Of a stretch of DNA of 64,000 nucleotides, positions 1 to 64,000 are shown piece by piece. The DNA lies in contig OZ024761.1 in NCBI GenBank assembly GCA_964016885.1, forward strand, positions 4,898,001 to 4,962,000, in the 5' to 3' direction. This stretch comes from Eledone cirrhosa. Lineage: Eukaryota. Within the stretch, counting starts at the first letter, position 1. The number at the start of each line of letters is the position of its first letter. Under the pieces are notes generated by a model. That model was not told where the DNA came from. It made no database searches and saw nothing but the letters and a program-made list of their open reading frames with translations. The position numbers and the translations under genes are program-made.

Positions 1-670
1 GGTCCATGTGTTCGACTACTTTAAATTGTGGACAACCTACACTAGCCTTATCTGTTTCTCTACAGAATACCCTATCTAAATACGATCTGGATGACCCGAT
101 GCGGTTTGCCCATGTCCACATTGGCACATTCAAAGAATCCAGTTTATACCTGACAGACAGTTCAAAACGTCTGAGCAGGTTGTTGAGGCTTTTGCACCCT
201 CCTCCCCTGTCTACTAGCCCCACATAATCCCAGCATGCATCTAAGATCCCGTTCCAGTCGCCCACTAACACTAAAGGGCGAGACGTTCCAAGAAAAGTCT
301 CGAGACGTCTGAAGAAATTTGGCCGTCCTACCCCTGTTGGGGCGTAGACGGCTACTAGCCTGAAAGCATTGCCTTCGCTGCCGGTCACGTCCAACATCAC
401 CGACTTACCTTCTGGATCCAAGAAGATGGCCCGTATGGCGAGATCCAAGCCTCTCCGAAAAAGCACAGCAACTCCTCCTCCCGATCCTGGACGGCTGGGA
501 GATGCGTATACATCGTAGCCGCCGATGATCGGTGCGAAGGCTCGTGCTTCGGAGATTCTGGTCTCGCTGATGGCCACCACAACTATGTTTAGTGACCTGA
601 GGTTGTTGAGCAGGTGACCCTGCTTCCAAGATGACCCCAGGCCACGTAAATTTATACTGCCTATTCTAAG
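1..670 (-). mobile_element. L1/Tx1-clade non-LTR retrotransposon, APE endonuclease domain at the start of ORF2; frame runs off the left edge of the window
   Basis: Manual minus-strand translation gives LRIGSINLRGL...VVAISETR...GGGVAVLF...LVAVYAP...VLVGDWNGILD...WTWAN...SYLDRVF, i.e. the APE motifs N.RGL, ET, GGVA, VYAP, GDFN and SRLD. It is probably missing from the ORF track because it has no stop inside the window. Confidence 0.85.
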
Positions 671-719
671 TACGGTCCTGCTGCGTGAGGAACGGTGTAA
701 GTGATAAAGTAACACTTAC

Positions 720-1010
720 CTTGTATTTCGTTGATATTGTTGCTGTTGCTATTGTTATTGTTGTTGTTGCTGTTGTTGTGGTTGTCACCGTTGTTGATAT
801 TGTCGTTTTTGTTGTTGTTGATATTGTTGTATTTGTTGTCGTTTTTTGTTTTTGTTGGTGTTGTTGTCATTATTGCAGTTGTTGTTGATGGTGCTTTTGT
901 CGTTCTTGTTCACGACTGTTTCTTTTTTTTTACTGTTTTTCGTAATGTCGCTGTTGTTGTTGCTGTTGTCATTGTTGTTGGTGGTGGTGGTGTTGGCGAT
1001 ATTGCCTGAT
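720..1010. repeat. degenerate (GTT)n microsatellite
   Basis: Seen directly; accounts for the poly-V/L/N ORFs here. Confidence 0.95.
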
Positions 1011-1339
1011 GTGTTGTTACATTTTAAAATTGTTGCGGGAGGGGCAGCGTTATTAGCCTCAAAGCTTGACTCGCTGTCGCAAGACAGCAAACTCAAAGTT
1101 GGGGGGCGTGGCTCCGTCATGTTTGATTTTTCGATAAAAACTTTCTTTTAAACACACAAAGGTTAAATATTTAGGCCAAAAGGCTCAAATATTATGGGGA
1201 GTCCTTTCTTGGGGTAAAAGACTAAAGTCTTATTTCCCATTTGAAACAAAAATAATAATAACAAACGTATTTCAAACCGTAGAAAAAAACAAACTTACGA
1301 GCTCACGATAGTACGTCCATTCGCTTTAATGATTTCTAG

Positions 1340-1535
1340 TATAGGAACAAGGCCAGCAATTTTAAGGGAGGGTAAAGTCAATTAAATCGACCCCAGTACA
1401 TTACTGGTGCCTTATTTTATCGACTCCGTGAGGATGAAAGGCAAATCAACCTCGGCGGGATTGAGCTCAGAATGTTGAGAGTCATAACTCTATGCTGTGA
1501 AGCACGGTGATGTTCTGCTGATACTGCCGAACCAC
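1340..1535 (-). mobile_element. tRNA-derived SINE, family A. Other copies at ~3685-3812, 7800-7920, 24000-24075, 26410-26570, 26590-26770, 27880-28070 and 46590-46780
   Basis: Shared core ggcacaaggccagcaat...tttatcgacccc...ggatgaaaggcaaag...cctcggcgggatttgaactcaga recurs across the window; its reverse complement has a B-box-like GAGTTCAAAT. Confidence 0.8.
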
Positions 1536-1747
1536 CAATAAAGACGATTTGTTATGTTTTCATTACATTTATTGAGTAGAGACGCGCGTTTCGCTATTGA
1601 TAAACTCATGGGTCAATCTGTATTGACTCATTATTTAGCCTTAATAAGTTAATTATTTTTACATGTATTTCATTACTGCACTAGGGCTTGATGAATACAG
1701 CCACAAGGATATGGTCCGAACGTGGAAGAGCCGAACTTCCACTGTCA

Positions 1748-2460
1748 TCACCCCCATCTCTCTCGCCCTCCCCATCTCTCAGTATGGTAAGCAAATGTGG
1801 TCGCACGTGCTAGCCTCCCTACAGCCCCGGCGGACAGAATGGAGAAGGCGTTTCCCCGAAGGGTGGTAAAGGAGATGCGTTGGAAGAGCCATTCCAACTC
1901 GCGAGGCTCACACCTGCGGCTGCCCAGCTCAGCGCCTATGGTGGTGAGTAGAGAGGTAGCCCTAGGGCCAAGGACACCAGAAGTCTCCACTGCTACAGGT
2001 AGCCAGCTCAGCGCCTATGGTGGTGAGTAGAGAGGTAGCCCTAGGGCCAAGGACACCAGAAGTCTCCACTGCTACAGGTAGCCAGCTCAGCGCCTATGGT
2101 GGTGAGTAGAGAGGTAGCCCTAGGGCCAAGGACACCAGAAGTCTCCACTGCTACAGGTAGCCAGCTCAGCGCCTATGGTGGTGAGTAGAGAGGTAGCCCT
2201 AGGGCCAAGGACACCAGAAGTCTCCACTGCTACAGGTAGCCAGCTCAGCGCCTATGGTGGTGAGTAGAGAGGTAGCCCTAGGGCCAAGGACACCAGAAGT
2301 CTCCACTGCTACAGGTAGCCAGCTCAACGCCTATGGTGGTGAGTAGGGGGGTAGCCCTAGGGCCAAGGAACCAGAAGTCTCCACTGCTACAGGTAGCCAG
2401 CTCAGCGCCTATGGTGGTGAGAGGGAGGTAGCCCTAAGTCCAAGGACACCAGAATTCTCC
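1748..2460 (-). mobile_element. 3' fragment of a CRE-like retrotransposon (restriction-like endonuclease end) with an internal 79-bp tandem expansion
   Basis: PVAVETSGVLGP...WLFQRISFTTLRGNAFSIL matches the P..vET.G..G...l.QRis....RGNa C-terminal signature of CRE-type RLE domains. Confidence 0.7.
1925..2460. repeat. 79-bp minisatellite, about 7 copies
   Basis: Unit cagctcagcgcctatggtggtgagtagagaggtagccctagggccaaggacaccagaagtctccactgctacaggtagc. Confidence 0.95.
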
Positions 2461-3419
2461 AATATATATTAAGGCTAAATAGTGAGCCTTGTTTCCCTGG
2501 AGTTTCGCCTGTTTACCACAGGGTCATCAGGCAAGAACTAACGTTTTAATGGCAGACACGGTATATATATGGAAGACTTGGGATGGTGGAGGAGGTCATT
2601 ATAATAGGGAAGTGGTAATTATGATAAGGGTATGTGTGTGTATGTGTGTGTATTTGTTTGTATGTGTGTGTATGTGTTGTGTGTGTGTATAAGTGTTGTG
2701 TGTGTGTGTGTGTGTGTTTGTGAGTGTGTGTGTGTGTCTGTGTGTGTACTTCTTTGTATGTATGTGTATGTGTGTGTGTATGTGTGTATGTTTGTGTGTA
2801 TGTGTGTATATGTGTTGTGTGTGTATCAGTGCTGTGAGTGTGTGTGCGTGTGTGTGCGTGTGTGTGCGCGCGCGTGTGTGTGTATTTATGCTTGAGTGAA
2901 TGTGTATTTATGCTTGAGATATTTCGAGGAAAATATTTTACAAAAAGTAAGAAATAAAGTTTGAATTTGAATAAAAAACACAAGAAATGAAAGGAGGTCA
3001 AATGTTTTTAGCTTAAAATTGTGACTCAAATCTTAGATTTTATTTATATTGTAGAAACTGTGACGATAGCAACTCTATAGACAATGGCACTGGAATTTCT
3101 TACGTAATCATATGAACCAGTAATATCGTTGGAGGTGTAGAAAAACAAATGCGATGCGATTTCGTCAGTACTCCCTCCTCTGCCATATATGGTACAGGTT
3201 GGGTGGAGTCCCTTTAATCCGGCATTCGATAGTCCGATTCGCTCCCTCTTCCACAATCCGGCCTGATTCGAATCCGCCTCCAAGCTGCTAAACTTTGTTT
3301 TTTTCGCAGCCAAGTATTTGGATTAATACAGTCCTTCCTGGTCGTACCTGTTATTAACCAGGATGTTAACCCTTCAAAATGCCATCCAAAGAACTAAGAT
3401 TCTCGGTTTAGAAATTACA

Positions 3420-3670
3420 TTAGTTTCAGTCTTAAGTCTGTCTGAAAACTGGAAGCTCATAAGGCCGGTGTTTATTCCGGTTTCTGTGACGTGAGACAAC
3501 TGAGAGTACAAGACTCCACCCTGGACAGGACGCCAGTCCACCACAGGGTTAAACTCCCAGCTATTGCTACTGGTACTAATTTTCAACTGAGTATATTGGA
3601 GAAATGTGAAATGAAGTGTTTTGCTCAAGAACACAACCCAGCCAGGAATTGAATCCACAACCTTAGTAAT
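3420..3670 (-). mobile_element. tRNA-derived SINE, family B. Related pieces at ~10060-10145, 43470-43615 and 57680-59490
   Basis: Core gtgttcttgagcaaaacacttcatttcac and a B-box-like GGATTCAATTCC on the minus strand; recurs elsewhere. Confidence 0.7.
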
Positions 3671-4425
3671 AATTGTCTCTGATTTAGGCACAAGGCCAAC
3701 AACTTTTGGGGGAAAGAAAAGTCGATTAAATCGACTTCAGTGCGATAGTGATATTTTATTTTATCGGCCCCGTGAGGGTGAAAGGCAAAGCTGAATTTGG
3801 CGAGATTTGAGCCAACCCAATATATATATGTTGGGAGATAGAGCAATGACTAACACTGTTAGGTCCCAAGAAACCTCTCACAATCAAGCGATGTATTATG
3901 ACTAGGTAAATAAAGGCCACCTCAACATCGCCTTCTTCCCCAGTTTTCACGGGTCTGACAAAATTACCAAAACAAGGGCTGGCGCGAATAAAATCACAAA
4001 AAACTTGCAGCACGTTCAGTATGGTGACACAACTCGCTAAAAATAGCAACCAAATTCCCTCAAAGCGCATTATACGATCTTTAAAAAAAAAATGTCACAT
4101 TGAATACATATAGTCCTAGATAACCTCTGCCTGAAATATTGAATGGTTATGGTTAGAATGCACTTGATGAAAAGTGTGCAAGGTCAGGGTTAATCCTGGA
4201 GAATTCCAATGATGGAATCTTGTTTCTCAGAAACGGGGCCTCGTTTATTGAAGACGAAACAAGATTTTATGACACCAACGGTAAGGAGAGAAAAACAACT
4301 GTCGCTAAATGGACGTCTTTGAAATGATATTTGGAACAATAAATGTCAATCATAGCAAATGCCACCTTTTCCAGCTATCCAAAGTTGCTAGACAGCTTGA
4401 GGGTGTGTTGTGTCAGATCACCAAG

Positions 4426-4481
<56 letters not shown>

Positions 4482-4484
<3 letters not shown>

Positions 4485-7067
4485 ATAAATAATGTGTGGT
4501 AAGATACTACTTATTGACTATAAAAAATGTAATATAAAAAGAACTAGGAAACAATTGCATAACATATTTAAAAACTTCAACTTAAGTATTACCTTAGATA
4601 ACAACATTAAAAACGTTAACTTCCTTGATGCTACCCTTTGCCTGGACTCTAAAATATATACTCCCTTTCATAAACCAAGCGAAAAACTACATTATGTAGA
4701 TACCAATTCTAACCACCCTAAATCTATATTAAACTCAATTACTAAAGGAATATCAAATACAATCTCTACTCTATCATATAATGAAACCATATTTAACAGT
4801 AATTCCCAATACTATAATGAGGCCTTAGCTAAATCAGGGCATAAAAATGAAATTAAATTTTTACCTATAAAATCACCTAGTTACAACATTATTTCTCACA
4901 ATATGGCCATGAATAAAAGTAATAAAAGTACTAGCCACTCTAACTCTAGTACGAAGGGTAATATCAAGCTTAACTCGCACCAGAATAAACACCCCAATAA
5001 TAATATAAACAGAAATATAAACAATACCTCAAATAACAATACAAAAAACAAAAATAGAAGAACTAATACATTTTTTAATCCCCCTTTCAATCTAAACGTC
5101 TCTACCAACTTGCCTAAGGCTTTCTTCTCAATCCTAGAAAAAACTTCCCAGTCGGCCACAAATACCATAATTTTACCAATAAAAATACCATTAACATCTC
5201 TTACTCTACCACACCTAACATCGCGTACCATATAGCTAGTAGTAATAAAAGGAAGATTAATAATTATTTGCAACTAATTAAATCACAACAGGGGGTGAAC
5301 TTACATAACAACATAGTACCAGAGAATTCTGGTAGCAATAATAGTAATAGCACTAATGAAATTAATAACAATGAGAATGATAACCACCATTACCCTAAAG
5401 CTATCCCTAACTACCATGCATCTACACGCCGTATTAACCAGTAAGTAAACAACCAGAATAACTGTAACTGTAGAACAAATAGAACTTTCCCCTTGGGAAA
5501 AAAATTGCTTAATCAAAGACATCATTTACTCATGCACAGTCAATACAAACAACACTTCAAAAACATATATCGGTTCTACTTCGAACTGCTTCAAGACGAG
5601 ATATAACTCGCATCTCCACACTTTCAAAAATTGCAATCTAGCCAACTCCACTTCTTCATCTAACTACATACACTCTCTGAAAACTAAGAATAGACCATAC
5701 ACACTTCAATGGGAGGTAGTAGATAAGGCCGCATCGTATAAACCACCAAATAAATTATGTAACCTCTCTCTTCTAGAGACTCACACTATAATCTATTCTA
5801 AACTAAACCTCTTAAATAGAAAATCAGAAATTTTTTCCATGTGCCAACACTACCACCGACACTCTTTCCACAACTTTAAACCTAGCTGAGAGTATATAAC
5901 AATGTCAGATCTGGATTCCTCACCACCATTAACACTTCGCCTCTAGGTTTTATCAGCATATAATTACTCCCAGAGCATTACATTCTATGATCAGCTCATT
6001 CCTCTTCTTACCTCCTATTTATCTCAAATTTTATACTCTACAATAACTATTAGGAATAAACATAAAGTTACCACCGTTTAATATAACTACTAAAACTTAC
6101 AAATATTTTATTCATTTAATTAATATATGGGTAGGTAGTAATAAAATAAGACCTTTAATGTATTATAGGAAAAAAGATTGTATTTAAAATTAAATATACA
6201 AATTTAAAAATAAATAGCATTATATAAAAGGATTCACTTATAACATAATATATTGTATATTAACGTATATAATTTAACTAATTGGAGCTGTAAACAACTA
6301 TATACAAATTAATCGCCAATTACCTTCCCTTTCACATTAGCTCCCCTTAATATAGATATCTAATTCACTTCCTGAAATTATACCGTTAGACAGATCACGC
6401 TAGAACAACTCGAACCCTTGATAAGATTGTAATAGGACCAATATACAATCCATAGTTGTAACTACTGATAAACATTTACTAAAATTTAACCAATGTAATG
6501 GAAAGGAAAACCTTAATATTAATACTCACAACACATGCACATTTGAACATTACCGGAACAATAATCACATTACATCCATCATAAACTTCATAGAAACTGC
6601 TTTTCATACACAAGCATCTCTGTCTGCTTAATATGCTGTTATACTTGTATTGGATTATGTGATACCTTTGCCATACTGTGTTATATATGCTTAGTACCAT
6701 TACTTGTTTCCTACCTGGTTATTCTGTACATGCCTAACACATCTGCACTCTTTCTATACGTTTGCCTATGTACCGCTAATGTCCTCGTTTTGCGAGTAAC
6801 TTTCTTCTTTAGTTCCTCTATAATTGTTGTATTATTCTTTTATAATCTTTGTCGCATCCACTGATACTGACCTCATCATCTTCACTCTTTAAATATTACA
6901 CTGTTAATGACAACACTAACATCTATGTATCTTTACGATTGTTCTGTGGAATAGGAGGTTAATTATATGTCTAAACTTTGGTAGTGCTCCGATGAATCCA
7001 AACGAAAGTTTGGAAGAAACGATTGTCAGCAATAAAATGTTTTGAACATAGTTTTGATTATTCTGTA
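4482..7067 (+). mobile_element. 5'-truncated, decayed Penelope-like element (end of RT, GIY-YIG, 3' region with hammerhead) between (TA)n arrays
   Basis: ORF 4492-5235 has VNFLDATL, PFHKP, SNHPKSIL and YNEAL. Downstream frameshifted CNCR..., YSCTV...TYIGSTSNCFKTRYNSH (GIY-YIG). Homologous to the 500-aa ORF at 17494. Confidence 0.9.
6985..7031 (+). ncRNA. type I hammerhead ribozyme (U4C core variant)
   Basis: tgct-CCGATGA-a-tccaaac/gaaa/gtttgga-a-GAAAC-gatt-GTC-agca: stems I and II pair; AATAAA follows. Confidence 0.8.
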
Positions 7068-7094
<27 letters not shown>

Positions 7095-7098
<4 letters not shown>

Positions 7099-7656
7099 CA
7101 GCTATATCGCGGTAATCCTCGCTACATCGCGAACTTTTCTTTAGAACATATCTATTTTATTATCGCGGTACTTACGTCTAATAAAAAATGTTTACATTTT
7201 AAACACATTAAATAAGTTTCAATGTGATTGAAGTGTATATCGTAAGGAAGGGACATCTTAAGGATTTGACTATCAAAAATGTGTTTTTATTTGTCATTCC
7301 TTTACTGTTTTACTGATTGTGGTGTTCTCTAATCTACAACAAACCCTTCATAGATTGATGGGAGATGTGCAGTGTATTACCAAGTGGCTACCGTGGCTGG
7401 CAATGGCTCTCATTGGTAACTAGTGGTATGATCGTTGGTGGTAGTTTCTATACGATCGTTACTGGCTGTTTTTCGTGTTTAAATACAAAAGTGTTTTAAT
7501 GAGTTTGTATGTACTTAAAGTGTGTAGGAGAGGTATTTTAAGGCTTAAACTAGGAAAACAACGGTTGTCTTTATGGTCTCTCTATATCGCGGATTTTCAT
7601 TTATCGCGGTTGGTTCTGGAACTTATCCCCCGCGATAAGCGGAGGCGAGGGGTTTA

Positions 7657-7660
<4 letters not shown>
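7095..7660. mobile_element. Tc1/mariner (Tigger/pogo-like) non-autonomous DNA transposon relic
   Basis: Right end ...gcgaggggtttactg|TA; degenerate left end gtaatcctcgctacatcgcg; repeated atcgcgg subterminal motifs. Confidence 0.55.
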
Positions 7661-7741
<81 letters not shown>

Positions 7742-8552
7742 AATACACACACTAACAAGCACATATCATATATATATATATATATATGTATATATTGGGT
7801 TGGCTCAAATCCCGCCTAAGTTAGCGTCACCTTTCACCCTTAAATAAAGTATCATTAACGAACTGAAGTCGATATAATCGACTCTCCCCTCCCTCAAATA
7901 GCTGCCCTTATGCCTATAGTGGAAATAATATTATTATTGTGCGACACTCTTTATATAGGCCTTTACTTAAAATATCTGGGACATTAACTAACAAAAAAAT
8001 ATTAGTTTAGACATACTTTAATTAGTCTCGGCTTTACATTATATGTTGCCATTATAGCGAATGTTTTGTTCAAATGGCACCACCACTTTTCGACTGCATT
8101 CGTAAGCTTGCCTGCAACCAGAGCTTCGATTATGCTGTAGTACCTTCTTGTATATATAACAGGGACACTGGGTTGTGTGTATAATGTTTATTTAACATGG
8201 TTGAGTTATGTAGAGCAGAATGGTTGACATGCCAAGAGTAGATGAAAGAAATGAAGTAAAGTTATTTGTTACCGTTTTGAAGTCATCTCGCAAGAGACCA
8301 AGTGGTCTTTACATTATCATGTTCAGGTTGCCAGAGAGTATACCCTCGGCGGGGCGGAACACGCCTGGCCGAAGCCCAGCAGCCGAAAGGGCAAATGAGA
8401 GGGAGACAGCTTTGAGCTGTGCCTTTTATATGGTCCCTGGACGGAAGTGAGAAAGAAGGCAACCACAACGGGAAGTAACTCCAGCTACTTCCTGTCTAGA
8501 GAGCATTACTCTACTGGTGATGTGATCGTCACAACAAGGGAGGCAACTCTTG

Positions 8553-8610
<58 letters not shown>

Positions 8611-9270
8611 TGAAACAGAAAACAAAAAAACAACGAGGATGCGAAGAGGCAATACAAAATGTTAATATTAGTTTCACGCTTGAGAGTAGGAGGGTGGGGA
8701 CGACGTTTCGGGCATAAGCCCGTCATCAGCAGAAAAGTAGGCAGGAAAAGTAGGCAGGAAAAGAGTTCCGGTGGTGTGAGGGGGTGGGGTGGAAAGACAT
8801 TAAAAAGGGGGGGGGGTAGAGAGTGAAAAAATTAAAATGAAACAAGTGGTGAAAGGGTGTGAGGCGTGTAGAGGTGGTGGTGGGTGGATGGAGGGGGGAG
8901 AGGGGAGTTCGAGCGGGTAGGACTGAATGTGATGTGTGTCTATGTGTGTAGGTGTACGCGTGTGTGTGTGTGTGTGTGGATGTGAATGTGAGAGTTGGGG
9001 GAAGAACGAAGTTCCATGTTCGGGTAATAGGGAAACCGGTGAGTACATGGGGTGGGGTGTAAGTCGGTGTGTGTGTGCGTGTGGATGAAAAGGAGGCAGA
9101 GAGGTGGGGAGAGGGGGCGTGTGGAGTCCGGAGGCTGAGTGTGTGTATGTGAGGATACGCATGTGTGTGTGTGTTTTTGTGTGGTGTGGATGGATGGTTG
9201 CGAAGTGCAAAAATAGTGTGCATGTGTGTGTGCGTGTTCCTGGATGTTTTCCCACGCACTGTAGGAATAC

Positions 9271-9316
<46 letters not shown>

Positions 9317-9742
9317 CGGGTAAAATTCCCGATATATATATATATATATATACATACACACACACATATATAGTGGAAATGCCTTTCAAACAAAACATTC
9401 GCTATTATGACGGGGATGGAGGTAACCATAGTTCAAAAAGGTACTTAGCAGAGTTACAGGTATCTTTATTATATATATATAGCAATTACTTCTACAGGAC
9501 TAATAATGTTTCATTCGTATGGAATCAGATTCCTAATGATTTCATACGAATGAAGCAGTTCTATTTCTATAGAAGTCATTTCTTCCCCACCTTCACACAT
9601 TAAAATACGCTCATCAGATCTCAGACCACCTGCTGTTTTAATGATTTAACTGAAATGACTGCAAACAATAGGTGGCTCGTATCAACGGAGAAATAAATAT
9701 CTTCGTTGGTATGTTTCTGTTGGGACAGGTCAGAGAGAGAGA

Positions 9743-9825
<83 letters not shown>

Positions 9826-10651
9826 AGTCCGTCCACTCGACTTGCCTTTCTGTCGACCACACATAGTTACTCCTAATTTGGTTACCTCCTCTTCCCTTAT
9901 CTTACCTATTGTTTTTTATTTATAAATCTCCCTTTCTCGTTATACAAATTTTACACTGATACACTTTACCTACACCGCCTTACTAGTTGTCTTCTCTCCC
10001 TTATCCTTTCTAAACCTTACACTTTCCAGATTTTACCTTGTCCCATCCTATACTGTATGAAGGCGCATGACCGGGTGATGTGTTGTTTCCTTGAGCAAGA
10101 CACTTTATTTCACATTGCTCCAGTTTACTCAGCTGTAGAAATGAGATGATAGAGACTGGGATCCCTATCATTAAATTACCCAAGACACCCCCAACGAGAT
10201 ATACCTTGGAGGAGGCCAGCTAAACCTGCATAGGTGTGAGCTGTCACACACACACAATAGTTATTATTACTTCCTGGTGTTTCAACTGTCTTACACCCCC
10301 CTAATAATAACTGGTTATAGTTTCTATTCCTCTTCTCTAAACTTATTATCCTTTATTTTTATTGTGTCCCTAAAATCTTCTCAACCTTTTATTATTTCCC
10401 TTCCTTTTCTCTTTTTTACAATCATTCACTTTATTTTTAATTAAACAGCAATACTTAATTATCTCCCATTTTCATTAATGATCTCCCTTTGAATGATATT
10501 TACTTCCTCAATTTCAAACCAACACAAGATGGCTGCTATAACACTTTTTCACTTCCAACCTTTTAACATCAACATTCCATATTTAAAGTAAGTCTTTCAC
10601 TTCGGTGATATGATTTCATTTATGAGTTGATATGTTGTAAAGAATATTTTA

Positions 10652-10774
10652 GGCTCTGATGATAATTTTGACACACTTATTTATTTATATTTAATGGACT
10701 AATATCGATTTATATTTGATATCTCAACATCTATGTCCATTCTTACTGTGCAGTATTGAAACAACTTGTCTGCC
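10652..10774 (+). ncRNA. type I hammerhead-like motif with long stem II
   Basis: ggct-CTGATGA-...-GAAAC-aactt-GTC-tgcc; U-U mismatch at the base of stem I; followed by attaaa and a (TA)n array. Confidence 0.6.
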
Positions 10775-10826
10775 ATTAAATAGACATATGTATTCATAAA
10801 TCTTTGTTGTTCTCTCCAGCATTTTA

Positions 10827-10920
<94 letters not shown>

Positions 10921-10941
10921 ATAATAATAAAATTGAAGACT

Positions 10942-11006
<65 letters not shown>

Positions 11007-11027
11007 ATAATAATAAAATTGAAGACT

Positions 11028-11091
<64 letters not shown>

Positions 11092-11812
11092 ATGAATGAA
11101 GAGTAACATGGTTGGCTGTACAACAAGGGGCTTTATTGCAGGTATTGACAATTGTTTTTATTGACCAGGTGAGTCTAGGGGTCGCTAATCACTCGAAGTT
11201 GCGTCACTCGATCTCCATTACATTATTTACCTCTGACCAACTTTTCAGAATATAAAAACAATTCGCTCAAGGCAAGTTATATATAGAAAAATAGCGTATA
11301 ATCAAAACAATAACATCAATAATAAAATATATATTAGAAATAGGTAAAGAAGTTACAGATGTAAAAAGTAAAAAGTAAAAGATAAGAAAAAATATACAGT
11401 AAAAAGTAAGAAAACGGAAAAATATAAAGAAATCAGGATAAGTGAGGGCATGTAAATACAGACTATGATAGTGGTGGTGGTGAGTAAGTGTCCGTATAGG
11501 ATTCTGTGGTGGGTTTAGTGCTAACATGATAAGTCATATTCGAAACATACATAGATACGTGTAGAGAGTCTGATGTAGTGACAAATGAAAGAAAAAGCAA
11601 TAAATTAGAGATTAATTGGGAGATACTAGTATGAGATTTAAGGGCTTTCACTATTATTACTCCAAATATAACCTACATAGGAATTACTGCGAACTCGTTG
11701 CCTAACTATGGAAACATCTTTTTGAGTTAAACAAGGCCGTACGTTAAAACAATCCACAACGCAGAGTACTCACAACCTCTAACTGGATTACCTATAACGA
11801 TAAATTGTTATC

Positions 11813-11861
<49 letters not shown>

Positions 11862-12046
11862 GATAAATCTACCAAGAGTTTACGGTAGTGTCCAATCCGT
11901 ATGAAGAACTCAATGTATTCCGGATATCATGGAAAGAAGAGATGTAATGAAAATCCACTTTCGGTGAAAGATAAACGGTATACAGAGTCAAGATAAAATA
12001 TTAAACAAATAATGAATAAACAATTCCTTATATTAAACAAAAAAAG

Positions 12047-12201
12047 TTCATTATTTAACGATCGTTTCTAGGGTATATATGTGTTATAATTGGTATGCAT
12101 ATTCAACAGATCTATGTACAAAATTATACAAAATTATACAAATTATCAAGATTAAATATACATACCTAACACATATATACGCCGTCTTCAGAAATAATGA
12201 A
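12047..12201 (-). ncRNA. type I hammerhead ribozyme (mirror copy of 22662-22816)
   Basis: Reverse complement of the right-arm motif, with one substitution at 12164. Confidence 0.75.
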
Positions 12202-13030
12202 GTATATTTATTGATAATAACAACAATTCAAAATATCAGTTCAAAATTGACCAATGAAAACACAAAGGGTTAAAAGCAGTTCGGTGTGTGTATATACATG
12301 TAAAATCCTTACACATATTTTACAATAATGTGTGTATAATTTGTATGCGCATACTAAAAAGATGGATGCAAACACAAAATTTCAAGGTTAATATCTCTGT
12401 AAGCTTAATGCGCTGATAAGATGCGCATTGATACTTATGGAGTCAAGCATATAAATATATTTTTTCATACTCACACATATCAGTATAATCACACATACAT
12501 GCGCGTATATGCATAAATATACACATAACCACGAACATACAAACACACACACTCCCCCACTCACATTTATATATGTGGATATAAAATCATAAGCACATAG
12601 AAATTAAGTCACTCACATAAAACACTGGCACACACATTTCAAGATCAAGATACAGAAATTAGGTGGGAGGGGGGGGAGGGGTCAGTATTCAATTGTCTGA
12701 GCAGACTGCCTAATATAAATGTATCTATAAATTAAGAAAAATAAAAAAATAAAAACAATAAAATATAATAAATATAATATAATGTACATACACATACAGA
12801 TATACATACACATACATACATGTACGCGCACATAGAGATATTTACGCATACACACATACACACATACATATACAGTCATACACACACATACACTTACACG
12901 AACATACACATACACATATAAAAAGATATATATATACACACACACACGCGCAACACATACACACATACACATATATATAAAAAATAGATAATAAAGATAT
13001 ATATCCATATATATATATATACACACACAG

Positions 13031-13067
<37 letters not shown>

Positions 13068-13162
13068 CATATACATACATATACATACACATACATCTAA
13101 ATATACATACACATACATACACACATACATGTACATACATGTACATACATATACGCACATCG

Positions 13163-13210
<48 letters not shown>

Positions 13211-13593
13211 TCACATAGACATAAAGATACATACACACACAACTTACATACACACGTATATATATATATATATAGACGTACCTTCATACATAGAATTAGA
13301 TATATAATCATACATACATATGCACCTACTTATACTCATATAAATAAATACATACGCTTCCATATATGTGTATATACATAAAAAACAATACAACCTCACC
13401 AAACTCAGACATACAAATGAAAATAATAATAAAAAGGCATATGTATATACATACACACACGCATTAATAGAGATATATATATATACACACATACATACAC
13501 ATATATATATACATACACACACACATATATATACACATACATATATATATATATATATATACATACATATATATATATACACACACACATAGA

Positions 13594-13632
<39 letters not shown>

Positions 13633-14070
13633 ATATATATCCACACACTCATACCACCATAAATACACATACAAACACCCACATGCATATATATATATAT
13701 ATCTACATACACACACGTATACATATATATATATATATACATACACATATATATATATACACACACATAAAAAGCAGACATGCACATATATATATATATA
13801 TATATTTCATTACTCTTATATATACACATATTATATATACATACACAACCTCACTTATACACATATACACATAAGTTATATTACAATAATAATAAAGAAT
13901 AATATACATATATATATATACATATACATATATATATATATATATATATACATACATACATACACATACATACATACACATAAATATATACATACATAAA
14001 TACACACATACGAATAAAGACATATATTCACACATAGACACCTATATATATATATATATATATATATATC

Positions 14071-14116
<46 letters not shown>

Positions 14117-15870
14117 CACACACACACACACACACAGACACACATACACACTCACATATATATATATATATATATGTGTATGTGAGTGTGCGCACATACA
14201 CATATATACACACACACATACAAACACACACAAACACATACATATGCATACGTGCACACACACACACATATATCACATAGATACGAAGATAAACATATAA
14301 ATAGAGAGACATACATATATATACACAACACACATACACATACATACATACACGCATATACATATACATACATATATACACATATATATATTCCTATACA
14401 TACAAGCATACACATACATACACATATATACACATACATACAGATATACATACAACACATTCACATACACATACATATATAATACATATATATACATATA
14501 TATACATACATATGTATGTACAATCATATATACACACACAATCTTACATTCATATTTGCATGCTCATATATGTATTATTATATTTAGATATAAATACCCA
14601 AACCTATATAGACACCTACCTACATATATATTCATACATAGACGCTTACAAATACAGATGATAATAGTATGGGGGAAAGGGGGGGTTTGGAGAAGGGGAT
14701 CAAAGTAAATATATGTTTCAAGAAACATATAATATTTTCCGTATCTTAATTCAATGTATGTTCTTACATATTTTCAGTGCTAGGAAATACGAAATCTATG
14801 CATCTCAAAATAAATAAGTATACCATTAATCATATGTTAACTAAACCAAAGATAGTCAACATATTGATTTCTAAGGTGTAAATTAGTTAGGTTTATAATA
14901 TTTGAAGCAGAATTTTGAAGTCAAACAGTAGTAGATTATTAATTACATTATAACTAAATTAAAGTTAATAACATTATGGTATCAATATTAGGAGATGAAT
15001 TTAGTAATAGGGAAAAGAAACCCAAATAAAAATAAAATAAAGTATTACATCGGTAGTAGCATATAAATTATATGTTAACTAAATTAAAAATTATATATTT
15101 ATTTCAATAGTATACGTTAATTAGTATATGTTAATTAGGTATACAATACATAAAGCAGATATTGTATTTCATCAATAGCATAATATAATTATATGCAAAT
15201 AGAAATCAAAATTAATACGCATACATATACATATACATACACATACACATATACATACATATACACACATATATATATACATATATATATATATACATAT
15301 ATACATATATACACACATATACATACATACAGATACACATACACAACACACACATATACATATACATATACATATACATATCTTTTTCAAAAAATTGCAC
15401 AGAATATATTAACTAGGTATATATCCAAAACACATCCCATTCTATGATTACATGACATTCTGCAATTCGTCTGTATAAGGATACTAATTTTAAGCAAATT
15501 AAAATTAAAGTTTTAGGTTGATTAAAACTAAAACCAAATAATAAATATATTTCCAAAATGTATATTAATTAGGTCTATAATACTAAAAATTCTTTCTCCG
15601 TCATTGGATACATGATATTATTTTGTTATATTTTATCTGTAAAAGAATTATAATAAAAAAAAAAAAAAAAAAAAAAAAAATTATAATAAAAGGTTTAAAT
15701 AAATTAAAATTAATCTATAAATTAAATTACTAAGTATATATTAGTAATATTTAAAGGTTTTTCACAATTTATGATTACATAATATTTTCTCATCTGTAAT
15801 AAAATATTAATTAAATTAAATTTATAGGTTAACTAACATTTAAATTAAATTAATTTCTAGAATAATGTTA

Positions 15871-17373
15871 TTAATTAGGTTTATAATATTTAAATGTTTT
15901 TTTTAGTTTATGATTACACGATATAATTAATTCCTGTCGTTTATTTAATAAGATATCCTTAGACTTCATTATTTCAAATAGTTCTTGGGAACATAATCTA
16001 CATTCCTTTCTATTATTTTGATAAGGGGTGGCTCTTTTGAGCACACTCCAGGTCAAATCATATTTTATATTCTTATTTTTATAACTATTGATTTTTTCTG
16101 CTAGAGATGTTGTATTAGCCAGTGCGGCATTTTTAAAACTATGTTTGTGGGTATTAAACCTTGTCTTAAAATTGTTAGAGGTAGCTCCTATATATGAGCA
16201 AATAGAATCTTTAGTTTTAACATTACATTTATAGACTATGTTGTTAACAAGACAATTCCCTTTTAATGGGCAGTTTGTTTTGTTTCTACAGTTACATCCT
16301 TTCGTTAATTCTGTATTTGAGGAGATATTATTGTTAATTTGATGTACTGGTGGTATACTTATGGTTTTCTTACATTTAAATGCATTATATGCACTTATAT
16401 TTTGTTTTATGTTATTTGTTGTAGAGTATGAGAATTTAACTGTAGACCTATTTAAGATTTGATGGTATTTGTGGTTTGGCGGGAAGTTTTTCTCAAGGAT
16501 ATAAAAAAATTTTTTAGCAATATTATCCTTAACTTGTAAATTAAAAGGAGCATTATACCAAGTAACTCGTCTATTACGGTTTCTATGTTGTTTATTATTT
16601 TTATTATTTTTATAGGTTGTATCATGATTTTTACTAGGAGGATTAATGTTAATGATCTCACCACAACTATTTTTAGTTATATTTGTAGATTTAGGTGTTT
16701 TATCTTTTTTATTAGGAGTTTTATTATTAATATTTATTATAGTTGTATGATGAGTAGTTTTTTGAGGGTTACTATACTTTATATTAGAAGATTTAGTATT
16801 TTGGGGTATATTGTGGGTGGCATTTAGGTGTGTACTTTTCATTTGGTGTTTGTTGGTAATATTATGCTGTATGCTTTCAGTATTTTTAGTAGAAGGTATA
16901 TACTCTAATCTATTTTTGTGACCACTTCTATCTAGAGCTTCATTATAAAAGGTCGCATTTTTATCAAATACATCTTGGTTAGAAGAAAGGTTAGAAATTC
17001 TAAGTGATATATTATATGCAAGGTTTTTAAGGATAGATTTAGGGTGATTAGATTGTGAGTGTATGTAATGTAAGTTTTGGTTAGGTTTATGGTAAGGTTG
17101 GTATATACCCGTAGCTAAATCTAAAGTTATATCTAGGAAATTTACTACTTTACTTGTTTTTTCAAAAGTAATATTAAGATTATAATAGTCTTTAAGGAAA
17201 GTTCTAATATGTTTTTTGTTTTTTTCGATTTCTGAAAGGCTAAGGTTGTTAGAAAGAAGAAGACAGTCATCACGATATAAACCACCTTTGAGGTGGGGAA
17301 AAGAGGCATTTATGTTGAAAAGGAGAAAGAGGCCCATAAGATCAGTAATTTGGGCGGAATCGCTTGAACCCAT
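15871..17373 (-). CDS. Penelope-like element ORF fragment (C-terminal half of RT + Cys linker + GIY-YIG endonuclease), left arm
   Basis: FDITMGSSDSAQITDLMGL, GLYRDDCL (catalytic DD), VNFLDITL, CNCRNKTNCPLKGNC, IVYKC...SYIGATSNNFKTRFNTH, CRLCSQE; open for 500 aa; frame continues to the axis. Confidence 0.93.
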   Translation of the reverse strand: MGSSDSAQITDLMGLFLLFNINASFPHLKGGLYRDDCLLLSNNLSLSEIEKNKKHIRTFLKDYYNLNITFEKTSKVVNFLDITLDLATGIYQPYHKPNQNLHYIHSQSNHPKSILKNLAYNISLRISNLSSNQDVFDKNATFYNEALDRSGHKNRLEYIPSTKNTESIQHNITNKHQMKSTHLNATHNIPQNTKSSNIKYSNPQKTTHHTTIININNKTPNKKDKTPKSTNITKNSCGEIININPPSKNHDTTYKNNKNNKQHRNRNRRVTWYNAPFNLQVKDNIAKKFFYILEKNFPPNHKYHQILNRSTVKFSYSTTNNIKQNISAYNAFKCKKTISIPPVHQINNNISSNTELTKGCNCRNKTNCPLKGNCLVNNIVYKCNVKTKDSICSYIGATSNNFKTRFNTHKHSFKNAALANTTSLAEKINSYKNKNIKYDLTWSVLKRATPYQNNRKECRLCSQELFEIMKSKDILLNKRQELIISCNHKLKKTFKYYKPN

Positions 17374-17493
17374 AGTAATATCAAAAAGATTACTGTATGT
17401 GTTTCTGGTCCAGTACTCATTCTGAAATTCAATATTGAATTTCAGAATGAGTACTGGACCAGAAACACATACAGTAATCTTTTTGATATTACT

Positions 17494-18996
17494 ATGGGTT
17501 CAAGCGATTCCGCCCAAATTACTGATCTTATGGGCCTCTTTCTCCTTTTCAACATAAATGCCTCTTTTCCCCACCTCAAAGGTGGTTTATATCGTGATGA
17601 CTGTCTTCTTCTTTCTAACAACCTTAGCCTTTCAGAAATCGAAAAAAACAAAAAACATATTAGAACTTTCCTTAAAGACTATTATAATCTTAATATTACT
17701 TTTGAAAAAACAAGTAAAGTAGTAAATTTCCTAGATATAACTTTAGATTTAGCTACGGGTATATACCAACCTTACCATAAACCTAACCAAAACTTACATT
17801 ACATACACTCACAATCTAATCACCCTAAATCTATCCTTAAAAACCTTGCATATAATATATCACTTAGAATTTCTAACCTTTCTTCTAACCAAGATGTATT
17901 TGATAAAAATGCGACCTTTTATAATGAAGCTCTAGATAGAAGTGGCCACAAAAATAGATTAGAGTATATACCTTCTACTAAAAATACTGAAAGCATACAG
18001 CATAATATTACCAACAAACACCAAATGAAAAGTACACACCTAAATGCCACCCACAATATACCCCAAAATACTAAATCTTCTAATATAAAGTATAGTAACC
18101 CTCAAAAAACTACTCATCATACAACTATAATAAATATTAATAATAAAACTCCTAATAAAAAAGATAAAACACCTAAATCTACAAATATAACTAAAAATAG
18201 TTGTGGTGAGATCATTAACATTAATCCTCCTAGTAAAAATCATGATACAACCTATAAAAATAATAAAAATAATAAACAACATAGAAACCGTAATAGACGA
18301 GTTACTTGGTATAATGCTCCTTTTAATTTACAAGTTAAGGATAATATTGCTAAAAAATTTTTTTATATCCTTGAGAAAAACTTCCCGCCAAACCACAAAT
18401 ACCATCAAATCTTAAATAGGTCTACAGTTAAATTCTCATACTCTACAACAAATAACATAAAACAAAATATAAGTGCATATAATGCATTTAAATGTAAGAA
18501 AACCATAAGTATACCACCAGTACATCAAATTAACAATAATATCTCCTCAAATACAGAATTAACGAAAGGATGTAACTGTAGAAACAAAACAAACTGCCCA
18601 TTAAAAGGGAATTGTCTTGTTAACAACATAGTCTATAAATGTAATGTTAAAACTAAAGATTCTATTTGCTCATATATAGGAGCTACCTCTAACAATTTTA
18701 AGACAAGGTTTAATACCCACAAACATAGTTTTAAAAATGCCGCACTGGCTAATACAACATCTCTAGCAGAAAAAATCAATAGTTATAAAAATAAGAATAT
18801 AAAATATGATTTGACCTGGAGTGTGCTCAAAAGAGCCACCCCTTATCAAAATAATAGAAAGGAATGTAGATTATGTTCCCAAGAACTATTTGAAATAATG
18901 AAGTCTAAGGATATCTTATTAAATAAACGACAGGAATTAATTATATCGTGTAATCATAAACTAAAAAAAACATTTAAATATTATAAACCTAATTAA
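17494..18996 (+). CDS. Penelope-like element ORF fragment (C-terminal half of RT + Cys linker + GIY-YIG endonuclease), right arm
   Basis: Protein identical to the left-arm ORF. The frame starts at the axis (17434: IEFQNEYWTRNTYSNLFDITMG), so the N-terminal RT motifs are missing. Confidence 0.93.
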   Translation: MGSSDSAQITDLMGLFLLFNINASFPHLKGGLYRDDCLLLSNNLSLSEIEKNKKHIRTFLKDYYNLNITFEKTSKVVNFLDITLDLATGIYQPYHKPNQNLHYIHSQSNHPKSILKNLAYNISLRISNLSSNQDVFDKNATFYNEALDRSGHKNRLEYIPSTKNTESIQHNITNKHQMKSTHLNATHNIPQNTKSSNIKYSNPQKTTHHTTIININNKTPNKKDKTPKSTNITKNSCGEIININPPSKNHDTTYKNNKNNKQHRNRNRRVTWYNAPFNLQVKDNIAKKFFYILEKNFPPNHKYHQILNRSTVKFSYSTTNNIKQNISAYNAFKCKKTISIPPVHQINNNISSNTELTKGCNCRNKTNCPLKGNCLVNNIVYKCNVKTKDSICSYIGATSNNFKTRFNTHKHSFKNAALANTTSLAEKINSYKNKNIKYDLTWSVLKRATPYQNNRKECRLCSQELFEIMKSKDILLNKRQELIISCNHKLKKTFKYYKPN

Positions 18997-20748
18997 TAAC
19001 ATTATTCTAGAAATTAATTTAATTTAAATGTTAGTTAACCTATAAATTTAATTTAATTAATATTTTATTACAGATGAGAAAATATTATGTAATCATAAAT
19101 TGTGAAAAACCTTTAAATATTACTAATATATACTTAGTAATTTAATTTATAGATTAATTTTAATTTATTTAAACCTTTTATTATAATTTTTTTTTTTTTT
19201 TTTTTTTTATTATAATTCTTTTACAGATAAAATATAACAAAATAATATCATGTATCCAATGACGGAGAAAGAATTTTTAGTATTATAGACCTAATTAATA
19301 TACATTTTGGAAATATATTTATTATTTGGTTTTAGTTTTAATCAACCTAAAACTTTAATTTTAATTTGCTTAAAATTAGTATCCTTATACAGACGAATTG
19401 CAGAATGTCATGTAATCATAGAATGGGATGTGTTTTGGATATATACCTAGTTAATATATTCTGTGCAATTTTTTGAAAAAGATATGTATATGTATATGTA
19501 TATGTATATGTGTGTGTTGTGTATGTGTATCTGTATGTATGTATATGTGTGTATATATGTATATATGTATATATATATATATATGTATATATATATGTGT
19601 GTATATGTATGTATATGTGTATGTGTATGTATATGTATATGTATGCGTATTAATTTTGATTTCTATTTGCATATAATTATATTATGCTATTGATGAAATA
19701 CAATATCTGCTTTATGTATTGTATACCTAATTAACATATACTAATTAACGTATACTATTGAAATAAATATATAATTTTTAATTTAGTTAACATATAATTT
19801 ATATGCTACTACCGATGTAATACTTTATTTTATTTTTATTTGGGTTTCTTTTCCCTATTACTAAATTCATCTCCTAATATTGATACCATAATGTTATTAA
19901 CTTTAATTTAGTTATAATGTAATTAATAATCTACTACTGTTTGACTTCAAAATTCTGCTTCAAATATTATAAACCTAACTAATTTACACCTTAGAAATCA
20001 ATATGTTGACTATCTTTGGTTTAGTTAACATATGATTAATGGTATACTTATTTATTTTGAGATGCATAGATTTCGTATTTCCTAGCACTGAAAATATGTA
20101 AGAACATACATTGAATTAAGATACGGAAAATATTATATGTTTCTTGAAACATATATTTACTTTGATCCCCTTCTCCAAACCCCCCCTTTCCCCCATACTA
20201 TTATCATCTGTATTTGTAAGCGTCTATGTATGAATATATATGTAGGTAGGTGTCTATATAGGTTTGGGTATTTATATCTAAATATAATAATACATATATG
20301 AGCATGCAAATATGAATGTAAGATTGTGTGTGTATATATGATTGTACATACATATGTATGTATATATATGTATATATATGTATTATATATGTATGTGTAT
20401 GTGAATGTGTTGTATGTATATCTGTATGTATGTGTATATATGTGTATGTATGTGTATGCTTGTATGTATAGGAATATATATATGTGTATATATGTATGTA
20501 TATGTATATGCGTGTATGTATGTATGTGTATGTGTGTTGTGTATATATATGTATGTCTCTCTATTTATATGTTTATCTTCGTATCTATGTGATATATGTG
20601 TGTGTGTGTGCACGTATGCATATGTATGTGTTTGTGTGTGTTTGTATGTGTGTGTGTATATATGTGTATGTGCGCACACTCACATACACATATATATATA
20701 TATATATATGTGAGTGTGTATGTGTGTCTGTGTGTGTGTGTGTGTGTG

Positions 20749-20794
<46 letters not shown>

Positions 20795-21236
20795 GATATA
20801 TATATATATATATATATATATAGGTGTCTATGTGTGAATATATGTCTTTATTCGTATGTGTGTATTTATGTATGTATATATTTATGTGTATGTATGTATG
20901 TGTATGTATGTATGTATATATATATATATATATATATGTATATGTATATATATATATATGTATATTATTCTTTATTATTATTGTAATATAACTTATGTGT
21001 ATATGTGTATAAGTGAGGTTGTGTATGTATATATAATATGTGTATATATAAGAGTAATGAAATATATATATATATATATATGTGCATGTCTGTTTTTTAT
21101 GTGTGTGTATATATATATATGTGTATGTATATATATATATATATATGTATACGTGTGTGTATGTAGATATATATATATATATGCATGTGGGTGTTTGTAT
21201 GTGTATTTATGGTGGTATGAGTGTGTGGATATATAT

Positions 21237-21275
<39 letters not shown>

Positions 21276-21661
21276 TCTATGTGTGTGTGTGTATATATAT
21301 ATATGTATGTATATATATATATATATATATGTATGTGTATATATATGTGTGTGTGTATGTATATATATATGTGTATGTATGTGTGTATATATATATATCT
21401 CTATTAATGCGTGTGTGTATGTATATACATATGCCTTTTTATTATTATTTTCATTTGTATGTCTGAGTTTGGTGAGGTTGTATTGTTTTTTATGTATATA
21501 CACATATATGGAAGCGTATGTATTTATTTATATGAGTATAAGTAGGTGCATATGTATGTATGATTATATATCTAATTCTATGTATGAAGGTACGTCTATA
21601 TATATATATATATACGTGTGTATGTAAGTTTGTGTGTGTATGTATCTTTATGTCTATGTGA

Positions 21662-21711
<50 letters not shown>

Positions 21712-21794
21712 CGATGTGCGTATATGTATGTACATGTATGTACATGTATGTGTGTATGTATGTGTATGTATGTGTATGTATATGTATGTATATG

Positions 21795-21831
<37 letters not shown>

Positions 21832-22661
21832 CTGTGTGTGTATATATATATATATGGATATATATCTTTATTATCTATTTTTTATATATATGTGTATGTG
21901 TGTATGTGTTGCGCGTGTGTGTGTGTATATATATATCTTTTTATATGTGTATGTGTATGTTCGTGTAAGTGTATGTGTGTGTATGACTGTATATGTATGT
22001 GTGTATGTGTGTATGCGTAAATATCTCTATGTGCGCGTACATGTATGTATGTGTATGTATATCTGTATGTGTATGTACATTATATTATATTTATTATATT
22101 TTATTGTTTTTATTTTTTTATTTTTTCTTAATTTATAGATACATTTATATTAGGCAGTCTGCTCAGACAATTGAATACTGACCCCTCCCCCCCCTCCCAC
22201 CTAATTTCTGTATCTTGATCTTGAAATGTGTGTGCCAGTGTTTTATGTGAGTGACTTAATTTCTATGTGCTTATGATTTTATATCCACATATATAAATGT
22301 GAGTGGGGGAGTGTGTGTGTTTGTATGTTCGTGGTTATGTGTATATTTATGCATATACGCGCATGTATGTGTGATTATACTGATATGTGTGAGTATGAAA
22401 AAATATATTTATATGCTTGACTCCATAAGTATCAATGCGCATCTTATCAGCGCATTAAGCTTACAGAGATATTAACCTTGAAATTTTGTGTTTGCATCCA
22501 TCTTTTTAGTATGCGCATACAAATTATACACACATTATTGTAAAATATGTGTAAGGATTTTACATGTATATACACACACCGAACTGCTTTTAACCCTTTG
22601 TGTTTTCATTGGTCAATTTTGAACTGATATTTTGAATTGTTGTTATTATCAATAAATATAC

Positions 22662-22816
22662 TTCATTATTTCTGAAGACGGCGTATATATGTGTTAGGCA
22701 TGTATATTTAATCTTGATAATTTGTATAATTTTGTATAATTTTGTACATAGATCTGTTGAATATGCATACCAATTATAACACATATATACCCTAGAAACG
22801 ATCGTTAAATAATGAA
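22662..22816 (+). ncRNA. type I hammerhead ribozyme near the 3' end of the Penelope element
   Basis: ttcattattt-CTGAAGA-...gtatatatgtgtta...taacacatatatac...-GAAAC-gatc-GTT-aaataatgaa: 10-bp stem I, 14-bp helix in stem II (imperfect next to the core), palindromic loop III. Confidence 0.8.
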
Positions 22817-22884
22817 CTTTTTTTGTTTAATATAAGGAATTGTTTATTCATTATTTGTTTAATATTTTATATATATATATATAT

Positions 22885-23078
22885 ATAGGAACGAGTAGGA
22901 CCCCGACGGCTGAGCTCAAGCCGTTTCGACGGCTAATTCTGGACAGAATTAGCCGTCGAAACGGCTTGAGCTCAGCCGTCGGGGTCCTACTCGTTCCTAT
23001 TACCCACTCTACTACCCCAAGTATTGAGTACTTTGGTGCGTTATGGTCCACCTGGTTCCTTACCACATTTCCTTCGTT
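22885..23078 (+). mobile_element. short TA-flanked element containing the 3' half of a hammerhead, with a perfect 57-bp-arm fold-back. Family members at 30611-30768, 36471-36530 (-) and 38263-38312
   Basis: Palindrome 22885-23000 with a 2-nt loop; GAAAC-ggct-tgagctc-agcc-GTC-gggg; tail tacccactctactaccc...ccttcgtt(AT)n shared with the 30611 copy. Confidence 0.75.
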
Positions 23079-23133
23079 ATATATATATATATATATATAT
23101 ATAAGATCAAAAGATGGTTAAAGGAGTTCAATA

Positions 23134-23204
23134 TATTTTATTATGCGCATTTCAAAAACAAACATCATCATGCAATAATATTTGTGTTTTCATCAGATAA
23201 AATA
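23134..23204 (-). ncRNA. type I hammerhead ribozyme
   Basis: tattttat-CTGATGA-aaaacacaaatat...atgtttgttttt-GAAA-tgcgca-TA-ataaaata. Confidence 0.8.
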
Positions 23205-23533
23205 GGAGAACATGATATGAAGGCTAAAAAACACTTGTGGATAGTGCAGTTTTAAATCAACATATATATATACACACACAAGAAGAAAGTTCAGCATAAT
23301 CGAAGCCCTGGTTGCAGCCAAGCTAACGAATGCATATATATATGTATAAATAAAATAGGATCTTTTGTTCTGTTTAATATACGATTGTTAAACTATCTCT
23401 CTTTCCATCTAATTGCATGGCTCGCTAGTCTAGCGACCTATATGCATTGGGCAGATATATATATGTACATAGAAAACCTGAACCGTTAAGGTCACTTTTC
23501 TTGGTTATGTTAAAATTTATAAAACAAACTTTG

Positions 23534-23594
23534 TATTTTATCTGATGAACACGTACCAAAGTATTGGTACCCTTGAAATATATATAATAGAATA
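23534..23594 (+). ncRNA. type I hammerhead ribozyme
   Basis: tattttat-CTGATGA-acac-gtaccaa/agta/ttggtac-cctt-GAAA-tatata-TA-atagaata. Confidence 0.75.
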
Positions 23595-23848
23595 AATATG
23601 GTTTTATAAATATAGTTTCCATTTATTTAATATCATTGAATATTATACTCCAGAAAACTGTCGAGTGCTCTAAATCAGTTATAAACATTTATATTTATTG
23701 AATTACCAACAAATTCAATATCCCTTTTGCTTATAAGCGATGAAATGCCTATGATGGTTGGAAGATCACTGATGAAGGACAAACTTTTTCATATGTAACC
23801 CATTTGCAACGCCGCAGCTCCATTATTATCATATATATATATATATAT

Positions 23849-23934
23849 CCGTATTTTGACTAAAGAAATTAAAGAAATTATTTAGCCTGATAGTAGGCTA
23901 AATAATTTCTTTAATTTCTTTAGTCAAAATACGG
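23849..23934. repeat. 40-bp-arm perfect inverted repeat abutting a (TA)n array
   Basis: ccgtattttgactaaagaaattaaagaaattatttagcct-gatagt-aggctaaataatttctttaatttctttagtcaaaatacgg. Confidence 0.95.
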
Positions 23935-24077
23935 CGATAGCTTACATTTCGGATATGAAAGGCGGGAAGTTGGCAGAATCGTTAGAACGTCCTATAAAAT
24001 GCCTTGCGGTTTTAGTTCTGGTTCACAGAACTCTGACTTCGAAACAGGCCGAAGTCAATTTTGCTTTTCATCCATTA

Positions 24078-25170
24078 GGTTGTGATGTGTTGTAAGTCAT
24101 GGGAAGTGTTGTGTGGCAGTGTATGTTGTTGTGATGTGTTGTGAGACATGGGAAGTGTTGTGTGGCAGTGTATGTCCTTGTGATGTGTTGTGAGACATGG
24201 GAAGTGTTGTGTGGCAGTGTATGTTGTTGTGATGTGTTGTGAGACATGGGAAGTGTTATGTGGCAGTGTATGTCATTGTGATGTGTTGTGAGACATGGGA
24301 AGTGTTGTGTGGCAGTGTATGTTGTTGTGATGTGTTGTGAGACATGGGAAGTGTTGTGTGGCAGTGTATGTCCTTGTGATGTGTTGTGAGACATGGGAAG
24401 TGTTGTGTGGCAGTGTATGTTATTGTGATGTGTTGTGAGACATGGGAAGTGTTGTGTGGCAGTGTATGTCATTGTGATGTGTTGTGAGACATGGGAAGTG
24501 TTGTGTGGCAGTGTATGTCATTGTGATGTGTTGTGAGACATGGGAAGTGTTGTGTGGCAGTGTATGTCCTTGTGATGTGTTGTGAGACATGGGAAGTGTT
24601 GTGTGGCAGTGTATATTGTTGTGATGTGTTGTAAGACATGGGAAGTGTTGTGTGGCAGTGTATGTTGTTGTGATGTGTTGTGAGTCATGGGAAGTGTTGT
24701 GTGGCAGTGTATGTTGTTGTGAATCATGGGAAGTGTTGTGTGTCAGTGTATGTCATTGTGATGTGTTGTGAGACATGGGAAGTGTTGTGTGGCAGTGTAT
24801 GTTGTGATGTGTTGTAAGGGAAGTGTTGTGTGTTAGTGTATGTCATTGTGATGTGTTGTGAGACATGGGAAGTGTTGTGTGGCAGTGTATGTTGTGATGT
24901 GTTGTAAGGGAAGTGTTGTGTGGCAGTGTATGTTGTTGTGATGTGTTGTGAGACACGGGAAGTGTTGTGTGGCAGTGTATGTTGTGATGTGTTGCGATAC
25001 ACGGGAAGTGTGGTGTGGTAGTGTATGTTGTGATGTGTTGTAAGACATGGGAAGTGTTGTGTGGCAGTGTCTGTTGTTGAGATGTGTTGTAAGGGGAGTG
25101 CTCTGTGGCAGTGTATGTTGTTGTGATGTGTTGTAAGGGAAGTGTTGTGTGGCAGTGTATATTGTGATGA
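24078..25170. repeat. 49-bp minisatellite
   Basis: Unit gtgatgtgttgtgagacatgggaagtgttgtgtggcagtgtatgttgtt, with shorter variants toward the right end. Confidence 0.95.
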
Positions 25171-25384
25171 GGAATTTGTAAATAAAAAACACTGGCACTC
25201 AGTATTACACGAGTATTTCAATTGATACGTTCAACGGAATCTGCTCGCGAAATTGATGTGTAAGTGGCTGAGCATTCCACAGACACGTGTACCTTTAACG
25301 AAGTTCTCAGGGAGATTCAGCGTGTCACAGAATGTGTGACTGCGTGAGTGTGTGTGTGTGTGTGAGAGAGAGAAAGAGAGAGAG

Positions 25385-25524
<140 letters not shown>

Positions 25525-25603
25525 GTAATCAGAAATAACAAAGCAATAACACAGTACAATGAAGAAATATATTAGTTCAACGCTTGAAATAGCAGGAAGG
25601 GGG

Positions 25604-25640
25604 TCTTAACGTTTCAGACAATAGACCTTCATCAGAAAAT
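25604..25640 (-). ncRNA. minimal hammerhead-like core. Related cassettes at 8700-8732 (-) and, truncated, at 63870-63940
   Basis: ttt-CTGATGA-aggtctattgtct-GAAAC-GTT-aag with a palindromic AACGTT; weak stems. Confidence 0.5.
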
Positions 25641-26076
25641 AGAATGAGAAAGACAGATGAAATAGAAAGATAGAGAATGGGAAGAGGAAGGGACGGATTT
25701 GAGATGAGAAAAAAACAAAAAAAACACACGTGCGTATTCAGTCAGCCGCATTTTGGTAAACAGCAACTGTGTAGAAGTCCGTCAGATGATGCGTACATGT
25801 AATTGAAAGGGTTAACTTTGTCATACACTGGCACGGCCACTTTACTCTGCTCACGTGTAAAGTTACACATATTTGTGGAGTATTCAACACATTTGTTTAT
25901 GAGAAATGTACTTCAGTTGAACGAACAAATAGAACATTCTTTTGTATAATACACAATTGGGGGTTTTAGTCCTGTTTATTATATATTTATTGACATTTTA
26001 ATTAAGGTAAAGTATGTGTTACTTTATTGTCTGTGTGTGTGAGTGTGTTTATCTGCGTGTGTGTGTGTGTGTGTAT

Positions 26077-26110
<34 letters not shown>

Positions 26111-26117
26111 ATCTGCC

Positions 26118-26156
<39 letters not shown>

Positions 26157-26796
26157 GTGTGTTTATCTGCTTGTGTGCGTGTGTGCGTTTATTATCTGCC
26201 TCTCTCTGTGTGTGTGTGTGTGTGTGTGTGTTTATTATCTGCCTCTGTGTGTGTGTGTATGTGTGTGTGTGTGTTTATTATCTGCTTGTGTAGTTTTATT
26301 ACTATGTTTATAACTAGAATGGTTGTCATTATTTACCAGTAGGAATCTTTTTCACATAAATACTTCAACGATACAGTGAAAACATTTATTATTTAGATCG
26401 GACAAAATACTTTATGACATAGAGTTACGGCCCTTTATGTTCTGAGTTCAAATCTTGTCGAGGTTAGCTTTGCCTTTCATCCTTATATGGTTGATAAAAT
26501 AAAGTACCAGTAACGCACTGGGGTCGATTTGTTCCACTTTCCTCTCCCCCGCTTTCCGCTTTGTACCTAAATCAGAATATAAATAATTCTTTCTACATTT
26601 GGCACAAGGCCAGCAATTACCAGTGTATTACTGGTACTTTATTTTATCGACCCCATAAGGATGAAAAGCAAAGATAACCTCAGTGGGATTTGAACTCAGA
26701 ATGGCAAGGGCCGTAACTCTATGCGTTAAAGCATGGCGTCCGAGCCTCTACCAATACTGCCAATCCACCAATGTACCTAGATTAATATATATAACA

Positions 26797-27043
26797 GTCA
26801 TCATCATCAGTCCCTTGACCTCAGCAGGGGGGGGGGGTCCTACTACAGCAGCAGCTGACACTCAAAATAGTCTATCAACGGCGGCCGACAACAAATCTGG
26901 TGACGTCATTGGCGTCCAACCAGTTTTTGCGTTGGTGTCCCATCCTGTCCCCCCCTTCAACGGTGCCTAACACGATGGTCTTACACAGGCTGTCATGTCA
27001 TCTGATGTGGTCAAACTAGGCCAGTTTCCTCCCCTTTCACAGT
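26797..27043 (-). mobile_element. decayed 3' end of an RTE-clade LINE with a (GAT)n tail
   Basis: Minus-strand VKGRKLA*FDHIR*HDSLCKTIVLGTVEGG resembles the RTE C-terminal RKL.WFGHv.R.....KTIl.GtvEG. Confidence 0.65.
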
Positions 27044-27057
27044 ATCATACTCATATT

Positions 27058-27841
27058 GGTGTGTGTGGTGTGTGTGTGGTGTGTGTGTGGTGTGTGGTGT
27101 GTGGTGTGTGTGGTGTGTGGTGTGTGTGGTGTGTGTGGTGTGTGTGTGTGGTGTGTGTGTGGTGTGTGGTGTGTGTGGTGTGTGTGTGTGGTGTGTGTGT
27201 GGTGTGTGGTGTGTGTGTGTGGTGTGTGTGGTGTGTCGTGTGTGTGTGTGGTTTTTGGTGTGTGGTGTGTGTGGTGTGCGTGGTGTGTCTGTGGTGTGTG
27301 TGATGTGTGTGGTGTGTGTGTGGTGTGTGTGGTGTGTGTGGTGTGTGTGTGTGATGTGTGGTGTGTGTGGTGTGTGGTGTGTGTGTGTGTGATGTTTGGT
27401 GTGTGTGTGGTGTGTGTGTGATGTTTGGTGTGTGTGTGGTGTGTGTGTGTGGTGTGTGGTGTGTGTGTCGTGTGTGGTGTGTGTGTGTGTGGTGTGTGTG
27501 GTGTGTGCTTGTTGTGTGTGTGGTGTGTGCTTGTTGTGTGTGGTGTGTGTGGTGTGTGCTTGTTGTGTGTGGTGTGTGTGTGGTGTGTGTGGTGTGTGTG
27601 TGTGGTGTGTGTGGTGTGTTTGGTGTGTGGTGTGTGTGTGGTGTGTGCTTGTGGTGTGTGGTGTGTGTGTGGTGTGTGTGCGGTGTGTGTGGTGTGTGTG
27701 GGTGTTGTGTGGTGTGTGTGTGGTGTGTGGTGTGTGTGTGTGGTGTGTGTGGTGTGTGGTGTGTGTGTGTGGTGTGTGTGGTGTGTGGTGTGTGTGTGTG
27801 GTGTGTGTGGTGTGTGGTGTGTGTGTGTGGTGTGTGTGTGA
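27058..27841. repeat. GT/GGT compound microsatellite
   Basis: Seen directly. Confidence 0.95.
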
Positions 27842-28370
27842 TTTCCTCCCGCTATATCCTTTTGAAGAGAATAATAATTGTTTCTACTTTTGGCACAAGG
27901 CCAGCCATTAACCCAGTGTATTACTGGTACTTTATTTTATCGACTCCGTAAGGATGAAAGGCAAAGTTAGCCTCGGCAGGATTTGAACTCAGACGATAAA
28001 GGGCCGTAACTGTTTGCTGCAAAACATGGCGTCCGACCCCCCTCTACCGATACTGCCAATCCAGCGCCGTTTGAGGAGAATAATAATATGTTTAGACTGG
28101 AGACTGAGAAGAAGATGTTAGAGAGTTACGACAGAGAGAGAGGATTGAGGAATGTTCTAAATAGACAGTAACTTCTCATGATTCATACTAAAGGACGGAA
28201 GTACGCTAACTAATGACAAAGTCAATTGGAAACAGATCTGAAGGTATTTCATTATTTCCTTTAATAGCACATACATACATACATACATACATACATACAT
28301 ACATACATACATACATACATACATACATACATACATACATACATACATACGTACATACATACATACATAC

Positions 28371-28750
28371 ATGGTGGCTGCCAACTCGTTTTCGAGTACG
28401 GCCACTACTTTATATCCATGTAGGAGAACCCCTACCGATGCGCTGAACGAGTGTGACTTTTTAGTCCAGCCAGCGACTTGAAAACTCTGGTACAAACACT
28501 ACACTTGTGACAATTACTGACACATAGTGCTGGGCCCATGGTACCATGTGATGACAAGTACAGAGAGATCTCCAGATATAAAGCAATGCCTGTGCCGTGA
28601 AGCTTTTATAGTGAGCAAAGGCACTGCACAAAGCCAGTCCCACTCTCTTAACCAAGATGATATTTACCAAAAAGAAGAACAAGTCAACATCATTGGATAC
28701 CATCAGGGTTGCAGGTGTTATATCAGAGTTTTCCTTCTCCTAGAATTCAT
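28371..28750 (-). mobile_element. non-autonomous non-LTR element with (ATGT)n tail. Copies at 29923-30503, 62290-62650 and 62741-63350; diverged opposite-strand relative at ~50660-51010
   Basis: Four near-identical copies share the left end (catac|atggtggctgccaactcg) and differ in the right end, consistent with 5' truncation. Confidence 0.85.
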
Positions 28751-28893
28751 ACATACATACGTACATACATACGTACATACATACATACATACATACATAC
28801 ATACATACATACATACATACATACCTGCCTACCTACCTACATACATACATACATACATACATACATACATACATACATACATACATACATACA

Positions 28894-29748
28894 TAAAAAA
28901 ATTGACCAATTTACAGAAAATGTTGTGCATGGATACTTGAGGCGTAAAACACAGACCATAGAGGGGATAAACCACTCAAAAAGCCTGGCATGGAGTTCCG
29001 ACAAGTTTATGACATCACACCTTGCAATACAGGAACAAGAACTCCCTACCAAATATCTGCTGCACAAAAGAGGAGGGCCATCAGTTGACAATAAATGTAG
29101 GCTATGTAAAACAAAGATCGAGGATGTAAGCCACATTGTTGCCAGCTGCGAAAGAATGTCATCTCGCTACTACCTCCCCATGAGACACGATGGGATAGCT
29201 AGAACCATCTGGAACGCACTTCGGAAAACAAAATTAACAATAAACGAGGAAGAATATATTGAGACAGATGGCACTAAGGAATACTGGTGGAACCTGAAGA
29301 TAAAAACTGCCATCAAATTAAAGCACAACCGGCCTGATATTGTTGTTTGGGACCACACATTGAAAACGTGTTCTGTTGTGGAGATCAGCTGCCCACTTGA
29401 TGTAAACGTTGTCAGAAAAATACAGGAGAAGGAGGACATCTACGGACCATTGATGAGGAGTTTAGAAATCCAGTATCCAAGATACACCTTTAGCTTCATA
29501 CCCATCATTATTGGAGCTACGGGTTATATACCAACCCGCTTGGACCAAAGTATGACTGAACTTGGATTTGCGGACAAAAAGCGCAGCTCCCTAATTCATA
29601 GTCTACAAATGGCTGCGATAGCTGGCACCTTCAAAATTTGCAAAACATTCTTGCGATTCAAGGGATGACAATTTCTTTTCTTTTACAACCTTGCCACCAG
29701 GAAGGTGGCCGGTCAAAAAAATATACTCGAAATTAAGAGAAAGAGAAA
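28894..29748 (+). mobile_element. R4/Dong-like retrotransposon 3' fragment (CCHC zinc knuckle + restriction-like endonuclease) in (TACA)n
   Basis: CRLCKTKIEDVSHIVASC, RHDGIA, HNRPDIVVWD, VVEISCP, KEDIY, PIIIGATG; stop at 29668. Confidence 0.88.
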
Positions 29749-30500
29749 ACATACATACATACATACATACATACATACATACATACATACATACATACAT
29801 ACATACATACCTACATACATACATGCATACATACCTACATACATACATACACACATACATACATACATACATACATACATACATACATACATACATACAT
29901 ACATACATACATACATACATACATGGTGGCTGCCAACTCGTTTTCGAGTACGACCACTACTTTATATCCATGTAGGAGAACCCCTACCTATGCGCTGAAC
30001 GAGTGTGACTTTTTAGTCCAGCCAGCGACTTGAAAACTCTGGTACAAACACTACACCTGTGACAATTATTGACACATAGTGCTGGGCCCATGGTACCATG
30101 TGACGACAAGTGCAGAGAGATCTCCAGATATAAAGCAATGCCTGTGCCGTGAAGCTTTTATAGTGAGCAAAGGCACTGCACAAAGCCAGTCCCACTCTCT
30201 TAACCAAGATGATATTTACCAAAAAGAAGAAGTCAACATTATTGGATACCATCAGAGTTGCAGGTGTTATATCAGAGTTTTCCTTCTCCTAGAATTCTGC
30301 TTTGACAAAGGCTAAGGGGTCATCTCTCCCGGTGATTTTGGATGGCCATTGACTCTTAACAGCTCCTTTGCCCTTTGACAAGTTTTGTTTTTATTCCTGC
30401 AGGATGTCCAAAGTCACCCTCCTCACCAAGAAAACTTGGTGGAGTTGCCAGTTTAGTCGCCAACGACCCCACCATGAGACAGGTTGTACTGGGATACATG

Positions 30501-30565
<65 letters not shown>

Positions 30566-30571
30566 TTTCTA

Positions 30572-30614
<43 letters not shown>

Positions 30615-30790
30615 ATGTTTGACTCCGACGGCAGAGCTCAAGTCGTCGAAACGGCTTGAGCTCTGCCGTCCGGGTAAAACATTTTCCTATTACCCACTCT
30701 ACTACCCTAAGTATTGAATACTCTGGTGCGTTATGGTCCATCTGGTTCCTTACCACACCTCCTTCGTTATATATATATATATATATATAT

Positions 30791-33361
30791 AAAGAAAAAA
30801 AGATGAAATCGAAAATGCAACTGGAGTCTTATTTTTAAAAATATATATATATTTATTTGGTTCCTTTACCGGTTACGCAATTCTTCTGCTTTAAAAAGTA
30901 GAGTTGAGATGGAGGGTCTGTGGTCTTTCTCACATCCGGTTGGTCTTTGAATGTCACTTGTTTTATATGGAAAAAAGTGGCTCAAAACGACAGGTTTTTA
31001 GAGAAGTAATTTGATTGGTTGGTGAATAAGTATAATAAATTTCACGCCAGATCGCGTTACAAAGAAAGTTTCTTTAAACAGGGGGGCTCAGGTTGTTTTT
31101 TCATATATGAGTGTTTGAATTTCTTTTTACTTTAAAAAAAGGGACTCACGAAGTCTTTTTCTCATAAATGTAATTTGATTGTTTATAAATGAAATTATTT
31201 CTGTCAGGTGAACAAGTTCATTAAATTTCGCGCCCGTATTTGGGAATTTATTTTGTAGCTTTTTAGAGAATTTTGACAAACAAAATATAATGGTCAAGAG
31301 AAATGGGATGGGAGAAGTGTTCTGGTTCAGTGAATATAGCAGGTTGTTTTTTCATATATGAGTGAAGTTTGGTTGGTTGATGTAGTCACGTGAATAAGTA
31401 TATCAGCTTTCGCGTAAGTTTGTTTGAATTTCTTTTTACTTTTAAAAAAGTGGCTCACGAAGGCTTTTTTAATAAATGTAATTTGATTGGTTATAAATGA
31501 AATTATGACTGTCACGTGAACAAGTTCATAAAATTTCGCGCCCGTATTTGGGAATTTATTTTGTAGCCTTTTAGAGAATTTTATGACAAGCAAAAGATAA
31601 TGGTCAAGAGAAATGGGATGGGAGAATTGTTCTGGTTCAGTGAACATGGCTGGTTCGCTGGGGTGTCAGAATTCAGACTTTCTATTGAAATAAAGAAAGT
31701 AGAGATATGTATGTTTATTTGTGTGCTTGTGTGTGTGTGTGTATAGGAAGATGATTCTATTAGTAGAAATGGGGGAGGGAGTTGTGTGTGTGAGTATGTG
31801 TGTGTATATGTGTGTTATGTGTGTGTGTGTGTGGGAGTGTGTTAAGATGGAGAGAATTTATATATTTTGTGTGTGTGTATGTGTGTAGGAAAGTGATTCT
31901 ATTAGTAGAAATGCTATTTAACCCTTTAGCATTTAAACTGGCTGTATCTGGCCAGAATTATCTCACCCTTTTCTGTTCAAGCAGACTGTAACCTGCCACT
32001 TGATGTTAAGTTATTGTTCTCAAACTAAATAATATCAAAATCTGATAGATTGAATACAATGTGAGATATTATGTGAGGTAAGGCCTTTACCGTGAAAATA
32101 CAATAGTAAATGTAGAGTAATGTAAATGCCAAAGGGTCAAGCAAACCATGATTTCTTCAAAAGTGATAAATAGAGAGATGAGGAAGAGACAAAGAAGGAA
32201 GAGGATGATGATGATAAGAAGAAAAACTGAGCTGGAGTTGACAGTTGTTAGTAACATTTGGGATATTTTTCTTTCACCAATCTAGCTCAGTGGGGTAGCA
32301 CCCAGTTAAGCAAACATCACAATATCCACGTTTACCAGCCTCTGCATTGAAAATAGCACCTTTTCTGACAGCTAATTGAAGCCCATAAACAGAGAGATAT
32401 TCTAAGCTGTTGGCACCTAGATGTTCTGCCAGCTCAGTGGAACCATACTTGTTTGCAATCAACTCTTCCCTAGTTGGGATATTTATACCCATATAACATG
32501 GGTGTTTAACAGCTGGAGAAGCCACTCTTATATGGACTTCAGTGGCTCCTGAAGACTTCAGTAGTTTAATGATCGTTGTTCCACGCATAATAGAATCATC
32601 AATAAGGACAATCCGTTTTCCCTTGACATTCTCAGTCAGGGCACCAAATTTCTTAGCAACACCAAGTTGTCGGAGTCTTAAGCTTGTTTGGATGAATGTA
32701 CAACCGACATAGCGGTTTTTACACAAGGAATTCCGAGCATCTCAGCATAGGCTATAGCAGCAGGTGTTGCTGATTCTGGGACAGTACTGACCAGATCTTC
32801 ATCCACAGGAAATTCTATAGCCAGTTGTTGACCACACCTTTTTCTCACAGAATATACGATTTGACCTTCTATAATACTGTCTGGTCGTGCAAAATATACA
32901 TATTCAAATATACAGAAAACAGTGTTTGTTGTCAGGATAGGGCATTCGACAAAGGGACTTAATTCCTGTTTGGCTAATTTCAACTATTTCACCAGGTAAA
33001 ACTTCCCGGATATATTTGGCACCACATTTTTAAGTAAAAAGAAATTCAAACACTCATATATGAACCCCCCCCCCCTGTTTGAAGAACTCTGTAACGCGAA
33101 CTGGCGCGAAATTTATTATAATTATTCATCAACCAATCAAATTACTTCCCTAAAAACCTGGCGTTTCGAGCCACTTTTTTCCATATAAAACAAGTAACAT
33201 TCAGAGACCAACCGGATGTGAGAAAGACCACAGACCCTCCATCTCAATTCTACTTTTGAAAAGCAGAAGAATTGCATAACCGGTAAAGGAACCAAATAAA
33301 TATATATATATTTTTAAAAATAAGACTCCAGTTGCATTTTCGATTTCATTTCGATTTCTTT
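30791..33361. mobile_element. TA-flanked cassette with ~340-bp imperfect terminal inverted repeats carrying a captured PPAT fragment
   Basis: 30791-31138 is the reverse complement of 33027-33361 (e.g. gaaatcgaaaatgcaactggagtcttatttttaaaaa / tttttaaaaataagactccagttgcattttcgatttc); internal tandem duplication at 31089-31335 and 31340-31645. Confidence 0.85.
32274..33024 (-). pseudogene. PPAT: 5'-truncated, intronless, frameshifted amidophosphoribosyltransferase (C-terminal/PRT part)
   Basis: [66 protein letters not shown] (PRPP loop), [35 protein letters not shown]; frameshifts near 32965 and 32720. Confidence 0.93.
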
Positions 33362-33530
33362 ATATATATATATATATATAAAATATGTAGTTTAGAAAGC
33401 CACAGCAATGCAGATGGGAAATCTCGAGGTAGGAAGTGAGTGAGAAATAGGAGAAAAGTGAAAATTGAGAGAAACGAAAAAACGAAAACAAAACAAAGGT
33501 AGAAGGGTTACCGTAGTGGAGATTTAATCC

Positions 33531-33617
33531 CTGTTGGAGACGCAGGACATGGCAGCGATAATGAGGGACAGAGACCGCTGGAGAGAACTCGTCCATGGAT
33601 CTCGGGAATTTTACCCG

Positions 33618-33669
<52 letters not shown>

Positions 33670-34085
33670 AAGGCGGGTAAAATTCCCGAGATCCATGGAC
33701 GAGTTCTCTCCAGCGGTCTCTGTCCCTCATTATCGCTGCCATGTCCTGCGTCTCCAACAGACCAGTGTCTGTCCTTAGGGCATCAACATACGTTAACCTT
33801 GGTCTTCCTCTTCTAGTGTGTCCATGTAGCGGCTCCCAAAGGAGCACTGAGTGCAATGTCAACTCTGGATGTCGGTGAGCATGTCCAGCTAACCTCAGTC
33901 TCCTCTGTGTCACTTTTGAGCTGACTTTTGGGATGGTCCCATACAGCTCTTCATTGCTGTAGTGGAGTCTGTGCTGCTGTATGGGTCTGAGACTTGGACA
34001 CTGACCAACAAACTCACTCAGATGGTGGATGGGTGCTACACGAGAATGCTGAGGATGGCTCTGAACATTAATCAGTATACACTGA

Positions 34086-34090
<5 letters not shown>
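33531..34090 (-). mobile_element. RTE-clade LINE 3' fragments: two tail-to-tail copies around a (TA)n, plus an inverted upstream segment
   Basis: 33668-33913 (-): RRLRLAGHAHR...LLWEP.HG..RRGRP..TYVD...DRDRWR. 33962-34090 (+): ESVLLYGSETWTL...DGCYTRMLR. 33531-33621 (+): second 3' end. Confidence 0.88.
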
Positions 34091-34159
<69 letters not shown>

Positions 34160-34222
34160 GCATATATATAATATTATTCAAAATATTAACAAATGAAGAT
34201 ATTCACATAATCAAAATATATG

Positions 34223-34286
34223 CTTTATTATATATATTTCGAAGGTACTGTGTTCTTGTTTTACAGTACGTTCTCGTCAGATAAAA
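34223..34286 (-). ncRNA. type I hammerhead ribozyme
   Basis: ttttat-CTGACGA-gaa-c-gtactgt...acagtac-c-ttc-GAAA-tatata-TA-ataaag. Confidence 0.8.
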
Positions 34287-34789
34287 TATATGATTTGATA
34301 TATGACATACCTCTATGGTCTTGATAGTTCAATTCCTGTATTGGCAGTGATTTATTTCATCAAATCTTAACATTTATATACCACAAATAATAATTGTTTC
34401 TACTTTAGGCACAAGGCCAGCAATTACCCAGTGCATTACTTGATAAACATAAAGAAGAAAGGGACGTGGAGCGCATTAGAGATATAAGAGAGGGTGTAAA
34501 GAAGAGGAAGGCAAGAAAAAAGAAAGAAAGAAAGAAAGAAAGAAAGAAAAAGAAAGAAAGAAAGAAATAAGGAAAAATAAATACATACATAAATATTTAA
34601 ATGAATAAAAATAAATAAAAGGGTGGATAAATAGAGGAAGAAGAAAGGAAAAATAACGACAAAAGAGAGGGAACATAAAATATATTTTGGGATATATAGA
34701 AAAAACCGTTGTTTTCAAATATTAGGTCAATTGAGGCAACCAATCAATTACCATAAACCATTGAATATCTCTTGTATTTGATTATGGTT

Positions 34790-36050
<1,261 letters not shown>

Positions 36051-36691
36051 TATATATATATATATATTAAAATAACAGATTAAAGTTTAAGCAAACGGGA
36101 TCTTCTGAAACTAACAAAGTCAATCTGTGAACGCAGAAGTGAAATATTGTTTTTTTTATCATGCTGAGTAACCCCCTCACTAACTTCTTACAATCCTATC
36201 TCAACCTCCTTTTCATCTATTGCACCATTTATGTGACAACATTTTTGATGTAATTTTTTATGACATTTTATGACATTATGTGCGTCATGTATTGTGTGTT
36301 TTTCTATATAGCGCTGGCCTTGGGACCCCTACTTGTTATTCCTACACTTATAACGGCTCTGTAGTATACTAGTTATCCTACATTGAGCTAAAACCACACC
36401 GTCATACCAAGGGCAATATATCTGCGTGTGTGCACATTAATATACTTGTCAACGAAAGTATATATATATATAGGAAAAAGCTTAACCCCGACGGCAGAGC
36501 TCAAGCCGTTTCGACGGCTATTTCTGGACTACTATATATATATATATATATTAGATATATATATATATATATATATATATTAATATTGTCTGGGATCCAG
36601 AAACCTTTGGTAATGGAGTAGTTATATTTTGTGTTGTTCACTTTCGAATTAAATAGCTCTGTTCTACACACACACACACACACACACATGC

Positions 36692-36787
<96 letters not shown>

Positions 36788-36888
36788 CGATGAAATATCA
36801 ATGATGGTTGGCAAATCATTGACGAAGAACTATTTTTATCATATGTAACCCATGTGCAACCACGCAGTATTCTTCTTTCTTCTCATGT

Positions 36889-36931
<43 letters not shown>

Positions 36932-37177
36932 AAGATAAAATATATACCATTTCCTCTCCCAATTAGCATAATTAACTATATAAAAAATCGAATAGACCAG
37001 GCTATAAGAATGAGGCTTCTATGAAGAAATCTCCAACAAATAACCGAAACTAGCCCTTCGCGTCGGCCCCAACGGAATATTTATCGAATATTTCGACAGC
37101 GTAATCGACCAGATACAGTCAACTAAACAGAATTAGGTGTAAAATAAACTAGGAGAAAATAGAATACATTTAAATAC

Positions 37178-37261
37178 CTCTGCCATGGTTTCATCCGCAT
37201 TTTGAGTTTTCCAATAATTATGTAATAATTATATAAACTCGAGCACCGGATTCATCAGGAG
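37178..37261 (-). ncRNA. hammerhead-like motif with the cleavage triplet mutated to GCA, inside a cassette bounded by ~77-bp direct repeats (36928-37005, 37586-37663)
   Basis: ctc-CTGATGA-atccg...cggat-GAAAC-catg-GCA-gag. Confidence 0.65.
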
Positions 37262-38004
37262 ATTTGCTCTTATCTAGACACTAAATTTTCCAAAGTGATC
37301 GCGCCAAGAATTCATTCAAAATGGCTAAGAATCGTGACGTAGCGGCGGTCAGGTTGGAAGGGGTGTGGTAGTTGCTTACGACTGGTTGCATTTTTGCTAG
37401 AAAGCACAGCACAATGCAGCCAAATTTGTATCTCAACCTAATGGGAGATTATTACATATAAAAGTTTACATATATATATACATATATATACATATACGTG
37501 TTTTGCAACTGGTCACTTTGTGGCTCAATGAAAAATTAATAAATTAAACAATCAGAGCTATATATCATAAAACATGTCTATAGAATCACAAGATAAAATA
37601 TATACCATTTCCTCTCCCAATTAGCATAATTAACTATATAAAAAATCGAATAGACCAGGCTAAAAATATTATAGAATATTTCAAGTTATAATTTTAAAAT
37701 AATAATATGTATAATAGATTTAGTAAAAATTTACATAATAGTATAAATAAAGTTATAACCCCACTATCCGGGAGCTTCCAACTGTAATGGTTGCATTCTT
37801 TAAGGGTATGTCAATATTTATTTATGAAAGCACACCATAATTTAACTTGGTGTCCTTGAAATATGTATAATGAAATAAATATGGTTTTATAAATATAGTT
37901 TCCATTTGTTAATATCGTATTTTTACTCCAATTATTTGTTGAGTGCTTTATATCAGTTATAAAAATATTTGGTTGTTGCATCCCAACAATTTAAATAGAA
38001 CTTT

Positions 38005-38094
<90 letters not shown>

Positions 38095-38335
38095 TATGTA
38101 TATATATATATATATATTGTTATACTTTGGGAGGGTTATACTTTGCGTGTGTTTCTTATTGGCAACATGACCCTCCGAAAGTATAACAATATCGGTTTCA
38201 ACACACGTTTTCAGATAAAGAATCTTGCTAAACAAATTCAGAAACGAAATGTATATATATATATTGTCCAGAAATAGCCGTCGAAACGGCTTGAGCTCTG
38301 CCGTCGGGGTCATACATTTTCATATATATATATAC

Positions 38336-38474
38336 TAGCTGAGGTACCCAGCTTCGCCAAGGTTAACAAATGATAAGAGAAGACCGGCAGAAGAGAAAAC
38401 GTCTGTATTGAATGGATTGTCTTGTTTACAGTGTGTGTGTGTTGTGTGTGTGTTTGTATATATATGTGTGTGTG

Positions 38475-38507
<33 letters not shown>

Positions 38508-38590
38508 ATATATGTGTGTGTATATATGTGTGTGTGTGTTTGTGTATATATATGTGTGTGTGTATATATATATATATATGTGTGTGTGTG

Positions 38591-38626
<36 letters not shown>

Positions 38627-38693
38627 AGTGTTCGTGTGTGTGTGTGTATATATATATGTGTGTGTGCCTGTGTGAGTGTGTGTGTGTATGTGT

Positions 38694-38725
<32 letters not shown>

Positions 38726-39147
38726 AAACCACCGCTGGAATCGGAGACATAGGCCGCGAAACACGATCATCACTGACAACGAACTCGCAGAAAGAATCCC
38801 TTATGGTTGATTCCCAACCTGCTAGAAATAGCAGTCAGGTTGGTTAGCATATGTGGTATGTCTTTCTTCTTCTTTGGTGTTATAAAATTAGTATCAATAA
38901 ACTTTCCTGGATATACTCTTATCCCAATCCTGTACATACTTTCCGATTGTCACTTTTCGTTTTTTTCATGTGATACGCGAAGGAACCAACCAACAAGCAT
39001 CTCTCTTTTATATCTCTTTTATTTGTTCATTCAAAATATTTTTCAGCTAATTCTGTCGTACAATATACATCAGCAATCGTTATCTAATGTTTAAAACATA
39101 TGAATAGCTGCGATATATGCACCATATCAATCAAAAACGATATCAGA
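38336..39147 (-). mobile_element. non-autonomous Helitron-like element (5' boundary uncertain)
   Basis: Minus strand ends in a GC-rich hairpin-like ccttggcgaagctgggt followed by ...cagCTAG|T, the same terminus as the Helitron at 54600. Confidence 0.5.
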
Positions 39148-39150
39148 ATA

Positions 39151-39181
<31 letters not shown>

Positions 39182-39303
39182 TTTTAGTATATGTTGGTTG
39201 TTTACCGACTCCTCAGTATGCAGATTGGAGCACTCGACGAAGTACGCCGGTTGGTTTGGTTACTCCGGAGTAATGTAAAATAATTAAGTCAAATATTTCA
39301 AAC

Positions 39304-40648
39304 ATGGCTTCGTTTATTAAAGATGTACTGCTATATATATTTCGGTGCAGTATGTCTATCTCCTGGTTGTGTTGTTGTTTCTCTGAGGAACTGGAATCAT
39401 ATGAATTCGAACAAACCAATTTTGGCGTCGTAGGACACTCTCTCCTCCCATTGGTCAGTTGTGAGAACATGTAAAAAGTCTATAGAAATTTTTCTGAGGC
39501 AAGACAATCTGTTGTGGTTGTTTATGTTAAGTACAGCTGACCTCCTCCATTGTGTTGGTAGTGGTAGTGGTGTTAAGGGGTCAGCTGGCAGGTCAGCATT
39601 GGTTTGCTGCTGCTATGTTCAGAAGAATTTGTGTGTGAGGGTTGGCATCTATCCTGCCACCATTTCACGTGACGGTGGGGAGGGGGGGCAAACAGATAAA
39701 AAATAAGATAAAATAAAATAAATAAATAAAAAAAAATAAATAAATAAATAAATAAAATAAAATAAAATGCGTGTGTGTTACAACCAATATCAAAGTTTGA
39801 AAGATTTGGAAAATATTGAGTGAAGTAGAAAGGCTGTGTGTCAGAATCGAGAAGTGCAAAGGATGACAATCTTTACACTATCATGGGATGGCGCGTTTTA
39901 AGAGCAAATGAGACAAGAGTGGAGTGTAAAACACCAGAACCTGAGTGTCAAAATCGGAAATGCAGAAGACTACAGTTCTTATCTCGACATAAAGTACATA
40001 CGCGTGTATGTGAAAAAAACTCTGAACACCTTTACATAGGAGCCACATCAACGAGCTTTAAAGACCGATGGTATAACCATCGCCATTACTTTAATAGGGA
40101 GGACAAAAGGAAAAGTACGGCTCTTTCCGAACTGATCTGGAAGCTGAAGCTGGACGGGACCCCGTACTCTCTGGCCTGGTTCAAAATCAAGAAAGTAGCA
40201 CCTGATAAAGGGGGATCTGGCATCTGCAAACTATGTTTGAGCGAGACCCTCGAGATACTCAGCGGTGGAAGCAGCCTAATAAACATCAGGACTGACTTCT
40301 TCGGGTCATGTAGACGCTGTACTTAACAAAAACAACCACAACAGATTGTCTTGCCTCAGAAAAATTTCTATAGACTTTTGACTGAGGAATGTTATCACAA
40401 CTGACCAATGGGAGGAGAGAGTGTCCTACGACGCCAAAATTCGTTTGTTCGAATTCATATGATTCCAGTTCCTCAGAGGACTAGCAACACAACCAGGAGC
40501 TGGACATATCGGAGTATTGACGGAGTAAAACACTTCAACAACATGTGTACCTGTCTCTACCACATCAATTCGGACTGCCTGAAGAGGTCACAGCCATCAT
40601 GATGGCTGTCACCGAAATATATATAGCATTACATCTTTAATAAACGAA

Positions 40649-40653
<5 letters not shown>
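39304..40653 (+). mobile_element. Penelope-like 3' fragment (GIY-YIG) with an inverted copy of its 3' region placed 5'
   Basis: ORF 39838-40326: LYIGATSTSFKDRWYNHRH...STALSELIWKLK...CKLCLSE. 39304-39537 is the reverse complement of 40316-40653 with an internal deletion. Confidence 0.88.
40576..40628 (+). ncRNA. type I hammerhead ribozyme
   Basis: tgc-CTGAAGA-ggt-c-acagccatc/at/gatggctgt-c-acc-GAAA-tatata-TA-gca; AATAAA follows. Confidence 0.85.
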
Positions 40654-40730
<77 letters not shown>

Positions 40731-41199
40731 CAAAAGGGATATTTAATTTGTTGGTAATTCAACAAATATAAATGTTTATAACTGATTCAAAGCACTCGAT
40801 AGTTTTTCTGGAGTATAATATTCAATATTAAATAAATGGAAAATATATTTATAAAACCATATTTATTCTATTTTATATATTTTAAGGGTACCAAAACGTC
40901 GGTACGCTCTCATCAAATAAAATACAAAGTTTGTTTTATAAGTATTGACATATCCAGGAAGAAGATCTTAACGGTTCAAGTTTTTCCTGGATAGTCTATC
41001 TATCTATATATGTATGTTCTTCTGGTTTTATAATTTCACAAAGTGTTACCAATAGAGAGAGAGTCGGTTTCTAACATAGACACAAGACTCTCTCATTGGA
41101 ATTTACACAACATCAACTAGGTAGATTATGTATGCATGCATGCATGTGTAGATATGGATGTTATTGTATGTGTGGATGTGGCTGTTTTGAGTTGTGTGT

Positions 41200-42348
41200 G
41201 TGCATGTGTATATGCTTTGTGTCTGTACATGTGTATATGCAGTTATTAGATGCAACATTTTTGGAATGTTTTACATATTTTACTGTTCCATTGTACTTGT
41301 AATTTCCTAACTAGTTGTGTTCTTTCTGTTCCTGTGAAGCCCAGCTTCTCAAGATTTGTATTGAGGCAGTTACTAACATACCCCAGTGCCCCAATTATCA
41401 CAGGCATAAATCTGAAGGTGTAATCAGGGTGGAATATCTGCAATTTCTCATCAGTTCTGCATAAATATTCTCTTTTTCGCTAATCTTTAATATTATATTG
41501 GCATCTGCTGGGCAGCTAATTTCCACTAGTGTGCATGCTTTCTTCTCCCTGTCCCATATCATAATATCTGGTCTGTTATGCCTGCATTTTATTGAGGTTT
41601 TTACTGGAACATTCCACCAGTACTCTTTCATATTATCTACATGGATGTCTTCCACATTGCTGTAGCATTTAATGTGTTTATCATCGGGGCTATCTTTTTT
41701 ACAAACTGCATTGTACAGTGTTTTGGCCACTACATCATGCCTCATAGGTAGATAGTACCACGATGACATCTTTGGACAGCTCCTGATGACATGGGTGATA
41801 TCCTCGATGTTAGTTCTGCAGAGTCTGGACTTGTTATCACATCTAGGTGTTTTGCCTGCAACCCTATCTCTTTTGTGAATCAGGTATTTCGTGCTAATCT
41901 CCTGTTCCTGGATTGCAAAAGCGTATCCTTCAAAGTGGGAGCCAATATAGCGGTTGTTGGTCCAAGATAGACTACTTTCCTTATCTATATTACTCTCACT
42001 CTGGAGCTTCCTGGCAACATATCCATGCATGATTTTTTGCTGATAAGCATGCAGTTTTTCATCCATGGATTCACTGCGATACTGCTGAGCGACTTCCCTG
42101 GTGTGAGTTTTTGATTATCACACAGGGAATATCTCTCGAGGAGTTCCTTCCTAACTCTCATGATCTTATCTGTTTCATGCAGATAGACTTGCTCGAGAAA
42201 CGGGCTCCTACGCTTCGAGGTTCGTAGATGTTGTCAGAGAGATATGATTCGACATTCAAATGTTGTCTGGACTGATGTTAGGCCTCTGCCTCCCTGCTTA
42301 CGTTTCAAGTAAAGCGGTCTATGTCACTGTTGATGTGGAAGTTTCCGG
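41200..42348 (-). mobile_element. R4/Dong-like retrotransposon 3' fragment; shorter related copy at ~50220-50620 (-)
   Basis: AIQEQEI.TKY, RLC.T.IEDI.HV...C, RHDVVA, HNRPDIMIWD, LVEISCP, PVIIGALG; 5' junction lies in (TACA)n on the sense strand. Confidence 0.88.
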
Positions 42349-42465
42349 TGTATGTATGTATGTATGTATGTATGTATGTATGTATGTATGTATGTATGTA
42401 TGTATGTATGTATGTATGTATGTATGTATAACAAAACGACACGTGATATAGAATAAATAGAAAAA

Positions 42466-42471
42466 TTTATT
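42466..42471 (-). promoter_or_regulatory. candidate polyadenylation signal (AATAAA) of the transferrin gene
   Basis: About 175 nt downstream of the stop codon on the minus strand. Confidence 0.5.
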
Positions 42472-42645
42472 TCCGTAAAAAAATTAAGAAATGTAAAAGT
42501 TATAATGAATAGTTTTCTATGATTGGAGTCTATAAGATGTTACATTACATTTCTGATATTTCTATTATAGTTAAGTAAATGAGATGTTACATCACATTTC
42601 TGATATTTCCATTAATATATTGAAGTACCAAAAGTCGTTGGTATC

Positions 42646-43238
42646 TTAACATGAAACTTCTGGCAGGGCGTTCACGTATTGGGGACCTAAAAAATCTATG
42701 TATGAAGTGTTTTGCGCCATCAAGTAATCAGTGTTGTCGGAAAATATCAGGTTTTTACCGTATTGCGTAGAAAATAGTATTTCGTCGCTCATGCTATCAA
42801 AATTTTCAAAAGTGTCTTCAATTTGATCGGAGCTTAAGCTGTTGCGGCCGACAATAGCATGAGAAGGGGTTGCGGCTAAATGACAGGTTTCATAATCGTC
42901 AATGTTTGCAGTGGTACCATCCCGACACAGTAGCTCATAGTTACCCTTGTCAGCCTCGTTCAAGAATGTTGTATGCTTCACAAAGGCAACATCGGCGTCA
43001 GTCGCTTTCAGGCATCTAGCTGCTCCGTCGTACCCGTAGTAAAGGTTATCACTGTTCCGTTTGCAGTTTGGAGTACACAACATACACATATTTGTACCGC
43101 TCATTGCTCCGGGCACACAGCTAGCAGTGAAGAAATCCGAGGCTTGTTTTAACTGGTTGTTTTTATCACTAAATAAAACACTCATTGGGATAAACCATCC
43201 GGCAGTTTTATTCAGACCAGTGTGACAAGATTTCTTAC
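42646..43238 (-). CDS. TF: transferrin-family protein, exon 4 (last)
   Basis: Acceptor ttcctatctag|GT AAG AAA; KKSCHTGLNKTAGWFIPM...SCVPG...LCTP...YYGYDGAARCL...DVAFVKH...YELLCRDG...CHLAATPSHAIV. Confidence 0.95.
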
Positions 43239-43328
43239 CTAGATAGGAAATAAAGACAAGGAATATAGAATATGGGAATATTTTGTGAAAACGTTAGATA
43301 CCAAATAAATATCAGGAACATTCTAGAA

Positions 43329-43895
43329 CAGCGTTTCTCAACCTTTTTAACCTTGTATGTGTAGTGTGTGTGTGTGACAGCTCACACCTATGCAAGTTTA
43401 ACTGGCCTCCTCCAAGTATATCTCGTTGGAGGTGTCTTGGGTAATTTAATGATAGGGACCCCAGTCCTATCATCTCATTTCTACAGCTGAGTAAACTGGA
43501 GCAACGTGAAATAAATACATCAAGGAAACAACACATCACCCAGTCCGAGAAATGAACTCACAACCTTTCTATTGCAAGTCCAATGTTCTAACCACTCAGC
43601 CATACGCCTTCACATCCTTTGAAATAGTTTTCATGTGACCTGGGAACTCCTGCATAAAAATTATTATATATCATTATTAATATTTAATATTTTTATTGTA
43701 GTCACGTGGTAAACATAATATATTTTCTTGGGATAACCAAGGATCTTCCAACAATATGTCGTACGTGTGTGGTAAAATTATGAATATGAAATTACTCAAA
43801 AATGTATTAGCTTATTTATCAGAGTTTCTCACGGAACCCCTAGCGACTTATTGCTGGACCGTAGGGTTCAGAGGAACACTGGTTTAGAAACGTTG
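43329..43895. mobile_element. hAT (Charlie-like) MITE with a nested SINE
   Basis: TIRs cagcgtttctcaacc / ggtttagaaacgttg; 8-bp TSD-like ttctagaa / ttctagag. Confidence 0.75.
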
Positions 43896-44071
43896 TTCTA
43901 GAGAGAAAACATTAGATATCAAAGAAATATCAATAACATTCTTGAGAAGAAACATTCCAAGACCTCGTCTTCAACAATTTTATAACTCTATGTGAAATGA
44001 AAGATAATTTATAACTCTATGTGAAATGAAAGACACAGCCTATAATTTCCAAACCCTTTTGAAAATAATAA

Positions 44072-44592
44072 AGCTGGGCTTACCTATAAACTCGATAAGC
44101 TATAGCCTTTGGCCTCACACCCCAGTGGGGTCTCATACTGGTAATCAGAGCTTGGCTTACCTATAAACTAGATAAACTATAGCTTTGGGCCTCACATCCC
44201 AGCAGGGGTCCCATACTGGTAATCAGAGCTGGGCTTACCTATAAACTAGATAAACTATAGCTTTGGACCTCACATCCCAGCAGGGGTCCCATACTGGTAA
44301 TCAGAGCTGGGTTTACCTACAAACTAGATAAGCTATAGCCTTTGGCCTCACACCCCAGAGGGGTCTCATACTGGTAATCAGAGCTGGGCTTACTTATAAA
44401 CTAGATAAACTATAGCTTTGGGCCTCACATCCCAGCAGGGGTCCCATACTGGTAATCAGAGCTGGGCTTACCTATAAACTAGATAAACTATAGCTTTGGA
44501 CCTCACATCCCAGCAGGGGTCCCATACTGGTAATCAGAGCTGGGTTTACCTACAAGCTATAGCCTTTGGCCTCACACCCCAGAGGGGTCTCA
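44072..44592. repeat. ~78-bp minisatellite (transferrin intron 3)
   Basis: Unit agctgggcttacctataaactagataaactatagctttgggcctcacatcccagcaggggtcccatactggtaatcag. Confidence 0.93.
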
Positions 44593-44889
44593 GTTTTAAA
44601 AATATCTTTTTATTTTATTTATTTTTAATTATTAAACATTAATTATTTATTCTTTATCATTAAAATTTATATGAAAAGTTATAATAATATTTTCTAGGGA
44701 AGGGCTTCAAATTTCATATCGATTAGGACCTCTGCACGTGAAAGACTGGCCCTGGGAAACAGGAATTTAGAGGGATTTTGTAATATAACATTTTTGTTTT
44801 TAAGTTGCATCCCAGCAGCAATCGCCCACGAATGGGTCTTTTCTCATTCAAAGACACCTGGTGGCTTTCATTGAATCTTCGCTCGCAGA

Positions 44890-46473
44890 TTGGAAGTTCT
44901 GACTATAGTGTCACTTATTGGAAGTTCTGACTATAGTGTCACTTATTGGAAGTTCTGACTATAATGTCACTTATTGGAAGTTCTGACTATAGTGTCACTT
45001 ATTGGAAGTTCTGACTATAATGTCACTTATTGGAAGTTCTGACTATAGTGTCACTTATTGGAAGTTCTGACTATAGTGGCACTTATTGGAAGTTCTGACT
45101 ATAGTGGCACTTATTGGAAGTTCTAACTATAATGTCACTTATTGGAAGTTCTAAATATAACGTCACTTATTGGAAGTTCTGACAATAGTGTCACTTATTG
45201 GAAGTTCTGACTATAATGTCACTTATTGAAAGTTCTGACTATAATGTCACTTATTGAAAGTTCTGACTATAGTGTCACTTATTGGAAGTTCTGACAATAG
45301 TGTCACTTATTGGAAGTTCTGACTATAGTGTCACTTATTGGAAGTTCTGACTATAGTGGCACTTATTGGAAGTTCTGACTATAGTGGCACTTATTGGAAG
45401 TTCTAACTATAATGTCACTTATTGGAAGTTCTAAATATAACGTCACTTATTGGAAGTTCTGACAATAGTGTCACTTATTGGAAGTTCTGACTATAATGTC
45501 ACTTATTGAAAGTTCTGACTATAATGTCACTTATTGAAAGTTCTGACTATAGTGTCACTTATTGGAAGTTCTGACAATAGTGTCACTTATTGGAAGTTCT
45601 GACTATAGTGTCACTTATTGGAAGTTCTGACTATAGTGTAACTTATTGGAAGTTCTGACTATAGTGTAACTTATTGGAAGTTCTGACTATAGTGTAACTT
45701 ATTGGAAGTTCTGACTATAGTGTAACTTATTGGAAGTTCTGACTATAATGTCACTTACTGGAAGTTTTGACTATAATGTCACTTATTGGAAGTTCTGACT
45801 ATAGTGTCACTTATTGGAAGTTCTGACTATAATGTCACTTATTGGAAGTTCTGACTATAATGTCACTTATTGGAAGTTCTGACAATAGTGTCACTTATTG
45901 GAAGTTCTGACTATAGTGTCACTTATTGGAAGTTCTGACTATAATGTCACTTATTGGAAGTTCTGACTATAGTGTCACTTATTGGAAGTTCTGACTATAA
46001 TGTCACTTATTGGAAGTTCTGACTATAGTGTCACTTATTGGAAGTTCTGACTATAATGTCACTTATTGGAAGTTCTGACTATAATGTCACTTATTGGAAG
46101 TTCTGACTATAGTGTCACTTATTGGAAGTTCTGACTATAATGTCACTTATTGGAAGTTCTGACTATAGTGTCACTTATTGGAAGTTCTGAATATAGTGTC
46201 ACTTATTGGAAGTTCTGAATATAGTGTCACTTATTGGAAGTTCTGACTATAGTGTCACTTATTGGAAGTTCTGAATATAGTGTCACTTATTGGAAGTTCT
46301 GAATATAGTGTCACTTATTGGAAGTTCTGAATATAGTGTCACTTATTGGAAGTTCTGACTATAATGTCACTTATTGGAAGTTTTGACTATAGTGTCACTT
46401 ATTGGAAGTTCTGAATATAATGTCACTTATTGGAAGTTCTGAATATAATGTCACTTATTGGAAGTTCTGACTA
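44890..46473. repeat. 28-bp minisatellite, about 56 copies
   Basis: Unit ttggaagttctgactatagtgtcactta. Confidence 0.96.
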
Positions 46474-46829
46474 CAACAATTGAAACATAGCCTTGAAAAT
46501 AAACCTGCGCTTATGACTGGTATCATTTGTGGAATGGACTTGCAGAAACGACAGCCTGAGCTACTAAAGACTTTACGGTGTTTAACTAATAATTGTTTCT
46601 ACTTTTGGCACAAGGCCAGCAATTACCCCAGTGCATTACTGGTGCTTTATTTTATCGACCCCGTAAGGATGAAAGGCAAAGTTAACCTCGGCGGGATTTG
46701 AACTCAGACCATAAAGGGCCGTAGCTCTATGCTGCAAGGCATGGTGTCCAACTCTCTACCGATACTGCCAATTACCGTTGCCGTCGAAACTGCCAAGTGT
46801 TGGAATGTTAGTATCGTAAAATGGCTGAC

Positions 46830-46948
46830 CTTCTAGAGTGTTGATAGTGACGTGGGAACTTTTCTTGGCTACAGCTACTGCATAGTAACCCTTTCCACCA
46901 GGCATGTTGTTATATTTTTCAGCCAAGATTGGTTTCAGGCCATAACAC
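46830..46948 (-). CDS. TF: transferrin-family protein, exon 3
   Basis: ttgttttgtag|G TGT TAT GGC; CYGLKPILAEKY...GYYAVAVAKKSSHVTINTLE G|gtcag; phases fit both neighbouring exons. Confidence 0.95.
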
Positions 46949-47052
46949 CTACAAAACAAGAATGATCTCTTAGACAGAACGGCCGGTAGCTTGGGAAGTG
47001 TGTGTGTATGTGTGTGTGTGTGTGTGTGTGTAAGGGCCGGTAGCTTGGGAAG

Positions 47053-47122
<70 letters not shown>

Positions 47123-47904
47123 TGTGTGTGTAAGGGCCGGTAGCTTGGGTAGAGTGTGTGTATTTGAGTGTGTATGTGTGTGTGTGTGTGTGTAAGGGTC
47201 GGTAACTTTGGTTGAGTGTGTGTATTCGTGCGTGTGGATGTGTGTATTTGTGTGTGGATGTGTGTGTGTATGTGTGTGTGTATGTACATATGTATAAATT
47301 TATATGTATGAATATATAAATATAAACATGCAGACACAGACACACAAAAATACACACTCAGACATACATTCACACAAACGCACACATACATTCACACAAA
47401 CACACACACACATACATTCACACAAACACACACACATACATTCACACAAGCACACACACATATTCACACAAACACATACATTCACACAAACACACACATA
47501 CTTTCACACAAACACATACATTCACACAAACACACACATACATACACACAAACACATACATTCACACAAATATACACTTACATTCACACAAACACACACA
47601 TATATTCACACAAACACACACATACATTCACACAAACACACACATACTTTCACACAAACACACACATACATTCACACAAACACATACATTCACACAAACA
47701 CACACATACATACACACAAACGCATACATTCACACAAATATACACATACATTCACACAAACACACACATACATTCACACAAACACACACATACATTCACA
47801 CAAACACACACATACACACAGCATAACAAATGGAACGCCATCCATTATTTTGCTATAGTTTTTTCGCCACCTCCTTCCTCCCTTTTACACACACATACAT
47901 TCAC

Positions 47905-49140
47905 ACAGCCAGCAGAGGTAAAGAGCGAGGAGTAGTATGAGGTAGTCAAACTACTCCTCTCTCTTTACATGTTGTACACAGCCAGCAGAGGTAAAGAGCG
48001 AGGAGTAGTATGAGGTAGTCAAACTACTCCTCTCTCTTTACATGTTGTACACAGGCAGCAGAGGTAAAGAGAGAGGAGTAGTATGAGGTAGTCAAACTAC
48101 TCCTCTCTCTTTACATGCTGTACACAGACAGCAGACGTAAAGAGAGGGGAGTAGTATGAGGTAGGCGAACTACTCTTCTCTCTTTACATGTTGTACACAG
48201 GCAGCAGAGGTAAAGAGAGGGGAGTAGTATGAGGTAGTCAAACTACTCCTCTCTCTTTACATGTTGTACACAGGCAGCAGAGGTAAAGAGAGAGGGGTAG
48301 TATGAGGTTATCAAACTACTCCTCTCTCTTTACATGTTGTACACAGGCAGCAGAGGTAAAGAGAGAGGAGTAGTATGAGGTAGTCAAACTACTCCTCTCT
48401 CTTTACATGTTGTACACAGGCAGCAGAGGTAAAGAGAGAGGGGTAGTATGAGGTAGTCAAACTACTCCTCTCTCTTTACATGTTGTACACAGGCAGCAGA
48501 GGTAAAGAGAGAGGAGTAGTATGAGGTAGTCAAACTACTCCTCTCTCTTTACATGTTGTACACAGGCAGCAGAGGTAAAGAGAGAGGGGTAGTATGAGGT
48601 AGTCAAACTACTCCTCTCTCTTTACATGTTGTACACAGGCAGCAGAGGTAAAGAGAGAGGAGTAGTATTAGGTAGTCAAACTACTCCTCTCTCTTTACAT
48701 GTTGTACACAGGCAGTAGAGGTAAAGAGAGAGGGGTAGTATGAGGTTATCAAACTACACCTCTCTCTATATGTTGTACACAGGCAGCAGAGGTAAAGAGA
48801 GAGGAGTAGTATGAGGTAGTCAAACTACTCCTCTCTCTTTACATGTTGTACACAGGCAGCAGAGGTAAAGAGAGAGGGGTAGTATGAGGTAGTCAAACTA
48901 CTCCTCTCTCTTTACATGTTGTACACAGGCAGCAGAGGTAAAGAGAGAGGGGTAGTATGAGGTTATCAAACTACACCTCTCTCTTTATTTGTTGTACACA
49001 GGCAGCAGAGGTAAAGAGTGAGGAGTAGTATGAGGTAGTCAAACTACTCCTCTCTTTACATGTTGTACACAGGCAGCAGAGGTAAAGAGTGAGGAGTAGT
49101 ATGAGGTAGTCAAACTACATCCCTCTCTTTATATGTTGTG
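47905..49140. repeat. 73-bp minisatellite whose unit contains a hairpin, about 17 copies
   Basis: gtaaagagagaggagtagt-atgaggtagtcaa-actactcctctctctttac, a 19-bp stem in each unit. Confidence 0.95.
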
Positions 49141-49194
49141 ACAGAATCGCAGAAATTTATATATAGATGAAATTTAATTTTAAAAAAATCTTAC

Positions 49195-49369
49195 TTTCCG
49201 GCTCTGTAAATATATCCGCCATCAAGGGAAGTTATATCAGCTGCGTTTGTCTTGATTTTCTTCATACAATCCAGACCATCGGAGCCTAGGACACATGTCA
49301 TGTTGTAAAAGGTGTTACACTTTTGTTGTTCTGCCATTGATGTCACGCAAAGTCTTGGCTCAGCAATCA
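49195..49369 (-). CDS. TF: transferrin-family protein, exon 2
   Basis: gatgttccag|TG ATT GCT; IAEPRLCVTSMAEQQKCNTFYNMTCVLGSDGLDCMKKIKTNAADITSLDGGYIYRAG AA|gtaag. Confidence 0.94.
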
Positions 49370-49416
49370 CTGGAACATCAAAGTAGGAGATGATAAAACC
49401 AGTCTCTCTCTCTCCC

Positions 49417-49480
<64 letters not shown>

Positions 49481-49630
49481 ATATAACCAAATGTTAAACA
49501 AGGTTCATTGATTACTCAATGAATATAGTTTTACAATAGATTAAAAGCACTCAACAATGAAGTTTTCTGGAGTTATTAATATTATTCAAAATATTAATAA
49601 ATGGATACATTCACATAATCAAAATATATG

Positions 49631-49693
49631 TTTTATTATATATATTTCGGAGGTATTGTGCTGTTTTTTTCAGTACGTCCTCATCAGATAAAA
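49631..49693 (-). ncRNA. type I hammerhead ribozyme (same family as 34223), intronic and sense to the transferrin transcript
   Basis: ttttat-CTGATGA-gga-c-gtactg...caatac-c-tcc-GAAA-tatata-TA-ataaaa. Confidence 0.8.
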
Positions 49694-49974
49694 TACATAA
49701 ATTGATGTACGAAATACCTCAACTGTGCTGATGGTTCAATTCCAGTCTTGGAAGTGATTTATTACAACAAAACTCAATATTTATATACCGCAAGTAAAAG
49801 TGTGACAAACTAAATATGATGGAGAGGGGGTAAGTAGCGAGAAATAAGTATTAGGAGTGGCTGAGTAGGAGAAAGTATAGAATAAATAAATAAAAAATTT
49901 TTTTTAAAAAACACATAAGTATATAAATGTTAAATATTTAAATATGTAAATATCCGTGTTATAGAAAAAAAAAC

Positions 49975-50059
<85 letters not shown>

Positions 50060-51011
50060 AAATAGAAGAGAAAAGGGGAAAAGATAAAAAGATGAAGATA
50101 AAAAGAAGGGAGAGCAAGATAGAGATGATAGAATATATAACTGTATAAGGAAAAGAGATAAAAAAGAAAGAAAGAAAGAAGAAAGGGACATGATACGTGA
50201 CCATTTTTTTTTTTCAAATATTGTACTTGTAGTTTCCTAACTAGTTGTGTTCTTTCTGTTCCTGTGCAGCCCAGCTTCTCAAGATTTGTATTGAGGCAGT
50301 TACTAACATATCCCAGTGCCCCAATAATCACAGGTATAAATCTGAAGGTATAGTCAGGGTGGAATATATGCAGATTTCTCATCAGTTAAATATTCTCTTT
50401 TTCGCTAATCTTTAATATTATATTGGCATCTGCTGGGCAGTTAACTTCCACTACTGTGCATGCCTTCTTTTCCCTGTCCCATATCATAATATCTGGTCTG
50501 TTATGCCTGCATTTTATTGGGGGTTTTACTGGAACATTCCACCAGTATTCTTTCATATTATGTATATGTATGTCTTCCACATTGCTGTAGCTTTTAATGT
50601 GTTTATTATTGGGGCTTTGTATGTATGTATGTATGCATGCATGCATGTATGTATGTTGGTGCGGGGTCATAGAAATAGTCGGGCTGGATATTCGATCGCG
50701 CGGTTAAACCAGTGGGAGTGAAGAACCCCTAGCCTTTGTCAGGGAATTCTTCTAGGAGAAGGCAACTCAGGAAACTGGGATAACTCCGACATAAAACCTG
50801 GGGCTCAGTAGTTACCGATGATGTTGATCTTTTCTTCTTTTCGGGTTATAGCTACTGTAGCTCAGAGAGTGGGATTGGCTCAGTGCACAGTCTTTCCTCA
50901 CTTAAAAAAATCTTCACGCACAGGCATTGCACGATAGAATTAATTAATTACTAATAATATTATATCGTGCAATGACCATACTCGATAACGAGGGCGCAGT
51001 CATCATGTATA

Positions 51012-51047
<36 letters not shown>

Positions 51048-51215
51048 TGATAGTATGTATGTATGTATGATAGTATGTATGTATGTATGATAGTATTAGC
51101 AATGGAATCATTGTTTCTTCGGTATTGATGAGCTCCCCACCCCCACCCCCTCGTTAAGCCAAGGAGGTCTGGGATCATAAATGACCATGGTATTTTCACC
51201 TAGAAAGTTCCCATC

Positions 51216-51881
51216 CGTGGCACAAGTCCGGGCAATGGTGTTTGTATAAGACCAGCCGTCACTCACCCGCCCGTGGCACAAGTCCGGACAATGCTGTTTG
51301 TATAAGACCAGCAGTCACTCACCCGCCCGTGGCACAAGTCCGGACAATGCTGTTTGTATAAGACCAGCAGTCACTCACCCGCCCGTGGCACAAGTCCGGA
51401 CAATGCTGTTTGTATAAGACCAGCAGTCACTCACCCGCCCGTGGTACAAGTCCGGACAATGCTGTTTGTATAAGACCAGCAGTCACTCACCCGCCCGTGG
51501 CACAAGTCCGGACAATGCTGTTTGTATAAGACCAGCAGTCACTCACCCGCCCGTGGCACAAGTCCGGACAATGCTGTTTGTATAAGACCAGCAGTCACTC
51601 ACCCGCCCGTGGCACAAGTCCGGACAATGCTGTTTGTATAAGACCAGCAGTCACTCACCCGCCCGTGGCACAAGTCCGGACAATGCTGTTTGTATAAGAC
51701 CAGCAGTCACTCACCCGCCCGTGGTACAAGTCCGGACAATGCTGTTTGTATAAGACCAGCAGTCACTCACCCGCCCGTGGCACAAGTCCGGACAATGCTG
51801 TTTGTATAAGACCAGCAGTCACTCACCCGCCCGTGGTACAAGTCCGGACAATGCTGTTTGTATAAGACCAGCAGTCACTCA
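51216..51881. repeat. 56-bp minisatellite, about 12 copies, inside an interspersed-repeat-like sequence
   Basis: Unit ccgtggcacaagtccggacaatgctgtttgtataagaccagcagtcactcacccgc. Confidence 0.95.
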
Positions 51882-52009
51882 TGCATACCAGCATCCCCTT
51901 CCCATGCCACGGGATCGGGTTAGGGTTATCATAAACGCGCAAACACAGACACACTTGCAAAAATACACACTGACAGATATACATGTTAGACGTTGTTTTC
52001 TGTAGTTTG

Positions 52010-52772
52010 TCACCACCCTTCCTTCCTCAATCATCTCTAGTGTGTGACGTCATCACCCCTTCCTTCCTCAGTCATCTCTAGTGTGTGACGTCATCACCCC
52101 TTCCTCAGTCATCTCTAGTGTGTTACGTCATCACCCCTTCCTTCCTCAGTCATCTCTAGTGTGTGACGTCATCACCCCTTCCTCAGTCATCTCTAGTGTT
52201 ACGTCATCACCCCTTCCTTCCTCAGTCATCTCTAGTGTGTTACGTCATCACCCCTTCCTTCCTCAGTCATCTCTAGTGTGTGACGTCATCACCCCTTCCT
52301 CAGTCATCTCTAGTGTGTTACGTCATCACCCCTTGCTTCCTCAGTCATCTCTAGGTTGTGACGTCATCACCCCTTCCTTCCTCAGTCATCTCTAGGTTGT
52401 GACGTCATCACCCCTTCCTTCCTCAATCATCTCTAGTGTGTTACGTCATCACCCCTTCCTTCCTCTGTCATCTCTAGTGTGTTATGTCATCACCCCTTCC
52501 TTCCTCAGTCATCTCTAGTGTGTGACGTCATCACCCCTTCCTTCCTCAGTCATCTCTAGTGTGTTACGTCATCACCGCTTCCTTCCTCACTCATCTCTAG
52601 TGTGTGACGTCACCACCCCTTCCTTCCTCAGTCATCTCTAGTGTGTGACGTCATCACCCCTTCCTTCTTCAGTCATCTCTAGTGTATGCGCCACCACCCC
52701 TTCCTTCTTCAGTCATCTCTAGTGTGTGACGTCATCACCCCTCCCTTCCTCAGTCAACTCTAGTGTATGACG
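52010..52772. repeat. 37-41-bp minisatellite containing TGACGTCA
   Basis: Unit catcaccccttccttcctcagtcatctctagtgtgtgacgt. Confidence 0.93.
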
Positions 52773-53041
52773 GAAGGTCGTACGGACGGAAGTCGCTCAA
52801 ATTCATATAGAGATTGGAATAACCAATATGGGAAGAATTCGTTTTTTCGTCAGAGGAGTATTGTTTGGGAGGAAAAGAGATCTTGATCATAAAGTATACT
52901 GGCCGAAACCGCACGATGTCCAACACATTGCCTTGTGGAAACTACTAAATGAACAAATCTCTCTATATATATTAGAACAATGCGACTGGCTTATAATGAC
53001 GCTAGAAATAGCAGCCACAAATCCCGTCTAAATCAACTCTT

Positions 53042-53241
53042 TGGTGATGCTGGTGGTGGTGGTGGTAGTGGTAGTAGTAGTAGTAGTAGTGGTGGTGGTG
53101 GTGGTGGTGGTGGTGGTGGTGGTGGTCGTGGTGGTGGTGGTGGTAGTGGTAGTAGTAGTAGTAGTAGTGGTGGTGGTGGTGGTGGTGGTGGTGGTGGTGG
53201 TGGTGGTGGTGGTGGTGGTGGTCGTGGTGGTGGTGGTGGTC

Positions 53242-53320
<79 letters not shown>

Positions 53321-53353
53321 TAGCAGTGGCAGTAGTAGTAGTAGTGGTGATGG

Positions 53354-53384
<31 letters not shown>

Positions 53385-53409
53385 GGTGGTGGTGGTGGTA
53401 GTGGTAGTG

Positions 53410-53440
<31 letters not shown>
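53042..53440. repeat. (GGT)n/(AGT)n microsatellite
   Basis: Seen directly. Confidence 0.95.
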
Positions 53441-53479
53441 ATTTTAGACAAACTCTCTCTGTCATTCCAAAAGGTAACA

Positions 53480-54603
53480 GGGTTGATCAGATCCGAGCCT
53501 GTTTAAAAAATAATCGACACTTTGGACTTCTATAAAAGTTTTGAAGCTCGCTACAAACATGGGGGCATATCTTGGTAGAGACGAACAATCAGAGCAGTTC
53601 GCCCAGAATCTATTAATATTTGGGGACAGAAGACTCCCTGTAGATAGTAAGGGAGCTATTGATATAAGTCCCATAGGCATGATAGTGGAATCATAATTCC
53701 ATCTCATAGAAAAATGTTCCCTAATCTTGAATATCAGTTCGCAAGTCACAAGTGGCCCAGTGAAAAGGTTATATTGGCCCCGAAAAATGTGACTGTGAAA
53801 TTGATAAATCAAGAGTTGTTAAAAGGTATTCCAAAGGTTTCCAAGCTCTATTGAACTGTGGTGGAACTGTCAGGAGCTGTCAATTACCCAACAGAGTTTC
53901 TCAACTCTTTAGAACCACCAGAAATGCCTCCACATGTCTTTCACCTTAAAGAAGGAACACCCATCATGTTATTGAGGAATTTGGACCCCCCAAGGCTATG
54001 CTGTCAATTACCTGACAGAGTTCCTCAACTCTTTAGAACTACCAGAAATGCCTCCACATGTTTGTCACCTTAAAGAAGGAACACCCATCATATTATTGAG
54101 GAATTTGGACCCTCCAAGGCTATGCAATGCCACTCGACTGGTTGTGAAAAATATGTATCTACACATGATTCAAGCCACCATTTCAACAGGATGTGGTAAG
54201 GGAGAGGAAGGCTTCTTTTCAAGAATTCCTCTTATCCCCTCTCATGTCCTATTTCAATTCAAACAACTTCAATTTCTAGTGAGTCTTAGTTTTGCCATGA
54301 CCATCAACAAATCACAAAGACAAACATTTTCAGTTTCTGGTTGACATGTTGAAGAGCCCTGCTTCACCCATGCTCAGATTACGTTGGATGTTCAAGAGTA
54401 GGAAGTGAAGAAAATCTCTACATCTCTGCACCAGATAGAAAGACAACTAACATTGTTTATACAAACATTGTAATTGACCCGATTAATAAAGAAATCCGTT
54501 CTCATCAAGGGGACTACCCTTCGGGAGAGACATAGCATAAAAAAATTGAAATAAAGTCATACTATTGTGATTATTGCCCAGTAACGACGGGCTACTCAGC
54601 TAG
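53480..54603 (+). mobile_element. Helitron 3' fragment (decayed PIF1-type helicase C-terminus) with an intact 3' terminus
   Basis: [65 protein letters not shown]; ends with gccc...gggc hairpin + CTAG|T at 54600-54603; ~123-bp internal duplication at 53878-54124. Confidence 0.9.
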
Positions 54604-54745
54604 TATGTATCAGGATTAAACCAGTATTAAACTAATTAAACCATTATTCAACATGTGGAGCAACGATGCTGTATAAAGTTGGGAAACAGCTTGGAAATGC
54701 CCAAACGGAAACCAACAGGTTTTCGGTGGCATGGCCATGGGTTGA

Positions 54746-54783
<38 letters not shown>

Positions 54784-55034
54784 ATAGTGTGTGTGTGGGG
54801 GGGGGTAGTACAGTGAGTTGCTGGTGTTGGTACCAAGTCAAGTACTCTATACACATGCATATATATATTTTTTTTTTTGCCACATCGCCAGTCTGAGGAA
54901 CAGATCGATAATAGAGTCGGGTCCATAACTTCTATGGGTTACTTTGAGCCAATCCTCTGCGAAACGCGCGTAACAATAAACATTTTTTACATGTAAACAA
55001 AACTTCCTCGTTTTTTTCGATTATATACATATAT

Positions 55035-55111
<77 letters not shown>

Positions 55112-55185
55112 CACACACGTGTGTGTGTCTGTAAAACTATGGGCTATGTACTAAAACCGTACGAATATGAATACGTACCTTATAT

Positions 55186-56340
55186 ATGAGGTCTGTTGAA
55201 AGAGTAAACGACATTATAATTTTTTTCGGTGGGAAACAATAGCGTTAGGGAGACAAAAATATGCAGAGTGGAGCCGCATATATTTATACACATGCGTGGT
55301 TTTTAGCCAGCTCTCTGGGTACACCAGACACTTGACAGTGTGTGAGGTGCTCTACCTCTTCCACGTCACATCATCATTTCGTCTGTGATAACCAAACATG
55401 TGGAGCAACGATGCTATATAAAGTTGGGAAACAACTTGGAGATGCCCAAACGGAAACCATTCGTGAGATTCAACAGGGTTTCGGTGGCACGGCCATGGGT
55501 GGGACGGTCAAATAGAAGACTGGTACAACAGGTTTTCGGTGGGACGGCCAAATAGAAGACTGGTACAACAGTGTTTCGGTGGCACGGCCATGGGTGGCAC
55601 GGCCAAATAGAAGACTGGTACAACAGGGTTTCGGTGGCCCGGCCAAATAGAAGACTGGTACAACAGGGTTTCGGTAGCATGGCCATGGGTGGCACGGCCA
55701 AATAGAAGACTGGTACAACAGGGTTTCGGTGGCCCGGCCAAATAGAAGACTGGTACAACAGGGTTTCGGTGGCCCGGCCAAATAGAAGACTGGTACAACA
55801 GGGTTTCGGTGGCTCGGCCAAATAGAAGAATGGTACAACAGGGTTTCGGTGGCCCGGCCAAATAGAAGACTGGTACAACAGGGTTTCGGTAGCATGGCCA
55901 TGGGTGGCACAGCCAAATAGAAGACTGGTACAACAGGGTTTCGGTGGCCCGGCCAAATAGAAGACTGGTACAACAGGGTTTCGGTGGCCCGGCCAAATAG
56001 AAGACTGGTACAACAAGGTTTCGGTAGCACGGCCATGGGCGGCACGGCCAAATATAAGACTGGTACAACAGGGTTTCGGTAGCACGGCCATGGGTGGCAC
56101 GGCCAAATAGAAGACTGGTACAACAGGGTTTCGGTAGCACGGCCATGGGTGGCACGGCCAAATAGAAGAATGGTACAACAGGGTTTCGGTAGCACGGCCA
56201 TGGGTGGCACGGCCAAATAGAAGACTGGTACAACAGGGTTTCGGTAGCACGGCCATGGGTGGCACGGCAAAATAGAGTGACCTGCGTTCCGGGAGATGAC
56301 CAGCAAGCCGCAACACAATTGTTATGGAGGATGTGGAACG
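55186..56340 (+). mobile_element. mariner relic: left TIR + N-terminal HTH of the transposase, interrupted by a 40/55-bp satellite derived from itself (55470-56275)
   Basis: TA-tgaggtctgttgaaagagt TIR-like start; frameshifted EQRCYIK..QLGDAQTETIREIQQGFGGTAMG..QIEDWYNRF; resumes as SDLRSGR after the array; partial second copy at 54650-54742. Confidence 0.72.
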
Positions 56341-56575
56341 GTCTTCTGTCGGTTACGACGATGAGTATTCCAGTTGTTCAATCAACGCAACAGCCCTGCT
56401 CATGAAATTGTCATGTAAGTGACTGAGCATGCCAAGACACGTGTACACTTAATGTAATTGTCAGGGAAATTCAGTATGATAGTGTGTGACAAGGCTGGAC
56501 CTCTGAATTATAGGTATGGCTCATGAAATTAACGTCTAAGTGGCCGAGCATTCTAGAGACCCGTGGCGCCTTAAC

Positions 56576-57471
56576 GTAATTCTCTCGGGGAGATATAGTC
56601 AGACGACTGTCTATACCTGTAATTCTCTCGGGGATATATGGTCAGACGGACTGTCTATACCTGTAATTCTCTCGGGGATAATTAGTCAGACGGACTGTCT
56701 ATACCTGTAATTCTCTCGGGGAGCTTTAGTCAGACGACTGTCTATACCTGTAATTCTCTCGGGGAGATTTAGTCAGACGACTGTCTATACCTGTAATTCT
56801 CTCGGGGAGTTTTAGTCACACGACTGTCTATACCTGTAATTCTCTCGGGGAGATATAGTCAGACGGACTGTCTATACCTGTAATTCTCTCGGGGAGCTTT
56901 AGTCAGACGACTGTCTATACCTGTAATTCTCTCGGGGAGATTTAGTCAGACGACTGTCTATACCTGTAATTCTCTCGGGGAGCTTTAGTCAGACGACTGT
57001 CTATACCTGTAATTCTCTCGGGGATATATAGTCACACGACTGTCTATACCTGTAATTCTCTCGGGGAGATATAGTCAGACGACTGTCTATACCTGTAATT
57101 CTCTCGGGGAGATTTAGTCAGACGACTGTCTATACCTGTAATTCTCTCGGGGATATATAGTCACACGACTGTCTATACCTGTAATTCTCTCGGGGAGATA
57201 TAGTCAGACGGACTGTCTATACCTGTAATTCTCTCGGGGAGATATAGTCAGACGTACTGTCTATACCTGTAATTCTTTCGGGGAGATATACTCACACGAC
57301 TGTCTATACCTGTAATTCTCTCGGGTAGATATAGTCTGACGACTGTCTATACCTGTAATTCTCTCGGGGAGATATAGTCAGACAGACTGTCTATACCTGT
57401 AATTCTCTCGGGGACATATAGTCACACGACTGTCTATACCTGTAATTCACAGAATTACAGGTATAGACAGT
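56576..57471. repeat. 43-bp minisatellite, about 20 copies, ending in an inverted repeat
   Basis: Unit gtaattctctcggggagatatagtcagacgactgtctatacct. Confidence 0.94.
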
Positions 57472-57851
57472 CCGTCAGACGGGCTTCAAAACTGTTTCTG
57501 TCTGCCAAATCTCACTTACAACAGATGGCAGGACCACCACCCGTGACTATAGGGATTGACACTTGCTTAAGATGTTGTTAGATCGAACTCGGGGCTTAAT
57601 CGAACCTCTTAAACCTTCGATGAACTGCCACCACAATTTTCGGCAATAAATTATGGAAGACTAAACTGGCACTTCGTCAGTTACGACGAGTGATCAACTG
57701 AACAGCCTGCTCGTGAAATTAACGTAGAAGTGGCTGAGCATTCCACAGACACGCGTCCCCTTAACGGAGTTCTCAGGGAAATTCAGTGTGACACAGAATA
57801 TGACAAGGCTGGCCCTTCGAATTACAGGTACAACTCATTTATTCCAGCTGA

Positions 57852-59403
57852 GTGGACTGGAGCAACGTGAAATAAAGTGTCTTGCTTCAGGACACAGTGG
57901 ACTGGAGCAGCGTGAAATAAAGTGTCTTGCTCAAGGACACAGTACACTGGAGCAACGTGAAATAAAGTGTCTTGCTTAAGGACACAGTGGACTGGAGCAA
58001 TGTGAAATAAAGTGTCTTGCTTAAGGACACAGTGGACTGGAGCAACGTGAAATAAAGTGTCTTGCTTAAGGACACAGTGGACTGGAGCAACGTGAAATAA
58101 AGTGTCTTGCTTAAGGACACAGTGGACTGGAGCAACGTGAAATAAAGTGTCTTGCTTAAGGACAGTGGACTGGAGCAACGTGAAATAAAGTGTCTTGCTG
58201 AAGGACACAGTGGACTGGAGCAACGTGAAATAAAGTGTCTTGCTTAAGGACACAGTGGACTGGAGCAACGTGAAATAAAGTGTCTTGATTAAGGACACAG
58301 TGGACTGGCGCAACGTGAAATAAAGTGTCTTGCTTAAGGACACAGTGGACTGGAGCAACGTGAAATAAAGTGTCTTGCTTAAGGACACAGTGGAGTGGAG
58401 CAACGTGAAATAAAGTGTTTTGCTTAAGGACACAGTGGACTGGAGCAGGGTGAAATAAAGTGTCTTGCTTAAGGAAACAGTGGACTGAAGCAACGTGAAA
58501 TAAAGTGTCTTGCTTAAGGACACAGTGGACTGGAGCAGGGTGAAATAAAGTGTCTTGCTTAAGGACACAGTGGACTGGAGCAACATGAAATAAAGTGTCT
58601 TGCTTAAGGACACAGTGGACTGGAGCAGGGTGAAATAAAGTGTCTTGCTTAAGGACACAGTGGACTGGAGCAACGTGAAATAAAGTGTCTTGCTTAAGGA
58701 CACAATGGACTGGAGCAGGGTGAAATAAAGTGTCTTGCTTAAGGACACAGTGAACTGGAGCAACGTGAAATAAAGTGTCTTGCTTAAGGACACAGTGGAC
58801 TGGATGAGGGTGAAATAAAGTGTCTTGCTCAAGGACACAGTGGACTGGAGCAACGTGAAATAAAGTGTCTTGTTCAAGGACACAGTGGACTGGAGCAACG
58901 TGAAATAAAGTGTCTTGCTGAAGGACACAGTAGACTGGAGCAACGTGAAATAAAGTGTCTTGCTTTAGGACACAGTGGACTGGAGCAGGGTGAAATAAAG
59001 TGTCTTGCTTAAGGACACAGTGGACTGGAGCAACGTGAAATAAAGTGTCTTGCTTAAGGACACAGTGGACTGGATGAGGGTGAAATAAAGTGTCTTGCTC
59101 AAGGACACAGTGGACTGGAGCAACGTGAAATAAAGTGTCTTGTTCAAGGACACAGTGGACTGGAGCAACGTGAAATAAAGTATCTTGTTCAAGGACACAG
59201 TGGACTGGAGCAACGTGAAATAAAGTGTCTTGCTGAAGGACACAGTAGACTGGAGCAACGTGAAATAAAGTGTCTTGCTTTAGGACACAGTGGACTGGAG
59301 CAGGGTGAAATAAAGTGTCTTGCTTAAGGACACAGTGGACTGGAGCAACGTGAAATAAAGTGTCTTGCTTAAGGACACAGTGGACTGGAGCAACGTGGAA
59401 TAA
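57852..59403. repeat. 45-bp minisatellite, about 34 copies, expanded inside a family-B SINE
   Basis: Unit agtggactggagcaacgtgaaataaagtgtcttgcttaaggacac; SINE sequence continues on both sides; single-copy version at ~43490-43530. Confidence 0.95.
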
Positions 59404-59525
59404 AGCGCGACATCGGGAATCGAACTGACAACCTTACGAACATAAGCCGAATAGCGTAACCAGTGAGCCTGACGCTATGGAAGGCTAACATGAAATGTGA
59501 AACAACAACAAAGAAAGTCTCCTAC

Positions 59526-59583
59526 CTGCTTGTGATGCCAATACTATCAACACCAATAATTGGAATGGCCTGGGAGATTCCAT
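59526..59583 (-). CDS. TF: transferrin-family protein, exon 1 (signal peptide)
   Basis: acaATGG start; MESPRPFQLLVLIVLASQA G|gtagg; phase 1 joins exon 2 to give ...ASQAVIA-EPRLC; exons sum to 945 nt = 314 aa + stop. Confidence 0.85.
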
Positions 59584-59672
59584 TGTTCTTTCTAGTTCTG
59601 TCTCTGTTGACTCAGTTGTGTGTTATGCTGCTTATTTGGTTCCGACTGTCTCTGCTGTTGAAATCTACCGTA

Positions 59673-59679
59673 TTTTATA
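59673..59679 (-). promoter_or_regulatory. candidate TATA box of the transferrin gene
   Basis: TATAAAA on the minus strand ~30 nt upstream of an Inr-like ACAGTC (~59647) and ~90 nt upstream of the ATG. Confidence 0.6.
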
Positions 59680-60084
59680 CCTGCAACCACCTAGACACCC
59701 CACCACAGGACACCTGGTCACTCCACACCTAGACACGCCACTCCAACACAGCTAGACACCCCACCACCCGGTCACCTAGACACCCCACCACAGGTCACCT
59801 GGTCACTCCACACCTAGACACCCCACTCCAACACAGCTAGACACCCCACCACCCGGTCACCTAGACACCCCACCTCAGGACACCTAGTCACTCCACACCT
59901 AGACACCCCACTCCAACACAGCTAGACACCCCACCATCCGGTCACCTAGACACCCCACCACCAAGACAGCTAGACCCCCCCCCCCCACACACACACACCA
60001 CCACCCCACGCCACCACACCACCTCCCAAACACCTTTAGGGATGAAATCAATGACACCTGTCTTACGGATGTATTTTCTAGGCT

Positions 60085-60583
60085 CTACTCTCTCTCCTCC
60101 TCTCCCCCTCCCCCTGTCTGTCTCCTTCCTCTCCTCCTCTCTCTCTCTCCTCTCCCCATGTCTGTCCTCTCTCTCTCTCTCTCTCCCCATGTCTGTCCTC
60201 TCTCTCTCTCTCTCCTCTCCCCATGTCTATCCTCTCTCTCTCTCTCTCCTCTCCCCATGTCTGTCCTCTCTCTCTCTCTCTCCTCTCCCCATGTCTGTCC
60301 TCTCTCTCTCTCTCCTCTCCCCATGTCTGTCCTCTCTCTCCACCTCCTCTCCCATGTCTGTCCTCTCCTTCCTCTCCTCTTGTCCCCCCTCTCTCACTCT
60401 CTCTCCCTCTTCTCTCTCTCATCTCTCCCCCCTCTTCTCTCTCTGTCTCTCTCTCAACTCTCTCTCTCTTTTTTCCCCCTCCCACTTTCCCTCAAAGAGA
60501 TGCTTTCAATCAAATATTTTCTGTTCCATTCTTGTTACTGTTGTTGTTGTTATTGTTGTTGTTACTGTTGTTGCTGTGGTTAC

Positions 60584-60620
<37 letters not shown>

Positions 60621-60715
60621 ACTGTTGTTGTTGTTGTTACTGTTGTTGTTGTTGTTGTTGTTGTTGCTGTGGTTACTGTTGCTGTTGCTGTGGTTACTGT
60701 TGTTTTTACTGTTGC

Positions 60716-60749
<34 letters not shown>

Positions 60750-60781
60750 ACTGTTGTTGCTGTGGTTACTGTTGTTTTTAC

Positions 60782-60818
<37 letters not shown>

Positions 60819-61915
60819 ACTGTTGTTGCTGTGGTTACTGTTGTTACTGTTGTTGTTGTTATTGTTGTTGTTACTGTGGTTACTGTTGTTGTTGTTGTTA
60901 CTGCTGTTGTTGTTGTTACTGCTGTTGTTGTTGTTACTGTTGTTAGTGTGGTTACTGTTGTTACTGTTGTTGTTGTTATTGTTGTTGTTACTGTGGTTAT
61001 TGTTGTTGTTGTTGTTGTTACTGTTGTTGTTGTTGTTGTTACTGTGGTTACTGTTGTTGTTACTGTTGTTGTTGTTGTAACTGTTGTTGTTGTTGTTGTT
61101 GTTACTGTGGTTACTGTTGTTGTTACTGTTGTTGTTGTTGTTACTGTTGTTGTTGTTGTTACTGTTGTTGTTGTTGTTATTGTTGGTGATGTTAGTGTGA
61201 CTAAATTATAATTATAGTAGTAGTAGTAGTAGCAGTAGCAGTAGTAGTAGTAGTGGTAGTAGTGGTAGTAGTGGTGGTGGTGGTGGTGGTGGTGGTGGTG
61301 GTACAGAGCAGTACGAGGACTCTGAGAAACTAGGAGCCAATCACCAGACCTTGTCATTGTATAGTTTCCCTTGACAATATCATTTATTAACAACAAAATA
61401 TAACCCCCACCCCGCCACCCCACCAACACACCACCACCAACACACCACCACCACAACCACCACTACTACCATCACCACTACCACCACACTGATTTGATAC
61501 CCCCCCCCCCCCGCCCCACCACCACCGCTACCACACTGTTCTCATCCACTCCACCCCACCACCACCACCAACATCCCAATCTACCCCACCCCACGACCAC
61601 CAACACCCCAACCCCACCACCTCCAGCACAATTACCCCACCGATCCCCTACCCCCACCACCGCCACCACACTCTTCTGATCCACCCCACCTCACCACCGC
61701 CACCATCAGTTTAAGCCTATAACCGGATTAAGACACCAAACAATAGAATCATCAGAGGGAGCCACTGGGTGGTTACTAGACTTACTAGAACTATCCGCTA
61801 ATATACCCTCACCATTACCCACCCCACCACCACCACCACCACCACCACCACTACCACCACCCCACCTCACCACCACCACAGCACCACCACACTACACCCC
61901 CACCCCACCACCATC
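60085..61915. repeat. block of low-complexity repeats: CT-rich, (GTT)n, (GTA/GGT)n and (CCA)n
   Basis: Seen directly; source of the long poly-V/T/L/C ORFs. Confidence 0.95.
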
Positions 61916-63738
61916 TAATTAACACATTTACCTTCTTAGAGAAGGATGCCTTAACTAATGTACTTTTGGTTATTGCTCTTGTGCACACACACAGACACAT
62001 ACACAGATACACACACACATAACTACACACGTACATACACATACACACGCATGCACACATAAATATACACATATACAAATATATACACATACATACAATT
62101 TAATTAATTGTAAAGGACTGTTTGAGTTTATAACTCTAAATATAATATAATACACATACATACATACATATACAAATATACATACATACATATATACATA
62201 CATACACACATACATACACACATATACGTATATACATACATACATACATACACATACACATACACATACACACATACATACATACATACATGGTGGCTGC
62301 CAACTCGTTTTCGAGTACGGCCACTACTTTATATCCATGTAGGAGAACCCCTACCGATGCGCTGAACGAGTGTGACTTTTTAGTCCAGCCAGTGACTTGA
62401 AAACTCTGGTACAAACACTACACTTGTGACAATTATTGACACATAGTGCTGGGCCCATGGTACCATGTGACAACAAGTGCAGAGAGATCTCCAGATACAA
62501 AGCAATGCCTGTGCCGTGAGGCTTTTATAGTGAGCAAAGGCACTGCACAAAGCCAGTCCCACTCTCTTAACCAAGATGATATTTACCAAAAAGAAGAACA
62601 AGTCAACATCATTGGATACCATCAGGGTTGCAGGTGTTATAGGAGAATTCTAGAAGGAAAACTCTGACATACATACATACATACATACATACATACATAC
62701 ATACATACATACATACATACATACATACATACATACATACATGGTGGCTGCCAACTCGTTTTCGAGTACGGCCACTACTTTATATCCATGTAGGAGAACG
62801 CCTACCGATGCGCTGAACGAGTGTGACTTTTTAGTCCAGCCAGCGTATTGAAAACTCTGGTACAAACACTACACTTGTGACAATTATTGACACATAGTGC
62901 TGGGCCCATGGTACCATGTGAGGACAAGTGCAGAGAGACCTCCAGATATAAAGCAATGCCTGTGCCGTGAAGCTTTTATAGTGAGCAAAGGCACTGCACA
63001 AAGCCAGTCCCTCTCTCTTAACCAAGATGATATTTACCAAAAAGAAGAACAAGTCAACATCATTGGATACCATCAAGGTTGCAGGTGTTATATCAGAGTT
63101 TTCCTTCTCCTAGAATTCTGCCTTGACAAAGGCTAAGGGGTCATCTCTCCCGGTGATTTTGGATGGCCATTGACTCTTAAGAACTCCTTTGCCCTTTGAC
63201 AGGTTTTGTTTTTAGTCCTGCAGGATGTCCAAAGTCACCCTCCTCACCAAGAAACCTTGGTGGGGTTGCCAGTTTAGTCGCCAACGACCCGACCATGAGA
63301 CAGGTTGTACTGGGATACATGTTACCAGTAGCACCAACTGGTGACCTGACACAATACATACATGCATACACACATACATACATACATACATACATACATA
63401 CATACATACATACATACATACATACATGCATACATACGTACATACATACATACACGCGCATACACATACCTATATAGACACACATACATACACACATAGA
63501 CACACACACGTTAAGGAAAGACTGTGTTGTCATGGTTGGAAGGTCTCCGTTAATAAAATGGCCTCCATTTCTGAGATCACGTTCAGTTAAACAACAGCAA
63601 CACTATCAACAGTCATATGCATATACACATATACACACTCACACATACACACACATACACACTCATACACATATACACACATACACACTCATACACACTC
63701 ATACACATACACATACACACACATGCACACACATACAC

Positions 63739-63867
<129 letters not shown>

Positions 63868-63941
63868 TAATAACAAATATAACAAACGGCACAGTACATG
63901 GAAGAAATATATTAATATATCGCTTGAAAAAGCAGGATATG

Positions 63942-64000
<59 letters not shown>

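Follow-up and report, generated by a model that had tools for sequence, protein, structure and literature searches.

The window analysed here, a stretch of 64,000 nucleotides of Eledone cirrhosa DNA, contains a 10.9-kb palindrome with its axis at 17433/17434 and a spacer of zero (Table 1). In a self-BLAST of the window it appears as a single inverted match from 11993 to 22870, 99.41% identical over 10,906 columns, and the first mismatch follows 512 perfect pairs outward from the axis. The arms measure 5441 bases on the left and 5437 on the right and are 99.4% alike. Outside simple repeats they differ by three transitions (16921/17946, 13774/21093, and 12164/22699), to which one G/A change at a microsatellite edge (14111/20754) can be added. 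There are also nine length differences, seven of them gains in the right arm (four of +2 TA, one of +2 TG, and two of +1 T); the other two are a poly(T) run of 26 versus 22 and a stretch of 12 bases at 13108 that only the left arm has. The right arm stops in (TA)n at 22868, and the left side outruns it by 134 bases before reaching (TA)22. The first-pass annotation had described a spacerless palindrome with arms of about 5.4 kb, a few transitions and microsatellite length differences between them, and a mirror that stops at the element ends with about 135 bp more on the left; self-BLAST and the arm-to-arm comparison bear out all of this. The palindrome is present in the assembled sequence, and its existence in the chromosome goes beyond what those letters can tell.

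Table 1. Features of the palindrome and its surroundings (positions are those of the window).
Feature	Position	Strand	Basis or remark
(TA)22 run	11815..11858	.	Left remnant of the likely target array
One-sided tail, 134 bp	11859..11992	-	ACTC...TGAGTTCT hairpin at 11988-11905
Left arm, 5'-truncated element (Hydra clade by motifs)	11993..17433	-	Self-match and arm comparison
Left hammerhead-like motif, mirror of 22664-22814 (putative)	12049..12199	-	Keeps the U-A pair of stem II at 12164
Left open frame, 520 codons to stop	15871..17433	-	Translation and alignment
Axis, TA dinucleotide	17433..17434	.	Sole match to the sequence upstream in untruncated family copies
Right open frame	17434..18996	+	Protein identical to left; sole transition silent
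Right arm 3' region, 3.9 kb, microsatellite-rich	18997..22870	+	Mirrored at 11993-15870
Right hammerhead-like motif (putative)	22664..22814	+	By eye and by fold
TA run, right end of palindrome	22868..22887	.	Arm stops in it
Small separate insertion, same plan	22885..23077	+	Inverted arms of 57 bp around a 2-nt spacer; flanked by TA runs

Each arm holds an uninterrupted RT/GIY-YIG frame, as first annotated. It enters the RT just before motif 4/B' (TMGS) and continues through YRDD, the thumb, an Asn-rich linker, CxCx5C, and GIY-YIG. The frame protein has 203 homologues at E<=0.001 (best 1e-89), and TMGS, YRDD, VY...YIG, R, H, E, and N are all visible in their alignment. No close protein relative was found, the best long match being about 40%; in Pfam the window protein has no match, and homologue P0003 gives a weak one to GIY-YIG. 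A single ORF with RT plus a GIY-YIG nuclease at its C-terminal end is a trait of EN+ Penelope-like elements. The earlier calls of Penelope-like identity, 5' truncation within the RT, and a (TA)n target hold.

The name Penelope can be refined, since by motifs and target the element is of the Hydra clade, whose definition includes the CxCx5C linker (PMC8557442); its likeness to Hydra-1_Obim was judged by eye in the supplement alignment. The linker cysteines C380, C382, and C388 are invariant in 14 of 14 aligned sequences. The CxxC and CxH motifs that flank the conserved E and N in the clade are likewise represented by invariant residues (C478/C481, E484, N497, and C506/H508). The CCHH motif, which the clade lacks, is not preserved: the two Cys that the window protein has between VY and YIG are not kept as a pair across 12 homologues, and a second His is lacking. 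The RWK and DKT motifs occur in full-length homologues, and the corresponding N-terminal region was lost here by truncation. Two further traits are present, insertion into (TA)n (Hydra clade), with TA runs at both ends, and an inverted 5'-truncated copy with a one-ended tail (Penelope-like elements). Neither arm is likely to be mobile by itself because each is cut inside the RT. A foldback or MITE-type DNA transposon, with terminal inverted repeats around a non-repeated core, a target-site duplication, and a DDE transposase, was considered and rejected: there is no core, and the arms encode RT and GIY-YIG.

Outward-pointing hammerheads had also been proposed. A hammerhead-like motif in that orientation is seen by eye and in the fold, and neither Rfam nor a pattern scan of our own recovered it. 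The right-hand motif consists of CUGAAGA (22672-22678), a long stem II, and GAAAC (22795-22799), with a predicted cut after GUU at 22806. It can be folded into a core with stem I, the long stem II, and a palindromic stem III, and stem I plus the long stem II score z -5.3. The pattern scan missed the motif because the base of stem II is imperfect. Among the best 150 of 160 Rfam hits for the window there is no hammerhead, and those listed are sub-threshold microRNA matches from hairpins and microsatellites. The right-arm variant at 22699 breaks a stem II pair of this putative ribozyme.

The outer ends of the palindrome are not alike. The tail ends about 45 nt behind its hairpin (a long 3' end), and the right arm ends 64 nt past the predicted cut, at a point 4 nt short of where the hairpin would lie (a short 3' end). 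In metagenome relatives, a hairpin motif of the form [AG]CTC...GAG.[AT]CT follows 36 of 48 hammerhead sites examined, against a background of 0.3%, and is doubled in 20 of the 48. A literature search found no description of such a hairpin pair marking the ends of Hydra relatives. Their TA runs begin 30-56 nt after the cut in 7 of 16 cases and 92-112 nt after it in 9 of 16, with none between. The two outer ends of the palindrome would fit these two positions, before and after the conserved hairpin, in a comparison that draws on distant relatives (about 40% protein identity, several near-duplicates) and not on same-family copies. The distance from the left end to the motif is about 45 nt versus 28-43 in the relatives, and the short end (64 nt) and the tail (134 nt) are both longer than theirs. 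The tail is likely the element's own, judging by the hairpin motif rather than by other family copies, and the motif makes unrelated host DNA a less likely source. As for the shape itself, a few of 79 metagenome loci carry inverted partial copies of 83-403 bp, and a long spacerless palindrome occurs at 0 of 79, in short-read contigs that cannot show long ones.

The 193-bp insertion next to the palindrome repeats its architecture in miniature, one arm stopping before an ACTC...TGAGTACT hairpin and the other being tailed. The bases of its loop agree, on the strand of the tail-less arm, with the antisense of two single copies, a configuration from which that arm, copying itself, could not run on into a tail. 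At the axis of the large palindrome, family copies that are untruncated there have only T17433 (the TA dinucleotide) in common with the mirror, as seen in the loose ends of X6 and X5 reads, and there is therefore no templated stem. X7 also has loose ends at AATT sites, which resemble chimeras of a restriction library and were disregarded.

The reading that we slightly favor, with a probability of about 0.40, is a single insertion in which both ends of a cut (TA)n target primed cDNAs that were joined end to end. The GIY-YIG nuclease of the element would cut both strands of a (TA)n array. One target end would prime at a start site behind the conserved hairpin, giving the left arm with its tail, and the other at a site before the hairpin, giving the tail-less right arm. 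Both cDNAs would finish at one broken 5' end of the RNA, at 17433, after which their 3' ends, being identical, could pair through the terminal TA, and each would be extended on the other to yield a spacerless palindrome. Copying errors and slippage would account for most of the differences between the arms, in which case the insertion may be of very recent date. A product lacking about 300 N-terminal codons, including the first catalytic Asp, is predicted to be dead on arrival; it is also predicted to be unstable.

Priming from both target ends is placed slightly ahead of a folded cDNA because other family copies have no stem at the axis and only the TA overlap. The overlap is weak as evidence, since a self-complementary dinucleotide occurs at a break with a frequency of 0.27. 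Independent priming also directly explains the end of the right arm, which lies where Hydra 3' ends typically do, and both palindrome ends sit in TA runs. The loop of the neighboring insertion and the common template lineage of the arms (below) point the same way. The Poseidon protein PAc, a predicted dimer, cuts and extends both strands, and two RT start sites bound its tail (PMC11167929). That biochemistry comes from another clade. Further points count against the two-cDNA reading: both cDNAs must halt at the same base after 5.4-5.6 kb, which assumes reuse of one broken RNA, and long zero-spacer palindromes are unstable, as in the mouse transgene discussed below.

The first-pass annotation had inferred that one cDNA snapped back on itself, which is possible, if doubtful, and is not favored here. 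A tail-primed cDNA would have reached 17433, folded back (with a few untemplated bases, or a loop later lost), copied itself, and either been cleaved or halted at the foot of the tail hairpin, its TAT pairing with the other target end. The identical truncation point then needs no extra assumption, and published work reads palindromes at inverted junctions as products of self-priming (PMC3846280), with nuclease resolution of an intermediate given as the source of the one-sided tail (PMC8557442). In the family copy at 30611-30768 the axis has a native 6-bp stem with a 4-nt loop, and snap-back on such a hairpin explains this copy just as well as two cDNAs do. The right-arm gains in seven of nine length differences, a small number, look as if the templates differed. 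However, the 17433/17434 axis lacks a templated stem, and the stop would have to coincide with the short end of the clade although 655 TAT sites in the arm could have stopped the copying back. Moreover, each arm seems to own a change, and a first-strand error would enter both: the right arm has 22699, and the left seems to have 16921, as judged solely from an absent row in the read differences.

An assembly artefact is unlikely, more so than a folded cDNA. A fold-back read, or a short true hairpin, would have been joined via the repeat to a near-identical sibling, so that the flanks come from different loci. The earlier argument that a chimera would not stop at the element boundary holds for a lone fold-back read, whose arms would be identical and whose symmetry would continue into the flank, since here the arms are not identical and the symmetry goes no further than the element end; it fails for a fold-back joined to a sibling copy. 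Fold-back reads, some without intervening sequence, make up about 0.55-0.6% of nanopore genomic reads, while HiFi data are virtually free of them (PMC12870357), which would tell against an artefact if such data underlie this assembly. The read runs show the family to be high-copy, the innermost 512 bp are perfectly symmetric, and the outer ends would simply be the real ends of two copies. No gene or repeat bridging both flanks was found in the window; transferrin and PPAT, present as fragments, both terminate to the right of the palindrome. Against this, two rare things would have to coincide: a chimeric read must have survived assembly, and it must have met a sibling more than 99% alike along 5 kb and sharing variants that are rare in the read runs. 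Three further head-to-head TA-flanked insertions in the window also show that the shape is regular in this genome.

Positions 17394-19180 were also compared with four read runs, which seem to come from other individuals (0.59 of words matched) and whose contigs drop rare forms. The pieces listed include no axis-crossing read or contig and no strand-change joint, an absence that an artefact would also produce and that has no bearing either way. At position 17530 the window's letter occurs in 0 of 130 raw reads, and other sites likewise lack it; the runs therefore do not test the palindrome locus. They do supply 40 listed differences from other family copies, all 40 of which both arms carry, so the arms come from one template lineage. 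Eighteen of the 40 are silent, against an expected 23% (p 0.0014). Thirteen near-private changes are common to both arms (5 silent, 8 not), which is compatible with neutral drift (p 0.15).

These 13 changes could predate a duplication at the DNA level. In that reading a longer or single copy would have broken within the RT, its repair proceeding by fold-back synthesis or by fusion of sister chromatids, or recombination would have removed the spacer between two head-to-head copies. In yeast, breaks near 5-9 bp inverted repeats can drive palindromic duplication (PMC7999016). Such an event is very improbable here: repair has no cause to halt where elements typically end and to reconnect with a TA run, having a spacer gives more stability than lacking one, and the intact frame and 18 silent differences in 40 resemble a recently active lineage.

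The way in which Penelope-like elements complete their insertion is named as an open question, as is the reason for their inverted copies and one-sided tails (PMC8557442, PMC11167929). A near-complete palindrome with two different preferred 3' ends separates a single folded cDNA from two joined ones and tells where to look in vitro, with the hairpin pair at the ends of Hydra relatives as a defined RNA substrate. One could speculate, with a good deal of doubt, that Penelope-like elements insert by double-end priming on one RNA at start sites marked by the hairpin pair and join the cDNAs. This single mechanism would give inverted 5' copies, one-sided tails, and, when the cDNAs share an RNA end, germ-line zero-spacer palindromes of over 10 kb, with potentially kilobases of dsRNA. 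If real, the locus offers a natural experiment on the persistence of a spacerless palindrome of several kilobases in the germ line of an invertebrate; should it prove false, it would be an instructive case of repeat-mediated mis-joining for similar scans. As assembled, the palindrome is a known insertion shape carried to an extreme, and a single insertion event is its likely origin.

In L1 twin priming, a single RNA is primed from both target ends, and the resulting cDNAs are joined through microhomology. That process inverts without duplicating, whereas the palindrome holds the same 5.4 kb twice. Long inverted copies are less new than the first-pass annotation implied (PMC3846280, PMC8557442): head-to-head copies with a one-sided tail are already known, and what is unusual here is the size and the missing spacer. 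The Hydra-clade elements Penelope-13_HM and Hydra-1_Obim (Craig et al. 2021, PMC8557442) share the C-terminal GIY-YIG, the CxCx5C, CxxC, and CxH motifs, the absence of a conserved CCHH, a hammerhead (here a hammerhead-like motif) near the 3' end, and the (TA)n target. In Penelope-13_HM, nt 1-966 of 3045 are even an inverted copy with a 5' truncation and a second hammerhead pointing outward. As described there, the known elements are generally under 3 kb in total, with tails in Penelope-like elements usually of 30-40 nt; the palindrome differs in its two copies cut at the same base, its 5.4-kb arms with a 3' region of 3.9 kb alone, its very long stem II, and its tail of 134 nt. Adineta vaga Penelope elements (Arkhipova et al. 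2013, PMC3846280) are alike in their head-to-head inversions, junction palindromes, one-sided tails, long tandem or inverted Pen3/Pen4 structures, Asn-rich linker inserts, and a spacer captured by Pen1 before the 3' repeat. They belong to another clade, the junction palindromes named are of 18-38 bp and the tails of about 31 bp, and the long inverted forms, explained by self-priming, mostly could not be assembled. A 15.4-kb perfect palindrome transgene in the mouse (PMC8701086) is likewise multi-kilobase and spacerless in an animal genome; it is artificial, and about 35% of offspring were rearranged. PAc of Anolis carolinensis Poseidon (Frangieh et al. 2024, PMC11167929) has in vitro the activities that the two-cDNA reading needs, cutting and extending both strands of an AT-rich target from tail-delimiting start sites. 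It is of another clade, and its start sites are located within the ORF, in a stem-loop that is AC-rich. New beside these systems are the fit of the outer ends to two end positions of Hydra relatives and the 193-bp miniature next door.

Each arm of the palindrome at 11993-22870 stays open for 520 codons from the axis to a stop. A Pfam search gave no match for the window protein, and 203 homologues of the arm protein were found. Their alignment identifies it as the C-terminal part of a Penelope-like reverse transcriptase (RT), followed by a thumb, a linker rich in Asn (21% across 98 residues) and a GIY-YIG nuclease. The element is truncated at its 5' side just before RT motif 4/B', and since the roughly 300 missing N-terminal codons include the first catalytic Asp, neither copy should be active. 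The element agrees with the Hydra clade of Penelope-like elements, as defined in PMC8557442, in its CxCx5C linker, its CxxC and CxH motifs and its TA target, and in having no conserved CCHH. A hammerhead-like fold, a putative ribozyme missed by both Rfam and our own pattern scan, lies 64 nt before the end of the right arm.

This is the single long inverted repeat in the window, and the coordinates assigned to it by the first-pass annotation were all borne out. There is no spacer at the axis, and 512 pairs are perfect before the first mismatch. Outside simple repeats the arms differ by three transitions, with one more change at a microsatellite edge; in length they differ at nine places, at one of them by 12 bases, and 5 of 23 TA runs differ. 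As germ-line mutations, these differences would imply a palindrome many generations old, hard to square with the rate of rearrangement given for a 15.4-kb mouse palindrome, 35% per generation (PMC8701086; see also PMC7999016). The paradox is gone if the differences are copying errors made at insertion, or if there are two loci. A later fold-back at the DNA level is a very improbable origin.

Features of the palindrome and of the rest of the window (window positions)
Positions	Feature	Details
11993-17433 (-)	left arm	5441 bases; arms 99.41% identical
17433/17434	axis
17434-22870 (+)	right arm	5437 bases
11859-11992	left tail	134 bases beyond the mirror, reaching (TA)22
22868-22887	TA run	closes right arm
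18950-19150 (mirror 15720-15920)	start of 3' region	degenerate repeat of ORF end; go-back joints there in contigs
4489-7067	older Hydra copy	5'-truncated, frameshifted, TA runs either side, no inverted arm; canonical hammerhead 6989-7027
22885-23077	inverted insertion	57-bp arms, 2-nt spacer; one arm stops ahead of a hairpin of the palindrome's kind, the other has a tail
30611-30768	second copy of 22885-23077 family	also a head-to-head palindrome, axis elsewhere
36459-36529, 38265-38334	same family, single copies	non-palindromic
39304-40653	further Hydra fragment	inverted 193-bp arms, 778-bp spacer
39174-40653	surroundings of that fragment	Hydra nuclease fragment inside the spacer; hammerhead-like motif ~40578-40627; 130-bp piece with hairpin motif, in opposite orientation, adjoins left arm
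30772-33380	inverted repeats ~370 bp (90%), TA runs outside	looks like a mobile element with a captured host gene piece
32274-33000 (-)	amidophosphoribosyltransferase fragment enclosed by 30772-33380	C-terminal, intron-less, frameshifted
33531-33760	98% palindrome	(TA)n run in centre, the reverse of 11993-22870 (TA outside)
9314-9333	20-bp piece	same end as 33531-33760
23849-23934	perfect hairpin	40-bp arms, 6-nt spacer, immediately after TA run
57428-57472	perfect hairpin	21-bp arms, 3-nt spacer, closing a 43-bp tandem array
10828-11087	86-bp unit (TA run + 28 unique bases) x2.7	100% identity; slippage or local assembly stutter
42646-43240 (-)	transferrin-like gene, long last exon	just 40-49% like proteins among matches listed

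The ends of the arms can be compared with those of relatives. A hammerhead scan of 79 related metagenome loci gave 57 matches in 48 loci, and 48 matches in 42 loci were retained. Of the nine left out, two were on the minus strand; the rest lay inside a frame, belonged to another type or sat at the edge of a contig. A short hairpin motif lies downstream of 36 of the 48 sites, in two copies in 20 (background 0.3%). In these Hydra-clade elements (loci L005-L079), paired conserved GCTC...GAGCACT hairpins sit 25-160 nt past the hammerhead, between it and the start codon, and insertions end immediately ahead of either one. A TA run follows within 230 nt at 16 of the 48 sites, starting 30-56 nt after the predicted cleavage site in seven and 92-112 nt in nine, with none in between; these represent fewer independent events, as several loci are near-duplicates, and more element sequence follows the run in L064. 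Where a tandem or sibling copy reveals the continuation, the run begins a few bases ahead of the first or second hairpin. In the palindrome, the right arm stops 4 nt ahead of the motif's place, the motif itself lies within the left 134 bases, and the left arm stops ~45 nt past it (28-43 in relatives). Both end distances are longer than in relatives, and the hairpins likewise. Because the stops fall ahead of and behind the motif, as in relatives, the 134-base piece is likely the element's tail, with each arm probably using a different one of the two preferred Hydra 3' ends.

The reading we favour, at a probability of about 0.4, is that two cDNAs were primed at both target ends and joined end to end. 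After a double-strand cut in (TA)n, each end would start a cDNA from one of the two start sites. Both cDNAs would run off the same broken RNA end, pair through TA and each be extended on the other. The activities needed are reported for a Poseidon protein in PMC11167929. What is shown is the geometry, the ends, an axis with no templated stem and the common descent of the arms. The weak point is that both cDNAs must stop at a shared position, and the TA overlap is weak alone (0.27 by chance). That shared stop is accounted for if one cDNA folded back and copied itself, as the first-pass annotation had proposed and as PMC3846280 reads such structures. Such a snap-back fits the copy at 30611-30768, but it calls for bases added without a template or for the loss of a loop, must also stop on the short end, and is somewhat unlikely. 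At 22885-23077 the tail-less arm supplies the template for the loop bases, provided that the two single copies carry the native sequence; this favours two cDNAs at that insertion. This family is small and TA-targeting, with half a hammerhead and the palindrome element's hairpin motif. Given the neighbouring inverted insertions, head-to-head products are regular in this genome.

The palindrome is probably real. An assembly artefact would demand a fold-back read and a sibling copy together, and is improbable; fold-backs make up ~0.6% of nanopore genomic reads and almost none of HiFi reads (PMC12870357). Three runs from a single sample contain 0.57-0.59 of the words of 9400-12780, pointing to another individual or a sister species. 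Four runs mapped on 17394-19180 reveal a high-copy family; on the 5' side of 17433 its other copies carry on in frame, with T17433 the only base in common with the mirror. Among the pieces listed for this interval none crosses the axis and none has a strand-change joint, and they lack the window's letter at some sites (0 of 130 raw reads at 17530). Since most pieces are unlisted and that letter is absent at some sites, they do not probe the palindrome locus. All 40 listed differences from other copies (of 306) are common to both arms. Silent changes account for 18 of them, against 23% expected (p 0.0014), and for 5 of the 13 near-private ones (8 non-silent, p 0.15).

Literature searches on Penelope structure and priming, cephalopod repeats, palindromes and fold-back artefacts turned up neither a multi-kilobase spacerless case nor a description of the hairpin pair; either may be contained in figures such as Fig. 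2 of PMC3846280, in papers behind subscription, in Repbase or in supplements on bioRxiv. A one-sided tail and inverted 5'-truncated copies are standard for Penelope-like elements (PMC8557442), and Penelope-13_HM has an inverted copy of 966 nt with its hammerhead outward.
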